Below are positions 1 through 64,000 of a stretch of DNA of 64,000 nt, one piece after another. This DNA comes from an uncultured candidate division Zixibacteria bacterium (GTDB taxonomy: Bacteria; Zixibacteria; MSB-5A5; UBA10806). A program made the translations under genes and the position numbers. The stretch lies in NCBI GenBank assembly GCA_963801605.1, contig CAWDFP010000006.1, forward strand, positions 1,344,001-1,408,000. The letters are read 5' to 3'. Below the pieces are notes generated by a model, which saw only the letters and a program-made list of their open reading frames with translations, did not search any database and was not told the DNA's origin. Positions within the stretch are counted from its first letter, which is position 1, and every line of letters begins with the position of its first letter.

Positions 1-1
1 G

Positions 2-514
2 GGAGGAATCAAATTAATCCTGTTTGACTGGGGCAACACGGTGATGCGTGATTTCCGTGAATACGATGGTCCCATGCATCTCTGGCCCCAGGTTGATGTT
101 TTGCCGGGGGTAAAAAACGCCTTATCGGCCTTAAGCCGTGACCACACTCTGGCCCTGGCCACCAACGCGGCCGAATCGTGCGAAGAGGAAATTTGGATGG
201 CGCTTCGACGGGTCTCGCTTGACATTCTGATCGACAAGGTTTATTGCCTCCGTAAAGTCGGATTCAGAAAGCCGGCGCGCCAGTTTTTCGAGTATATTTT
301 GAAAGATATGAATTTAACTCCCTGCAATGCTGTTATGGTAGGCGATGATTTCGAATCGGATGTCCTGGGCGCTAACAGAAGCGGTATATTCGCGATCTGG
401 CTTAATCTCGTAACCAGTGAACGCCGGGTTTCCCGTATGTACGATACAATTTACACCATGGCGGATTTACCGGGTCTTATCAATAGACGGGAAAGCGTTC
501 CACAGGGCACCTGA
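2..514 (+). CDS. HAD-superfamily hydrolase (5' end outside window)
   Basis: Frame is open from base 2 (GGIKLILFDWGNTV, HAD motif I). Also LATN (motif II), KP and MVGDDFESDV (motifs III/IV). Confidence 0.85.
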   Translation, partial: GGIKLILFDWGNTVMRDFREYDGPMHLWPQVDVLPGVKNALSALSRDHTLALATNAAESCEEEIWMALRRVSLDILIDKVYCLRKVGFRKPARQFFEYILKDMNLTPCNAVMVGDDFESDVLGANRSGIFAIWLNLVTSERRVSRMYDTIYTMADLPGLINRRESVPQGT

Positions 515-560
515 ATTTTGTGAGAATATGAAGCTCAATGTTTGAATTGGGAGATTTGCC

Positions 561-1106
561 ATGAGCCAGGATGTGCCTATTCACTATGTCAGCACTCATG
601 AAGAAGCCCGGAAGCTGGCTTTTGCTCACGATCATTTTTGGGTTTCGAACTGCGGTTGCCGTGAGGGCAATAAGGCCGGCTGCCAGCGATCCCGAATTGA
701 TATATGCCTGATGTTCCGTAACGATATCGGTTCCAGCGGATCAGGGATTAAGGAGATCCCGTTAACCGAGGTCGTTGCCATATTCGATGAGGCAATTAAT
801 AAAAAGCTTGTCACCCGGCCTTTTCGTAACGATACCGACAAGAGCGTTAGCGACGGTGTCTGTTTTTGCTGCGACGATTGCTGCGGTTATTTCCTGAATA
901 AATCCGAAATTTGCGATAAGGGCAAACTGATCGAATCTACAGAGATGAAACTTTGCAATCAATGCGGTGATTGTGCAGCGATCTGTCATTTTGACGCCAG
1001 GAAGATGGTAAACGATGAACTGATGGTAACATCGACTGACTGCTATGGCTGCGGGCTATGCGTCGAATCCTGTCCGGAGAATGCCATTAGAATGGTGAAG
1101 AGATAG
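561..1106 (+). CDS. Cys-rich Fe-S protein with C-terminal 2x[4Fe-4S] ferredoxin domain
   Basis: CGCR..C and CFCCDDCC motifs, then CNQCGDCAAIC and CYGCGLCVESCP. GGGAG RBS. Confidence 0.85.
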   Translation: MSQDVPIHYVSTHEEARKLAFAHDHFWVSNCGCREGNKAGCQRSRIDICLMFRNDIGSSGSGIKEIPLTEVVAIFDEAINKKLVTRPFRNDTDKSVSDGVCFCCDDCCGYFLNKSEICDKGKLIESTEMKLCNQCGDCAAICHFDARKMVNDELMVTSTDCYGCGLCVESCPENAIRMVKR

Positions 1107-1186
1107 GCGTCCGATTCAATAAAACGTTTTTAAAGTTTGAAATTCTAAATACACTATTTTAAAAGAAATATAATCGGGAGAAGAAT

Positions 1187-1360
1187 ATGGCAAATGGATG
1201 TAGACCTGTGGCGGCCAGCACTGGAATTAGTCTCGGGACAGCCCTGGCAGTTGCTATCTCCTGGTCGGTTAACCATTCAATTCCCTGGGGTATTTTGCAC
1301 GGCTTATTCAACTGGTTTTACGTTATATATTACGCCCTTGGTTACGGCCATTCAGGTTAA
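1187..1360 (+). CDS. 57-aa small membrane protein (missed by the ORF track)
   Basis: Manual translation: MANGCRPVAASTGISLGTALAVAISWSVNHSIPWGILHGLFNWFYVIYYALGYGHSG*. GGGAGAAG RBS and two hydrophobic segments. Confidence 0.75.
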   Translation: MANGCRPVAASTGISLGTALAVAISWSVNHSIPWGILHGLFNWFYVIYYALGYGHSG

Positions 1361-1398
1361 AACCATAATTCCCTGACAATTTAATCGAAAGGCAGGTA

Positions 1399-1608
1399 GT
1401 GATGAATACTAAGATTGTTATATTAATAATATTAGTTCTCTTAGCCTTGATCCTGATGTTCCAGAACAGAACCCCGGTCGCGATACAATTACTATTCTGG
1501 GCCGTAACAATACCCAGGATAATATTAATTGTTATGTTTCTGCTGATCGGTTTTGCCTCCGGATATATAGCCGCTACCATGAACTCAAAGAAATCGTCAA
1601 GCAGCTGA
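1399..1608 (+). CDS. LapA/DUF1049-family small membrane protein
   Basis: Two TM helices around the characteristic FQNxxPVxIxLLFW motif, with a basic C-terminus. Confidence 0.7.
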   Translation: MMNTKIVILIILVLLALILMFQNRTPVAIQLLFWAVTIPRIILIVMFLLIGFASGYIAATMNSKKSSSS

Positions 1609-1751
1609 CCATTCGTTTATAATCCGTGATGCTCGATAAAAATATTAGGCCCAAAATAGATTTGCCGCGCACCCCGCTTGATCATGTCCTCGAAATCACA
1701 GCGTCGCTGGGGATATATATCTACCAAGCTCGAAAAGCGCGATAAGTAATT

Positions 1752-2450
1752 ATGATGCGTATTACAGCTTTGATATTAGCAATTGTCTCAATTACTCTTT
1801 TCTCTGGTTGTGCCAGTCTAATTGGTCTTGCCGTCGGAGCTGGTTCTGATGCGTCAACGCCATCGAAAACTCGAATTGCAAGCGCTCTGCCGCTTAAACC
1901 AGGCGCCAAAATAACTGCGATTATGAATGACAGCTCCAGTAAATCTGGAGAATATTTCGGATTCGCGGGGACGGTTTCAAACGAAGCTTCCGATTCATCC
2001 AACAATCAATTGGGTATATTGCCCGGTTTATATGAGCCTATTGCCATAATCGATACCATGGGATTAAAAGCTGATTCATATTTTGGCGGGTTCTACTATC
2101 AACGCAAAAATGAAAACTGGATCCCCTATATCGCTGTGGGCAGCCTCAATGGAATCTCCAGATTAACCTTTAGCTTAAATTCGATTCTTGAATTGAAAAG
2201 GGGAGACAAAACATTCTCCCGAAATGAGATTCTAACTGCGTTTGCGAACCAAAATATGCGGGCCTCGTCGGCTCTCCTGATTCGGGATTCAAAACGCCTA
2301 TCAGCAATCCCGCTTGCTGATATTGATCATCTTGAGGCGTCGCAAAAAAGGGATGCGGCCATTCGAGGTCTGCTGTATGGAATGGTTATCGACGTTGTTT
2401 TTTGGGTTTCGCTAAGCCTAATCGCTTTGCGCAACTGGCCGCAGGATTGA
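1752..2450 (+). CDS. Hypothetical lipoprotein
   Basis: Lipobox LFSG-C and a C-terminal hydrophobic segment. Confidence 0.65.
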   Translation: MMRITALILAIVSITLFSGCASLIGLAVGAGSDASTPSKTRIASALPLKPGAKITAIMNDSSSKSGEYFGFAGTVSNEASDSSNNQLGILPGLYEPIAIIDTMGLKADSYFGGFYYQRKNENWIPYIAVGSLNGISRLTFSLNSILELKRGDKTFSRNEILTAFANQNMRASSALLIRDSKRLSAIPLADIDHLEASQKRDAAIRGLLYGMVIDVVFWVSLSLIALRNWPQD

Positions 2451-2594
2451 TGATTTTCTCTTACCCCGCTTTACGACTTGTTTCCGAAAGTTAAGCTCAA
2501 GGCCTTAATTAAGTTAGGCACAATCTCTATCGCCCCATAACCTGAACTTTCCCCCAATAACATTTAAATATTCAATTAATATTTAATATTTCTC

Positions 2595-2634
2595 TTGACA
2601 ACTGCACATTAGTTCACTATCTATATTTGCAGTT
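2595..2634 (+). promoter_or_regulatory. Putative promoter with overlapping operator-like inverted repeat
   Basis: TTGACA at 2595-2600. AACTGCACAT (2600-2609) and ATTTGCAGTT (2625-2634) form a 9/10 inverted repeat. The -10 element is ambiguous. Confidence 0.5.
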
Positions 2635-2715
2635 AAACAACAAAAGGACTTTTAAAAACGAAGATTACTATTTAACACTCCGAACAATAAAGAGTTACAA
2701 AGACGGGAGGATTTT

Positions 2716-2910
2716 ATGGTACGCAAAATGGAATATGACCTGTTTGCCGCTCAAAAGAAATGCCATTGCGGCCACGGGCTGGTGTATGATGGTGATCTGT
2801 TGGTATGTACCGGATGCTACAACATTTTCTGCCCCAGTTGTTTCAATACTGCCATTTCCGAGGGTGGCTGTTTCGCTTGTCCAAGCTGCGGTTGGAGCGC
2901 CTGCGCCTGA
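2716..2910 (+). CDS. 64-aa Cys-rich double Zn-ribbon microprotein
   Basis: GGGAGG RBS. CHC, CTGC, CPSC and EGGCFACPSCGWSAC motifs. Ends 9 bp before the helicase start. Confidence 0.75.
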   Translation: MVRKMEYDLFAAQKKCHCGHGLVYDGDLLVCTGCYNIFCPSCFNTAISEGGCFACPSCGWSACA

Positions 2911-2919
2911 AGATAGCGC

Positions 2920-5477
2920 ATGAAAGTTGATGCTCTTTCCCGGTATGGCCTTCCCGGCCAGATCATAAAACGATGGAGTCTCGCCGGTATCCGCTTTCTT
3001 CTGCCGATTCAATCGGAATCGGTCACGAGATTCGGCTTACTCGATAGTAAAAGCCTGATCATATCGGGCCCGGGAACATCGGGGAAAACCTTTTGCGGCG
3101 AACTGGCGGTGCTATCCAGAACCGCGGATCGTCAGAAAGGGGTTTTTCTCGAACCTCTTAAGGCTGTCGCCGAGGAAAAGTATAAAACCTTTGTCGACCG
3201 ATACTCATCGCTTGGTATCGCCGTAAAACTCGCCACCAGAGACCATAGCGTTCATGATCATGATATCTATCGCCATAAATTCGATATCGGGATTTTTATC
3301 TACGAGAAATTTAATTCGCTGACAGCCACCGATATTTCTCTCATAAAGGGCGTTTCCTGCTTTGTGCTCGATGAGTTTCAAATGATTTCAGATCCCAAAC
3401 GAGGCATAGAGTTCGAGCTGGCGGTTATGAAAATAAGAGCATTCAATCCGCAAGCGCAGATAGTGGTCCTTTTGGGAGGAGGGTCTGCTCCTGATAAGAT
3501 CGCCGCCTGGCTAAACATTCCGCTGCTGGAGGAAAACCGTCGGCCGGTAGATCTCCGGCTGGGGATACTGCACCGGGGCACCTTTCATTTCCGCGAATTT
3601 AACGATCTTAGTGAGGGTGATGAGCGCTGGCTAAATCAAATTGATCCCGATGAAAACGATCTTATTTCAAATCAGAATATGGCCGCCATCAAATATCTGG
3701 CGGGGGAGAATGAGCAGATTCTGATTTTCAGTAGTTCGAAAAAAGCGCCGTGGGATTAGCCGAGTATCTGGCCAACCATCTTGCTTTGCCCGAATCAAAA
3801 GCGGCGGTGGCTGCGCTGGCGGAATGTCCTCCGTCGCTGCAAAATGAGGCCCTGGAACGCTGCCTGAGACATGGCGTGGCTTTTCATCATGCCGAGCTTG
3901 ACGAACATCAGCGCTCGCTTATCGAAAATGGTTTCCGACAGGGTGAAATCCGCATACTCTCATCGACATCTACTTTAGCGTCAGGCGTTAATCTTCCCGC
4001 CAAAAATGTCTTTATCGAATCGGTGAAATATGCCGGTATAAGGTCTTCTCATACCCGGGAGCTTGTGGCGCCGTTGACAGGCGTTGATTTTCACCAGGCG
4101 GCCGGCCGTGCGGGACGATTGGGATGCGAGAAGTCGTTCGGACGGGCCATCATGACGGCCAGTACTCCTTATGAACATGAGATTCTGTGGGATAAATATA
4201 TCTATGGGCAATCTGAAGATCCTCTTCCGGGGCTTTCTCTCGATCAGCTTCCCGAATTGCTATTGCATGCTATCTCCTGCGGCGCCGCCGGCAAGCCCGA
4301 TGAAGCTGAGATGGTCTGTCGCCAGACTTACGCATCTTCGCTTGATGCCCTGGATATCGATCTCCGGGGGCGTGTCAACGATGTGCTGCTTTATCTCGAT
4401 AAAGGCGGCCTGATCACCATCAAAAGCTGGGGGAAAATTGAGGCTACGAAATTTGGATTGGCGGCCGGCGCAACCGGATTAAGCGTCAAATCGACAATCG
4501 ATATTTGGGAATGGCTGGTCTCAAAGAATACTCCCTCGCCTTTGGAATGCCTCCTTTTAGCCACAAGGCTTGGTGAATGGAAATCTGAGGTCACCGGTTA
4601 TTATCTTCCGAATGTATCACCGGAAATGTTAATAATGAGGATCGAAGAAATTCTGAGGGCGGACGAGCCAGATATTTACGCCAATCTTCTCAGCGCACTT
4701 CAGGAATATCACGATCTCAAACTTAAACCGTCTTTGGCGGCCTTTTTGTTCGCTCTCGAATGGAGTACCGGCAAATCGACTCGGGAGCTTGAAGCGACTT
4801 TCCAGAAGGGAGCAGGCGGCCTGAAACGCGATTCGTCAACTCTGTGCTGGCTTTTACGGGCCTTTGAAAGGATAGCGCGCTCCATCGGCCCTGCTGTGGT
4901 TGGAGATAACGAGGCGATCTCTGGCTTGGAACTTTTAATGGAACAGCTGCATTTCGGAGTTCCCAAATATATGCTTCCCCTTTCAAAAGCAATCGGATTG
5001 GATCGGGAGTTTATTCGCAGATTGTATGAAAACGGGATAATTTCGCCGGATCATTTGTATCAAACGAGCATCGGAACACTTAATTCGATTCTTCCTCCAT
5101 CAGCGGTTAAACTGATTGAAAAATGGCGGGACAAATTTATAACATCGTATCAACCAAATGTAGTGTCTGTAAAACCAAAAGATGCGAGATTAAAATTCAC
5201 CGGAAATACCAGCAAACTCAAAAACGAAGTCATAATTGATGGCCATTCAGTCTATTTGGAGGAACGGCTGTTCAACTACCTTCAAAAACTTTGGTGGGGA
5301 TTTATAGATAATAAGCCCTGGGTGCATAAAGACATATTCGATGCCGGCCCCAATCAGGCCAAATATATCAGCCGCCTCAGACGAATTTTACGAGAAAATA
5401 ATATTTCTATCGAAATTTTATCAGATGGTCGCGGCAGCTATGCGCTGGAAATGGGAGATGATTCCCACGTCGGCTAA
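2920..5477 (+). CDS. Hel308/Ski2-like SF2 helicase with C-terminal OmpR/PhoB-type winged helix; split by one frameshift at A6 3739-3744
   Basis: Q motif LLPIQ, GTSGKT, DEFQ, RPVDL, GVAFHHAEL, STSTLASGVNLPA, QAAGRAGR. Adding one A gives SSSKKSAVGLAEYL and joins ORFs 2920-3759 and 3750-5477. Confidence 0.85.
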
Positions 5478-8400
5478 TAATTATATGGTCCCCGCAGGCC
5501 GCCGCGCGAGGATTCAAGCTTGATATCGGGCAGAGTTTTGATACTTATACGGGCATAATATCCGGCAACCGCTCCGGTGGGGATCCAGGTAAAGGTAAAT
5601 TGCCAGCAGTGAAGATCGCGTCCGATGTTGAACGATTGAGATTCGATCCGCTTATTGACCATATTATAACGGCAATCGTATTCGATACGCCAGCCGAGAG
5701 TGGGTTGAATCTGAGTCCCCAGATTTATCCATTGAGTTTTTTGAGTGTTGCCGGCGCCTCGGCTCTCCGAATAATTGTGAGATAAAACGAAATCTATTCC
5801 CAGGCTGGTTGGTTCGGATGGCCCGGTTGCCTTAGCCCCGAACGTAGCCTTTTGGGATATATCTTTTTCATCATCGCCCTTTTTCCCTCCACTGCCGGGA
5901 TGATACCCTCCCTTTATGCTCGTAGAAATCGATAACGATGTTAGCCGTGGCTGCAACAGAGGCCGCCGGTGAGCGCTGTTTAGGTCATAGAAAGAGTGAA
6001 CGGAGTTAAAGGAAATATCGAGATTGGGAATTGCCGATGTTCTTAGAGATGTAATCAGCGGGCTGAATTGTAAGCTGTCGACCGCAAAATTATAGCTGCC
6101 GGAAAAGGAAAGGTTGAATAGATCGATTTTCTTTTCCGCTTCGCCCGCTTTGTACTTTGCCTGGAATAAATTCGTAAGGGAATATCCCAGTGATTTCGAT
6201 CTGGTGGAGCCGCTTCCGCCGCCGACATATCGGAAATAGCTCTGGTTTTTCCTGATGGACGGCGTGAACGAATAACTAACCGCTGGTGTCATCACATGTC
6301 TGATGCCGAGCAGCCCGAATCTATTCGGATAGACTGTGCCGTAAATCGAGGTGTTGGCTCCAACGCTGAGACTGTACAGCATTCGTTCCACGAATTTGCC
6401 GGTAGCCAGCCCCAGGCTGTCCGCTAATGGGCTGGCGCTCAGCCGCACCAGTGAATGAGTCCCGCTTATTCCGGGAGTCACAGTCAAAAATCCGATCAGC
6501 TTTAGCGGGCTGGAAAGCGACGACGATGTATTTATCGTTTGGTAATCCTTACGGTAAAACGTGGAATCGGGATTCCTGAACCGTTGCCTGAGATTCTGAC
6601 CGGAGCTTCTGATATCAAAGTATATTGAATGATAGAATCGTTTCTTCGGCTCCTCGATCTGCTCGTCGGGCCTGACTCTTGTTTTCCTTTTTGCTTTGGA
6701 TGGGTCGCCAAAGAGCGGTAAACGGGATCGGGAGATGGAAAATGACGGCAGAAGCTCGGTTTTCTCATCGGTATCGAGATTCCAATCCTGGCGGGCTTCG
6801 ATCACCATCGAGATTGACTGCTTTGGCCAGCTCTTGTTAAAGCTGAAATCGGATGAAACCGTACGGTTCAAGCGCGCCACTGGATCGTAAACATTTTGAT
6901 TAATATAATTTTTGTCGGAAATGAAAGTGCCCGAGCCTCCCAGTGAAGTCGTTTGATTTATTGTCTGGTTATGTGAGAAGCTGAACATCCAGCGATTACG
7001 TTTGTTCTGCACGAAACGGGTGAGATCCCAACTACCTTCGCGCGAATAATTTACCGAAACGGTACCGGCCAGCTTATAGCGAAGCGCATATTGAAGCCTC
7101 CCGTTAATAATGGTGCTGGTATTTTCGGTAAAATCGAGGCTGCCCTGCAGATCGTAATAGTCGGAGGCTGCCCAATAATAGCCGAGATTTCTTATAAAGC
7201 GGTTGCCGCTTTGTAAATTGCCAAGCTCAAATGGAAGAAACCCGGAATGCCGTCCCTTGCGAATTGGGAAAACATAAAAAGGAACTGCAAAGACCGGAAG
7301 ATCACCGATATACAAAAAAACCGGTTTGGCAATTACTTTGTTTTTATTTATCATCTTCATTCTATTGCTATGAAAATGATAATGCGGATCAGGTTCTTTG
7401 TCGCAGGATGTGTAATTGCCCTGAGATACCAGCAGAACATCCTGCGATACCTGTCTCAACGCCTGGCCCGAATAAAATCCACCCTCGTACTTGGTGCGGG
7501 CCATTCGGACCTGCCCTTTTCTGGTATCGATGTTATACGACATTTTTTCGCCGACGAGCTCTTCGGTCCCTTGCTTGAGTACCGGCGCCTGATTTTCGCC
7601 TCCGGTGGTGTCGGTCCCCAGGCCCTCGGCGATTAATATTCTGGTTTTTGTATCGTAGCTTATCATGCCCGATGTCAGGGCCATATCGTGATAATGCATT
7701 GAACCGTTGCGATTGAGATCGATCTGGTTCTTATCGAAACTGTAATCGATCTCGTCAGCGGAATACTTGGTGGTATCGAAATATCCTTTACCATCATTTC
7801 CGAATTTTGGCTCGATAAATTCGCCCTGCGCCCCGCCCGCGATAAACACTCTTTTAATCGCTGAATTTTCGAAAAATAGAGTGATTGAATCTCCCGACGC
7901 CACGTTGGTGCCATGAACCACTGTATCGGTAATGGCCGGGGAGTAACGGCTGGTGGCATTGTAGCGGGTTATCATCTGCTGAATTTTGTCATTGGCGAAA
8001 AACGCCTCAAGTTCTCGGCCCGCTATTTCGGCGGTCGTATATTCCTTTATCGCTGTGTCCGGCAGGGCTTTATAAATCGCCTTGGCATCACCCCGTACCA
8101 TAAGTTTGTTCAGCCTGCGATTATCTGTAAATATGGAAATTGTATCGCCGGAAAGTTGATTCTGTCCGTTTACGATCACCGGTTTCTTAATAAGCACCGC
8201 CCGTTCCGGATTTCGATAAAAGTCGGCCTGGCCGGCATGAGCCACCATATCGCGTTTTACAATTTGAACTGAATCGTAAGCGGTACCGTGCGCGTCAGTA
8301 CCGAAATAGGTCATCTTAAGCGCATCGATCACCATTCGCGATGTATCATCGGATGGATTCAACACCAACTTGGGAAAACCTGAGGCGTCGAGTTGCTTGC

Positions 8401-8830
8401 TGTCTCGGTAGTAATCGGCCCGGTCGCAGAAAAGCTGTACATTTTGGATACTATCAAGCAATACCACTTGATGCAGGGCCGTAATTTTCCTGTCGCGTCG
8501 ATAGTAGGTCATGGTCTGAGCGCTAATGCGCCTGCCTTCTTCTAATACCAGAACCGAATCGACAAATTGGACCAAACCCGAGGCCCGATACCAGGTGGCG
8601 CGCTGGCTGTAGAGATCGGCTTTATCGTGCTTGAAATGAACGTTGCCGACGAGATTAACAATATCCCCGCCACCGCCGGAGCTTTCCAGTTTATCGGCAT
8701 GCACTAAAACCAGCGGCCCGGATTCTTCCTGGGCAATGGATAAACCCGGATAGAATAAAAGCAAAAAAGCGATCGCCGCCAAAAACAGGTATCGCCAATT
8801 CTTAATTTGTAGCGATAGATAAGCTCCCAT
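5474..8830 (-). CDS. lptD: LPS-assembly protein LptD with a long N-terminal OstA/LptA-like extension
   Basis: Signal peptide from M at 8830, repeated beta-taco motifs (VHADKL, LVGNVHF), GNYTSCD..PHYHF, and a C-terminal barrel ending RDLHCWQFTFTW. Confidence 0.8.
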   Translation of the reverse strand: MGAYLSLQIKNWRYLFLAAIAFLLLFYPGLSIAQEESGPLVLVHADKLESSGGGGDIVNLVGNVHFKHDKADLYSQRATWYRASGLVQFVDSVLVLEEGRRISAQTMTYYRRDRKITALHQVVLLDSIQNVQLFCDRADYYRDSKQLDASGFPKLVLNPSDDTSRMVIDALKMTYFGTDAHGTAYDSVQIVKRDMVAHAGQADFYRNPERAVLIKKPVIVNGQNQLSGDTISIFTDNRRLNKLMVRGDAKAIYKALPDTAIKEYTTAEIAGRELEAFFANDKIQQMITRYNATSRYSPAITDTVVHGTNVASGDSITLFFENSAIKRVFIAGGAQGEFIEPKFGNDGKGYFDTTKYSADEIDYSFDKNQIDLNRNGSMHYHDMALTSGMISYDTKTRILIAEGLGTDTTGGENQAPVLKQGTEELVGEKMSYNIDTRKGQVRMARTKYEGGFYSGQALRQVSQDVLLVSQGNYTSCDKEPDPHYHFHSNRMKMINKNKVIAKPVFLYIGDLPVFAVPFYVFPIRKGRHSGFLPFELGNLQSGNRFIRNLGYYWAASDYYDLQGSLDFTENTSTIINGRLQYALRYKLAGTVSVNYSREGSWDLTRFVQNKRNRWMFSFSHNQTINQTTSLGGSGTFISDKNYINQNVYDPVARLNRTVSSDFSFNKSWPKQSISMVIEARQDWNLDTDEKTELLPSFSISRSRLPLFGDPSKAKRKTRVRPDEQIEEPKKRFYHSIYFDIRSSGQNLRQRFRNPDSTFYRKDYQTINTSSSLSSPLKLIGFLTVTPGISGTHSLVRLSASPLADSLGLATGKFVERMLYSLSVGANTSIYGTVYPNRFGLLGIRHVMTPAVSYSFTPSIRKNQSYFRYVGGGSGSTRSKSLGYSLTNLFQAKYKAGEAEKKIDLFNLSFSGSYNFAVDSLQFSPLITSLRTSAIPNLDISFNSVHSFYDLNSAHRRPLLQPRLTSLSISTSIKGGYHPGSGGKKGDDEKDISQKATFGAKATGPSEPTSLGIDFVLSHNYSESRGAGNTQKTQWINLGTQIQPTLGWRIEYDCRYNMVNKRIESQSFNIGRDLHCWQFTFTWIPTGAVAGYYARISIKTLPDIKLESSRGGLRGPYNY

Positions 8831-8995
8831 CCAGTTAACATATACGGAACAACCGCGATTTTGGCAACGGAAAATCATTGACCTTTTTGATGGCAACGTG
8901 GATTGCCGTTTCCTTATCAGCCGTATTGATCAAATGAAAACCGGGATTTCTTTGGAAATCCCGGCGAATATTAAATCTATTTGCCGCAACAGACC

Positions 8996-11761
8996 CTATT
9001 TAAGCATCGTCATTTTTTTAGAAATCCGGTAATCTCCGCAAGTCAGACGGTAGTAATACATTCCTGACGATGCCCCAAGTCCCGAATCGGTTTTGCCGTC
9101 CCAAACCGCAGAGTGATAACCCGGCTCAAGATAGGAATCGACCAGACTCCTGATTTTCTGGCCAAGGTTGTTGTAAATTTCGAGGTTCACATTGCCGGCG
9201 TTCGGCAAGGCGAAATCGATCCTGGTAGTCGGATTGAAGGGATTGGGATAATTTTGCCCCAGAGCTATTTCGCGCGGCAAACCGGAAACATAATCGGCTC
9301 CGATACCCTGGCCGCCCTCGACCAAAGTCATCCGGATCATCCAATCACTGAGAGTCCAGTGGCTCCAGCCGTCGGGATTGTTGTCTGAGTACCACCACGA
9401 CTGTCTTTCGACGGGAGGCATAGTATCCGAACCGACATAAGGCCCGCCATCGGTTACATCCGCCCAGTGCAGCACTACCCAGAGCGGCTGATATTCGGTA
9501 TTGACATTAACGTCATAACTGGCCCACTCGCCCGGTCCGGGAAGAACCGGATTTTCGATTCTAAATAGATATGATGTCGTGTCCGGAAGAGCATCCATTT
9601 CGGGGTTTATGTCGACGTAGTCGAAGTAACCTGAGAATGCTATCGGCGCTAAATAGAAACGAACATTCGTAATCGTAAAGGGCAGCGTTATGTTGGGATC
9701 AAATCGCGTGGCGAACTTGCGGTTTGTCGAATTTGGATAGGCATCCACCCAGATTGACATATCCGAACTGTTATCATCGTAGATCATCTCATTGGTAACG
9801 CGGAATTCCTTCGAAATGGTATTGTTGTCCGGAGTGTAATCATCGGCTAACGGGACTGAAAACTGGATCCTGTATGTTCCCACTATTGACGGTACCCAGC
9901 CGTCGAAATTCATCCGCTCGCTGGCATACGGCGCCAGGTCGTATATCGTATTGATTGTCGAATAAACTTCAGCATCGAGAGAATCGAAGATTGAAACCAG
10001 GACATCGGCGGTTTCTGTATATGATCCAAAGTTCTTAATTGTTGCGATTGGTATTGTCGGCCAGTTGACAGTAACTTCATCAAAAGGTGAGGCTATTGAG
10101 ACTGCCTGCAGATCATGCCAGCTTCTCGATACCAGCGCCAGCGTGTTATTCGAGGTATCCTCATCGCCGACCATTTCCGCCGCGAACGAGATGCGATATC
10201 GTCCATCAGATGGCAGCGTCACGTTGGGGCTGAAAAACACCTGAGTCGCCACAAATGATGTTAGGTCAGTCACGTTGGATGATGATGTATACAGCACCTG
10301 ATTGCTATCGAGTTTGGTAATGGTGCAGGTAACTGTGAAACTTTCGGTAGCAGTCCCGACATTCATAAATGTGGCGGTGGGGGTAAAGCTTACTCCGGGC
10401 GTGATAAACTCCGAAGGATCGTCAATAGATGAAACAGCCACATCATGAGTCAATGGATCGCGAAGCTGGATAGAGTAGAGCATCCCGCCGCTGCCCCACT
10501 CGCGGGCGTTTACCGCCTTACCGCCTGCAGTCGCGTAATGACCAGAATCGCTGATAGCCACGCCAAATATCGAGCCGGGTTCATCGATATCATCGAGAAG
10601 CTGGAAGATTGGTACGTTGCTCTCTCGAATAAAACAGGTGACAACATCGCCGTAAGTTGCGCCATATTTGCCATAACTGCCCGCTATGGCATATTCGCCT
10701 GTGGCCGAAAGCGCCACCGATGGCACCATATCACCATACTCTGCATAATCTATCAGCACGCCGCCGGTTTCGGCATCCCACATCATGAATTTGCCGCCGA
10801 CAATTTGCCCGCCGTCAAAATCCATTGTGCCGCAGGCTACAGTTGAGCCGTCGTTGGATACGTCCACCGCGGTTACCCAATCATGCTGAGTGGCTCTTAT
10901 CCATCTGGTACTATACTCAGCGCCGTTCCAGGCATAGAGATATACAACGCCCGTAAACGTTCCGATAGTTACAAGGGAACCGTCGGAGGATGTCTTGGCA
11001 ATATTTTGTGAATAGTTATAAAGCGTGGTCCGTTGTGTGCCGTTGGGAATCTCGTAAACATAAATAGCGGAATAACATGAGACTACTGCCACCGAACCAT
11101 CATCCGATAAATCGATTCCGTTAAGCCCTTGAGCCAGATCAAAAGTACGCGTCAGAATCGTATCGCCGGTGGCGACCTCGCACGCTACCAGGACTCCATC
11201 GCTGCCGGTTCCTGCAAACGCATACACAACTACACTGCCATCTCCCGAAATGGCCGTGCCGCTTCCATTGAATGTTGGATCAACTGAAATCTGATGTGTG
11301 GGAAGCGGTGAATCTTTATCCCACATGAAGCCCGGCATACCAGAGCCTGTCCCCGAAAAATTAATATTGGATGCGGCTACGGGCATATTCCAGGGGGTTC
11401 GTTCGTAATAACGCCAGACTGGAGTTTCAAGCCCGGCCGAGGCGTAGGCCGCAAAACGCATGTGATTCAGCCACCATCCGGCGAATATACCGGAGCCATC
11501 CGGTGTTGTTGCCACATTCTGAGCAATCGCGTCCTCATGATTGCGATCCACCCACATGACCTCAGACATAAGATGAGGATTCCTGTAGGGACGTCGTTCC
11601 TGCGATAATATTCTCGATGGTCCTTCTCCGGGGGTGACCGTCCTCATGACCTGCTTTCCATCCATTGTGGAAAACTCGTTGGATTGCCCCAACGGATTGG
11701 TCGCAGCCAATATCGAGATAGGCATAAGAACGATTAATAAAACTGATAGCATTTTAGACAT
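8996..11761 (-). CDS. Secreted beta-propeller/Ig-like (CARDB-type) protein with T9SS/FlgD-type C-terminal domain
   Basis: Signal peptide, SxDG propeller repeats, D..xNN Ig-like repeats, QNYPNPFNP...YYYRL...KKMTMLK. GGAGG RBS. Confidence 0.8.
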   Translation of the reverse strand: MSKMLSVLLIVLMPISILAATNPLGQSNEFSTMDGKQVMRTVTPGEGPSRILSQERRPYRNPHLMSEVMWVDRNHEDAIAQNVATTPDGSGIFAGWWLNHMRFAAYASAGLETPVWRYYERTPWNMPVAASNINFSGTGSGMPGFMWDKDSPLPTHQISVDPTFNGSGTAISGDGSVVVYAFAGTGSDGVLVACEVATGDTILTRTFDLAQGLNGIDLSDDGSVAVVSCYSAIYVYEIPNGTQRTTLYNYSQNIAKTSSDGSLVTIGTFTGVVYLYAWNGAEYSTRWIRATQHDWVTAVDVSNDGSTVACGTMDFDGGQIVGGKFMMWDAETGGVLIDYAEYGDMVPSVALSATGEYAIAGSYGKYGATYGDVVTCFIRESNVPIFQLLDDIDEPGSIFGVAISDSGHYATAGGKAVNAREWGSGGMLYSIQLRDPLTHDVAVSSIDDPSEFITPGVSFTPTATFMNVGTATESFTVTCTITKLDSNQVLYTSSSNVTDLTSFVATQVFFSPNVTLPSDGRYRISFAAEMVGDEDTSNNTLALVSRSWHDLQAVSIASPFDEVTVNWPTIPIATIKNFGSYTETADVLVSIFDSLDAEVYSTINTIYDLAPYASERMNFDGWVPSIVGTYRIQFSVPLADDYTPDNNTISKEFRVTNEMIYDDNSSDMSIWVDAYPNSTNRKFATRFDPNITLPFTITNVRFYLAPIAFSGYFDYVDINPEMDALPDTTSYLFRIENPVLPGPGEWASYDVNVNTEYQPLWVVLHWADVTDGGPYVGSDTMPPVERQSWWYSDNNPDGWSHWTLSDWMIRMTLVEGGQGIGADYVSGLPREIALGQNYPNPFNPTTRIDFALPNAGNVNLEIYNNLGQKIRSLVDSYLEPGYHSAVWDGKTDSGLGASSGMYYYRLTCGDYRISKKMTMLK

Positions 11762-12018
11762 TTATCCTCCTCAATTTTAATAATTTTCGTTATCAATATA
11801 TTCGGGAGATTTAATTCGAAGCAGAATCGTATTATTTCCCTTGGATGAAACGCGTTATAATAACTCGGCGTCAGGTTTGCCGGGCCGTAATCATCTAAAT
11901 ATTAAATATAGGGGTGATTTTCCGAATTACAATTAAATTATAATTTCAGTAACAAATTCCAATAATGCCAAAAACATTATTTTCGGCTAACAGGCATCTA
12001 CTTAATAGCCCCTTTGCC

Positions 12019-13251
12019 TTAGTTTGGAAGATTCCTTCCGGGATCGGATATTAATTGAACCCGAGCCAGGTCTCCGGCGTTCAGAAAATTAATATCCTGC
12101 GGTATTACTATAAAAGCGTTGGCCGAATAAAACGGCATCACCGATTGAGTGGTCCTTGAACCCGATGGTACTACCAGGAAACCATCATCCGTAACCTTTA
12201 CCTCGGCGCGAACAAAATGGGTCATACCTCCGCCGCCTTTGACATCCTTTTCGAGTCTGGCCACGACCTCCATTCGGCGAATGTCTCGTCTGCCCTGCAT
12301 TTTTAGTATTGCCGGCCGTATAAATTCCTCTAAGATTACCATCGATGACAGGCAGTTACCCGGTAAGCCAAAAACAGGGATACTGTTATAGGTGCCAAAT
12401 ATTAACGGTTTACCCGGTCTGATGGCTACTCTCCAAAACTTCAGGTCCATTCCCACGCGCTGCAATATACCCTTAACGAAATCGAAATCTTCCATCGATG
12501 AGCCGACGCAGCTGATAAACATATCGCTGCAAACGGCCTTTTCAATGCTGGCTTTGACCTCGTCGGAATTGGTGCTCACTATACCGAGATTAACGGGCAC
12601 GGCGCCATATTCAGTTAGCTGGGTTTCGAGAATGGCGGTATTGCCGGCGCGAATTTTACCGTCCTGCAGCGGCTGGTCGGGAGGAATCAGATCGTTTCCC
12701 GAGGCGAAAAATGAAACCCGCGGTTTGCGGTAACAAAGTACATCCTGGTTGCCGATTGCAGCTAAGACACCGATATCAGCGCCGTTTAAGACTCTTCCTT
12801 TAGCCAGAACGGGATCGCCCGCATTGATATCGCTTCCCTTTATATAGATATTCTCGCCCGGTTTTTCACCCTTGTAGATCTTAACTTTTGTGGCGGTTTC
12901 GCGGACTGTGTTCTCGGAAAGGACAATAGTGTCTGCTCCTTCAGGCAGTGGGGCGCCGCTGGCAATTCTTAGGGCATGCCCCATTTGCATGATCTCTTTC
13001 CAGGGGCAGCCAACCTTCACCTCACCATCGAGTTTGAGAGTCACCGGGTTGCTCTGCGACGCTTTGTTTACATCATCATTTCGGACAGCATATCCATCGA
13101 CCATGGCCATATCGAAAGATGGAATATCGTCATTTGAGATGATATCCTCGGCCAGGGCCATATGCTGTGCTGCTAAAATCGGAATCCGAGCAGTATCGAG
13201 AACGGGGGTGTTTTCAAGAACAATCTGCAGTGCCTTTTCAACTGAAATCAT
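12019..13251 (-). CDS. moeA: Molybdopterin molybdotransferase MoeA/gephyrin-like protein (divergent motifs)
   Basis: MISVEKAL start after GGAGGGG. DGYAV, GAPLPEGAD, RPGKP and GLPGN motifs. Confidence 0.8.
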   Translation of the reverse strand: MISVEKALQIVLENTPVLDTARIPILAAQHMALAEDIISNDDIPSFDMAMVDGYAVRNDDVNKASQSNPVTLKLDGEVKVGCPWKEIMQMGHALRIASGAPLPEGADTIVLSENTVRETATKVKIYKGEKPGENIYIKGSDINAGDPVLAKGRVLNGADIGVLAAIGNQDVLCYRKPRVSFFASGNDLIPPDQPLQDGKIRAGNTAILETQLTEYGAVPVNLGIVSTNSDEVKASIEKAVCSDMFISCVGSSMEDFDFVKGILQRVGMDLKFWRVAIRPGKPLIFGTYNSIPVFGLPGNCLSSMVILEEFIRPAILKMQGRRDIRRMEVVARLEKDVKGGGGMTHFVRAEVKVTDDGFLVVPSGSRTTQSVMPFYSANAFIVIPQDINFLNAGDLARVQLISDPGRNLPN

Positions 13252-13544
13252 AAGAACCTTCCCCTCCATTTGAAGGTAATCCGTGACTCGTAGTCGGCGA
13301 ACAGAATTAAACTGCACCAACCAAGAAGAAAACTGCTGTCTTGTAATACTGAAAAGGGGCTTTTATTACTTAAAATTTCAAAGCGGGCATCCCCTCCCAC
13401 AAGTTGAAATATAAGGAGTTAGGCTAAAATTTGTCAAGCAATAATCGCATTGGGGGCCCGTATTTTCTACTTGTATTTTAGCAGAAACAACTCTGTTTCG
13501 AGGCTGTCAAAGGATATTATATTTCAAAATAACCAAAATAAAAA

Positions 13545-13574
13545 GCGCCGACCCTATTTTTTTAGGATCGGCGC
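13545..13574 (-). terminator. Intrinsic terminator after the S41 protease gene
   Basis: Minus strand GCGCCGATCCTA-loop-TAGGGTCGGCGC followed by a T-run. Confidence 0.75.
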
Positions 13575-13591
13575 CTTGGTTTTTAAGGAAA

Positions 13592-15325
13592 TTAATCTAC
13601 TTTCTTAGTGGTTCCTTCAAGAATACCACTATAATCCTTAGGCGATGTCAGGATGCTAACAGCTCTTAATACATAGGGGTCGGTCTTTAATACGACCTGC
13701 TGGTAGACTTCGCTTTCATTGTATTTGTGAGTCAGGATATCACGCTTAAGAGAGCGCTTGATATAATCGGTCGCCTGCGTAAATTCGGTTTCCTTATCCT
13801 TTTCAATTACAGCCCTGAGACGATCGATCTCAGTTGTAAATTGGGGATCGTTATTTTCTGTTTCCTTGGCGGTTTTCTCAAGAGCTTCAAGCTGAGTTTC
13901 CATCTGATTTTTGTAAGTGAACTTCTTCTCCTTGAGAAAATCGCGGAAATCTTGAACCATGACGTCAGTTACTTCGAAATCCGGCTTGATATCGGAATGG
14001 CTATTGGAATAACGGATGGCGTAATCGAGGAACATCGAAAGCCGTTCGAGATTGAGTTCGATTGGAGTAAGTTTCTCAGGTTCAACTGTAACATCCGGAG
14101 TTATGCCTCCGCCGCCATAAACGATTCTGCCGCCCTTGGTATGGAACAGTTCAAGCTTGGTGGAATCTACCTTCGCGGAATCTGATAATGCGTCCGTCGT
14201 GTCAGCATCGGTCAGGTCCTCAGGGTGACGGGTATTTCGGCTGCTTTTCTGAATGCAGCGGCCCGATGGTACATACCATTTAGCGGTAGTCAGTTTGAGA
14301 GCGGTACCCTCGGAAAGGGTGTAAACCTGCTGAACCAAACCTTTTCCGAAAGTTGTATTGCCTATAATCACGCCTCGGTCGTTGTCCTGGATAGCGCCTG
14401 CCACAATTTCAGAGGCCGATGCTGTCATATCGTTAACCAACACCGCCAGAGGGACTTTGGGCAGCATCGGGTCGCGGGTGGCATAATGTTCATTGTTTTG
14501 ATCGGGAGTTCTGCCCTTGGTGTACACCACTTCGGTTCCCTTGGGCAGATAGTAGTTGGCCACCATCACCGCCTGGCTTAGAAGACCGCCGCCGTTAGAG
14601 CGAAGATCGAATATTAAGCCGTCGATATTCTGTTTCGACATGTCCGCAACCGCCGATTCAATTTCGGTATCGGCATCCTCACCGAAACGCGACAGCCTGA
14701 TATATCCGATCTTCTTGCCGTTCTGGTCAATTACGCCGGTGAACGGAACTGTCTTGATAGTGATTACGGCCCTCTCCATGGTGTAGTCGAGAGGCTCGGG
14801 AACGCCCTCCCGCTGTATGCCCAATGAAACCTTGGTGCCGGCATCACCGCGCATTAGTTTCGAGGCTGCCTGGGTGCTCATATTCTTTGTGGATTGATCG
14901 TCTATTTTGATAATACGATCGCCGGAACGAATCCCCATCCGGTAGGCCGGAGTACCCTCCATGGTGGACATAACCGTTACCCAGCTATCTTTCAGGAATA
15001 TCGTCATGCCCAATCCGGAATATTTCCCGGATGTCATTTCCATGAGGTTGTCATAATCCGTTTTTTCCAGAAATTCGGAAAAAGGATCAAGTTTATCGAG
15101 CATCCCTCGAATGCCCGAATAGACTAAATCCTGTACATTAATTTCATCCACATAACGGGCGTTAATTCTGAATGCTATTTCGGATGATAACTTTACCAGG
15201 GAATAAATAGAATCGTTGGGATTCTGAGCAATCGCGTAAGCGAAAAACACTACCACCGCCAGAACCACGGTAGCAACTATCCCCATTTTATACTTTGATT
15301 TCACGGCACCTCCATTATTTTTCAT
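13592..15325 (-). CDS. ctpA: S41 C-terminal processing protease (PDZ + tail-specific protease)
   Basis: LDPFS, GLG PDZ motif, DLRSNGGGLL, TASASEIVAGAIQD, TFGKGLVQ. The start may be the GTG a few codons downstream. Confidence 0.9.
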   Translation of the reverse strand: MKNNGGAVKSKYKMGIVATVVLAVVVFFAYAIAQNPNDSIYSLVKLSSEIAFRINARYVDEINVQDLVYSGIRGMLDKLDPFSEFLEKTDYDNLMEMTSGKYSGLGMTIFLKDSWVTVMSTMEGTPAYRMGIRSGDRIIKIDDQSTKNMSTQAASKLMRGDAGTKVSLGIQREGVPEPLDYTMERAVITIKTVPFTGVIDQNGKKIGYIRLSRFGEDADTEIESAVADMSKQNIDGLIFDLRSNGGGLLSQAVMVANYYLPKGTEVVYTKGRTPDQNNEHYATRDPMLPKVPLAVLVNDMTASASEIVAGAIQDNDRGVIIGNTTFGKGLVQQVYTLSEGTALKLTTAKWYVPSGRCIQKSSRNTRHPEDLTDADTTDALSDSAKVDSTKLELFHTKGGRIVYGGGGITPDVTVEPEKLTPIELNLERLSMFLDYAIRYSNSHSDIKPDFEVTDVMVQDFRDFLKEKKFTYKNQMETQLEALEKTAKETENNDPQFTTEIDRLRAVIEKDKETEFTQATDYIKRSLKRDILTHKYNESEVYQQVVLKTDPYVLRAVSILTSPKDYSGILEGTTKKVD

Positions 15326-15644
15326 CTATAACAATATATCGACAAAAGCGGTTTCATTCTTTTCATAAACATATTCTGCGGAATCGGCTGAAGCATTCAA
15401 ACATACATAAGTATAAGTCTTCCGGCGGACAAATGTTCCCTAATTATTGATCTCATAAACTCTTAGGTATCGTAACGGATCTTCGGCCTTATAATCCGGT
15501 CTCGATTACTGCTCAACGGAATAATATGCAACCTCGTTGCATTTGGCAAGGCTTTTGGAATTGATCCCGCCGCCGCTGATTGGGTCGATACTGATAATGC
15601 CTGCTTTTTTACTCAAAGAATCGCTGGCATTCAGTGATTTCTGT

Positions 15645-16439
15645 TTATAGCCGCTCGACAAATTTCGCTACCAATTCAATTACCTCGCCGCTTTTTTCGC
15701 GATGAGGAATATGTCCACAATCTGGCAAAATAGCTTGTTGGGAGGGGCCGCCGGCGAATTTGCATATCATCTCCGGATGCTTCAGCGTTCCGTATTCGTC
15801 TCGATCGCCGTGAATCACCAGAAGCGGGCATCTCACGTCAGGTAATACTGCTTTCAGATTCCATGATGCAAATTCCGACGCTAACCAGGTCTCGGTCCAG
15901 GCATCGAAAACCCATTTTGCTTTCTCACCATGATACTTCTGCAGCCGCTTGAGTTGGCTGTTATCTTGATTGTGCTTCTTTGCCTCGGATATCGCCAGCA
16001 AGGTTTTTTCCTCAATAAAAGCCTGCGCCGATTCGGCGATTACTGCCTTGCATTCGGAACGAAATTTGGCGGCGGCGGTGATTGCCATCGCTCCACCCAC
16101 ACTATGGCCAAAAAGTATAAATTCCCTAATTTGAAATTGACCTGCTATGGCGGGAAGGCATATTTCCGATTCTTCGCTGATAAATTTTAATGGCAACGAT
16201 CCCGAACGCGGATCGGATTTGCCAAACCCCGGCCGATCATAGGCAATTACGTTACAGCCAGACTGTTCGCATAACCTTGCGGGAAATTCGCGCCAGAGTT
16301 CAACACATCCCAGGGAATCATGAATTAAAATAATCGGCGCCTTTTTGGTGGTAGGCGACAATATCCATTCCCTGGCAAATATTTTGCCCAATTGCGATGC
16401 GATAAAGTAATCGCTGATTTTAATCGCAACCGACGACAT
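15645..16439 (-). CDS. Alpha/beta-fold hydrolase
   Basis: YDRPGFGKS, GHSVGG nucleophile elbow, HGDRDEY, CGHIPH. Confidence 0.9.
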   Translation of the reverse strand: MSSVAIKISDYFIASQLGKIFAREWILSPTTKKAPIILIHDSLGCVELWREFPARLCEQSGCNVIAYDRPGFGKSDPRSGSLPLKFISEESEICLPAIAGQFQIREFILFGHSVGGAMAITAAAKFRSECKAVIAESAQAFIEEKTLLAISEAKKHNQDNSQLKRLQKYHGEKAKWVFDAWTETWLASEFASWNLKAVLPDVRCPLLVIHGDRDEYGTLKHPEMICKFAGGPSQQAILPDCGHIPHREKSGEVIELVAKFVERL

Positions 16440-16497
16440 TAATCCGTTTTATCTTCTATAAAAGTAATTTTATCAATAGCTATTAAATTAGTAGTGA

Positions 16498-17157
16498 TTA
16501 ATCGGTTACAACTCGGGCTGTGTTTTTGAAATGTATCTTGGCAACTTTGCCAAGCTCATTCCTCCCCAAACGCGCAACGAAATTCCTGCCGGCCTCATCA
16601 ACCGGCGTGCCCGCGCCTTTAGGAAGCCTGACACCATATTCATTTGATAAACCCTCAAGCCGCCTTAAAAACTCGGCTCTTGCTAATATTGACGCTGCCG
16701 CAACCGCCGGGACCACTTCGGCTTTGGTCATTTGAGTCAAATTAATTCCGCGGCCCTTTTTAAGAAGCGCGTTTTCTATCAGGCTCTTATCTCCAAATTG
16801 ATCGGAGATAACCTCTGTAGGATTGACCCTTACCAGAAGATTCTCCAGCGCGCGGGCATGTCCCCAGGCCAGCATTTTATTCAGATTTCGAATTTTCGAA
16901 TGTAATTCGTTATATTTTTCGGGTCCGATGGTTACGATTTCGCAGGGGGCAATTTTTCGGATTTCACGATCCAGCGCGAGGGCGCGGCTGTCGCTGACCT
17001 TTTTGCTTTCGCGAAGGCCTATAGCTAAAAATGCTTGTTCGATTTTTTCATCGGTGTAACAGGCGCCGATAACCAGCGGGCCGAAATAATCGCCTTTGCC
17101 GGCTTCGTCAACTCCGATTATGCCAACCGGCTGGCCTATGAGAAGATCGCCCTGCAA
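16498..17157 (-). CDS. rnhC: Ribonuclease HIII-type enzyme, catalytic domain only
   Basis: GVDEAGKGDYFGPLV, PEKYNEL, NLNKMLAWGH, SDQF, KAE..VAAASILAR, LPKGAG, AKIHFKN. Confidence 0.8.
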   Translation of the reverse strand: MQGDLLIGQPVGIIGVDEAGKGDYFGPLVIGACYTDEKIEQAFLAIGLRESKKVSDSRALALDREIRKIAPCEIVTIGPEKYNELHSKIRNLNKMLAWGHARALENLLVRVNPTEVISDQFGDKSLIENALLKKGRGINLTQMTKAEVVPAVAAASILARAEFLRRLEGLSNEYGVRLPKGAGTPVDEAGRNFVARLGRNELGKVAKIHFKNTARVVTD

Positions 17158-17162
17158 GAGGC

Positions 17163-17723
17163 TTAGTTCACTCGTTCCAGATACTTGCCGTCCGAGGTAT
17201 CAATCTTAATTAGGTCGCCTTCCTTGATGAAAAGCGGCGCCCGGACGGTTAAGCCGGTTTCAACTACAACGCTTTTGGTCAAATTGGATACTGAATCGCC
17301 TTTGACGGCCGGTTCAGCTTCCATTACTTTCAAGGTTACCGCTGACGGCATATCGATGGCAATCGGGTTGCCCTCGAAAAACATGATTTTATATTCTACG
17401 TTTTCCTGCAAATAGGATTTGGAATCGCCGACCTGCTCGACATTTAATATTGCCTGGTCATAAGTTTTTGAATCCATGAAATTGAACGCCTCGCCATCAT
17501 TATATAAATACTGCATCATACGCTCTGTAAATTCCGGCTCCTGGAAAGTTTCGCCGGCCGAAAAGGTACGCTCTAAGACTCGTCCTGTTTTGAGGTTCTT
17601 AAGCTTGGTCCAGACATTGGCCCGTCTTTGAGCGGTTCTGGCGTGCTGAAAATCGACAATAATATACAGGTCGCCATCCAATCCCAATTTCATACCTTTT
17701 CTAAAATCGCTTGTACTGAGCAT
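17163..17723 (-). CDS. efp: Elongation factor P with atypical tip loop
   Basis: DFRKG, TKLKNL.TG, MQYLY.DG...FMD, EPAVKGDS, ETG...PLFI..GD.IKIDT. GGAGG RBS before M at 17723. Confidence 0.92.
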   Translation of the reverse strand: MLSTSDFRKGMKLGLDGDLYIIVDFQHARTAQRRANVWTKLKNLKTGRVLERTFSAGETFQEPEFTERMMQYLYNDGEAFNFMDSKTYDQAILNVEQVGDSKSYLQENVEYKIMFFEGNPIAIDMPSAVTLKVMEAEPAVKGDSVSNLTKSVVVETGLTVRAPLFIKEGDLIKIDTSDGKYLERVN

Positions 17724-17882
17724 TATTCCTCCGTCACATAAAATCCTCGAAATTAAAACATCATTCAATATAAAGCCTCTAATATTGTTAAGCAAGGAGA
17801 GATTAGCCGCTGAACCGCGGCGTTGGGAGGTAATGGGGTGTCACAATTTATTATGACATCAATTTATTGTTTCGGATTTTAC

Positions 17883-19130
17883 TTATGGCCAGAGATGAAG
17901 GGTAATATTGACTCCGGTTAGATGAGCCCCCGGGCCGACTATCAAAGCGTCATCGTCAGTCCAAACCCCATCTTCGTTAAGATCATAAAACCACCAGCCA
18001 TCCCCATTATCGATTGGGTTCCAGGGTCCGCTGTTGTTGACATCATCCTGGGCTTCAAAACGAAGATGTAGGGGAGCCGGCAAATTATCTAAAACGATTG
18101 TAAAATTGCCATCTGTGGGATTAACAGTGGCCTGGCCGATCAAATATGGAGTGTAGTTATTTATCGTGTCGGCGAAGGCGTATGTATGTGATGTTAAAGT
18201 ATGCCCCGGCCAGGTGACAGTCCCGCTAATAGTAGTCTGTCCGGTTCCCTCCTCAAATACTGCCGTTACCGTCATATTTCGATGCATAACCAATGTCAGA
18301 GGATTAAGAATGCCTGTCGTATCGCCTATCCAGTGCAGGAATGCCCAACCGGAACCGGGAATGGCGGTCAAAAATACCGTATCGCCGTACGCATAATTCG
18401 AGCTGTCTGGTTGACGGGTAACAATTCCGAGCCCTTGAAGCAGCGTAGTTAATGTGAATGTGATCGAATCGCGAGTGGTAAAAGCCCAGACCGGACTGGA
18501 GGTTGCGTGATGATCGGGGTCTTTGGCTACAACTTTCCAATTATATTGCCTGAGATATTGAAGCTGAGAAATCTGGTAGCTGTTGATAGTCAAGTTTGAA
18601 TCTACAAGCATTAAGTAGCCGCCCGATCCAAAATAAAGATCATACTTAAGAGAATCATCATCGGGATCGCTGCAATTCCATCTGAGCGTTGGATTAATAG
18701 ATACCCCCAGACTGCTATCGGATGGCTGCGGCTCTCCTGGTATCAGCGGAGGCAGCCCGATTGCCTGCGTAGAAATCGCAATTGAATTCGATGGGCTTGA
18801 TTCGCCGTTGTCATTTTTGGCTGCGACGCGGTAAGAATATTCTGTTGTATCCTGCAGCAGGCTATCGATAAATAAGGTCGAATTTGCGGGAACGAAGGTT
18901 AATGGAACCCAATCGTTTTCATATCTTCTATAAATTAAAAAACTGGTTTCATCATCAGAGTTATCGACCCAGCTTAAAGCTATCGATGCTGACGACAGCG
19001 ATTGCCCGGTTAGATTCGATGGTGCGCCGGGGAAATTGCCTACAGTGCTTTTATTACCGCAATCAATTAATAGGAAAAGACAAAGGCAGAATCCCAGAGC
19101 GGATTTTAAGGCGTAATCATGCAATTTCAT
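17883..19130 (-). CDS. Lipoprotein with FN3 domains, an InlB-B/bacterial repeat and a C-terminal Asp-rich Ig-like domain
   Basis: Lipobox-like LID-C, FN3 signatures (LSWVDNS, YSYRVAA, YNWKVVAKD), GWAFLHW.GD repeat. Confidence 0.7.
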   Translation of the reverse strand: MKLHDYALKSALGFCLCLFLLIDCGNKSTVGNFPGAPSNLTGQSLSSASIALSWVDNSDDETSFLIYRRYENDWVPLTFVPANSTLFIDSLLQDTTEYSYRVAAKNDNGESSPSNSIAISTQAIGLPPLIPGEPQPSDSSLGVSINPTLRWNCSDPDDDSLKYDLYFGSGGYLMLVDSNLTINSYQISQLQYLRQYNWKVVAKDPDHHATSSPVWAFTTRDSITFTLTTLLQGLGIVTRQPDSSNYAYGDTVFLTAIPGSGWAFLHWIGDTTGILNPLTLVMHRNMTVTAVFEEGTGQTTISGTVTWPGHTLTSHTYAFADTINNYTPYLIGQATVNPTDGNFTIVLDNLPAPLHLRFEAQDDVNNSGPWNPIDNGDGWWFYDLNEDGVWTDDDALIVGPGAHLTGVNITLHLWP

Positions 19131-19189
19131 AAATCAACGATATTATATCATTTGTGTAACGTCAAGCCTGTATTTGAAATTAAAATAAA

Positions 19190-19217
19190 ACCGGCAGATG
19201 GAGAAACCATCCGCCGG
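19190..19217 (-). terminator. Intrinsic terminator after the clostripain gene
   Basis: Minus strand CCGGCGGATGG-loop-CCATCTGCCGG followed by TTTT. Confidence 0.7.
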
Positions 19218-19239
19218 AATAATCGAAATCTAAATAGAG

Positions 19240-20859
19240 TTACTTTGCTGGAAGAACGAACGGCCCTTGTCCGTGACGGCCATCAAGGCCCCCATAGATT
19301 ATTATGTTGATACCATTGATTGCCTGGCCATTTTGATAGGTAAACCAATCGCAATATTGGTTTCCATCGCCGTCATAGCAGTTCCAGGGTTCACCCTGTT
19401 CGCCGACTGTGCCATCGTTATCAAGATCATCAAATGCATAGATATACGATGCACCGGCATCAGCAGGATTGAAACTGACGGAGAACGGAGCGCTCTCAGC
19501 TCCTCCCGAAAGGCGCCAAGAATTCAGTATAGAACCGCTGCTGTCGATCAGGGCTACAATGGGATGAGTCAAAGTATTACCTTGCCAGGTCACGGATCCA
19601 TTTATTGTCGCCTGGCTGATTATCTGTTCAATCACTCCGATAAATTGCGAAACGAAATTGGTCCACGGCACTTGCTGAAATTCCAATCTGGCGTAGCTCG
19701 TGGAATCATACATTTCCCGCAGATAAGGCATATGGATAGTCAGACCGCCGCGAGTGATACCCTGGGCATTCGTATTGGTAATGACGATAGCCTCATTTAG
19801 TGCGGTTATCACCGAATCTGCGGCGTGGCTTATGAGATTGATATTTTGAAGATTAGGCTCCTGTTTGACCTTATTGGCCAGTTCCCTGATATCAACATAA
19901 GCCGGGCCATCATATTGAGTGGTATTGGTGTTGAGCCAGGCATCGAGCAGTTCATCCCAGTGATCCCCAATCGATGTCGAAAGCTGAGTGCCGAAGTTAT
20001 CCATTTTAGCTGCCAGATGTCCGATCTTTGATAGGTCTGTGGCTGCCATGTGAACGATTTTCTGTTTGTCGATACCCGCTTGATAAACGGCTTGAGCGAT
20101 ATTTGAGGCTAATTCACGGGCGCCAAGAGTGGGATTATGGTTAAGATTCGATAACCAGATGTTCGAACCTAATACACTTTCCATCGGCATTGAAAATTCC
20201 GATGCCACCAGATAGTTGGCGCTATTCCTGAATTCGTAGGCCACCTCGACCATCGACATCAGGCAGGCGTGAAATGTTATGATTTCGAATTTAGCGACAT
20301 TATTGGCGGCCGAGGCTTGCTCTACGGCATTAGCCATATCGTATGTGCTCATAATTCGGCCCGAGCCGTTTTGGTCGTCGACACAAGAGCCTGGCCAGCC
20401 GGCGCCGTGATCGTCAACGATCAGCATATATTTTTTGGCGGGATAATTAGCCAATCCGTAATTCAGGAACTCCTTAAGCGTCTGCCAGTCGGACATGTCT
20501 TTAGTGCCTTTGTTTTCGAGAACCGGTGAGCTGATATTATCACCAAGATCATCGGGATAATGCTCGATATGATAATATTTGGCGCCGCCGCCGGTTCTCA
20601 TCGAGGCTACCATCGCCACGATTTCAATCTTGTCGGTTGAACCGTTGCCTTCGAGATCCTGAATATCCTGAATGCAGTAAGAGCCGCCGCCCTGGGCAGC
20701 GTCTAAATTATTGTTGCCATCAGCATAAACCAGAATTGTCCATTCCGTCGATGGTCCTGACGGGGTGTTGGACTTATCTTTGCTGCAGCTAACATATAGC
20801 AGCAGACCAGCTAACAGGATTGCTGTAACCGGAATAAAAACCCTCATTGCAAGTTTCAT
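19240..20859 (-). CDS. Clostripain-family (C11) cysteine peptidase lipoprotein
   Basis: WTILVYADGNNNL, DDHGAGW (catalytic His), FHACLMS (catalytic Cys), EVAYE, ASE. Lipobox YVS-C. Confidence 0.85.
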   Translation of the reverse strand: MKLAMRVFIPVTAILLAGLLLYVSCSKDKSNTPSGPSTEWTILVYADGNNNLDAAQGGGSYCIQDIQDLEGNGSTDKIEIVAMVASMRTGGGAKYYHIEHYPDDLGDNISSPVLENKGTKDMSDWQTLKEFLNYGLANYPAKKYMLIVDDHGAGWPGSCVDDQNGSGRIMSTYDMANAVEQASAANNVAKFEIITFHACLMSMVEVAYEFRNSANYLVASEFSMPMESVLGSNIWLSNLNHNPTLGARELASNIAQAVYQAGIDKQKIVHMAATDLSKIGHLAAKMDNFGTQLSTSIGDHWDELLDAWLNTNTTQYDGPAYVDIRELANKVKQEPNLQNINLISHAADSVITALNEAIVITNTNAQGITRGGLTIHMPYLREMYDSTSYARLEFQQVPWTNFVSQFIGVIEQIISQATINGSVTWQGNTLTHPIVALIDSSGSILNSWRLSGGAESAPFSVSFNPADAGASYIYAFDDLDNDGTVGEQGEPWNCYDGDGNQYCDWFTYQNGQAINGINIIIYGGLDGRHGQGPFVLPAK

Positions 20860-21257
20860 TTTTGCCTCCTTATGAAATTGAACATGTTAATTTGACTCGA
20901 AATATCATTCGGAAACCCACAGATATATGCAATAATATGTTATGCCCCGCTAAAACAATTTTGAACTGACAAAACTAATGGAAAATATGGATTTGAATAC
21001 TTCCCGTCAAGGTATTTAACAATCCGAAATAAAAATCGTCGTCTTTCGGAACATAAGATAATGATAACCGTTAACTATATTCGCGGCAGGAATTGCTTGA
21101 CATCTTTTGCCTAATCAGTAAATTTGCCCTTTAGCGGAGAATAAATTAACGGGAGACCACTGTAGACCTTACATTTATGCCTCACAACGGGCCTAAGTAA
21201 AATAAGATTGATTAATATTAAGTCTTAACACCACAAGAAACCACCTAAGGAGGACTC

Positions 21258-22034
21258 GTGAAACGCAGTTTGATTTATCTCGTAGCGATCATGTTTTTAT
21301 TGACAGCAGCTGTAGCCTTTGCCGGCGATGCAACCAAAACCGAATCCGGCGGTTGCCCCATGATGAAAGCCAAAACAGCATCCGATACTACTGCCGCGGC
21401 TGCCTCGCATGCCGGTTGCCCCTATGGTAAGGCCGATGCTAAAGTCGGTGCCGCCGTTTCCACATCCGGCGAGACAAAGGCTATGGGTGAATGCCCGATG
21501 CATGCCAAAACCGTCGTTGGCAAGGCCGAAGCCTCTGCAAGCGAAGCCACTACAGGCGCCGTCGCTCCTGCAGCCGAGGTTAAAGTCGAAAACGCTGCTG
21601 CCGCCACCGCTGCTACCGCTGCCACTGAGGAAAAGATTTCGGTGAAAATTCCTGAAGGTTCCTGCCCCGATGTTGCCGACAAAAACGAACTGACTAATTT
21701 CCATAACAATATGCATCCGATGGATATGGCGCTGAAGTCCGGCAACTATGCCGAAATCAAAGGCTCTATGCCGAAGCTTATGGAAGCCTCTAAGGGTATT
21801 GCCGCCTACAAATGCCCGATGACCGGTAAATGCTCTCCCGAATGCCTCAAAGCATTTGACGATAAGAAAACCACTCTCTTAAAGGCCGTTGATGAGCTCA
21901 ATCTTGCCTGTCAGGGTGATGATAACAAGAAGATCGAGGCAACTTTCGGAACGATGCATCAGGCTTATATCGATTTTGCCGGCATGTGCAATCCTGCCGC
22001 CAAAGAGACTGCTAAACAGGTCGAAACCAAGTAG
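21258..22034 (+). CDS. Exported Cys/His/Met-rich protein, putative metal-binding helical bundle
   Basis: GGAGG RBS, signal peptide AVAFA, five CP motifs, Ala-rich linker, FHNNMHPM and TMHQAY. Confidence 0.7.
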   Translation: MKRSLIYLVAIMFLLTAAVAFAGDATKTESGGCPMMKAKTASDTTAAAASHAGCPYGKADAKVGAAVSTSGETKAMGECPMHAKTVVGKAEASASEATTGAVAPAAEVKVENAAAATAATAATEEKISVKIPEGSCPDVADKNELTNFHNNMHPMDMALKSGNYAEIKGSMPKLMEASKGIAAYKCPMTGKCSPECLKAFDDKKTTLLKAVDELNLACQGDDNKKIEATFGTMHQAYIDFAGMCNPAAKETAKQVETK

Positions 22035-22060
22035 CTTTACTCAATTTCATTTGGTTTTAT

Positions 22061-22092
22061 CGGCTCGGTAATACCACCGGGCCGTTTTTTTT
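22061..22092 (+). terminator. Intrinsic terminator
   Basis: CGGCTCGGT-loop-ACCGGGCCG followed by a T-run. Confidence 0.8.
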
Positions 22093-22212
22093 ACAATGAG
22101 GCCGTTTATCGACATGTCATTATCAAATTTATTATAGGCAATTCGATACCAATAATCGTATCTTATGGAAAAGCTAACAGTCCCATATCAAGATATGGCT
22201 GCTGATAATGTG

Positions 22213-22241
22213 TTGACTTGCCGATAATAGCATTGTAGATT
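22213..22241 (+). promoter_or_regulatory. sigma70-type promoter of ftsK (leaderless geometry)
   Basis: TTGACT-17 bp-TAGATT, with the ATG 8 nt downstream and no SD. Confidence 0.6.
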
Positions 22242-22249
22242 TTCGGGCT

Positions 22250-24491
22250 ATGAAGATGCTCAAAGAGTTGGAAAAAAATAAAAAGAATAGAATCCTGGGG
22301 CTTCTGCTTTGTACGCTGGCTCTGCTTTTACTCGTCAGCCTGATTTCTTATGACAAAGCGGACTATAGCGGCACGACTCTATCGAGTGATATTCATAATC
22401 GCGGCGGGATTAGCCGGAGCTTTCATTGCGCATTGGCTTTTCGTGGCCTTTGGGCTTTGCTCCCTGATAATTCCGATCGCCTTAATCCTCTGGGGAGTAA
22501 ACCGGTTTCTGGGACGGTCTATTGAGACCATGCGTCGCCTGAGTTTTATCGCCGGCTTTTTTATTATTACCATTATTACTCTCATATCGCTTTTTCACGC
22601 CAGAGATGATTTCGCAACGTTGGGTACGACTTTCGGTGGCGCGCTTGGACACCAGTTGGCCTATGGGCTGGTGAAGCTCGTGGGCGGCCTGGTGGCTTTC
22701 ACCTTGATGATTTCCCTGATTGTCACCGGCCTGATGATAGTTGTCCCCGGAGCTCTTACCAAAGCGGCCCACTTCTTTATAGGCGTTTTCTCAAAGGATA
22801 CTCTCGAACGCCTTAAAAAAAGCAAAGACTCCGATAAAACCAAAGCCACCGTGCTGAAGGAAAATACGCCTGCCGTCAAGGCCGAGGCGAAACAGGGATT
22901 TGTTAAAAGCATCCTTCATATTAGAAAGCATGACGAGGCAAAACAGGAACCTCAGCCAATTGCCTCCGATAATTCCAAAGCCGATTCGCCCGTGATAGCA
23001 ATTGAACAAGCTTCGACCAAACCTTCGCCGCCGAACAGGATTAAGGGAATTCGCTCGCCCGGAACTAAAGGCGAATATCGCCTGCCGACAATCGATCTTC
23101 TTGATGATCCGCCCGGCGGAGTTCCCATCATTGATGAATCTTACTTCCGTAAAACCGCCGAGGCTCTTCGCCATACGCTGTTAACATTTGGTGTCGAGAT
23201 CGAATCCGGCGAGGTTAATATTCTGCCTGGCCCCATCATTACGAGATTTGAGTTTAAGCCCGCTTCCGGAATTAAGGTTTCGCAGATATTAAATTTAGCT
23301 GACGATCTGGCGCTGGCTATGCAGGCCGAACGGATCAGGATCGTGGCTCCTATTCCCGGCAAACCGGCGGTGGGAATTGAAATACCAAACAAAGTCAAAC
23401 GCGGTATTTATATAAAAGAGCTTATTTCATCGCCCGTTTTTACCGATTCCGACGCCAGGTTGTTAATGGCGCTCGGCAAAACAATTAGCGGCGATCCTTT
23501 CGTAGCCGATCTGGCCCGCATGCCTCATTTGCTATTAGCGGGTTCAACCGGCAGCGGTAAATCCGTATGCCTCAATGTCCTTCTTACAAGTTTGATATTC
23601 AGGCTTCATCCCGATGAGATCAGGTTCATCCTGATCGATCCCAAGCGGCTGGAGCTATCGGTATATGATGGCCTGCCGCATCTGGAAAAACCGGTCGTCA
23701 CCGAAATGAAAGACGCCGAAAAGATGCTTGCTGATGCCGTTATCGAGATGGAGGATCGCTACCGAACTCTGGCCCGCGCCGGCGTCCGTAACATTGCAGA
23801 ATACAACGCCCGCGAAAAGGAGATACTGCCTTATCTCGTAATCGTTGTTGATGAGTTAGCCGACCTCATGATGAGCGGACTTAGCCGGGTTGAAAGCCTG
23901 ATTACCCGTCTGGCTCAAATGGCCCGTGCGGTTGGAATTCATCTGATACTCGCCACCCAAAGGCCATCGGTGGATGTCATTACCGGTCTCATTAAAGCCA
24001 ATTTCTCGACCAGAATCGCTTTCCAAACTGCCTCCAAGGTCGATTCGCGAACAATCCTTGACGCTAATGGCGCCGAAAAACTTCTGGGCAGGGGAGATAT
24101 GCTATTTTCGACTCCCGGTCTCGCCGAACCGGTCCGGATTCACGGAGCCTATATCTCCGGTGAGGAAACCGAGCGGCTGGTGGAATTTATCAGTCAGCAG
24201 GAATACCGCACCAAGGCGATCGAGACTTTCGAAAAGAGCGAATCCGAGGATACCATTCCCGGTTTCGATCCGGCATCCGATCCGTTATTCAAAGAAGCGA
24301 TCGAACTTGTCATCAGGCATAAACAGGGTTCGGTATCTCTGCTTCAGAGACGGCTTGGCGTTGGTTATCAGCGTGCCGCCCGTTTGATCGATCAGCTTGA
24401 ACAGGCTGGGGTTGTCGGTCCGTATGATGGCAGCAAAGCCCGCGAAGTTTTGGTTGATGAAACCTACCTGGAATCAAAAGAGTACAAATAA
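22250..24491 (+). CDS. ftsK: DNA translocase FtsK; one extra G at 22406-22408 splits the ORF
   Basis: 4TM N-domain (removing one G gives HNRGGLAGAFIA), PHLLLAGSTGSGKS, VDELADLM, ATQRPS, gamma domain SLLQRRLGVGYQRAAR. Confidence 0.95.
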
Positions 24492-24494
24492 TAG

Positions 24495-25091
24495 ATGTTA
24501 GCCTATATTCTTTCGCTCCTGATCGCCTCGCAGATTTCGGTATCAAAAGGCGAGGAAATTCTTAATCAGATGGCCAATCGCTATAAGGCCGTTAGCGGTA
24601 TTCAATGGACCATGCAATCGCGCATCTATCAACCGGTTTTCGATGATACTCAAAACTCGTCGATACAATTTATGTTCAACTCCCCGGATACATTTTATTA
24701 TAAGAGCGATAGCGAGGAGGTCGTGGGGATTGCCGATACCATCTGGGTTCTATCCCGGAAAAATAAGCAAATCCAGAAGAAACTTACCGAATCGTATCTG
24801 ATGCCGACCGATTTTATAATCAAATGGAATCAACATTATACATTGAATGATTACCGGGCCAAAGATGATACAAAGCAATTCGATTTAGTGGGCAATGAAG
24901 GTGTATCACCTGCTAACGTGAAACTTACTCTGGATAAGAATAACCGCATCAAAGAAATTTATTATAAAGATATCTCCGATAACGATGTGACCCTGACCGT
25001 TACCAAAGAGACACTCAAGCGATCCAAAAAAATCAATCTGTTTTTTATTAATATTCCCCAAGGTTATAAACTGATTGATTTGATAGAATAA
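24495..25091 (+). CDS. lolA: LolA-like lipoprotein carrier
   Basis: Directly after ftsK (conserved synteny). Signal peptide, ~200 aa, C-terminal F.I.IP.G...ID pattern. Confidence 0.6.
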   Translation: MLAYILSLLIASQISVSKGEEILNQMANRYKAVSGIQWTMQSRIYQPVFDDTQNSSIQFMFNSPDTFYYKSDSEEVVGIADTIWVLSRKNKQIQKKLTESYLMPTDFIIKWNQHYTLNDYRAKDDTKQFDLVGNEGVSPANVKLTLDKNNRIKEIYYKDISDNDVTLTVTKETLKRSKKINLFFINIPQGYKLIDLIE

Positions 25092-25284
25092 CCGAATCAG
25101 ATTATTCTCTGAGATGTTCGCTTTCTCATTTGCTTCCCTAATTAATAGCCCGGCCTGTACATACTAAGTTAAGAAATCACAATATCTTACTTGCCCAGAC
25201 ACCATATTTTTATGGCCTTTTAATATTATTTCCCTATATTTGGCCCCAGGCCGCGAGTAAATAATAAAGGAGCACATAATAGAT

Positions 25285-26600
25285 ATGGCAGTCGGCGATA
25301 AGGCAAAATCATTTTATTTGGCAACACTTGGTTGCCCCAAGAACGAGGTCGATTCGGAGGCTCTGCAAACGGACCTCCTTGCCGCCGGGTTGATACCGGT
25401 TGACGACCCCGGTTCTGCCGACCTGCTCCTAGTCAACAGTTGCGGCTTCATTAATGATGCTAAAGTCGAGGCTATCCAGACTGTCCTCGATCTCCATCAG
25501 GATAGAAAGGCCGGGTCAATCCTGGTATTGTGCGGATGCCTGCCCGTTCGATACAACTTAAGTCGGTCGCTTAACGAGGTCGATATCTTTCTTCCCTGGA
25601 ATCGGCATCATGAGCTTGTCTCAAAATTGCAGGAGTTGGGCTGGCCGATAAACAAGCCAAAGACACCAGCTTTCGATAGGTATCATCCTAAAAGGGTTAA
25701 GCCGATTTCGGCCTTTTCATATCTACGCATTTCCGAAGGTTGCGATAATCGCTGTGCTTACTGCGCCATCCCCAATATCAAAGGGCCGTTCACCAGTCGC
25801 CCCCTGCAGGAAATTATCTCTGAGGCTGAATTTCTTGCCAACAACGGCGCCAGAGAACTGGTTCTGATTGGACAGGATACTACCCTTTATGGACGAAACG
25901 GCGCCGATAAAGATAGCCTGGCCAATTTGTTAGAGCGGTTAGCCTTAGAAACTTCCTGTGATTGGATCAGGCTGATGTATGCTCATCCGGCACATCTCGA
26001 TAAAAATATAATTTCCGTTATGGCCAGCAACCGATAAAGTAATTAAGTACATCGATCTTCCCCTTCAGCACATAAGCGAACATCTCCTCAAGAAAATGAA
26101 CCGCAAGGTACATCGCATCCAGATCGAATCGCTTATCGCCAAATTGAGGGAAAGTATGCCGGGATTGGTATTACGCACCACGTTTATCGTCGGGTTTCCC
26201 GGCGAAACCGATAAGGATTTCGCCGAGCTTCTCGATTTTTGCGAAACTGCGAAATTCGATAATGTTGGAGTTTTCAAATATTCCCCGGAGGAGGGAACCC
26301 CGGCTTATAAATTCAAAGACCGTGTTGACGAAGAGACTATCGACGAAAGATACTTGACTCTTTTGGATATTCAGAATATGATTTCGGGCGAGATAGCTAA
26401 AGCAGCGTGTCGGACAGCGGGAACGGGTCCTGTTGCAGGAGATCGATTCCGACGGAGTCGGCCATGCCCGCGGATGGTTTCAGGCGCCGGAGGTTGACGG
26501 TCAGGTGCTGATAAGCAACTGTCACGCTAAACCCGGCGAGTTTACAGAGGTCAAAATTGTAGGCTCCGATGCTTATGATCTTTCCGCCACCGAGCTTTAG
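25285..26600 (+). CDS. rimO: Ribosomal protein S12 methylthiotransferase; two frameshifts (~26031 and ~26395)
   Basis: LGCPKNEVD, NSCGFI, CDNRCAYC radical SAM motif. Corrected frames give KYIDLPLQH, FIVGFPGET and TRAM domain QAPEVDG..AYDL ending TAG at 26600. Confidence 0.9.
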
Positions 26601-26614
26601 AGAAAGGAGGCAGT

Positions 26615-27274
26615 ATGTCTGTCACAGGAACGAAAATTAAAACCTCAGGGATAATCATCTCTCGACCTGTCAGCTTTACCTTTCTTTTGATTTATATTCT
26701 CCAGGGCGCCATTATTGCCTGGCTTATCTGGCAGTACAATCAGCATCAAACCGTAATTGTTGAACAGCAGAAGAAGATCGAAGAACTTGAACAGAAAGTA
26801 AAGATACTCGATATCATCGAACACTACCAGGTCGGGTTCAACGAAAATGAATCTGCCCAAATCGCCAATGTCGTTTATGATGAAAGTAATAAATACGGGA
26901 TTGATCCGCTGTTGATCTTAGCGGTAATCATCTCTGAGAGTTCGTTTCGCAAATCACAGACATCGGATATGGGGGCGGAAGGCTTGATGCAGATATTGCC
27001 ATCCACTGCAACCAGGGTGGCCGCCAAATGGGGAATTCAATGGCCGCAGAAAGGCGGCCTGGGAAACCCGGGCTTGAATGTTCGGGTCGGCACCGCCTAT
27101 CTTTTCGAGCTTATTCTAAGATATAAAGATATTAAGAAGGCGATCACGGCTTATAATATCGGAACCGGCGTTACCGAGGAGTATTTTTCATTTGGCGCAG
27201 CCCCGCCGGCGCGTTATTATGATAAAGTTCGAAAAATCTACCTGGAATTAAAGGATCGATTTAATGAAAAATAG
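26615..27274 (+). CDS. Lytic transglycosylase (SLT domain) with N-terminal TM and coiled coil
   Basis: IISESSF, GLMQI, AYN.G motifs. Confidence 0.88.
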   Translation: MSVTGTKIKTSGIIISRPVSFTFLLIYILQGAIIAWLIWQYNQHQTVIVEQQKKIEELEQKVKILDIIEHYQVGFNENESAQIANVVYDESNKYGIDPLLILAVIISESSFRKSQTSDMGAEGLMQILPSTATRVAAKWGIQWPQKGGLGNPGLNVRVGTAYLFELILRYKDIKKAITAYNIGTGVTEEYFSFGAAPPARYYDKVRKIYLELKDRFNEK

Positions 27275-27875
27275 CGCTCCCCGGACTTTCCTTTTTTCTC
27301 TTCTTCTCGCATTCATCGGCTTTACATCAGTTTGGTCGCAGCCCGTTACCAATGAACAAATCGTGGTCAATTCCGTTCGGGAACAGATTACCCAGGGTAT
27401 CGAAAAGGATTCGGCTGCCGCGCTGCTTATAATATCTGGTGAAAAAGACCTCGAGATTCTCATCGCCGGAGCAATTGCCGATGCGATGCGATCCAAATAT
27501 CCCCAGGTGCTATTATCATCCACGCTTGCACCCAACGCAGATAACCTTCAATTCGATCTTCAGGGATTTGATTTTTCTTTTTCTAAGGGAGCCTCAAGAG
27601 GTTTCCTTAAAGCTCATAAAATAAAACGTCAGTTGCAGGCTCAGTTGCGTATAACCATTCGTAGCGGTATGGATGGACAATTGCGTGAGGTGAAAGATTT
27701 CTCGGTCGCATACAACGACGTTATCGATCCCGCCTGGGCAAAGTACGTTAACAGCCGCAATATTCCGGAACTGGCTCCGCAGGCGCCTGCTTCGGGATGG
27801 TCGCGATACGTGGAGCCAACCCTGGTAATCGGAGCGGTAGGGGCGTTGGTTTATTTATTTTTCGCAAACAGATGA
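27264..27875 (+). CDS. Hypothetical exported/membrane protein
   Basis: Signal peptide and C-terminal TM VEPTLVIGAVGALVYLFF. Overlaps the upstream gene, consistent with an operon. Confidence 0.7.
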   Translation: MKNSAPRTFLFSLLLAFIGFTSVWSQPVTNEQIVVNSVREQITQGIEKDSAAALLIISGEKDLEILIAGAIADAMRSKYPQVLLSSTLAPNADNLQFDLQGFDFSFSKGASRGFLKAHKIKRQLQAQLRITIRSGMDGQLREVKDFSVAYNDVIDPAWAKYVNSRNIPELAPQAPASGWSRYVEPTLVIGAVGALVYLFFANR

Positions 27876-27879
27876 GGAA

Positions 27880-28650
27880 TTGATGAGGCAAATTTCGATT
27901 TGGATTCTTGGTGCTTTAATTATGGTTGCGGCTTTGTCGTGCTCAAAAACGGCGGTAAAGGAAGAACTAACTCCTTATAAGCAGTTCCAGCAGGGAATGA
28001 ACTATTTTGAAAAGGGTAACTATCTCAAGGCCCAAAAGGAGCTTCAAAAAGTAATCTATGGCTTTCCCGGACAGACCTTCATCGATACTGCTCAGTATTA
28101 TCTGGCCATGAGTTATTATAACATTAGCAGTTATCCCGAAGCGATCGGTGAATTCCGAAAGGTATTGCAGACATTTCCATCGTCAGCGCTGGCCGATGAT
28201 TCCCAGTATTACGTAGCTATGTCATACTTCAAACAATCACCTCCTTATTATAAGGATCAGACCGATTCCTATTCGGCTGTTGACGAATTCGGCGTATTTC
28301 TCGACAGATATCCGGATAGCCCGCTTGTTGATGATGCCAGGGCTAATTTGGATCAGCTTTATGATAAGCTGGCGCAAAAACTGTTTAAATCCGGCGAACT
28401 ATATTTAAGATTAAACGATTATGATCCCGCCCTTCTCTATTTCGGGCAGGTTAGAGATAATTACTCCAATACTCAATGGGCTGCGGCATCGGTTTACTAT
28501 TCCGGAGTAGCTTTGATGAAACAGGGGAAAACCGCTGATGCCCTGGAGACATTTCAGAATTTTGTAACCGCTTTCCCTAATCATAAGCTTGTCAAAAAAG
28601 CCCAGGCCAATATATCGAAACTTGGGCCTAAAGAGTCTGCGGGGGGCTGA
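27880..28650 (+). CDS. bamD: Outer-membrane assembly lipoprotein BamD (TPR)
   Basis: Lipobox ALS-C, TPR repeats, SPPYYKDQT..A..F..FL..YPDS motif. Confidence 0.85.
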   Translation: MMRQISIWILGALIMVAALSCSKTAVKEELTPYKQFQQGMNYFEKGNYLKAQKELQKVIYGFPGQTFIDTAQYYLAMSYYNISSYPEAIGEFRKVLQTFPSSALADDSQYYVAMSYFKQSPPYYKDQTDSYSAVDEFGVFLDRYPDSPLVDDARANLDQLYDKLAQKLFKSGELYLRLNDYDPALLYFGQVRDNYSNTQWAAASVYYSGVALMKQGKTADALETFQNFVTAFPNHKLVKKAQANISKLGPKESAGG

Positions 28651-28656
28651 GATCTC

Positions 28657-29238
28657 TTGGCCAGAATTGGCATACTGGGAGGCACATTTGATCCTCCGCA
28701 CAATGGTCATATTGCGATTGCCCGGGCCGCGTTGGAGGAGTTGAATCTTTCCGAAGTTATTTTCGTTCCGGCCAATATACCACCGCATAAGCTTAAACGA
28801 ATCGTTGCCGGTCAATCAGATCGTTTGGTGATGTTGGAACTCTCCTTAGGGAATAATAGCAGATTTAAAATTTCGACAATCGAAATGGATCGGCCAGGGC
28901 CGTCCTATACCGCCGATACATTAACTGAGCTTAATGCCTTATATCCAAATGATGAGCTTTTTCTATTAATTGGAGCCGATAATGTTACGGATATCGAAGA
29001 CTGGTATCAACCGGAACGGATTGCGGAGTTGGCCAGGATAGCCGCGGCCAATAGGCCTAATTTTAATCCGCATGGCATTTATGCTGATAAGGTGATATAT
29101 TTTAAAATGCCGCCAACCGATATCTCCTCAACTGAGGTGCGCGATCGAATCCGGGCGGGGAAACCAATATCGGACTTAGTTTGTTCTGAGGTTGAGAAAT
29201 ATATTATCGAACACAGGTTATATATCAACCATGAGTAA
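28657..29238 (+). CDS. nadD: Nicotinate-nucleotide adenylyltransferase
   Basis: GGTFDPPHNGH, PPHK, SYTADT, IGAD, ISST. Confidence 0.95.
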   Translation: MARIGILGGTFDPPHNGHIAIARAALEELNLSEVIFVPANIPPHKLKRIVAGQSDRLVMLELSLGNNSRFKISTIEMDRPGPSYTADTLTELNALYPNDELFLLIGADNVTDIEDWYQPERIAELARIAAANRPNFNPHGIYADKVIYFKMPPTDISSTEVRDRIRAGKPISDLVCSEVEKYIIEHRLYINHE

Positions 29239-31918
29239 ACTTATTTTAATAGACGGTTCGGCGGTTGTTTATCGAGGTTACTTCGCATTTATCCGCAACC
29301 CGCTGATAAATTCGCATGGCGAAAATACCGGAGCCGTGTTTGCGTTTATCAGTTCTCTTACGAAAATAATTAATGAACAGCAACCTGATTATCTGGCCGT
29401 AGTATTCGATACCCCCAAACCGACTTTTCGCCATAAAATACATGCCGAATATAAAGCTAACCGCGTCAAACCGCCCGCCGAATTGATTGAGCAATGGCCC
29501 TGGATCGAGGAAGTCGTCGCTGGTTTTAATATTAAAGTTATCAAGATGGAAGGCTACGAGGCTGATGATATCATCGGCACGCTTTCCGAACAGGCAATGA
29601 GGAAAGGGATTGAAACTCTGCTGTTTTCGGGAGACAAAGATTTCTTTCAATTAGTGCGCGATAATGTCAAGATTCTTCATCCCAAAGATTTTTCCATTAT
29701 GGATGCTAATGCCGTGAAGGAAAAATTCGGAGTATTACCCGAAAAGGTAATCGACACCTTGGCGCTGATGGGAGATAAATCCGATAATGTCCCCGGCATA
29801 CCTGGCGTGGGGACAAAGACGGCCGTTGCACTGATCGATGAATACGGTGATCTTGATACCGCCCTTGAGAAGGGGCCCAAAGAAAAGAAGGGTAAGCTCG
29901 CCGAGCTCCTTGCCACCTATAAAGAGCAGGCTATTCTATCCAAAAAATTAGTGACGATTGATATGAATTGCCCGGTTGAGCTTAATCTCGATGAATTGAA
30001 AATTCAAAAACCTAACTCCGATGTTCTTATACCGCTGTTTCGACGGTTGGAATTCAAAGGCCTGGCCGATAAACTGGCTGCTCCCCAAGCGGTGAATCTT
30101 TTCGCCACCGAAACAGAAGGACCGATCGCGGCCTATAAAACTGTTCGCGATCTTTCCGAACTCGATAACGTGCTCGCAAGTATGGCAAAGCTCAAGGAGT
30201 TGGCGCTCGATACGGAAACAACCTCGCCCAACGCCATTGACGCCAGTCTGGTTGGTATCTCGCTTTGCGCCAAAGAGGGGAATGCTTTTTATATTCCGAT
30301 AGCGCACACTACGGGGACAAGCCTGCCGATGGGTGAGGTGCTGGAACGGTTTGAAAAATTTTTCAAGGCGGATATCAAAATCATCGGCCATAATATTAAA
30401 TATGATCGCCAGGTTCTTCGAAACCACGGCTTATATATGGATAAGCTTGCGTTTGATACTATGATCGGAGCGTATTTGCTCGATCCCGGCAAACGCGCCT
30501 ACGATCTTGATTCCCTTGCCCTCGAATTTTTCAACTATAAGAAAGTTTCAATAACCGAGCTTATCGGCAAAGGGAAAAAGCAGATCGGTTTTGCGGACGT
30601 GCCAATAGACAAGGCTACCATGTATTCCGCCGAGGACGCTGATTTCACGTTTCGGCTCAAACAGTTGATCGAACCGCAAATAAAGGAACTCAAGCTTTTG
30701 CCGCTTTTGAATGATATCGAAATGCCCCTGGTGCCCGTGTTGGGTGATATGGAGGAAACCGGTGTCAGAATCGATCTCGGATTCTTAAAAGAGCTTTCCA
30801 AAGATTATGGCCATAAGTTAAAAAGTATCGAACAAAAAATTTATACGGAATGCGGCGAGGAGTTCAATCTTAATTCTCCTCAGCAGCTTGGCCGAATACT
30901 TTTCGATAAGCTCAAACTCAAATCTACTCGTCGTACAGCCAAAGGAGGCTCCCGGGCAACATCTGTTGATATCTTGGAAAAGCTGGCCCTGACTCATCAA
31001 GTGCCTCGAATGGTTCTGGAGTACCGTCAGTTAACGAAACTTAAATCGACTTATATCGATGCTCTTCCACTAATGGTTAATCCTCGCACCGGGCGCGTGC
31101 ATACCAGTTTCAATCAGACTATCGCGGCCACTGGACGGTTGTCGTCCACAGACCCCAATCTTCAAAATATCCCTATCAAAACCGATGAGGGCCGAGAGAT
31201 TCGAAAAGCGTTTATTCCTCGCGGTAATGAATATAAGTTTGTTTCCGCCGATTACTCCCAGATTGAGCTTCGCATTATGGCTCATTTTGCCGGCGACACC
31301 ACCATGATTGAATCGTTTAAGCGTGGCGAAGATATCCATAGGCGTACAGCAGCCGAGGTTTACGGAGTCGAAATCGAAAATGTTACGCCCGCTCAGAGAC
31401 GGAAGGCTAAGACTGCCAATTTCGCGATCATCTATGGTGTCTCCGCCTATGGATTGGCTCAACAATCGGAGTTAACCCTATCGGAATCAAAAGAATTCAT
31501 CGATGTTTATTTCGAGCGTTATCCTGGAATCAGGAAATACATGGACCGCACGATTGAATTTGCCCATAAAAACGGTTATGTCTCCACGCTCTTCGAGAGA
31601 CGGCGTTATTTACCCGATATAGACGCCAAATCGGCTCAAGCGCGAGCCTTCGCGGAACGGATTGCAATCAATACACCGATCCAGGGAACCGCGGCTGATA
31701 TGATTAAAATTGCCATGATTCATATCGCCCAACGTATGAAAAATATGAAATCGAAAATGATCCTTCAGGTGCATGACGAACTTGTGTTTGACGCTCATCA
31801 GGATGAACTCGACGAGCTTAAGGCGCTTGTCAAACATGAAATGGAGCATGCTGTGGAGCTCAATGTCCCGATCAGGACCGATATCGCCGTTGGCAATAAT
31901 TGGCTGGAGGCCAAATGA
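29231..31918 (+). CDS. polA: DNA polymerase I
   Basis: LIDGS 5'-3' exonuclease, DTETT 3'-5' exonuclease, ADYSQIELR, QVHDEL. Confidence 0.97.
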   Translation: MSKLILIDGSAVVYRGYFAFIRNPLINSHGENTGAVFAFISSLTKIINEQQPDYLAVVFDTPKPTFRHKIHAEYKANRVKPPAELIEQWPWIEEVVAGFNIKVIKMEGYEADDIIGTLSEQAMRKGIETLLFSGDKDFFQLVRDNVKILHPKDFSIMDANAVKEKFGVLPEKVIDTLALMGDKSDNVPGIPGVGTKTAVALIDEYGDLDTALEKGPKEKKGKLAELLATYKEQAILSKKLVTIDMNCPVELNLDELKIQKPNSDVLIPLFRRLEFKGLADKLAAPQAVNLFATETEGPIAAYKTVRDLSELDNVLASMAKLKELALDTETTSPNAIDASLVGISLCAKEGNAFYIPIAHTTGTSLPMGEVLERFEKFFKADIKIIGHNIKYDRQVLRNHGLYMDKLAFDTMIGAYLLDPGKRAYDLDSLALEFFNYKKVSITELIGKGKKQIGFADVPIDKATMYSAEDADFTFRLKQLIEPQIKELKLLPLLNDIEMPLVPVLGDMEETGVRIDLGFLKELSKDYGHKLKSIEQKIYTECGEEFNLNSPQQLGRILFDKLKLKSTRRTAKGGSRATSVDILEKLALTHQVPRMVLEYRQLTKLKSTYIDALPLMVNPRTGRVHTSFNQTIAATGRLSSTDPNLQNIPIKTDEGREIRKAFIPRGNEYKFVSADYSQIELRIMAHFAGDTTMIESFKRGEDIHRRTAAEVYGVEIENVTPAQRRKAKTANFAIIYGVSAYGLAQQSELTLSESKEFIDVYFERYPGIRKYMDRTIEFAHKNGYVSTLFERRRYLPDIDAKSAQARAFAERIAINTPIQGTAADMIKIAMIHIAQRMKNMKSKMILQVHDELVFDAHQDELDELKALVKHEMEHAVELNVPIRTDIAVGNNWLEAK

Positions 31919-32502
31919 TCATTATCGGATTAACCGGTGGCCCGGGGACAGGCAAATCGCTGGCCGCAAAATATCTTGCCGAAAGAGGCGCTATCATACT
32001 TTCAGGAGATGATGCCGGCCGACGGGCAGTGGATGAGCATCCCGGAGTACTTCGAAATCTCGTGAAAGCATTTGGCAACGAGATACTAAATTCCGATGGC
32101 GCCCTCAATCGACGCCTGTTGGGCCGGATCGCTTTCTCCGATGTTGAGGCTCATCGCAAATTAAATGAAATAGTTCATCCCATGCTGCTTAAGATTCTAA
32201 AATCCGATCTCAAAAAACATCGTAAGAAATCGAAATTGGCCGTTATCGATGCCGCTCTCATTTTCGAATGGGGTATTGCCGATTGGTGCGATTATATCCT
32301 GGTTGTTACCGCCAAACGTGATATCCGTTTGAAGCGCTTAAGGGCGCAAGGCCTCTCCAGTCGCGAGGCCCGGGATCGAATCAGCTCCCAAATTCCGGAT
32401 CGCGACAAAGCGGCTCTGGCAGATTATGTTATTAAAAACAATGGCTCCAAAACTCAACTTCGAAATGCTATATTAAAATTCCTCAAATTGTTGCCTGATT
32501 AA
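31915..32502 (+). CDS. coaE: Dephospho-CoA kinase
   Basis: IGLTGGPGTGKS, LNEIVHP, DAALIFE. Follows polA. Confidence 0.92.
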   Translation: MIIIGLTGGPGTGKSLAAKYLAERGAIILSGDDAGRRAVDEHPGVLRNLVKAFGNEILNSDGALNRRLLGRIAFSDVEAHRKLNEIVHPMLLKILKSDLKKHRKKSKLAVIDAALIFEWGIADWCDYILVVTAKRDIRLKRLRAQGLSSREARDRISSQIPDRDKAALADYVIKNNGSKTQLRNAILKFLKLLPD

Positions 32503-32795
32503 TTATTATATACTTTTCCTCTCTCAGGCTTTACGGGATACGAATTGTGTTGATCCCTGACGCTTTCCCAATCAAAACCATCCATTACCGTGTTTCCATC
32601 GCAATCATCGTAGGGACACATCTGAATGCCGTCAATATCGCGATATTCACCACGATGATAAGTCCTCTGACAATGCAGGCACCATAAATAATCAGAGCGT
32701 TTCTCCTCGTTGAAAACTTGATCGCGATGATACCCATCCTTAACCCCGGCGATTTTCATCATTCTGCGATACATGTCACTTTGCGGATCTTTCAT
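32499..32795 (-). CDS. Small putative Zn-binding protein
   Basis: GGAGG RBS. WCLHC and CPYDDC motifs. Confidence 0.7.
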   Translation of the reverse strand: MKDPQSDMYRRMMKIAGVKDGYHRDQVFNEEKRSDYLWCLHCQRTYHRGEYRDIDGIQMCPYDDCDGNTVMDGFDWESVRDQHNSYPVKPERGKVYNN

Positions 32796-32897
32796 TGTTC
32801 CTCCATGTAAAAATTTCCTCAAATGCTTAAATTATATCAGGCGTTACTGACAGAACCTGTCAGTAGATTTTGCATGATTTTGAGGCCATCACAGATG

Positions 32898-33083
32898 GCT
32901 CGCGGGTTCCGCGGCCCCGACGAAGTCGGGGCACAGAAATCGGATTGGACGCCCGAAATTCTTATAAGAAGAGTGGTATGCTTCCTTTGTAAAAGTGATC
33001 TATCCCCGATTATGAGAAGGCCAAACGGGCTCCAATCCGATTTCTCCTTTTGTCCCTTGGGACAAAAGGCGGAACCCGCGGGC
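32898..33083. repeat. Nested palindromic (MITE/REP-like) element
   Basis: CGCGGGTTCCGC (32901-32912) pairs with 33069-33080 and AGAAATCGGATTGGA (32935-32949) with 33031-33045. Side hairpins at 32914-32932 and 33046-33069. Confidence 0.8.
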
Positions 33084-33128
33084 TTTTTCCCTTGCGGATT
33101 ACCACCGCGATCTCCTAAATAGTGATTC

Positions 33129-33836
33129 ATGCATCTCTGGGGTTACATTGTCAACACGCTTGCTGTAATAGCAGGCTCCGGTCTTGGCTTGTTGGCGGGA
33201 GCTCGTATATCCGATCCCGTTAAAAAGATCATTTTGACCGCCCTCGGGCTTTCCACAATTTTGATTGGTATCCAAACAACCGTAGCCACTTCTAAGGTCC
33301 TTTTGGTTGTAGGGTCGCTCGTTGTTGGCGGAATTATCGGGCAATTGATCGGTATTGAGGAGTGGTTGGAACGAGTCGGCGAAAAGATTCACTTAAAAAT
33401 TGCCAGACCTTCAAACAATGATACTCAACCGGCACCCAATACTTTTGTTTTGGGATTTGTGACTGCCTCGCTTTTATTTTGCGCCGGGCCGATGACAATC
33501 GTCGGTTCGCTTCAAGACGGTTTTGCGCGGGATGCCAATATCATCTATATCAAATCGCTTATGGATGGTGTGGCGGCAATTGCCTTAACCGCCTCGATGG
33601 GTGTGGGAGTGATTTTCTCCGCTGTTACGGTATTTGTTATGCAGGGTCTGCTAACTTACGCCGGTATGGCTGCCGGTAATTCTATCAGTAAAATCGTGAT
33701 GGACGTAATTAGCGCTACTGGCGGGGCATTAATTTTGGGAATTGGATTTAACCTTTTGGGATTTGGGAAAATAAAGGTCGGGAATTTAATTCCAGCGCTT
33801 TTTGTCGCGGGTATTTTGGCGTGGTGGCTTTTGTAG
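33129..33836 (+). CDS. DUF554 (YqgA/YdfK-like) membrane protein
   Basis: G..VN..AV..G, GFVTASLLFCAGPMTIVGS, KSLMDG, ATGG.LI..IG motifs. Confidence 0.88.
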   Translation: MHLWGYIVNTLAVIAGSGLGLLAGARISDPVKKIILTALGLSTILIGIQTTVATSKVLLVVGSLVVGGIIGQLIGIEEWLERVGEKIHLKIARPSNNDTQPAPNTFVLGFVTASLLFCAGPMTIVGSLQDGFARDANIIYIKSLMDGVAAIALTASMGVGVIFSAVTVFVMQGLLTYAGMAAGNSISKIVMDVISATGGALILGIGFNLLGFGKIKVGNLIPALFVAGILAWWLL

Positions 33837-34061
33837 AAATTCATTTGTTGTGGTTATTTAGAGAATTATAATATGGATGATAAAAATATCAGGTACCTTT
33901 AATAATAATGGTTAATGCCTCCTATGATGTTTGTCGATAATAAGTTAAGTGAATATATGAAAGTAAGTTCAATCATTGAATCGAGGGATCATAGTATCAG
34001 GATTTCATATTTTTCAAGGCTTGTTCGAGGTTGCTTGAACCTCTGTTCTGCAAAATTATTC

Positions 34062-34089
34062 TTGACATTTTTTTCGGCGAAGGTATTTT
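34062..34089 (+). promoter_or_regulatory. Putative sigma70 promoter of the porU operon
   Basis: TTGACA-16 bp-TATTTT, ~170 nt upstream of the porU ATG. Confidence 0.5.
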
Positions 34090-34260
34090 AATTGCAACGA
34101 TTTAGAGGAAAGGGATTGCGTATCGCGATTAGTTAAAAGGTTTTTGTAGAGAAGCAGAACAACTGAAGAAAGCGTGCGCTACATTAACCTGTTAGCTGAT
34201 TTTTGATTTTGCGGGCAATTTCCCTCGCCCGGAAAATCAAATTGCGGGTATGGAGACCTA

Positions 34261-37200
34261 ATGAATCGTTCCTCTCAATCGAAAAAATTAACAGCCATCA
34301 TCTATCTATTTATCATAATGCTCTGCGCCAATTTATCTTGGGCGGGGGCCATATTTGATGATGATGTGGAAATTCTGCAATCGGATGCCGGTGGCGTAAC
34401 TCTTCGCTATATTGTTCCGGATGCTTCAATTGTGCCTTATAGCGAGGATGGTTTTAATCTGTTGAGTATTCCCGGAACAGCACAAAATGCCAAAGAGGGT
34501 ACAATCGAAATCCCCCTCAAAATCGTACCGTTGGCTATGCCGCCCGAAGCTTCAGCGAGGATAACCGTTCAGGAATCCCAATATGCACCCATAGTTTTCC
34601 AGCAGCTGGCGCCATATTTCTCACGACCTAACTCTGACGCGCTCCATCAGGCCTATCTTCAAGCTAAACTTGCTAAGCCGATTATCCCCGATGATAAACC
34701 TTATATATCTTCCAGCGGCGTCACGCGAGGCTTGAACATTGCTCGTCTCGCGATTCCCGCAGCTCGGTATTCTCTTGAACCTCAGGAAATTTCCGTGCTA
34801 AAAAGTATGACGGTGCGCGTCGATTTCGTCGGAGGCAGTCAGAAATTCGCTGAAGGATATCGAGATCCGGGGCCGGCTTATCGACGAATGTTCGAACAAA
34901 TCATAGCTAATTATGATATCGGACGTAACTGGTATCTACCTCGTAATCTGCCATTTGCCAAAGCGGCCATAACCAGTTCGACTCCATTCGACTCCTCTGC
35001 AACCTGGATCAGGATTGAACTTACCACTGACGGTATTTATGGTTTTGGCTGGCCGCAATTTTCCATGGTTGGAATCGATCCCTTAAGTATTGACCCCACT
35101 CGTATCAGGGTATTTTATGGTGGTGGCCAGGAACTTCCTGTAGCCAATAGCCAGCCTCGACCTCAGCTAACTGAAATCCCCGTCAAAATTCTGGGCGGCG
35201 ACGATGGAAGTTTCGATAACGGAGACCTGGTTGTTTTTTATGCGGATGCGGTAGATAGTTGGCAATACTCCACGCAATTTCACAGGTTCGAACGCTATAA
35301 AGATCATTACACTGATAAAAATGTTTACTGGCTTACGTTCGATGGCGATTTCCAGGGACAGCCGCGCCGGATTGCATCCTTTGATGGGGCTCCCGATGGT
35401 CCGGTCGATATCTCAGTCGATAGCTACACCTCGGTTGCCCATAAGGAACAGGAAACGGTCTTCTGGTTTTCCGGCGATCAGGAAATGGATGAATTCGAAT
35501 GGTACTGGGGAAGAGGCTTGACGTTTTCTGTCACTTCCCAGTTGACTGATCTGGTGCCCGGCTCCGAGGCTACTGTAACTGTCAGGCATCAATATGGCGA
35601 TCCTACCTTGTCGGTAAATGGCGGCGCCCCTATTACGGGCATGCTTTATCCAACATTTGCCTTTTACAAAACTTCCGAATTCGTCGAGGGCGCCAACGGC
35701 CTTCAATTCCAATCGCCCGGCGATATGACTCTCGATTATGTTGATGTTGATTACAAGCGATGGCTTAAGGTTGTCGATGGTGTCTTGACGTTTACACAAC
35801 CGGATTCTTTTGGAACGATAAAATACACGCTTACTAATGTGAGAACGCCCTATTTTCTGTTCGATATTGGCGATAGAAATAATCCCGTTGAAATTGTAAA
35901 TGGGACTCTTGATAACGGCAATCTGGCTTTTGATGATACCGTTTCTTCTCTATCTCATAAAAGGTATTGCTTCACCAGCCGCGACAGACTGAAAAGCCCC
36001 GGAGCGGTTTCGCTCTATCAAATGGATAATCTCAGGGATGCTACCCTTTCTCAGAATCGCGCCGACGAAATTATCGTCACTTATGATGGTTTCTATGATC
36101 AGGCCGTGCGCCTCGCTCAACACCGGCAGGCCGCCAATGGTTTGACTGCCAGGGTTGTAAAAATATCCGATGTCTATAATCAATTCTCTTTCGGACTCAC
36201 CGATGCTGTCGCCATTAGAGATTTTCTCAAATACGCCTACGAAAACTGGCCCGACCCGGCCCCCAGTTTCGCCTGCTTGCTTGGCGACGGCAACTATGAT
36301 TATCGAAACTATCATGGCAACAACCTTCGCAATTATATTCCTCCCTTCGAAAATACCACTGCTATGGGGGATGAGAATTTCATTTATTTCAACAGGGATG
36401 GCTTTCTTGATTCTGATGGCAATCTCCTTCCCGATATGGTTATCGGGCGTATTAATGCCCGAAGCGCCCAGGAAGCCGATGATATTGTCAGCAAAATCGA
36501 GGATTATGATACCAATCCCGATCTTGGGCCCTGGCGGAATCGCGTGGTTATAGTCGCCGATGATAATTTGCATCCGGGTGACCCCAACGAGAGATACCAT
36601 ACCAATCCCCAGGCTGAAGCCTTAGCGAACGGACATGTCCCGGCCAAATTCGAAATCAATAAAATTTATATGGTCGATTACCTCATGGGTCCGGGAGGGG
36701 AGAAGCCCGAAGCCCGTAATGCTCTTATCAGTGCCTGGAATCAAGGCGCCTTAATTATAAACTGGATAGGCCACGGCAGCGCCAATCTTTGGGCTGATGA
36801 GCATATCTTCCGGCGCGTCGAGGATATCCCCAGGCTGACTAATGGTAAAAGGCTGCCCCTGGTTTTCACCGCCTCATGTTCTATCGGCCGTTTCGATGTT
36901 CCCAATGTCGAATGCATGGCGGAAGAGCTATTGCGCGGAAGATCGCGCGGGGCAATTTCGGTGATCTCGGCCACTCGGGATTCCTGGGCGACACCCAATC
37001 AATTCCTTAATAATTATTTCTTCGATCAAGTCCTGGTTCACGACTCGATCGGGATCGGCATGGCCTTGTACATGGCCAAATTCCTGCGCGCTAACTATGG
37101 ACAGGTAGATGACAATGATCGCCGCTATATGGTCTTTGGCGACCCTGCCCAGATTCTCCAATATCCCAAATATGATGTCAACATAACGGCCGCTCCCGAT

Positions 37201-38253
37201 ACTCTGGTCGCCCTCTCGGTAGACAGCCTGGCCGGTGAGATTACCGATGATCACGGTAATTTACAAACCGATTTCAACGGTACCGTTTGGATTACCGTTA
37301 AAGATGGAAGCGTAGTCCGTCAGGTAACCCTGAGAGACTGGCTGAATAATCCCTTACCATATCAGGTAACTTTCATCTCTCCGGGCTCAACTATATTTTT
37401 CGGGCCCGCTGATGTGGTCAACGGCCATTTCTCCAGCCGATTTTTCATCCCCAAAGATATTTCCTATGGCAGCCGAGGCGCTAAGATTTACGCCTATGCC
37501 GGCAATGGTTCGTATGATGCCGTCGGCGTAAAAGACTCGCTTGCTATCTCCGGTTCGCTTTCGACTGTTCAGGATACCGTCGGCCCGTCTGTATCGCTTC
37601 TGGTGGATGGCCGCCAGTTTGGTGACGGTGTCACCATGGTGCCTCTAAGCTTCACATTGGGGGCTGAGGTTCACGACGAGCACGGGATAAATATTACCGG
37701 ACAACTTGGGCACGGGATTGTCGCCGCAATCGATGGCGGGGAAGTTTACAGCGGGGACGTTACCAGCTATTTCCGCTATAACCAGGGCGACTATCAAAGC
37801 GGCAGGCTCGATATCAAGCTGCCCGAAATACCTGCCGGTGAACATGATATTTCCCTGAAAATCTGGGATAATTTCAATAACTCCACTCTCATCACGCGCC
37901 GTATCGAGGCAGTGGCGACCGACAAGCTGGAATTGACTGATGTTATGAACTATCCAAATCCAATTAAGGCCGGAATGTCCAGCACTGCTTTTCAGTACTG
38001 CCTCAACGATAATGTCGATCATGTGACAATAAAGTTGTTTACCGAATCGGGTAAGAAAATAAAAACTATCGATATCACCTCAGGCGATCTAACCCGGATG
38101 GATTGTAACCAGGTAAATTGGGATCTTTTGGATGCCGACGGCGACCGCCTGGCAAACGGGATTTATCTATATAAAGTTACCGCTGAGAAACGGCTCCCTG
38201 ATGGCTCAAGTGAAAATGCCGATAAAACGGGTAAACTGGTTATTCTCAGATAA
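34261..38253 (+). CDS. porU: PorU-like C25 (gingipain-family) sortase with C-terminal CTD
   Basis: Propeptide, LLGDGNYDYR, IGRI, VADD, NWIGHGS (His), TASCSIGRFD (Cys), HGINITG..GH, WDNFNN, MNYPNP. Confidence 0.85.
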   Translation: MNRSSQSKKLTAIIYLFIIMLCANLSWAGAIFDDDVEILQSDAGGVTLRYIVPDASIVPYSEDGFNLLSIPGTAQNAKEGTIEIPLKIVPLAMPPEASARITVQESQYAPIVFQQLAPYFSRPNSDALHQAYLQAKLAKPIIPDDKPYISSSGVTRGLNIARLAIPAARYSLEPQEISVLKSMTVRVDFVGGSQKFAEGYRDPGPAYRRMFEQIIANYDIGRNWYLPRNLPFAKAAITSSTPFDSSATWIRIELTTDGIYGFGWPQFSMVGIDPLSIDPTRIRVFYGGGQELPVANSQPRPQLTEIPVKILGGDDGSFDNGDLVVFYADAVDSWQYSTQFHRFERYKDHYTDKNVYWLTFDGDFQGQPRRIASFDGAPDGPVDISVDSYTSVAHKEQETVFWFSGDQEMDEFEWYWGRGLTFSVTSQLTDLVPGSEATVTVRHQYGDPTLSVNGGAPITGMLYPTFAFYKTSEFVEGANGLQFQSPGDMTLDYVDVDYKRWLKVVDGVLTFTQPDSFGTIKYTLTNVRTPYFLFDIGDRNNPVEIVNGTLDNGNLAFDDTVSSLSHKRYCFTSRDRLKSPGAVSLYQMDNLRDATLSQNRADEIIVTYDGFYDQAVRLAQHRQAANGLTARVVKISDVYNQFSFGLTDAVAIRDFLKYAYENWPDPAPSFACLLGDGNYDYRNYHGNNLRNYIPPFENTTAMGDENFIYFNRDGFLDSDGNLLPDMVIGRINARSAQEADDIVSKIEDYDTNPDLGPWRNRVVIVADDNLHPGDPNERYHTNPQAEALANGHVPAKFEINKIYMVDYLMGPGGEKPEARNALISAWNQGALIINWIGHGSANLWADEHIFRRVEDIPRLTNGKRLPLVFTASCSIGRFDVPNVECMAEELLRGRSRGAISVISATRDSWATPNQFLNNYFFDQVLVHDSIGIGMALYMAKFLRANYGQVDDNDRRYMVFGDPAQILQYPKYDVNITAAPDTLVALSVDSLAGEITDDHGNLQTDFNGTVWITVKDGSVVRQVTLRDWLNNPLPYQVTFISPGSTIFFGPADVVNGHFSSRFFIPKDISYGSRGAKIYAYAGNGSYDAVGVKDSLAISGSLSTVQDTVGPSVSLLVDGRQFGDGVTMVPLSFTLGAEVHDEHGINITGQLGHGIVAAIDGGEVYSGDVTSYFRYNQGDYQSGRLDIKLPEIPAGEHDISLKIWDNFNNSTLITRRIEAVATDKLELTDVMNYPNPIKAGMSSTAFQYCLNDNVDHVTIKLFTESGKKIKTIDITSGDLTRMDCNQVNWDLLDADGDRLANGIYLYKVTAEKRLPDGSSENADKTGKLVILR

Positions 38254-38289
38254 GGAATTAATTACGAAAATGTTTTTGTGGTCTAATAT

Positions 38290-40875
38290 ATGGAGGAAAA
38301 GATGAAGTTTTACAGGCTCGTGGTCATATTAATTCTACTTTGCACCGCTGGAGCATCTGCACAGGTGGGACGCACCGGTGTGCCGTTTCTGCTGATCGCG
38401 CCGGGAGCGAGGGCGGCCGGCATGGGAGAGGCATTTATCTCGATTGCAGATGACGCCACGTCCGTGCATTGGAATCCCGCCGGATTGGGGCGCTATCCCT
38501 TAACCGGAACCTGGAAAACCCTTCAAGGCAGCGATAAAGACTCCATTCAGGCGGTTGTCTTGGTTAAAAATAACCTGCCCGAAAATAATTACCGCCAATA
38601 TGATATCTGGGGTTTGGTAAACAGTAAATTGGCCAAATGGGATGGTGTTGCCTGGACGACAGGAAGCAGGCAGCAATTGAATGCCGGTTCATCCCTAAAA
38701 TCGCTTCTGATACGCTACACCGGTTTAAGTGAGGAGGCGGCCGGACCCTATATTGATAAGCTGGCCCGTCAGAATAATCCTATCACTCCGGAGACAATCG
38801 ATTCGCTCAGGACCAGACTGACCGGCGCTCTTCCGGCAAATTACTCTTATAAAGACGAAATCGGATATGGTTTCGATAAACTCAATAAGGCCTGGCTGGA
38901 ATTGCGAATTAATCCTGTCGGAATCGACCAAATTCGCGCTGATATCAATGGCGCTTTGAAAGATTCGATTCCCTCTACGGCGAATCTCGATAAGATCGCT
39001 TTTGGATTTGATCGCGCCATTGCCTCCAAGGGAGACCGTCGTATCTGGATACCTTATGATCTTATCCTGCCCGATACCATCAACTGCGTTGGATCAGATG
39101 ATAAAAATATTTATATCGGCACAAAATCCGGATTCTTCCGCCTGGAGCCGGATAAGTTGAGATGGTCGTCATTCAGCGCTAAAGCAGATTCGATGGTATC
39201 TGACAATGTCACCGTTGTCGAAAAAGTTGGAACCCGCGTCTATGTCGGAACCGATAAGGGCATAATGAGTTTCTCCGGCCGCACTTTTAATGCCTTCGCA
39301 TCCGACGCTGGCGCTCCCAAGGGACGAATCACTGCTATCGCCGCCGATGGTGATCGCAATGTTTGGGCTTCCACTCCCACAGATCTATATCATTATGATG
39401 GGTTAAAATGGTCCAATGCTCAGGAAAAGCAATTTGGCGTCGGCCAGACTTTAATTAAGTCGACTCAAAATTTCTACGGAGAGCTTGGAGTGGTCGACAG
39501 CGCCAGAATTCTAACCGAAATCGCCAGGGCTAACGCTAATCTTGGTGACACGGTATCAGCCGGACAATCAATAAAAATGCCGTATCGCTTAGGTTATAAA
39601 GGCGAACCCACGGCTCTTGGCGTTGACCCCAAAGGGCGAGTGTGGATTGGCACCACCACCGGCATAAGCTATTTCGATGGCGAAAGTTTCCGTCTTTTCG
39701 GTTACAAACTTATCCAGGCCGATCAGCCAACGACTGTTGACGAGGTTGCCACTCGTTTTATCCCGGATCGCAATCCGGTAAAACTTCAAAAATTAGCGGC
39801 ATTGATAAAACAATATAACGGCTTGACCTCCGATTCTCTTGCGGCTGGGTCCAGAATACTCGTTTTTGCCAACGCTTTGGGAACTGAGATTAATACTATC
39901 GAGCCGATTTCTTCCAAATCGACTGTCGTGGCGACAGACCAGGGAGTGGTCGAATACGATAACGGCAAATGGGGTCGGATGCATAATAACGATTTCTCAG
40001 GCTCCAGTATCTCCAATATCTATTCGCACTCCAGGGATTTATGGGTCGGCTCGAACGATAAGGTTTCAGTCTATGCCGCGCCCAAAAAGCAAATCACATT
40101 TATGCATTCCAACTACCTGGTGCAGCTTGCCAGTGATATCTATTATGAATATTTCTCCTTCGTTCTCCCTACCAGGGATTGGGGAACGTTTGGAATGGGA
40201 GTCACTTTCCTCTCTCTGGGAAATCAGCAGAGGATGGATGAGGTCGGCAGGCCAATGGGTACTTTCTACACTTACGAAATGGCCTTGACCTTGTCTTACG
40301 GTACCAGGCTTATGAATAACGTTTACGGCGGCCTGTCGCTGCGTTATATTAATTCGCATCTATCGATTGCAGGCGCTGGACGAGAACAGGGTACCGGTAT
40401 TGGCTCTTCGGCGGCTATCGACGCTGGCGTTCTCTATGATATGAGCCGTAAAATGACCCTGGCTGCTACGGTAACAAATATCGGACCTGACATTTCTTAC
40501 ATCGACGCTGATCAGGCTGACCCGCTTCCCCGCAAGCTTGCGGTCGGTTTCAATTATAAGTTGATCGATTCCCCGTTCAATCGACTCGCGGTTATCGGCG
40601 AGGCTACCAAGCTTTTGGTCGATCTTAACCATAGCGTCAAAACCGAAATTGAAGAAATCATTCCGCATGTCGGTTTGGAATATTGGTATTCGAATTATGT
40701 AGCTCTGCGCGCCGGTTATGTTTATGACAAGGTCGGCTACCAAAAGTACGTCACACTTGGCGCTTCTCTGCAATACACCGATTACCGGTTTGATTTTGCC
40801 TATATTCCGCCAAGCAACGAAAATACCAACCGCCTGGGAAACACTATCAGGTTTTCCATGAACGTGGGGTTCTAA
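38290..40875 (+). CDS. porV: PorV/FadL-family barrel with a ~530-aa beta-propeller/LysM-like insertion
   Basis: PFLLIAPGARAAGMGEAF..ADDATSVHWNPAGL N-terminus. Barrel resumes at KKQITFMHSNYL (40084). QADPLP and GLEYWY...ALRAGY motifs, terminal F. Confidence 0.8.
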   Translation: MEEKMKFYRLVVILILLCTAGASAQVGRTGVPFLLIAPGARAAGMGEAFISIADDATSVHWNPAGLGRYPLTGTWKTLQGSDKDSIQAVVLVKNNLPENNYRQYDIWGLVNSKLAKWDGVAWTTGSRQQLNAGSSLKSLLIRYTGLSEEAAGPYIDKLARQNNPITPETIDSLRTRLTGALPANYSYKDEIGYGFDKLNKAWLELRINPVGIDQIRADINGALKDSIPSTANLDKIAFGFDRAIASKGDRRIWIPYDLILPDTINCVGSDDKNIYIGTKSGFFRLEPDKLRWSSFSAKADSMVSDNVTVVEKVGTRVYVGTDKGIMSFSGRTFNAFASDAGAPKGRITAIAADGDRNVWASTPTDLYHYDGLKWSNAQEKQFGVGQTLIKSTQNFYGELGVVDSARILTEIARANANLGDTVSAGQSIKMPYRLGYKGEPTALGVDPKGRVWIGTTTGISYFDGESFRLFGYKLIQADQPTTVDEVATRFIPDRNPVKLQKLAALIKQYNGLTSDSLAAGSRILVFANALGTEINTIEPISSKSTVVATDQGVVEYDNGKWGRMHNNDFSGSSISNIYSHSRDLWVGSNDKVSVYAAPKKQITFMHSNYLVQLASDIYYEYFSFVLPTRDWGTFGMGVTFLSLGNQQRMDEVGRPMGTFYTYEMALTLSYGTRLMNNVYGGLSLRYINSHLSIAGAGREQGTGIGSSAAIDAGVLYDMSRKMTLAATVTNIGPDISYIDADQADPLPRKLAVGFNYKLIDSPFNRLAVIGEATKLLVDLNHSVKTEIEEIIPHVGLEYWYSNYVALRAGYVYDKVGYQKYVTLGASLQYTDYRFDFAYIPPSNENTNRLGNTIRFSMNVGF

Positions 40876-40878
40876 ATA

Positions 40879-43800
40879 GTGTCCTTTCGCAGCCTTCGGA
40901 TAATTATTCCGGCAGTCATATTACTAATCCTGCCGGAATTAGCCTCATCTAAGGATATGATGCGTCCTATTACCTGGAAAGTTGTTCCTCAGGAAACGGA
41001 CGGGGGTAAAATCAGGCCATCATTTAAATCCGATATCTCTCAAAAAAATATTCTTGGATTGGATAGGCCAACTCCGTTTTCGCTTCCTACCGGAAAACGC
41101 GGGTTGCCCCTGTCGCTGGCGGTTTTAGAGGATACCGTCAAGGTCCTGGTGCTCAAAATAGAATTCCAGCCGGAAATACCTGACGATCCCAAAACCACCG
41201 GTATCGGCACTTTCGATATGCGTTCTTATGATGAATTTGTCGCTCAGGAACATCATTATATCGATCCCGCTCCGCATGGAACGGCTTATTTCAATTCGCA
41301 CATGGAAGGTTTGCGTCGATATTGGTATTTCGTCTCCGATAAAAAACTCGACCTTAGCTGGGATATATTTCCTCAACCGGAAAGCTCGACTTTCAGGCTG
41401 CCGGTTAAAATGTCTTATTACGGTTCCGAGGGTCCCTGGGCTGATTCCTCGGTTGCCGACAAGTTGGGGCATTTTCTAATCGACGCTATCACTTTTGCCG
41501 ACTCGGCCGCTCCGGAGATAGATTTTTCGCAATACCAGGCGATAATAATCTTCCATGCCGGCTCGGATCAGCAAAATAATTTCGCATTTATCAACGATAC
41601 TCCCGATGATTTTTATACCGGGTTCATCAGACTGGCCGAACCGGTTATCGTCGACAACGGAGCGTTTCAGGTAAGTGAAGCTTTGCAGGTGCCGGAGACT
41701 GAAAGCCAGGATAATCGCATCACAGCTCTGAATGGCGTTCTGGCGCATGAGTTCGGACATCAACTTGGGCTGGTTGACCTGTATGACACCTATAATTTCA
41801 TGACACAGATCGGCGATTTCTCGCTGATGGATAATAACGGCATGTCTGTGGGTGTCGAATTCGACAGCATCTCATCATCTGTTGGTGGCACTATTCCGGT
41901 TTATCCCGACGCCTGGTCGCGGGCCTATCTGGGTTTTGATGTGCCCAAAGTTGTGTCACGCATGGGGGGAGAATCCGTCAGCGCGGCCGTCCTCAATTAT
42001 TCCGAAAGCGAAATTGTCAAAGTCCCTATAACGGATTTTGAATATTACCTGATCGAAAACAGGCAGCAGGTAAATCATGAAACTGCCCTCATTGCTGATC
42101 ACCAAACGGGTGTAATTTTAGGTCCGGGATATTTAGATAACGAAGGCCTGTTGGTTGCCAACGGCGAATACGATCTCTTCTGCCCCGGCAACGGTATGCT
42201 GATCTGGCATATCGATGAATATCCGGCTTATCAAAATTATACGGGATCTCCCGATAACAACTTCTTCACCAATACTCTTCAATGGGATAAAGATCGTCGC
42301 TTTGTGTCTCTGGTCGAGGCCGACGGCGTGGTCGATTTTGGAGGCAACTATTACCGTGGCTACGGCGATCAAAACGATTTCTTCAGGGCTGGCGGCCCCA
42401 CAGCCATGACTCCTTTTACTCGTCCACCCTCGCGAACCAATCTGGGCGCCGATTCCCATGTATTTATCACCAACGTTTCCGCTTCCGATACCATCATGAC
42501 AGTCGATATCGATAACAACTGGCTCTTGCCCGGCTGGCCGCAGATGAGTCGTCCAGCGGCCATGTCTGATCCAATTATTACCGATGTTGGCGCGCTGGGC
42601 TCTAATGCGGTCGTAATGGCCGGCGGAAATCAGCTTTTGGCCTGGCGATTCGATGGCAGCAAAATTATCCCTAATTACGACTCAATTGGTTTCATGCGTT
42701 ATGACAGCAGTATCGCCGTTTACCCCTTAGCGGTGATAGCTGATTGCAATACCGATATCGTTGGCCGTCCGGTCGCGGTTGATTTCGATGGTGACGGTAT
42801 CAACGAGCTTGCGGCCGTCACAACTACTGGACGACTTTATGCAGTTAGGGCCGCTGACGATGACCACGATGGCCGCGGCGACGCCCTAACCGGATTCCCA
42901 TATCAAATTGGCGCTGGAGTCACGCTTCCGCCGATTGCCGTTAATTTTCTGGCGCGGCCCGGTCAGCAGCTTCTTGTATTCCGTAGTTCCGAAGTCCATC
43001 TGATTTATTCCAATCCTCCGGATTCGTTACCGGTCGATAGTCTGATTTTTGCATGGGAATATGACTTTCCTTCCGCGTCCGCTTATAGCGTTGCCGGAAA
43101 AAATGTAGTAGATCTGATTGAACGCGAAAGGTTTGGACATATTATCAGGATGACTGCTGATTCTGGCGCGGTTAATTTTCAGCAGGCGTTTAGGGCCTCA
43201 TATTATGACCCCGCGAAATATCTGATCTCAGGCGATGTCAGCCGTAGCGGCGGAATGCCGGATATCGTGCTCGTAAGCGGTCGAACTGTGCGGCTTATTG
43301 GAGCGGATGGCGCTCTTAAATGGGCTGTAGATATCCGCGATGAACTCGGCCGCCCGGCGCTGGGCGATATCAATTCGGATGGTTTCCCGGAAGTTGTCGT
43401 TGCCGGCAATGCGAAAATTTACGCTATTTCCTACAATGGCGTTATGCTTGATAATTTCCCCATCAATATGCGGCTATATGATACCAGTGGCATCCCGGAT
43501 ACGTCCGCCATTACATCCCCTCCGATATTGGGAGATGTTGACGGTGACGACAATCCCGATATCATCATTGGTCTGCCGGCTGGCTCTATCTATGCGTTCA
43601 ATTATCACGCCGATAAACTTTCAGGTTTCCCGCTTCCCAGTTCATTTGGGATATCGCGAGCTTGTGCCCTGGGCGATATCAACGCCGATGGCAGGATCGA
43701 TCTGGTCACCGTGGAAAATCCCGGTTTTGTCAAAGCCTGGGCGATAGATACATCGTATATTGCCGCTGATGTCCCCTGGGGCAATTCGGGCGGCACTCCT

Positions 43801-44136
43801 GGCAACAGTGGTTACCTCAACCCCATTTATGAAAAACCGATGGTCAGCGCTGATCTCCAACTTCCTGAAAATTCCGTATTCAACTATCCAAACCCGGCCA
43901 GAAACACTACCACCATCAGGTACTACCTTAACAGCGATTCCCGGGTAAATATCGATATATTTGATTTCATGGGGGAGAGGGTTCACGATATCCAACTTGC
44001 CGGGTTGGGTCATGTTTCGAACGAATATGTTTGGGACTGCAGCAGTGTGGCATCCGGAATATATTTTTGCCGTGTCGAGGCTGTAAATGACACTGGCAAG
44101 AACTGGCGGATGATTAAAATTGCGATTGCAAAATAA
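40879..44136 (+). CDS. M6 (immune inhibitor A-like) metallopeptidase with FG-GAP repeats and CTD
   Basis: IFHAG, AHEFGHQLGLVDLYD, FSLMD, EYYLIENR, DxxxDG repeats, FNYPNP. Confidence 0.85.
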   Translation: MSFRSLRIIIPAVILLILPELASSKDMMRPITWKVVPQETDGGKIRPSFKSDISQKNILGLDRPTPFSLPTGKRGLPLSLAVLEDTVKVLVLKIEFQPEIPDDPKTTGIGTFDMRSYDEFVAQEHHYIDPAPHGTAYFNSHMEGLRRYWYFVSDKKLDLSWDIFPQPESSTFRLPVKMSYYGSEGPWADSSVADKLGHFLIDAITFADSAAPEIDFSQYQAIIIFHAGSDQQNNFAFINDTPDDFYTGFIRLAEPVIVDNGAFQVSEALQVPETESQDNRITALNGVLAHEFGHQLGLVDLYDTYNFMTQIGDFSLMDNNGMSVGVEFDSISSSVGGTIPVYPDAWSRAYLGFDVPKVVSRMGGESVSAAVLNYSESEIVKVPITDFEYYLIENRQQVNHETALIADHQTGVILGPGYLDNEGLLVANGEYDLFCPGNGMLIWHIDEYPAYQNYTGSPDNNFFTNTLQWDKDRRFVSLVEADGVVDFGGNYYRGYGDQNDFFRAGGPTAMTPFTRPPSRTNLGADSHVFITNVSASDTIMTVDIDNNWLLPGWPQMSRPAAMSDPIITDVGALGSNAVVMAGGNQLLAWRFDGSKIIPNYDSIGFMRYDSSIAVYPLAVIADCNTDIVGRPVAVDFDGDGINELAAVTTTGRLYAVRAADDDHDGRGDALTGFPYQIGAGVTLPPIAVNFLARPGQQLLVFRSSEVHLIYSNPPDSLPVDSLIFAWEYDFPSASAYSVAGKNVVDLIERERFGHIIRMTADSGAVNFQQAFRASYYDPAKYLISGDVSRSGGMPDIVLVSGRTVRLIGADGALKWAVDIRDELGRPALGDINSDGFPEVVVAGNAKIYAISYNGVMLDNFPINMRLYDTSGIPDTSAITSPPILGDVDGDDNPDIIIGLPAGSIYAFNYHADKLSGFPLPSSFGISRACALGDINADGRIDLVTVENPGFVKAWAIDTSYIAADVPWGNSGGTPGNSGYLNPIYEKPMVSADLQLPENSVFNYPNPARNTTTIRYYLNSDSRVNIDIFDFMGERVHDIQLAGLGHVSNEYVWDCSSVASGIYFCRVEAVNDTGKNWRMIKIAIAK

Positions 44137-44177
44137 TGGTGTAAGCAATAGGCGAGAGCATTCTCGCGGGAGGAATT

Positions 44178-45029
44178 ATGAAGGCGCTTAATATTTTGAT
44201 TGTGATAGCTGTAGTATTTTCGGCTGCTCTGTGTCAGGCCGCAGGCTTGACCCGGACAGTTTCGGTTAACGAATATTTCGCGGAAAAATCATTATCCCTG
44301 CATAGCTATCTATCCAATCAGCTTGATGTCAAAGGCAACGACACCGACTTGCGCGCTGATATTTATGAATTCCACGCCAAATCACCTGTTAAGGCCTTTG
44401 TGATGTCGATGCTGATACCTGGCGCGGGACAGTATTACAATGGCTCAAAAATAAAAGCTGCTTCATTTTTTGCTGTCGATGTAGCCCTTTGGTCGGGTTA
44501 TCTCCTTTATCATGGTAAAGGCGTCAATATGGAAAATGATTATAAAGCCTTTGCCAATCAGAATTATCATTTTTCGACTTATTTCGGTTGGTGGGATGGT
44601 CTGGATTCAAGCAGTCAAAACGTTTTTTCGCATCGAATTTATCTCGATTCAACAGGTCAAAGCCCGATTTATAACCGCGAGTATTATGAAAATATAGGAA
44701 AATACGATCAATTTCAGGTTGGCTGGGGCTCCAGCGGTCTGAATCATCCCCCGCGGATTTCTCCCAACGATACTACCAGAACTGCCTGGTACGGAGATAA
44801 CAACGAACGTCTGACTTACCTTGGAATGCGAAAAAAATCAAACGATTATTTCTCAAATGCCAAAACGATGGCCATAGTGTCAATAGGTAATCATCTCATT
44901 TCGGCCATCGAGGCTGCTATTGGCGCCAGAGGATTTAATAAAGGCGGCAAGCAATATTCGCTCCAGTTGGAATCGAGAGATATTAACGGACGGGTCGTGC
45001 CGTTTGCAATGGTCAGGACGATATTCTGA
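44178..45029 (+). CDS. Hypothetical outer-membrane protein (S.L.PG.GQ.Y type), paralog 1
   Basis: Signal peptide, KAFVMSMLIPGAGQYY, YYENIGKYDQF, NHLISAIEA, terminal F. Confidence 0.7.
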   Translation: MKALNILIVIAVVFSAALCQAAGLTRTVSVNEYFAEKSLSLHSYLSNQLDVKGNDTDLRADIYEFHAKSPVKAFVMSMLIPGAGQYYNGSKIKAASFFAVDVALWSGYLLYHGKGVNMENDYKAFANQNYHFSTYFGWWDGLDSSSQNVFSHRIYLDSTGQSPIYNREYYENIGKYDQFQVGWGSSGLNHPPRISPNDTTRTAWYGDNNERLTYLGMRKKSNDYFSNAKTMAIVSIGNHLISAIEAAIGARGFNKGGKQYSLQLESRDINGRVVPFAMVRTIF

Positions 45030-45031
45030 TT

Positions 45032-45778
45032 ATGATAGCTCGTAAATTAATAATTTTAGGGTTGGTATTATCCTTCCTGATGCCGGTTCAGGCATTCCCT
45101 GAAACGATTTCTCGCCTTATGGAGCGGCAACTTAAGCAGGGCGGCGAAGATCTCAATCCTCCCTCTTTTTTAACGCCGCAAAAGGGAAAAAGGAAATCCA
45201 AGTTCAAAGCGCTGGGGCTATCGCTTCTCCTTCCGGGTGCAGGGCAGTATTATACCGAAAATAAAACCAAAATGATTATCTTCGGAAGCGCCGAGGCTCT
45301 CATCTGGACCAGCTTTTTCGGCTTACGCACCTATGGCAAATGGAAAAAAGATGATTATAAGGGATGGGCCGCTGTACATGCCGGAGCGTCTATCGCCGGT
45401 AAATCCGACCTCTTTTTCGAAAAGCTGACTTACTACAATAATCTTAACGAATACAATCAGCTTGAGCTTGTCTATGAGGGGCCTGATGCGCAGCTTTTCC
45501 CAACCACCGCCAGTTACTGGTGGAATTGGGATTCCCAGGCTAACCGGGATTATTACCGCAGCCTGCGTAATCAAAGCAAAAACGCCTATCGACGATCCCT
45601 TTTTCTGGTAGCTGGAGCCGTGATTAACCGCGTCCTTTCGGGAATTGACGCTTACCGCTCCGCTTCGGCTATGGATCGAAATCAGGAATTTGGCGCCGCC
45701 GACTGGGGTCTTTACTATTCTGCGGACGGCCCGCTATGGGATAGCAAACTTGAAATCGGGTTTGTTAAAAAGTTTTAA
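45032..45778 (+). CDS. Hypothetical outer-membrane protein (S.L.PG.GQ.Y type), paralog 2
   Basis: KALGLSLLLPGAGQYY, NRVLSGIDA, terminal F. Confidence 0.7.
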   Translation: MIARKLIILGLVLSFLMPVQAFPETISRLMERQLKQGGEDLNPPSFLTPQKGKRKSKFKALGLSLLLPGAGQYYTENKTKMIIFGSAEALIWTSFFGLRTYGKWKKDDYKGWAAVHAGASIAGKSDLFFEKLTYYNNLNEYNQLELVYEGPDAQLFPTTASYWWNWDSQANRDYYRSLRNQSKNAYRRSLFLVAGAVINRVLSGIDAYRSASAMDRNQEFGAADWGLYYSADGPLWDSKLEIGFVKKF

Positions 45779-46703
45779 GGCTGCCCTGGCATGCCTTTTA
45801 GCCTTCTCTTGTGCTACCGGAGGGATGGGGCAATCGGGCAAGTTGCCGGTTCGCTCGCAATCCAGGCCGATCTTGAACGTCCGGCAGATTACCCAGGCCG
45901 GCCCTCAACTCTCCGATGATGTAGCCCTGATTTCGCCCGCGGCGGTTGTTATTAACGATATTGGCGAAATTTTTATCTCCGATAATGCCTCCAACTCGGT
46001 TTACAGGCTTTCATCGTCATTGGAGCTGCTTTCAAAGGAGGGTAGTCCGTCATCGAGCATCTTCAATAAGCCTTTGGGAATGGCTTGCGATGCTGCCCTC
46101 AATCTTTACGTAGTCGATAGCGGCAACCATCGGATTCAGGTTCTTGATCACAATTTGCGCTTTGCCCGAAGTGTAACCTCATATTCCGATCAAAATAATG
46201 AATCAGTTGATTTTTCCCAGCCGACCGATATTTCAATTGATGGTGAAGGCAATTTCTGGATTGCCGATGATAATAAGATTTTAAAGCTCAACCCTTTTTT
46301 TGATCTTCTTCTTGAAATATCCGACCAGGTCCCCAGTCCGTTTATTGTAGGTAAAGTTTCATCGCTCAGGGTCTCAAAGAAAGGTCTGGTTGCCATCGCC
46401 GATAACGGTAACCAGCGAATCAGGATCATCTCAACCGCTGGCAACTATATTTCTGAAATCAACGTTTCCTCGCCGCGGGCGGTTGCCTGGGATGGGGATG
46501 ATGATATTTGGGTTGTCGAACAAAATAAACTTTCGTCCTATGATTTGGCCGGAAATGAGCGCTATTCATTTATAGGAGATCAGCCCGGCGCTCGGCCCGG
46601 CTGGGCCGCGTTTGATCCCGGCGGTCGGCTGATTATCCTCGATAGCGGCCTGCGCAAAATTGGAATCTTTGAGGTGGTTCGAGGCTCCCAAGGTGGTAAA
46701 TAA
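45750..46703 (+). CDS. NHL-repeat beta-propeller protein (probable lipoprotein; start uncertain)
   Basis: FNKPLG..D..LYVVDSGNHRIQV and ADNGNQRI repeats. LAFS-C lipobox. Confidence 0.75.
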   Translation: MKSGLLKSFKAALACLLAFSCATGGMGQSGKLPVRSQSRPILNVRQITQAGPQLSDDVALISPAAVVINDIGEIFISDNASNSVYRLSSSLELLSKEGSPSSSIFNKPLGMACDAALNLYVVDSGNHRIQVLDHNLRFARSVTSYSDQNNESVDFSQPTDISIDGEGNFWIADDNKILKLNPFFDLLLEISDQVPSPFIVGKVSSLRVSKKGLVAIADNGNQRIRIISTAGNYISEINVSSPRAVAWDGDDDIWVVEQNKLSSYDLAGNERYSFIGDQPGARPGWAAFDPGGRLIILDSGLRKIGIFEVVRGSQGGK

Positions 46704-46789
46704 GATGGTATTTAGCCACGTAATCAATTTGCGGGAATAACTCAAGAAGGATCATATATCCTTGATGATAATTTCATGGAATAAAATAA

Positions 46790-46817
46790 GCAGGGGCGTA
46801 CCGCGAAACGCCCCTGC
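46790..46817. repeat. REP-like hairpin (possible terminator)
   Basis: GCAGGGGCGT-N8-ACGCCCCTGC. A similar GGGGCG..CGCCCC hairpin lies at ~53217-53242. Confidence 0.6.
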
Positions 46818-46874
46818 ATTATTAATAACATCGCTTGTTGTCATTATAATGTTATTGAAAATGAATGACTGCTG

Positions 46875-49800
46875 ATGAAAAAATGTATCGCTTCATTATT
46901 TGTGTTCTTTTTATATGCCATCGCTTCGAGCCAGGCGCCGGATACTTCTGTTACGGTCCACGGTAAGGGCACTCGCGGGCCATATCAGCTTGGCTTCCGA
47001 TATTTAATTAACGGCTCATTCTCCTTATTTCACGGCGATAAACCCATCAGCGCCGACAGCTTTACAGTCCAATTCGCTGACGGTATCCTCGATCTTACTG
47101 AGCCTCTTCCAATCGGAGATTCCCTGTTTGCCCGATTTCGCTTCATGCCGCTTACGCTTAAAACACGCTATTTCCTGCATGATATCGCATCTTCCAGCGC
47201 GGATACGTCAACAATAATTGATCTAAAATCAACTCCTGGCGTTGAACACTTTGGAAGCGATCTCTCTATTACCGGCAGCAAAGGATTTTCATTTCAAGCC
47301 GGGCAGGGAGTCAATAACTCCTTGTCTCAATCGCTCAACCTGTCTATTGCCGGCGATCTCATTCCGGGATTGCATACCTCTGCCCATATCTCAGACAAGT
47401 CAACCGGCACAAACGGGGTTACCCGACGGCTTGAGGAACTTGACAAGATTTATATCGAGGCCGAATCCGACAAATTCAAAGGGACCTTTGGCGATTTTGA
47501 TTATACTCGTGATCGTGATCCGCTCTTGGGATTCGAAAGAAAATTGACCGGCTTAAAAGCTCTTTATGCCAATAAAGGCAATTCGATACAGGGAGCCGCC
47601 GCATTTTTCCCCGGAGAATATTCCTCTATTACCATAAGCGGCCATGATGGTCAACTCGGGCCGTATTATCTAACCGATCTTGGTGGACGTCAGGGAACGC
47701 AGATATTACCGGGTTCCGAGAAGATTTATCTCGATGGAATTTTGCAGCGGCGCGGTGATGATTATCAGATCGATTATGATGCTGGAACCATCCTGTTCGC
47801 ACCCTCAAAAGTGATTCGCGATGAGAGCCGTATCACTCTCGATTATGAAGTTTCCCGCGAGGAGTATGGACGAAGTTTTTATTCTGCGTCGGGTGAAGCT
47901 GCGCCCGCGCCGGGTTTTCGCGTTTATTCAAGTGTTCTTCAGGAGGGCGATAACAAAAGCTCCCCCAAAAGCTTTGAAATGACCGACGAGATCAAAAGCA
48001 TTCTTCAGAACGCCGGCGCAAACCGTTTCAGTGCTGCTAAAAGCGGTGTAAAACCTGTTGGCCCCGGATTGGGAAGCTACAATCTTGATACCACCGGGAC
48101 TCCGCATTATGTTTATGTCGGGGCAAATCGCGGCTCATTCGATGTGACATTCTCATTCATTGGTACAAACCTCGGCTCCTATCGTGCCCTGGGTGGCGGC
48201 TCGTATGTTTATAACGGTCTTAACCTGGGCGATTATGAACCAGTAATATTGATTCCCCTTCCTCAGGTAAGCAGGTACGGCTCTTTCGGCTCAACCTGGA
48301 TGGCCCCCGACAGCTCAATTGCCTTTGAAGGTGAATTAGCCGGCTCTCTTAATGATCGTAATACTCTTTCTAATTTCGATCCGGTCCAGCAGGGGGCCTC
48401 CGGATATGGGGCCGCGCACCTCAGGCAAAATATATTTGGAGAAAATAGCTTCATCGGCTTTGATGCCCGGTTTCGTAAGATTGGCCGTGAAGCTATCTTC
48501 CCGGGCAGAATTGATGATGTAGAACGTTATCGCAAATACGATCTCGATGCCGCTCTTCCCAGCGCCGGAGAGAAGGTCGAGGAGGCTGCTATTAGCGGCG
48601 GCCCCGATAAACAGCGTGTTATTTCGTTCGAAATGGGCTATCTGACTCATCCCGATATCAAAAGCCGATATCGTCAGGCCGCCGGACTTAATTGGAAGAT
48701 TATAGGCCCGTTAAGCATCTCTTCGAGTCTCGAACGAACAACAGGTATTCGAACCTGGTGGAAACGCAATGCTTTAATCTCCGCCAACATGAAGCGTTTC
48801 CAACCTTCTTTCAGAGTCAATTTCGAGCAACGTGACGGCCTTTCCGGATTTAAATATTATGAATACGGGGCATCCTTACCGGCGACATATACCCAAAATA
48901 TCAGCGGCACAACGGAGTTGGTTTTTCGAGATGAAAAGTATCTGGATACGGTTTGGAAAAATAAATTCCAATCGGGATCGATTCAACAGAACCTGAATTT
49001 CGTTTTGGGGCCATCCGGTTTTTCGGGCGAATTGGCCGGATCATATTATCGGAAACATTACCGGGATTTCGCGGGTACCGACTCCGATCAGCGCACCGGC
49101 TGGACCCGGCTGACATACTCCGATCCCGCTGGCAGAGGTTCATTTTCGGTTAACGAACGCTTAAGTTCATCAAACGAAAGACTGCAATCGAAAAATTATC
49201 TCTTCGTGGGATTGGGACATGGCGACTACCGATTGGAAGATGGCGAATATATCAGTGATCCCCAGGGAGATTATATAGCGGTAATCGATGAGCTGGGAGA
49301 AGGGGAGAAGATTTCCGAAATCAATACCGAACTGAGCGGTTCGCTGTCTCCTTTCGTGGCATTCGATCCATCCCGAAAAATTGAATCAAGCGCCGGACGG
49401 TTGAGTATCGAATCCGATCTCACTTATTCTCTTAAAAAATCGTCTAATCGTCTTTTGGGATGGGATTTTTTCCCCTGGAGAACCTCACACGTTTCCAAGG
49501 TGGTTCTTCAGAATGGGCAACTCAACACCAGAGTTTATTATTATCCTCCGCGCGGCAATCATCGCTTTCGATATAATATGGAGCGTACCTTCGAAAATGG
49601 GGCGCCATACTCCAATGAAACTTCAAATAACCGTTCCAGAACCGATGAACTTTCCTGGGCTTTTCCTGCAAATAAAAAACTGGATATAATATTATCATTG
49701 TCATCGTCAAACGAAAGAAGATCGGTCAATGGATCGGGCTATAATATCGATCGCAACAGCGTTACAATATCGAATAGCTATCGCCCGACAAAATCGTGGA

Positions 49801-50144
49801 CCGTCACTTTTAGCCCGTCTTTCGAATCCGACCGCCAGAGCGATACCGGTCTCAAAGCCTCTCTTCCGGCGGTGGAAACGGGTCTCACACGGGAAATCGA
49901 ACGAACTGGCAGAATTTCAGCCAGGATAGGTTATGCCAGGATGATTGCTGCTCCTCATAATGTTTATGTTCCCTTTCAGGTGGCGCAGGGACGAGGCCCT
50001 GGCGATAACTTCGAGGCTAGCCTCATAGCTCGGCTAACCGTTACTAATAACGGACGGATTGATTTGTCTTATCGCTTCGAGGATTATGCCAAACGGCCTA
50101 TCAAGCATAATTTTAGATTAGAATTTACGGTGCTATTTTTATGA
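46875..50144 (+). CDS. Large outer-membrane beta-barrel candidate with SprA-like segment
   Basis: Signal peptide, alternating beta-strand pattern, GSEKIYLDG....GDDYQIDYDAGTILF motif. Confidence 0.65.
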   Translation: MKKCIASLFVFFLYAIASSQAPDTSVTVHGKGTRGPYQLGFRYLINGSFSLFHGDKPISADSFTVQFADGILDLTEPLPIGDSLFARFRFMPLTLKTRYFLHDIASSSADTSTIIDLKSTPGVEHFGSDLSITGSKGFSFQAGQGVNNSLSQSLNLSIAGDLIPGLHTSAHISDKSTGTNGVTRRLEELDKIYIEAESDKFKGTFGDFDYTRDRDPLLGFERKLTGLKALYANKGNSIQGAAAFFPGEYSSITISGHDGQLGPYYLTDLGGRQGTQILPGSEKIYLDGILQRRGDDYQIDYDAGTILFAPSKVIRDESRITLDYEVSREEYGRSFYSASGEAAPAPGFRVYSSVLQEGDNKSSPKSFEMTDEIKSILQNAGANRFSAAKSGVKPVGPGLGSYNLDTTGTPHYVYVGANRGSFDVTFSFIGTNLGSYRALGGGSYVYNGLNLGDYEPVILIPLPQVSRYGSFGSTWMAPDSSIAFEGELAGSLNDRNTLSNFDPVQQGASGYGAAHLRQNIFGENSFIGFDARFRKIGREAIFPGRIDDVERYRKYDLDAALPSAGEKVEEAAISGGPDKQRVISFEMGYLTHPDIKSRYRQAAGLNWKIIGPLSISSSLERTTGIRTWWKRNALISANMKRFQPSFRVNFEQRDGLSGFKYYEYGASLPATYTQNISGTTELVFRDEKYLDTVWKNKFQSGSIQQNLNFVLGPSGFSGELAGSYYRKHYRDFAGTDSDQRTGWTRLTYSDPAGRGSFSVNERLSSSNERLQSKNYLFVGLGHGDYRLEDGEYISDPQGDYIAVIDELGEGEKISEINTELSGSLSPFVAFDPSRKIESSAGRLSIESDLTYSLKKSSNRLLGWDFFPWRTSHVSKVVLQNGQLNTRVYYYPPRGNHRFRYNMERTFENGAPYSNETSNNRSRTDELSWAFPANKKLDIILSLSSSNERRSVNGSGYNIDRNSVTISNSYRPTKSWTVTFSPSFESDRQSDTGLKASLPAVETGLTREIERTGRISARIGYARMIAAPHNVYVPFQVAQGRGPGDNFEASLIARLTVTNNGRIDLSYRFEDYAKRPIKHNFRLEFTVLFL

Positions 50145-51788
50145 GATGGCGATTCGGAATATTTCTTCTTCTACTTTTTGGAAATGCCTCGGCAATCGAG
50201 ATTTCGGGCAATCATCTATTTAGTTATAAAGATATATCCCATTCAGTGAAACTTAATGTTAGCAGCGATTCTCTGATTAACCAAATTCAGACGCTTTATC
50301 GAAATGCAGGGTACTTCAATGCCAGGATTGACATTATTCCCGCCCAAAATACCGCTGATACAAAAATCATTATTCGCGAAGGCCTACCATCCCGAATCGA
50401 TGGCTATGACAATCGAACTTATCCCGCCTGATTCACAGATAACTTTTGATGATTTTATTTCCGAAATAAAAGGCCAAATCGCATCGCAATCTAATCTCGA
50501 TGATTTGGCCAATCAATCAATAGCACGTCTCGCCGAAAGCGGTATGCCGTTTGCCAGCGCCCAGTGGCGTGATTTTCAATTTGATTCTACCGGCAATATC
50601 GCCGCTGCCCTGAGAATTGTCTCCGGGCCGCGTATCAGGATTGCCAGAGTGCTTTATCGTGGCTTGAAGCGAACCCGACCGGAAACTCTCAATCGTGTCA
50701 TGAACTTCAGGCTCGGCGATTTCTATTCTGAATCGAAAGTATCTTCATCCGAACGTCTGCTCGATCAAATGCCTTATCTTCGAATTGCCTCTAAATTCGA
50801 AATCGAACAAATTGGCGATGGTGATTCCTGCGCGGTGATATTTAATGTCAGGGAGCTTCCCTCTACAAGGTTCGATGGTGCTGCCGGGGTGTCTTCGATT
50901 AAAGGCAAATCGACATTTGTGGGCCGGCTCGATCTCGAATTTGGTGATATCCTCGGCAGCGGACGAGCTTTTGGTCTTTTATGGAATAAAAAAGATCGCT
51001 TCTCCAGCGAGATTCGCATAAATTATCTTGAACCGTATCTACTGGGAAGCCAATTTGATTTAAACCTGGAAACTCACCAGGTCGATCGCGATTCTCTTTA
51101 TATTGAAAGTGGCGCCTCGCTGGGTTTATCGCATGATTTTGGTGACGGCCTGGGCGGCAGCCTCAATCTGGCAATAGGACGGACTGTACCTGAAACTGGA
51201 AGCAAGGTCGCCTCATCGAATGGCAGTGCTGTGGGTGTTCAGTTCGATTATTATAATTCCGATCACCCGGATAATCCGACTACCGGCTATGTTATTATGT
51301 CAAACGTAAACTACAAATATCGTTCCAATCAGAATAGTGATTCGCTCGATCTCCCCACTCGTCTTACATCGGCAGGCGTCGATCTTCGCTATTATGCGAA
51401 AGTCTCATCACGTTTCGTGGCGGCCTTTGCTGTTAGCGGATGGGGAATTATTTCTAATGATGGTCAGGTTCCGCCCGACGAGCTTCGCTACATCGGAGGC
51501 TTTCAAAGCCTTCGTGGTTACGCCGAGCGCCAGATTCCGGCTTTTCGTTACGCCATCGCAAGTTTCGAACCGCGCCTTATCACCGGACGGGCAAGCCGCG
51601 CCTACCTCTTCTATGACCTTGCTGAGGTTAAAGGCGGACAGGTGGGACCATATCGATTTTTCCCCGGATACGGCTTCGGACTGGTAGCGCCGACCAGCCT
51701 GGGTCAATTCAAGCTTGAAATCGGATGGGGGAAAAATGGCTTTCCCTCCAATGCCATCCTCAATTTTGGCCTGGCAGGACGATTCTAA
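50141..51788 (+). CDS. Omp85 (BamA/TamA) family protein with POTRA domains; frameshift at ~50402
   Basis: YRNAGYF and G..RT POTRA motifs, GGFQSLRGY loop-6 motif, G.GL...T.LG, terminal F. Confidence 0.8.
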
Positions 51789-52628
51789 ATGAAGAACCTC
51801 TTGCGCTGGCCCGCTCTCTGCCGCCCTCTGAACTGCCTGATCACCTTTCTATCCGTCTGGGTTGGGGCCGTGGTCGCGGGTCAGGTATATTTCTCAAATC
51901 GAATATTAGCCGCCTCGCTTTCAGCCGCGCTTATCACAGCTTATGGAAATATCGTCAACGATCTTTTCGATATCAAAGCCGATAGCATCAATAAACCTGA
52001 TCGTCTGTTGGCAGGCGGAATTGTAGACAAATCAACTGCAATCGTGCTCGCCATTTTGTTTGCTTTATTTGGATTCGCCTTGTCATTTACCGTCGGCAAT
52101 CGAGGTTATCTTATCGCCCTTTTGACAATCATCCTTCTTCTCTTCTATACCCCGATATTCAAGGGTAAAAGCTATCTTGGCAATATCCTCGTGGCTGCGG
52201 TATCGGCTCTGGCATTCATTTATGGGGGAATGGCGGTCGATAAGCCCTTTGGCGCCTTTTTCCTGATAATTTTTGCCTTTCTGCTTCATCTGGGCAGAGA
52301 GATTGTTAAAGATATTCAGGACACAATCGCCGATCTGATAGTGGGGCATCGGACCGGCGCAACTATTGCTAACGGCAACTGTTCGCGCGTCCTGGCATCG
52401 CTCATTCTGGCACTCCTGATCGCCACGACCTTCGTGCCATACTTCCTCCACATCTATGGCCTTGGATATCTGATAGTCGTAATCGCAGTCGATCTAGTTC
52501 TCGCCGAGTCTATCAACCGCCTGATCATCTCCGGAAAAGAAGACGCTGCCCGTCGCGTTTCCCGCTGGCTCAAGTTAGCTATGCCTTTAGGTTTGCTTGC
52601 TGTACTCCTCGGACGGTTAGGATTGTAA
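51789..52628 (+). CDS. UbiA-family prenyltransferase, DGGGP-synthase-like
   Basis: RP.NC, NDLFDIKADSINKPDR and REIVKDIQD Asp-rich motifs. Multiple TM helices. Confidence 0.8.
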   Translation: MKNLLRWPALCRPLNCLITFLSVWVGAVVAGQVYFSNRILAASLSAALITAYGNIVNDLFDIKADSINKPDRLLAGGIVDKSTAIVLAILFALFGFALSFTVGNRGYLIALLTIILLLFYTPIFKGKSYLGNILVAAVSALAFIYGGMAVDKPFGAFFLIIFAFLLHLGREIVKDIQDTIADLIVGHRTGATIANGNCSRVLASLILALLIATTFVPYFLHIYGLGYLIVVIAVDLVLAESINRLIISGKEDAARRVSRWLKLAMPLGLLAVLLGRLGL

Positions 52629-52812
52629 TTTATTCAGGAGAATCGCGGTTTAAGTATCGCGGCCAACTCAGCTAAACATTCGATCGGATTGCATTTACAT
52701 CCCCAGTAATTGATTCCTTAACAATATCTATAATATTTTCTAAAAGCGGAAACTTGGAGCGACTCCAACATGTTCTATATTCAAAACACAGAACCTTTTT
52801 AAGGAGCATTAT

Positions 52813-53187
52813 ATGATAAAAATAAACTCAAGAATCATCGGCTTTTTATTTGTGATCGCTATCGGCCTCTTCGTTATTGCTGGATGTGGCAGTAGCAGCA
52901 AGTCCACCAATCCGCCGCCCCCGCCGACTCATTCGGCTCATTTCCATGATGTTTCTATCGCAAATTTCGCCTATTCACCGGCTACCCTCACGATCGCTGT
53001 CGGGGATACTGTTTTATGGACCAATAATCAAAACGTCCAACATACTGTGACCTCTGATACCGGTACCGAGTTGTCGGGAGACCTCGCTGCCGGAGCTACC
53101 TATCAGCACATTTTTGGAACGGCCAACGTATACCCTTATCATTGCGCGATTCACCCCACAATGCATGGATCGGTAACTGTACAATGA
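52813..53187 (+). CDS. Cupredoxin (amicyanin/plastocyanin-like) lipoprotein
   Basis: Lipobox IAG-C. Type-1 Cu ligands HTV and CAIHPTM. Confidence 0.88.
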   Translation: MIKINSRIIGFLFVIAIGLFVIAGCGSSSKSTNPPPPPTHSAHFHDVSIANFAYSPATLTIAVGDTVLWTNNQNVQHTVTSDTGTELSGDLAAGATYQHIFGTANVYPYHCAIHPTMHGSVTVQ

Positions 53188-53287
53188 TAGGTTATAAAAT
53201 ATCATTTTGAGGAATAGGGGCGCGTGGATATCACTCGCCCCCATTTAAGAAATATGACACTTAATAATATCAAAGCGAAGGAGGGTT

Positions 53288-53923
53288 ATGATGAAAGTTC
53301 TACAGTCTGCTTTCATGAGCCTGCTATTGATGACCGTGATGCTGTTTCTCGTTCCTATCGACGCATATTCCACGGTGCATCAAATTGCCATGCAGGATTT
53401 CTTTTTCTCACCGAGAAATACAGTCGTTAGCCCCGGCGATACCGTCCGGTGGTCCAACTCCAGCCTGGCGCCCCATACCAGTACGGGTGATACTCGCATC
53501 TGGAGTTCCGGTGTTGTTAATCCCGGGGCATCTTACTCCCGTCAATTTCTCACGCCGGGCGTTTTTGCCTATCAATGCAGTATTCATGTTTTAATGGGAA
53601 TGCGCGATACTATTCACGTCTCATCCGTTGGTATTGATGATCCCCAGTCTGCAATTCCGAGCGCTTACGAATTAGCTCAAAACTATCCCAATCCATTCAA
53701 CGCCCAAACCACCATTCAATACGATTTGCCGTCCGATGCCGATGTTACCATCACGGTTTTTGATATTCTTGGCCAGAAGCTGGAGACTCTTGTTGACGAG
53801 CATCAGGATGCCGGCCATCATCAGATCGCCTGGGACGCTGCTGATCAACCGTCAGGCATTTATTTCTATAAGATTCAAGCCGGGGATTTCTCTCAAACCA
53901 AACGGGCCACGCTGCTGAAATAA
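53288..53923 (+). CDS. Cupredoxin with T9SS/FlgD-type CTD
   Basis: Signal peptide, HTST and CSIHVLMGM, QNYPNPFN...SGIYFY...KRATLLK. Confidence 0.85.
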   Translation: MMKVLQSAFMSLLLMTVMLFLVPIDAYSTVHQIAMQDFFFSPRNTVVSPGDTVRWSNSSLAPHTSTGDTRIWSSGVVNPGASYSRQFLTPGVFAYQCSIHVLMGMRDTIHVSSVGIDDPQSAIPSAYELAQNYPNPFNAQTTIQYDLPSDADVTITVFDILGQKLETLVDEHQDAGHHQIAWDAADQPSGIYFYKIQAGDFSQTKRATLLK

Positions 53924-53935
53924 ATTTCTTAAAGT

Positions 53936-54056
53936 GGATGGCATACGTCCTCGTATGCCATCCTGATAATAAAAATGTTATGGCCGGTAGACGCCCTCGT
54001 CTGCCCCGACACCGCGTTTCGTCAGGTCGTAGGTCCCTTGGGATCGTGACCTGACG
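53936..54056. repeat. Cluster of three REP-like palindromes
   Basis: GGATGGCATACG/CGTATGCCATCC (53936-53963). GGTAGACG/CGTCTGCC (53986-54005), with an inverted copy at 59919-59940. CGTCAGGTC/GACCTGACG (54020-54056), with a copy at 59782-59813. Confidence 0.75.
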
Positions 54057-54756
54057 ATTTATTCTTCCTGATTTTATAACACTTCTCAAGCACTTCCCGG
54101 CTGATTTGAAATCCGTGCGCCGGGATAAATATCTCGCACGTGCTTTCGAGCAGCTTGCCCCAGCTCTTGATTAATTGGTCGGCATCATCCGCGAACGGGG
54201 GGAATGCTGAATTGGGAATCGCGCCATAAAGCGTATCGCCGGCTAGTGCTATCTGGTCATCGATAATAACGCTGATCGATCCCGCCGAATGTCCCGGCGT
54301 ATGAATGATCCTCGCCTCGAATCCGTAATCGTTTAGGCTGATCACGTCCTCTACCAGAATATCCGCCTGGCATGGCTCATATTTTACTTTGGCCTGTACC
54401 TTTTTCCCGAGCAGCTCCAACGCTAACTTTGCCGGACGAATAGTTCCGCCCGGCAGCGGTGAATTCCCACTTTCGAGAAACTCCGCCTCCGATTTATGAA
54501 CGATTACCTTCGCGCCGTACTTATCCCGTACGTATGCCGCATTTTCGACATGATCAAAATGGGTATGCGTCAAGATCAGGGCGTCGAGTCTGGCGATCCC
54601 CAATTTCTCGAGATGTTCCACCAACTTCGTCCTGTAACTCTCCATGCTGGTATCGATAAGGATATTATTATTGCCATTGGAAAGCAAAAATACATTAGCT
54701 CGTAAGGTCAACACTTCTGTAATCGTATAGCCGCTTTTGGTCTGCCATTTTTTCAT
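54022..54756 (-). CDS. Metallo-beta-lactamase-fold hydrolase
   Basis: THTHFDH, TPGHS, AGD, PAHG. Confidence 0.9.
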   Translation of the reverse strand: MKKWQTKSGYTITEVLTLRANVFLLSNGNNNILIDTSMESYRTKLVEHLEKLGIARLDALILTHTHFDHVENAAYVRDKYGAKVIVHKSEAEFLESGNSPLPGGTIRPAKLALELLGKKVQAKVKYEPCQADILVEDVISLNDYGFEARIIHTPGHSAGSISVIIDDQIALAGDTLYGAIPNSAFPPFADDADQLIKSWGKLLESTCEIFIPAHGFQISREVLEKCYKIRKNKSSGHDPKGPTT

Positions 54757-54878
54757 TTGCGCCCTTCTTCATACATAATATACCAGCCGGCCATCGATTT
54801 GTATGCAAAATTGATATATTTAAAACCCGCGTAGGATGCGCTTCGCGCATCAAAGGGGGGATGCGCCGGCTTATTTAT

Positions 54879-54912
54879 GCCTCAGGATGGAAACGTAGTG
54901 ACATCCTGAGGC
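54879..54912. repeat. GCCTCAGGATG..CATCCTGAGGC palindrome (second copy 57030-57063)
   Basis: 11-bp arms. The second copy has one mismatch. Confidence 0.75.
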
Positions 54913-54928
54913 CCATTCTTGGCAGAGT

Positions 54929-56161
54929 CTATGATCGTAGCGTCTTGAGCGCGTTAGTGGCGTTGGTATTGCTCGGGTTAAGCTTAAGTGATTTTTTATA
55001 ATTTTTGATGGCAAGTTCCTTATTCCCCAATTTCATATACGCTTCACCGAGACAATCATAGGAATTCCAGGCGTCGGGAAATTCTTTTACGTAAAGCTGA
55101 AAAATCTTAAGGGCATCATCATTTCTGTTTCTTTGAAGCAAATAATAGCCGACCGCGACCAATTGGCCCTCAGAAAATGAATAATCGTTGGGATTGTTCT
55201 TTTTTAATTCGTACCATTTTGCAATGGCGGCATCGGTGTCTTTTGCCTTTATCGTTTTGTAAAGCTCGACCCCCGCCGGGTCTTTGAGCTTTTTATCTTG
55301 CAGGCCATCAACTATCGCTTGGATCCATGGCCCCTCGGTGGCTGCGTTAGTATATGCCGGCCACTTATTCAGTATTTTTTCTTTCTGCATGGTCCCGACA
55401 TCTTTACCCTCGGCCAGCCCGGCTTTTACGTCCGCAATCGAATTTTCGATCATTACCAGAAAATCTTTTTCTTCGGTTATGGTGCAATTAGATTCGTGAC
55501 CGGGAACGAGAATTACATCGGCGGGAAGCAGGTCTATCGCCTTGCGGACAGCTATGGGATATTGAAGGGCATTTCCGCCGCGCGGGTCGACATAGGGGAA
55601 ATTATTATTGGCCCCTAATCCTCCCATGCAAACCACTTTTGATTTTGCGAAATGCACGATGATATCGCCGTCATCATGAGCGCCGGGGTCGGCTATTAGG
55701 CGGATATTTTCGCCGTTAAAAAACAGGTTCAAGGAATCTGCGAAACCAATCGTGGGCAGCATCGACTCGGGAAATTCCTGAAGCATATACGCGCCGGATG
55801 TCAATCTGCTGCGAAGGCTCGCGTGGCCGATTTTGATTACGTTTTTATCAAAAGAGGCGTTACCGATCAAATGCTCAGGATGGGCGTGCGTGCTGATAAT
55901 TATCTTAACCTCGCCTTTGCCGAATGATTGAAGGATATCCTTAAATTCAGCCGACGATGCTTCGGGGCCGGCATCCACCAATAAAATTCCATCGTCACCG
56001 ACTGAAACCAGCATATTAACCGCGCCTGGATTATTGGATGTGATCTCATAGATATTGGGGGCCAATTGAGTTGTGGTGAAATTGGATTGCTGCTGGGCTA
56101 ATACCGGTCCCGCCAATAAAAAAGGCAGGATCAGGAACGCTGACGTTAGAAACCTCTTCAT
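54929..56161 (-). CDS. Exported MBL-fold protein with C-terminal TPR
   Basis: GGAGG RBS, signal peptide, THAHPEH (HxHxDH variant), AHDDGD, VPGH, TPR YDCLGEAY...AIKNYKKSL.LNP. Confidence 0.85.
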   Translation of the reverse strand: MKRFLTSAFLILPFLLAGPVLAQQQSNFTTTQLAPNIYEITSNNPGAVNMLVSVGDDGILLVDAGPEASSAEFKDILQSFGKGEVKIIISTHAHPEHLIGNASFDKNVIKIGHASLRSRLTSGAYMLQEFPESMLPTIGFADSLNLFFNGENIRLIADPGAHDDGDIIVHFAKSKVVCMGGLGANNNFPYVDPRGGNALQYPIAVRKAIDLLPADVILVPGHESNCTITEEKDFLVMIENSIADVKAGLAEGKDVGTMQKEKILNKWPAYTNAATEGPWIQAIVDGLQDKKLKDPAGVELYKTIKAKDTDAAIAKWYELKKNNPNDYSFSEGQLVAVGYYLLQRNRNDDALKIFQLYVKEFPDAWNSYDCLGEAYMKLGNKELAIKNYKKSLKLNPSNTNATNALKTLRS

Positions 56162-56332
56162 TCGAATCCTCCGCATTTTTGGTGATGATATGTGAAAATC
56201 TATTCTGGAACGGGATAATATTAGAGACTGAAATGTATCGTCGGTTAGTATTAGAAAAAGTAATCGCATAATACTAATAAACTTTACGTAAACTATGAAT
56301 ATCTGTTGCGCTGATTATTCTGTCGCTTGATG

Positions 56333-56363
56333 GGTCGGGTTCCGAGTCCGCGAGAAACCCGAC
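56333..56363 (+). repeat. GTAG-type REP copy (GGTCGGGTTCCGAG..AACCCGAC)
   Basis: Matches copies at 57165-57181 (-), 61040-61056 (+) and 61141-61157 (-). Confidence 0.75.
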
Positions 56364-56371
56364 AACTCCGG

Positions 56372-56944
56372 TTACATCAGCCTCACCGTAAACTCGCAGG
56401 TCTGAGCACCCTCGCGAATCGTCTCATCCATCCGAACTTTAGCAGGGCTGTTGAAAATCGAACTGAAATATTCCTCCAGCCAGGTCCGGCTGCACTGGCA
56501 GTAGATATCGGAAGCGAACGGCTTGGTCGCCGCGGCAACCTGTCCGCAGTAGCATCTATCGTATCCACCCATGATGGTGTGGTCGTCCACCAAAACCAGT
56601 CTGCCGCCGCCCATGCCGGTCTTATTCAGCCTGGTCAGGAAATCGGCAATTGATGAAGACTCCCGGTAGAGCGCTTTCGCCCTCGATCTGGTCTGCGCCC
56701 CGCAGCATTTCCGTCCGCACGATTGCATAACCTCCAAAGCCTTTTCGCGGCCCAGAGTTTTCTCCATCCGAACCATAGTGATGTCCCACCAGGCTGCTTT
56801 CTCCGGTGCTTTCAGTTTGTCGTAGCTTTCGATTCCCCTGGTAATTTTCAACGCAGCGTTCTCTCCGCCGATAGCGATCAGAAACTGCGCGAACCGCCCG
56901 ATTCGCCCCGATGTCGGCAACTCCGATTTGGGTTTAGCTTTCAT
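56372..56944 (-). CDS. Cys-rich DUF6144/V4R-like protein
   Basis: GGAGG RBS before M at 56944. CGRKCC, CYC, YCQCS and G...CEF motifs. Confidence 0.7.
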   Translation of the reverse strand: MKAKPKSELPTSGRIGRFAQFLIAIGGENAALKITRGIESYDKLKAPEKAAWWDITMVRMEKTLGREKALEVMQSCGRKCCGAQTRSRAKALYRESSSIADFLTRLNKTGMGGGRLVLVDDHTIMGGYDRCYCGQVAAATKPFASDIYCQCSRTWLEEYFSSIFNSPAKVRMDETIREGAQTCEFTVRLM

Positions 56945-57274
56945 CAATACCTCCAATACAAACATAAGACAGGTTGGGGGAGGGAGCAAGGGGATTTGGC
57001 AGGCATCTTTAGTCATGTACCTGTCATATGCCTCATGATGAAAAGCCTCTGACATCCTGAGGCGTAAAATATAGGTTACTGATAGGTTTGGTTTGTTCTC
57101 TTATCTCTTGATATTCGCTTAAAGTAATTCTCCTTTCGTCATATTGTCAGTTTGTCAAAGGTTTCTCGGAACTCGACCTACGATCTTCTGTTTTCAAATC
57201 CCCTTATTGTAAGGGGGCGGTCCCGGGACCAATTATCCCGCCAAAAATACGGCGGGTAAACCCTTTACAAGGTG

Positions 57275-57462
57275 GGACCTGCCCTAACCGTCGCCGCAAT
57301 ATTTCCGTCGCTCCGAAGAAGTCTTACTGACCTTCCTCATTGCGAAGGAGGGCGGTGACAGCCGACTCCGAGGGGAGTCCGGAGGACCCCCGATGGGTCC
57401 TAAGAGGACAGCCACCAAGTGGGAAGGTTTTGTGGCCACAATCATCCTTCCACTTATATAGC
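57275..57462 (-). ncRNA. Structured ncRNA resembling an IS110 left-end bridge RNA, with no recombinase gene
   Basis: Three consecutive stem-closed domains, a cUUCGg tetraloop and a G-U pair on the minus strand. Internal-loop strands match nearby end-like DNA. Identified by eye, no covariance model run. Confidence 0.5.
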
Positions 57463-57642
57463 CCTTAGAAATCAAAATGCACTTTGAACGCGTTTTCGGG
57501 GCTTTGTAAGAGCGAAAAGGGTGTTTATCAAAATGAGCCCCCACGGAGAGAGAGGGGATTTTTCGGTTTTGTGAATTTGAGGGAAAAGTACTCTGATTTG
57601 GGATGGTGTCGGGTTGCCTGACCCGACACCAAAAAGAATCCG

Positions 57643-57754
57643 GTCATTGCGAGGAGGCCCATTTGGGCCGACGAAGCAATCCCCCTGCAAAAAGCGTCTT
57701 ATGTTATAAATGACGAGGTAGGGATGGGGATTGCTTCGCTTCGCTCGCAATGAC
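57643..57754. repeat. GTCATTGCGAG...GAAGCAATC palindromic element (RPE/MITE-like)
   Basis: GTCATTGCGAG..CGAAGCAATCCCC left arm and GGGGATTGCTTCG..CTCGCAATGAC right arm. Confidence 0.8.
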
Positions 57755-57940
57755 ACGTCTGCGTAAGATGCCCCCGCAAAAGGCTATAGCGGACCAGATA
57801 GCCACTATTTTTGTTGACGATAATATTATATTTGTTTATAATCCTATTACAAAGCCAATCCTGATGTAATGGTGATGAATGTGTTATGTTCAATAAATAT
57901 TGAGTATGAATATTTTTTTTATTACCAATAGGAGAAATCA

Positions 57941-59007
57941 ATGAGTACGGAAGCCAAAGCATTTGTGTTAATGTCTTTTCAGCCAGAATTTAAATCGATT
58001 TATGAAAAATTAATTAAACCTACGTTGGAGGAGGTTGGCTATTTAGTTGAAAGGGCAGATAGTATATTGGATAGAAAGAATATTCTAAAGGATATTATTG
58101 AACGAATAGCGGTAGCGGATTTAATTGTAGCCGATTTAACATCAGTCAACCCCAATGTACTATATGAACTTGGTATATGTCACGGGCTTAGAGTTCCTAC
58201 TGTTATGATTGCACAGTCAATTGATGAGGTTCCTTTTGATCTGCGAGGTTATAGAATCGTTGTATATTCTAAAGAATTTGACGAAGTAGAAAAATTTATA
58301 AATGAACTTAAAAGCATTGCTCAAGGTCGAATAAACCAAACAGTATCATTTGAAAGCCCAATAACTGACCATTTTGCCAAAATGGAAATATCTAATAATG
58401 CCAATGATATTAAAATGTCTGAAGCTTTAAATAGTTTAGATGAATTAGAGGAAGAAGGTTTCCTTGATCTTTGGTGAGGTTAGAAGGCAATACAAAAATA
58501 ATGGAATTTAATTTGAGCACTATTACAGAAGCAACGCTTGAAATAGGGCAGAAAATTGATATGCGTGCCGCGGAGATAAATGAAGTTGTTGGTAAACCCG
58601 GTCCAGGGAGCGCATCAGCATTGCATAAAATATCAAATTCTACTGCTAACGACCTGATTCAATATTCTGATAAAATGGAAGGAGCTATACCGAAATTTGA
58701 ATCAGATATGGAATTATTGCTAGATACATTTTCAGCGGGCGTTAAAATATTAAAAACACTACCATCTGTAAATCCCGAATCAGTTACTCAATTTAAGGCA
58801 TCTATTTTTGAATTCATGGAAGCATCGGCCACAACGCTAAAAAGCATAAAAGGATTTAAGGAAATAATGTCTAATACTAAGGGAATCTCAAAAGCGATGA
58901 ACAGGGGTATATCCCAAGTAATCAAATCCCTTGATAAGATTATTACAGTTATGGAGAAATCTGAAGCGTATTTAGCAAGGATAGCCACTTCTTTGAATGG
59001 TATGTAA
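57941..59007 (+). CDS. Nucleoside 2-deoxyribosyltransferase-like (TIR-related) domain plus helical domain; frameshift at TTT 58470-58472
   Basis: AFVLMSF, RAD, ADLIVADLT..NPNVLYELG, PFDL. One added T gives EEGFLDLLVRLE and joins the two ORFs. AT-rich. Confidence 0.7.
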
Positions 59008-59116
59008 TGGGGCGGCAAGCCTATTGGCTTTCCCTTCAATCGCGATTGGAGGGGCAGACATTGATGTCCACCAGCCACAAAACAATAGCACATATTACCT
59101 TTAAAATCGAGGCATT

Positions 59117-59599
59117 ATGGAAGAAACTCATGAACTAAAACTTGATCCGGAACATCAAGGGAATAAACCCTATTATGCAATATGCAATGAAGCTAGTGAG
59201 CTTTTAGAAAAAGTTGATAAGCTACATTTAGGATTAGATAAAATAAAAATGCCTAAATTATTTCCATTTAGGGCTAACAAGCAATTAACAAATCTTAAAA
59301 AGGAGATTAATAAAATCATCCCGGATGTAAACAATTTTTGGATTAAAGCCAAAAAATTCACAGAGCAACCTTCCTTTTATGTCACTTATCGCGCCGATGC
59401 CCCGCTTGATCAAGTAGTTGGATATTTTCATTTTTCACTATTATTATTAAATAGAATTACCACGCTTGAAAATATTGTTAATAATACTGTTCGCGATTTA
59501 CAATCTTTTTCCTTAAGGATAGATGGTGTTAAATCCCTATTTTGGGCATTACTTTTCTTTACTTTTAGCATTATTGTTACAATTATCATATCAGCTTAA
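59117..59599 (+). CDS. AT-rich hypothetical protein with C-terminal TM helix
   Basis: GAGG RBS, helical body, terminal LFWALLFFTFSIIVTIII. Confidence 0.65.
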   Translation: MEETHELKLDPEHQGNKPYYAICNEASELLEKVDKLHLGLDKIKMPKLFPFRANKQLTNLKKEINKIIPDVNNFWIKAKKFTEQPSFYVTYRADAPLDQVVGYFHFSLLLLNRITTLENIVNNTVRDLQSFSLRIDGVKSLFWALLFFTFSIIVTIIISA

Positions 59600-60041
59600 A
59601 GATAGCGATTTTGTGCCACAAGAAACGCTTAGCGACAAACGCTAACCGGTTTGTAGCCGGAGAACCCCGCGGTCTCCGGTTTTTATTTTTCGGGAGGCAT
59701 TCAAACTCCTTCCTCAGCCCCCCCCCCCGCCCCCCAGCATACCACCCCCTTGCCAGCACTTCTGAAGACCTATTAAATAATGCGTCAGGTCTCGGATGCC
59801 TAAGACCTGACGCAACCGTAGACGGATACTTGACATCCCCCACCGTCCCCCTATATCTTTGCCACCTTTAGGGTTCGATGTTTTTGGGCGGTCCAGATGG
59901 CCCCATAAATGAGTGAATCGGCAGACGAGGGCGTCTGCCGCGCAGGACCAGGAACAAAGACGGAGTTTTCGCTGTATAATCGACCTGAAAATGGTTGAAT
60001 AAATGGACCGGGGTCGAACATGACGACCAGGGAGGTTTTTA

Positions 60042-61028
<987 letters not shown>

Positions 61029-61039
61029 GCATAGGAAGT

Positions 61040-61157
61040 GTAGGTCGGGTTCCGAGAAACCCGGCATTTCTATAAAATTGTATTCTATGTTTTTTGAATA
61101 TTCGAGGTACGTTCGCCCCCCGATAAGATCAGGGTTCTCACTCGGAACCCGACCTAC
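61040..61157. repeat. REPIN-like inverted REP doublet between moxR and DUF58
   Basis: Perfect 17-bp inverted repeat GTAGGTCGGGTTCCGAG / CTCGGAACCCGACCTAC. Confidence 0.8.
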
Positions 61158-61185
61158 GTCGGGCCGAAAATATGCAGAGGTTTAG

Positions 61186-62067
61186 ATGCTCCCACGGGAG
61201 ATATTAAAAAAAGTCAAACGAATCGAGATCAGAACCTCTCGGATGGTCAACGAGGTTTTCTCCGGCGAGTACCATTCCATCTTCAAAGGCCTGGGGATGG
61301 AGTTCTCCGAGGTTCGCGAGTACCAGCCGGGCGATGATATCCGCAATATCGATTGGAACGTCACCGCGCGTTACGGCCATCCCTATCTGAAAGTTTACCG
61401 CGAGGAGCGCGAATTGACCGTCATGCTCATGGTCGATCTTTCGGCCTCACAGAATTTCGGCACCGGCGAACGTTTCAAGACCGAGGCCGCCGCCGAGATC
61501 ACTGCGCTTCTGTCGCTGGCCGCTATCAAGAATAACGATAAGGTCGGTCTTCTCGTTTATACCGATAAAATCGAAAAATATATCATCCCGAAAAAGGGAC
61601 GAAACCATGTTCTGCGCTTGATTCGCGAGATCATCTATTTCAAACCGCAGGGCAAAGGAACCAACACCGGCGCCGCTTTGGAATATCTGCTTGGGGTGAT
61701 GAAAAAACGCAGCGTCCTTTTTCTGATCTCCGATTTTCTCGATTCCGGATTTGAAAAACCGCTCGGCGTCGCCGCCAGAAAACACGATCTGATTGCACTC
61801 AAGATCAACGATCCTCTGGAAACCGATTTCCCCAAAGCCGGGCTTATCAGATTCCACGATCTCGAAAGCGGCCAGGAAAGATTAATTGACACCTCCGATC
61901 CTAAATTTAAGGAGCAGTTCCGATCTCGCGTTCGTGCCCGCAATCTGCAGTTCGAAAAAATGACTACTAAGATGGGAATCGACCGCGTCTTCATTCCTGC
62001 CGGCGGCGATTATTCGATTCCCCTTATCAGATTTTTTGAAATGAGAGCCAGGCGTATAAGACATTAG
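61186..62067 (+). CDS. DUF58 protein
   Basis: G.GMEFSEVREYQPGDDIRNIDWNVTAR, ISDF. Confidence 0.93.
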   Translation: MLPREILKKVKRIEIRTSRMVNEVFSGEYHSIFKGLGMEFSEVREYQPGDDIRNIDWNVTARYGHPYLKVYREERELTVMLMVDLSASQNFGTGERFKTEAAAEITALLSLAAIKNNDKVGLLVYTDKIEKYIIPKKGRNHVLRLIREIIYFKPQGKGTNTGAALEYLLGVMKKRSVLFLISDFLDSGFEKPLGVAARKHDLIALKINDPLETDFPKAGLIRFHDLESGQERLIDTSDPKFKEQFRSRVRARNLQFEKMTTKMGIDRVFIPAGGDYSIPLIRFFEMRARRIRH

Positions 62068-62069
62068 TT

Positions 62070-63044
62070 ATGAAAGCGATTTTGGCTGATAAAATATTCC
62101 GTCCACTCAATTTTTTGCCGATTGCCCTTTTTATTTTGATATTCGCGGCAAATTCATCGGCTCTAACAATCAGGTCACACGCTTTCCCGGAGAGCCTGAC
62201 AGTTGGAGATCGTTTCCTGTTTATCAATACGATCGAGCTTCAGCCGGGCATGGAAGTTGATCCCGTTACCCCCGATGAAAAGCTTGGCGATGCCACGGTT
62301 CTCTCGCGCGTTTTCAGGATGGAGAAATCGCCTGCCAACAGCGTCGCCTATGGTTGTACACTGGCAGTCTATCAGCCTGGCCCGGTAAAAATTCCCACGC
62401 TTGCCTTCCGAAGTTCCAATTCCGCTGACACCACTACCTATACCGGTGATTCTTTGACCGTCAATATTCACAGTATCCTGCCGCCTGATACCACCGGTCT
62501 TCAAATGGCCGATATCAAAGGGCCGCGCCGTTTGCGCGAACCGATCTGGCCGTATCTGGCAATTATCGCCGGAGTCGTGCTGCTGATTTTTGGAGGAGGA
62601 TATCTCTATCGCCGGTTCACGGGCAAGATCGTTGCCCCAACATTACCGCCCGTGCCGCCCTGGGATATCGCCTGGCAGCGTCTCGATACCCTGAAAGGGG
62701 AGAGGCACGCCGAATTCGGACGGTTCAAGCAATTCTATTTCGAACTATCTCTGATTATCAGAGGCTATATCGAGGGCCGCTACGAAACTCCGGCCGTTGA
62801 AAGCACTACCTATGAGCTTGAGGACGATACCAAAATTAAAGCCGGATTATCCGATGATCTCTATCGTAATCTTTTTGAATTCTTTATGCGCTCCGATTTG
62901 GTCAAATTCGCCAAATCGATTCCCACTACCAAGGACGCCGAAAAAGATATGGCCTTCGCCTATGATTTGATCCTTCAAACCAAGCCGCTGCCTGTTCCCG
63001 AAACAACTCCGGAGAAACCTGCTCCGGTGGAGGCGCAGGACTGA
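62070..63044 (+). CDS. Bat-operon membrane protein (BatD-like N-terminus)
   Basis: Signal peptide, Ig-like domain, DIK + TM, ESTT.E and DLVKFAK motifs. Confidence 0.7.
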   Translation: MKAILADKIFRPLNFLPIALFILIFAANSSALTIRSHAFPESLTVGDRFLFINTIELQPGMEVDPVTPDEKLGDATVLSRVFRMEKSPANSVAYGCTLAVYQPGPVKIPTLAFRSSNSADTTTYTGDSLTVNIHSILPPDTTGLQMADIKGPRRLREPIWPYLAIIAGVVLLIFGGGYLYRRFTGKIVAPTLPPVPPWDIAWQRLDTLKGERHAEFGRFKQFYFELSLIIRGYIEGRYETPAVESTTYELEDDTKIKAGLSDDLYRNLFEFFMRSDLVKFAKSIPTTKDAEKDMAFAYDLILQTKPLPVPETTPEKPAPVEAQD

Positions 63045-63045
63045 T

Positions 63046-64000
63046 ATGTTCCGTTTCAAGGATCCACTCTGGCTATTGCTTTTGATTCTTCCTGCTGGTT
63101 ATGTTTATGTCCGTTATTTTAAGTCCTTTCTAAGGCCGCCCTCGATTCCTTATTCCGATTTAAAAACATTCGATGGCATAGGCTCATCCTGGCGCACCAA
63201 ACTTGCCTCGGCCATGCCTGCCATCAAAGCGTTGGGGTTGTCAGCATTGATATTGGCGCTGGCTCGTCCGCAATCCGGATTTGGCGATACCAGGCAATCC
63301 GTCGAGGGTGTTGATATCATGCTCGCTCTCGATACATCTGGAAGTATGAAAGCGGAAGATTTTAAACCGAAAAACAGGCTTTATGTCGCCAAGGAAGTTA
63401 TCCGCAATTTTATTGAGGGCCGGGAGAGCGATCGGCTTGGCCTGGTGGTCTTTGCCCGGCGCAGCTTCACACAGTGCCCCCTGACAACCGATTATGATCT
63501 CCTCAAAACGCTTCTCGATCAAGTCGATTTCGGTATGGTGGAGGATAAAACCGCCATCGGTCTGGCCATCGCCAACGCCGCAAACCGTCTAAAAGAATCG
63601 AACGCTAAATCGAAAATTATCATTCTGCTTACCGACGGCGTCAACAATGTCGATGACCTTAGCCCTATCGACGCCGCCAAAGCTGCAGCTGCTTTGGGCA
63701 TCAAAATATATACCATCGGCGCCGGACGGCCCGGCCTGGTCGATATCCCTCTCGATACCGGTTTCGGCGTACGATATGTTCAGCAGGAATCCGAGATCGA
63801 TGAGGATGCGCTTCGCGAGATAGCCAGCATTACCGGCGGCCAGTTCTATCGCGCCAAAGACGAGACGACCTTAAAGGAAATCTACGATCAGATTTCCAAA
63901 CTTGAAAAGACCAAGATCGAGGTGCAAAGATTTTATCGCTATAACGAATTGTTCGGGCAATTCCTGCTTGTCGGCCTGGGGCTGCTCCTCGCCGAATTGG
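63046..64000 (+). CDS. batA: VWA-domain protein BatA (3' end outside window)
   Basis: Manual translation: MFRFKDP..ALARPQ..DTSGSM.AEDF (MIDAS)..TAIG..LLTDG..IYTIG. Confidence 0.88.
   Translation, partial: MFRFKDPLWLLLLILPAGYVYVRYFKSFLRPPSIPYSDLKTFDGIGSSWRTKLASAMPAIKALGLSALILALARPQSGFGDTRQSVEGVDIMLALDTSGSMKAEDFKPKNRLYVAKEVIRNFIEGRESDRLGLVVFARRSFTQCPLTTDYDLLKTLLDQVDFGMVEDKTAIGLAIANAANRLKESNAKSKIIILLTDGVNNVDDLSPIDAAKAAAALGIKIYTIGAGRPGLVDIPLDTGFGVRYVQQESEIDEDALREIASITGGQFYRAKDETTLKEIYDQISKLEKTKIEVQRFYRYNELFGQFLLVGLGLLLAEL

Follow-up and report, generated by a model that had tools for sequence, protein, structure and literature searches.

What does PorV, the outer-membrane carrier of the T9SS, do with about 530 residues placed between its hatch and its barrel? 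The question is raised by one gene of the window, i.e., the whole stretch of 64,000 nucleotides analyzed here. It consists of a single uninterrupted ORF (38290-40875, plus strand) of 861 aa with zero internal stops, and the 857 aa given in the protein set fit a start at the second Met. Residues 8-65 aligned with residues 4-64 of the F. johnsoniae PorV (6h3i_F), and the alignment restarted at PorV residue 69, corresponding to query residue 597; about 530 aa thus stand in place of a 4-residue linker. The same break was found with the P. distasonis PorV. The limits given in the original prediction, a PorV motif ending in WNPAGLG at aa 67 and a barrel from about residue 598, were confirmed by the 6h3i_F alignment.

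The product exceeded the cut-offs of the PorV/PorQ families NF033709 (237.1 vs. 90 bits) and PF19572 (82.7 vs. 27 bits), and a FadL-type 14-strand barrel, an N-terminal hatch and the NPA motif were all recognized from the model, the fold match and the strands. The cut-off of the Bacteroidota PorV equivalog NF033710 was not reached (184 vs. 250 bits); with this score and its 530-aa insert, the protein is a variant outside that equivalog. Barrel and hatch matched PorV 8gl6_F at Z 35.5 (rmsd 3.4, 308 residues aligned, 30% identity), ahead of FadL-type proteins (Z 29.4) and of the BAM-associated barrel (Z 24.6). The latter, BamG (9HIV chain F, PMC12611786), shares the FadL-type 14-strand barrel and the N-tail; a BamG-type identity was rejected because of this much weaker match (16% identity), and a link to porU is absent from BamG. 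Trees in which P. distasonis supplied the sole Bacteroidota PorV, on a long branch, grouped the product with it, apart from three outgroup paralogues (40 rows, 100/99), and gave the PorV grouping an SH-aLRT of 99 with ten paralogues included (quick tree, 72 rows). Across 109 sequences, conservation was highest in the hatch (0.85), against 0.69 in the barrel and 0.42-0.49 in the LysM-like units described below, and the loop 1 residues L610, L613, A614 and D616 were conserved in 101-108 of these sequences. A disulfide coupling of the SprF/PorG type was not supported: just two Cys columns showed partial conservation (in 28 and 65 of 109 sequences), and the C-terminal tail is absent.

Judged from sequence and model, the product of 38290-40875 is the PorV of this genome. 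It shares with Bacteroidota PorV (F. johnsoniae 6H3I/8GL6 chain F; P. distasonis L106) the NPA of the hatch, the 14-strand barrel, the conserved loop 1, the porU-porV gene order, the predicted docking of CTDs on the outer loops and the tree clade, and differs from it by a folded insert of 530 aa where Bacteroidota PorV has a linker of 4-7 residues. This insert is not a product of chance or mis-assembly, because the hatch-to-barrel spacing was kept within 524-731 aa in 109 of 109 aligned sequences and the GC content is equal in insert and barrel (0.48 in each); an assembly artefact or a recent insertion was likewise rejected. The features of the locus are collected in Table 1.

Table 1. Positions, within the window, of the porV variant, its parts and the flanking genes.
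Feature	Positions	Strand	Basis
porU, T9SS sortase/signal peptidase, 1330 aa	34261..38253	+	NF033707 + Peptidase_C25
porV variant, whole ORF, 861 aa	38290..40875	+	
Signal peptide, aa 1-24, ends ASA-Q	38290..38361	+	read off the sequence
PorV/FadL hatch, aa 25-67, ends WNPAGLG	38362..38490	+	alignment to 6h3i_F
530-aa insert: seven-bladed beta-propeller and three LysM-fold units, predicted periplasmic	38491..40080	+	AlphaFold2, fold matches, connector pattern
LysM-like unit 1, aa 123-165 plus 249-257	38656..39060	+	hhalign, separate model
Four-helix bundle interrupting LysM-like unit 1, aa 166-248	38785-39033	+	
LysM-like unit 2, aa 376-432	39415..39585	+	Pfam LysM at this position in homologues
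LysM-like unit 3, aa 471-527	39700..39870	+	hhalign to unit 2
14-strand PorV barrel, aa 598-861, C-terminal Phe	40081..40872	+	structure match, strands, complex model
T9SS cargo resembling M6-type metalloproteases, type A CTD	40879..44136	+	NF052323, TIGR04183

The gene lies directly after porU, as had been noted, with a gap of 36 bp from the porU end (38253). The porU product scored 700.6 bits against NF033707 (cut-off 420), also matched Peptidase_C25, and has both the His838 and the Cys873 motifs. This adjacency had been taken to suggest a variant attachment machine. In fact, porU was upstream of the porV variant in 24 of 24 loci of relatives, the porU-porV order also occurs in P. distasonis and is ordinary PorV synteny, and porU was adjacent at none of 80 Fibrobacterota loci. 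As the porU link is ordinary in PorV and missing in Fibrobacterota, the insert is no specific feature of the attachment locus. On the other side, the M6-type cargo scored 370.7 bits against NF052323, under the cut-off of 600, and was above the cut-off of TIGR04183; its gene was downstream in 22 of the 24 relatives' loci, the remaining two of which end early.

The AlphaFold2 model (pLDDT 87.6) places one seven-bladed propeller over aa 74-598. This propeller matched seven-bladed WD40 chains at Z about 23 over model residues 50-574, Reg_prop was above cut-off (29.1 vs. 20.4 bits, Pfam), and all of the blade motifs quoted originally were found. Of the LysM-like segments pointed out originally, both the two clear ones and the interrupted one are real internal repeats (hhalign 98% between units 2 and 3, 97% between units 1 and 2), with a beta-alpha-alpha-beta secondary structure in the models; unit 1 modelled separately gave a pLDDT of 89.7. 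We name these units LysM-like since Pfam LysM (PF01476) was below cut-off in the 861-aa protein (13.6 vs. 20.9 bits). It was above cut-off in 13 of 25 homologues, which were chosen partly for their LysM tags, and LysM was tagged in 15 of 120 listed homologues. At the position of unit 2, Pfam LysM reached up to 51 bits in homologues, and the unit 2 segment by itself gave zero Pfam matches; unit 3 by itself matched Pfam LysM at E 0.055 and was above cut-off in homologues P0082, P0084 and P0090. With the Kbp-like long-loop type of PF01476 the units have in common the beta-alpha-alpha-beta order, a conserved Asn after helix 2 and a GQ-I-L-P end; they differ in being longer than the Pfam model and set between propeller blades, one of them being split by a four-helix bundle.

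No specific fold match was found for this bundle, and the fold search with unit 1 plus the bundle gave Z 7.1 at rmsd 9 at best, with nothing below E 0.001 in Foldseek. A solved LysM was not clearly named among the matches in the fold-search lists for the units. Their closest solved relatives, all weak, were Kbp (E 0.76) and contractile-injection baseplate chains (Z 5.1), the LysM domains of which are not known to bind the wall. Invariant residues occur within the insert. As a separate observation, the PF01476 score under cut-off, the lower conservation of the units than of the barrel and the weakness of their structural relatives speak against a wall tether.

The side of the membrane on which the insert lies, a check proposed at the outset, could be read from the strand topology. 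Barrel connectors average 10.7 aa after odd strands and 3.2 aa after even strands, so strand 1 begins on the short-turn (periplasmic) side, and this modelled topology predicts a periplasmic location for the insert. Such a location bears on the second option of the original prediction, a PorV fused to a PorZ-like glycan-binding module, which would be exposed at the surface and would hand anionic LPS to PorU. PorZ (5M11, NF052228) also has Reg_prop-type blades, and the insert shows a weak propeller-level likeness to it (NF052228 at 20.5 bits, 5m11 at rank 9, E 1e-6 at best against six PorZ homologues), to which the adjacency of porU may be added. PorZ is however a protein of its own at the cell surface, bearing a CTD and two propellers, whereas the insert holds a single propeller, lacks a CTD and is predicted to be periplasmic. 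Moreover, genomes with the fusion, for which a loss of porZ had been envisaged, keep a single separate full-length PorZ homologue (40 of 40 good genomes, score below cut-off), and the source genome has a separate, frameshifted one. PorZ membership was rejected on these grounds (20.5 vs. 260 bits), and the surface module, already largely refuted, seems to us very improbable.

The complex model of the PorV variant with the CTD of the neighbouring M6-type cargo scored 0.66, vs. 0.00 for the best of three controls; in the CTD complex runs at least 95% of contacts were in agreement, with a partner pLDDT of at least 82. The mark applied to such models is reached by 116 of 157 solved pairs and by 2 of 215 mismatched pairs; as a similar PorV-CTD complex is already solved, the pass shows likeness and may merely reflect that known structure. 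All confident CTD contacts in the complex model were in the N-tail and outer loops, with zero in the insert, and only the outer loops are predicted as the docking site of the type A CTD.

The insert was matched in 283 of 285 genomes called Zixibacteria by homologue names, and a split PorV was found in 59 of 61 Fibrobacterota genomes as well as in F. succinogenes assemblies. The Fibrobacterota form has one LysM-like unit only, vs. three in Zixibacteria, and profiles built here matched this unit in 29 ORFs out of 63 at the loci and in 0 of 4 F. succinogenes ORFs. Being so patchy in Fibrobacterota, it leaves the propeller as the core common to both phyla, which also counts against a wall tether. 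In the tree, on which the label "Fibrobacterota-like" for proteins P0175-P0255 is partly based, compact and long PorVs are interleaved, with 3 changes; a single origin of the insert gave an AU p of 0.27. No paper describing a PorV with such an insert was found in the literature.

This mixture of short and long forms would suit a tolerant site, the linker between hatch and strand 1 accepting a passenger with a non-secretion role, e.g., in fastening the outer membrane to the wall. Other lineages indeed have unrelated inserts at the same site: in P0232, P0241 and P0248 it is a helical repeat (about 500 aa), in P0244 an acidic one (about 680 aa). However, other PorV-family paralogues in the genome are without insert, and near-fixation in two phyla together with the invariant insert residues argues for selection on this PorV carrier in particular. 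We consider a passenger improbable.

The host has the T9SS set of SprA translocon, PorU, PorZ homologue and CTD cargo (115 CTD matches), and SprA was present in 61 of 61 and 30 of 31 genomes of the two phyla. Unlike in the Bacteroidota T9SS, GldL, GldM, GldK and GldN were not detectable in hosts of the PorV variant: none was above cut-off for GldM (0/81), for GldL (0/61) or for GldK (0/51, with 4 weak matches), the GldM N-domain was not found in Fibrobacterota (0/61), and GldN was not found (0/81) in a search without working control. The source genome also gave zero FGE-family matches. The GldM and GldL searches did detect virus records serving as controls, whereas plasmids yielded no PorKLMN that could have served as one; very divergent motors would escape Gld profile searches.

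The best explanation seems to us, tentatively and at slightly under an even chance, that the PorV variant serves a T9SS lacking the Bacteroidota motor, as a carrier that is tethered to the wall and largely stays in place. The propeller-LysM insert likely ties the carrier to peptidoglycan, and a wall-tethered PorV, which was the first option proposed originally, fits the modelled topology and LysM fold. Cargo would enter SprA and then bind the PorV loops as in Flavobacterium, while the propeller would act as a rigid spacer beneath the barrel, holding the LysM units toward the wall. PorV may stay next to SprA, with PorU and PorZ on the outer face, because a moving track to drag it would be absent, and cleavage and anchoring of cargo would take place right at the exit, with no shuttling to an attachment complex farther away. 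According to the accessible part of one study, PorV of Flavobacterium must be forced off SprA for cargo release (PMC10994853), so a fixed PorV must free its cargo some other way.

Force could also come from elsewhere, the insert being a periplasmic handle by which another energiser, e.g., a motor of the ExbB-ExbD-TonB type, would draw PorV with its cargo away from SprA. It would then do the job of the GldLM/GldKN/PorG chain, with the LysM-fold units as protein-docking or ratchet surfaces. Searches in the two phyla found neither motor nor track, both phyla have the propeller in common, and the source genome holds an exbB-exbD-exbD/tonB-tonB cluster, all of which would suit a handle. ExbBD-TonB clusters however have an ordinary role with TonB-dependent receptors, and neither the 24 related loci (short flanks) nor the 80 Fibrobacterota loci showed a linked motor gene. 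Also, the part of a report that we could consult gives Ignavibacterium and Melioribacter PorV, SprA and Plug without other T9SS proteins (PMC11705866); together with the compact PorVs interleaved in the tree, this indicates that a motor-less system need not have the insert, which also speaks against the wall-tethered carrier. A handle, the main rival, appears rather unlikely.

Alternatively, the insert may be a structural periplasmic part of the translocon, packing on SprA at the site of the Flavobacterium SprE/SkpA dish and helping in PorV docking, pore gating or the presentation of cargo. Seven-bladed propellers are common docking platforms, and the insert strictly co-occurs with SprA. In Flavobacterium, the attachment point of the dish is close to the PorV site, and SkpA contacts the periplasmic face of PorV, as far as described in the accessible part of PMC10994853. 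Such a scaffold leaves unexplained the three LysM-fold units kept in Zixibacteria, and the CTD made no contact with the insert in the complex model; we judge it unlikely.

A known protein to compare with the propeller-LysM module is PorE, described in the accessible parts of two papers as a T9SS periplasmic lipoprotein with TPR, WD40 and CRD domains plus an OmpA_C-like one (PMC7192894, PMC12773672). Both thus combine, as far as those parts go, a periplasmic propeller with a peptidoglycan-binding-type domain in a T9SS. Here the module lies inside the carrier, is LysM-like and not OmpA_C, and comes without lipoprotein anchor or TPR; TPR and OmpA matches were absent from the PorV variant (Pfam), and no sequence relation to PorE was seen. 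PorE is possibly, at most, a functional analogue of the insert. None of the 5 OmpA-domain proteins of the source genome, 3 of which were scanned by Pfam, was PorE-like.

Models of the T9SS are built on Bacteroidota, in which a motor-driven track forces PorV, there a small and mobile barrel, off the translocon. Two phyla outside Bacteroidota have SprA, PorU and a PorV to which a large periplasmic module is joined, yet motor and track were undetected. The insert is therefore a concrete, testable part for cargo release in a motor-less T9SS, and F. succinogenes offers a cultured host. We hypothesize, as a possible but doubtful extension, that Zixibacteria and Fibrobacterota have a second kind of T9SS without GldLM/GldKN, in which the PorV propeller-LysM module would replace the energy chain as a wall-anchored ratchet or motor handle. 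For F. succinogenes, T9SS export of cellulases has been proposed with CTDs as the sole basis, and PorV goes unmentioned in the main text of that paper (PMC6851124). According to an inference published in 2025, the T9SS first arose within the gliding machinery (PMC12635249). If our hypothesis is true, this second kind of T9SS would be the cellulase export route of F. succinogenes, and the SprA-PorV-PorU core would be older than, and separable from, the gliding machinery.

The variant porV gene encodes, in a single open reading frame (Table), a protein with Pfam matches to PorV (82.7 bits), Reg_prop (29.1 bits, above cut-off) and LysM (13.6 bits, below cut-off). When it was aligned with Flavobacterium johnsoniae PorV (6h3i_F), residues 4-64 of the latter corresponded to query residues 8-65, and PorV residue 69 corresponded to query residue 597, where the alignment resumed. 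Thus, about 530 residues stand in for a linker of 4-7 residues, as the original prediction of a large insert between hatch and barrel had it; the position directly after porU was also confirmed. The hatch-to-barrel spacing was 524-731 aa in 109/109 aligned sequences and GC content was unchanged across the insert, which rules out chance or mis-assembly as its source. The insert architecture is real and conserved. Named homologues, with identities up to 65%, were Zixibacteria, taken here as the phylum. Within it the insert alone matched 283/285 genomes at a threshold of E 1e-3 and, by table count, 280 at one of E 1e-15; among good genomes the figure was 198/198.

Features of the porU-porV locus, the window and other contigs (G000, source genome; L, loci or contigs)
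Feature	Position	Strand	Size	Remarks
DEAD-box helicase	2920-5477			two overlapping ORFs; frameshifted in appearance
LptD	5474-8896	-	1140 aa
Propeller protein	8996-11761	-	921 aa	T9SS-type C-terminus
MiaB/RimO-like ORF	25285-26037			short; frameshifted in appearance
porU	36 bp upstream of porV variant		1330 aa	NF033707 700.6 bits
porV variant	38290-40875	+	861 aa	single ORF
LysM-like unit 1	aa 123-165 plus 249-257			model; split by four-helix bundle
LysM-like unit 2	aa 376-432			model
LysM-like unit 3	aa 471-527			model
M6-type protein	3 bp downstream of porV variant			type A CTD
Tandem DUF5683 genes	44178-45778			directly after M6-type cargo
NHL-repeat ORF	45645-46703
Exported protein	46875-50144		1089 aa	weak SprA-like stretch (E 7e-4); downstream of porU-porV
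Omp85/POTRA protein	50304-51788			next after the exported protein
PorV-family match	G000:C11:214202-220181 (locus)			above cut-off
porZ homologue	G000:C9:13226-15445 (L137)			frameshifted; error-rich contig
exbB, exbD, exbD-tonB fusion, second tonB	G000:C6:1464080-1467636 (L139)			cluster after a TPR gene
gldL-like gene	L113:4878-5438			virus-collection contig; similar ORFs in L108-L130
gldL-like and full-length gldM-like genes	L119:4935-6971			virus record G348; amid phage-looking ORFs
Triple-FKBP isomerase	L093:6257-7447			Fibrobacterota locus
Membrane-helix protein	L093:7520-8083		187 aa	Fibrobacterota locus; helix N-terminal; no Pfam family

In the AlphaFold2 model, built on 109 sequences (pLDDT 87.6, pTM 0.80), aa 601-860 together with the hatch make up a barrel of 14 strands. 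Its best structural match was PorV (Z 35.5, rmsd 3.4, 308 aligned); FadL-type channels reached Z 29 at most, and a BAM-associated barrel Z 24.6. Hatch-plus-barrel trees clustered the protein with Parabacteroides distasonis PorV, separate from the other PorV-family paralogues of the genome. It missed the Bacteroidota PorV equivalog cut-off (184 vs 250 bits), and it was therefore filed as a PorV orthologue of variant build. The gene porU lay upstream of the long porV in 24/24 loci of relatives, as it does in P. distasonis. We are highly confident of the identity and topology of the protein. Eight PorV-family matches above cut-off were present in the genome, and at least two short PorV-family genes sit directly after CTD-type genes, as dedicated carriers might.

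Residues 74-598 of the model matched seven-bladed propellers (Z about 23), which, with the Reg_prop score, substantiates the propeller expected from the sequence. Between the blades we observed three beta-alpha-alpha-beta units, mutually homologous (hhalign 94-98%). Pfam LysM was over cut-off, where units 2 and 3 lie, in 13/25 homologues, which had been chosen partly for their LysM tag; this tag was carried by 15/120 listed homologues. Thus, the LysM-like segments first noticed do exist as homologous units, but the LysM score of this protein itself did not reach the cut-off. Unit 1 modelled separately (pLDDT 89.7) gave weak structural matches; in two rows (Z 5.1) the split unit alone aligned with C-terminal segments, 56-57 residues long, of baseplate chains from injection systems, which we take to be LysM domains. 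In a 1050-aa form (homologues P0097, P0099, P0100, P0105, P0122 and P0124), unit 1 and the helical bundle are apparently repeated before the propeller. Unrelated inserts occupy the identical PorV linker site, which would suit a mere passenger at a tolerant site, a reading that we consider improbable. In homologues P0232, P0241 and P0248 about 500 aa of helical repeat fill the linker, and in P0244 about 680 aa of acidic Gly/Asp repeat.

The mean connector was 10.7 residues after odd barrel strands and 3.2 after even strands, and the C-terminal residue, after strand 14, is Phe. In outer-membrane barrels short turns are generally periplasmic; oriented by this rule, strand 1 would start in the periplasm, so that the insert is predicted to be periplasmic. 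The side of the membrane, which a structure model had been proposed to settle, is thereby assigned. A complex model with the CTD of the neighbouring cargo scored 0.66, and the highest-scoring of three controls 0.00; the pass mark was reached by 116/157 solved and 2/215 mismatched pairs. The runs concurred in at least 95% of contacts, with partner pLDDT of at least 82. All confident contacts fell in the N-tail and outer loops, and 0 in the insert. In the model L643 lies close to CTD Lys84. L643 aligns with PorV F115, which, in the complex already solved, is described as bonding the conserved lysine of the CTD (PMC10994853). The type A CTD is thus predicted to dock on the outer loops; since a similar complex is already solved, the pass measures likeness to it, not binding.

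A profile search also recovered relatives that are shorter but interrupted at the same point, with the propeller and usually one LysM-like unit; by Atlas placement, such clusters fall mainly in Fibrobacterota. Scanning genomes for this form gave 80 loci, whose titles, with a few exceptions under other names, read Fibrobacterota; four Fibrobacter succinogenes assemblies are among them. The ORF was complete in 68, all with hatch-barrel intervals of 368-529 aa. Among the matches listed, split PorV occurred in 59/61 sampled Fibrobacterota genomes, and it was the top family match in 58 of the 61. No porU lay within 8 kb of split porV in the 80 loci; elsewhere in Fibrobacterota genomes porU had a match in 41/41, above cut-off in 14. 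LysM-unit profiles detected one unit in 29/63 locus ORFs and 12/18 representatives (shuffles 0), and at the same threshold none in the four F. succinogenes ORFs, whose region corresponding to unit 2 aligns by pairwise BLAST (E 2e-7). Long and short forms were intermixed in the tree (3 changes); a single clade of long forms, as one origin of the insert would give, had p 0.27 and was not rejected. The 187-aa membrane-helix protein adjoins the long porV in 57/80 Fibrobacterota loci and the triple-FKBP isomerase in 27/80. The Flavobacterium translocon includes an isomerase subunit.

The source genome (completeness 87%) contains SprA and 115 CTD matches; SprA was found in 61/61 genomes of the phylum and 30/31 Fibrobacterota. 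The original prediction also considered a PorV fused to a PorZ-like module and proposed a survey for genomes with the fusion and no porZ. In 40/40 good genomes a PorZ homologue was encoded as a protein of its own, of full length and with a CTD, and scored under the curated cut-off; the source genome has a frameshifted one. This reading therefore falls, and we hold it highly improbable. The several porZ frameshifts, on a contig with many broken-looking genes, are probably sequencing error.

GldM (0/81), GldL (0/61) and GldN (0/81) were not found in genomes of the phylum, GldK was above cut-off in 0/51 (4 weak matches), and the GldM N-domain in 0/61 Fibrobacterota genomes; these are related, non-independent genomes, and 'not found' is not proof of absence. 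The GldM and GldL searches gave matches on virus records carrying such genes, a positive control that GldN lacked. Direct search of the source genome with those Gld sequences gave no match better than E 0.1, and PorP a single marginal match, inside LptD. A motif matched 23 virus-collection contigs; among five records tested, GldL matched in 2 (the other three being genomes) and GldM in 1.

In F. johnsoniae, cargo reportedly binds the PorV outer loops inside SprA, and forcing PorV away needs energy (PMC10994853); the force is thought to run from GldLM by way of GldK and PorG (PMC12635249). Because no such chain was detected, we tentatively prefer a putative tether: the insert would fasten PorV to the cell wall next to SprA and so make a fixed unit for export and anchoring, at somewhat less than even probability. 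Against this function, which we infer, the LysM signal is weak in this protein and the Fibrobacter unit is single and degenerate. Also, Ignavibacterium and Melioribacter are reported, in the available text, with PorV, SprA and Plug and without other T9SS proteins (PMC11705866), so that motor loss alone does not demand an insert. Alternatively, though unlikely, the propeller might be a handle for another energiser; the genome has an exbB-exbD-exbD/tonB-tonB cluster, but nothing connects it to the PorV variant. A part in the periplasmic scaffold of the translocon appears slightly less likely still.

No paper was found joining PorV with Zixibacteria, or on type IX secretion in Zixibacteria, in a search with most subscription papers outside it; by title or abstract opening, none of the seven combining PorV, LysM and T9SS concerned this architecture. 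As far as the available texts go, SprA is noted as FCB-wide (PMC12611786), and further phyla of the FCB group are described as possible carriers of T9SS (PMC11285876). T9SS export in F. succinogenes was proposed from CTDs, with PorV and the propeller unmentioned (PMC6851124). Within the literature searched, a PorV with a propeller-LysM insert is apparently undescribed. This build, together with the missing motor, would surprise a specialist, and the question is testable in a cultured organism.
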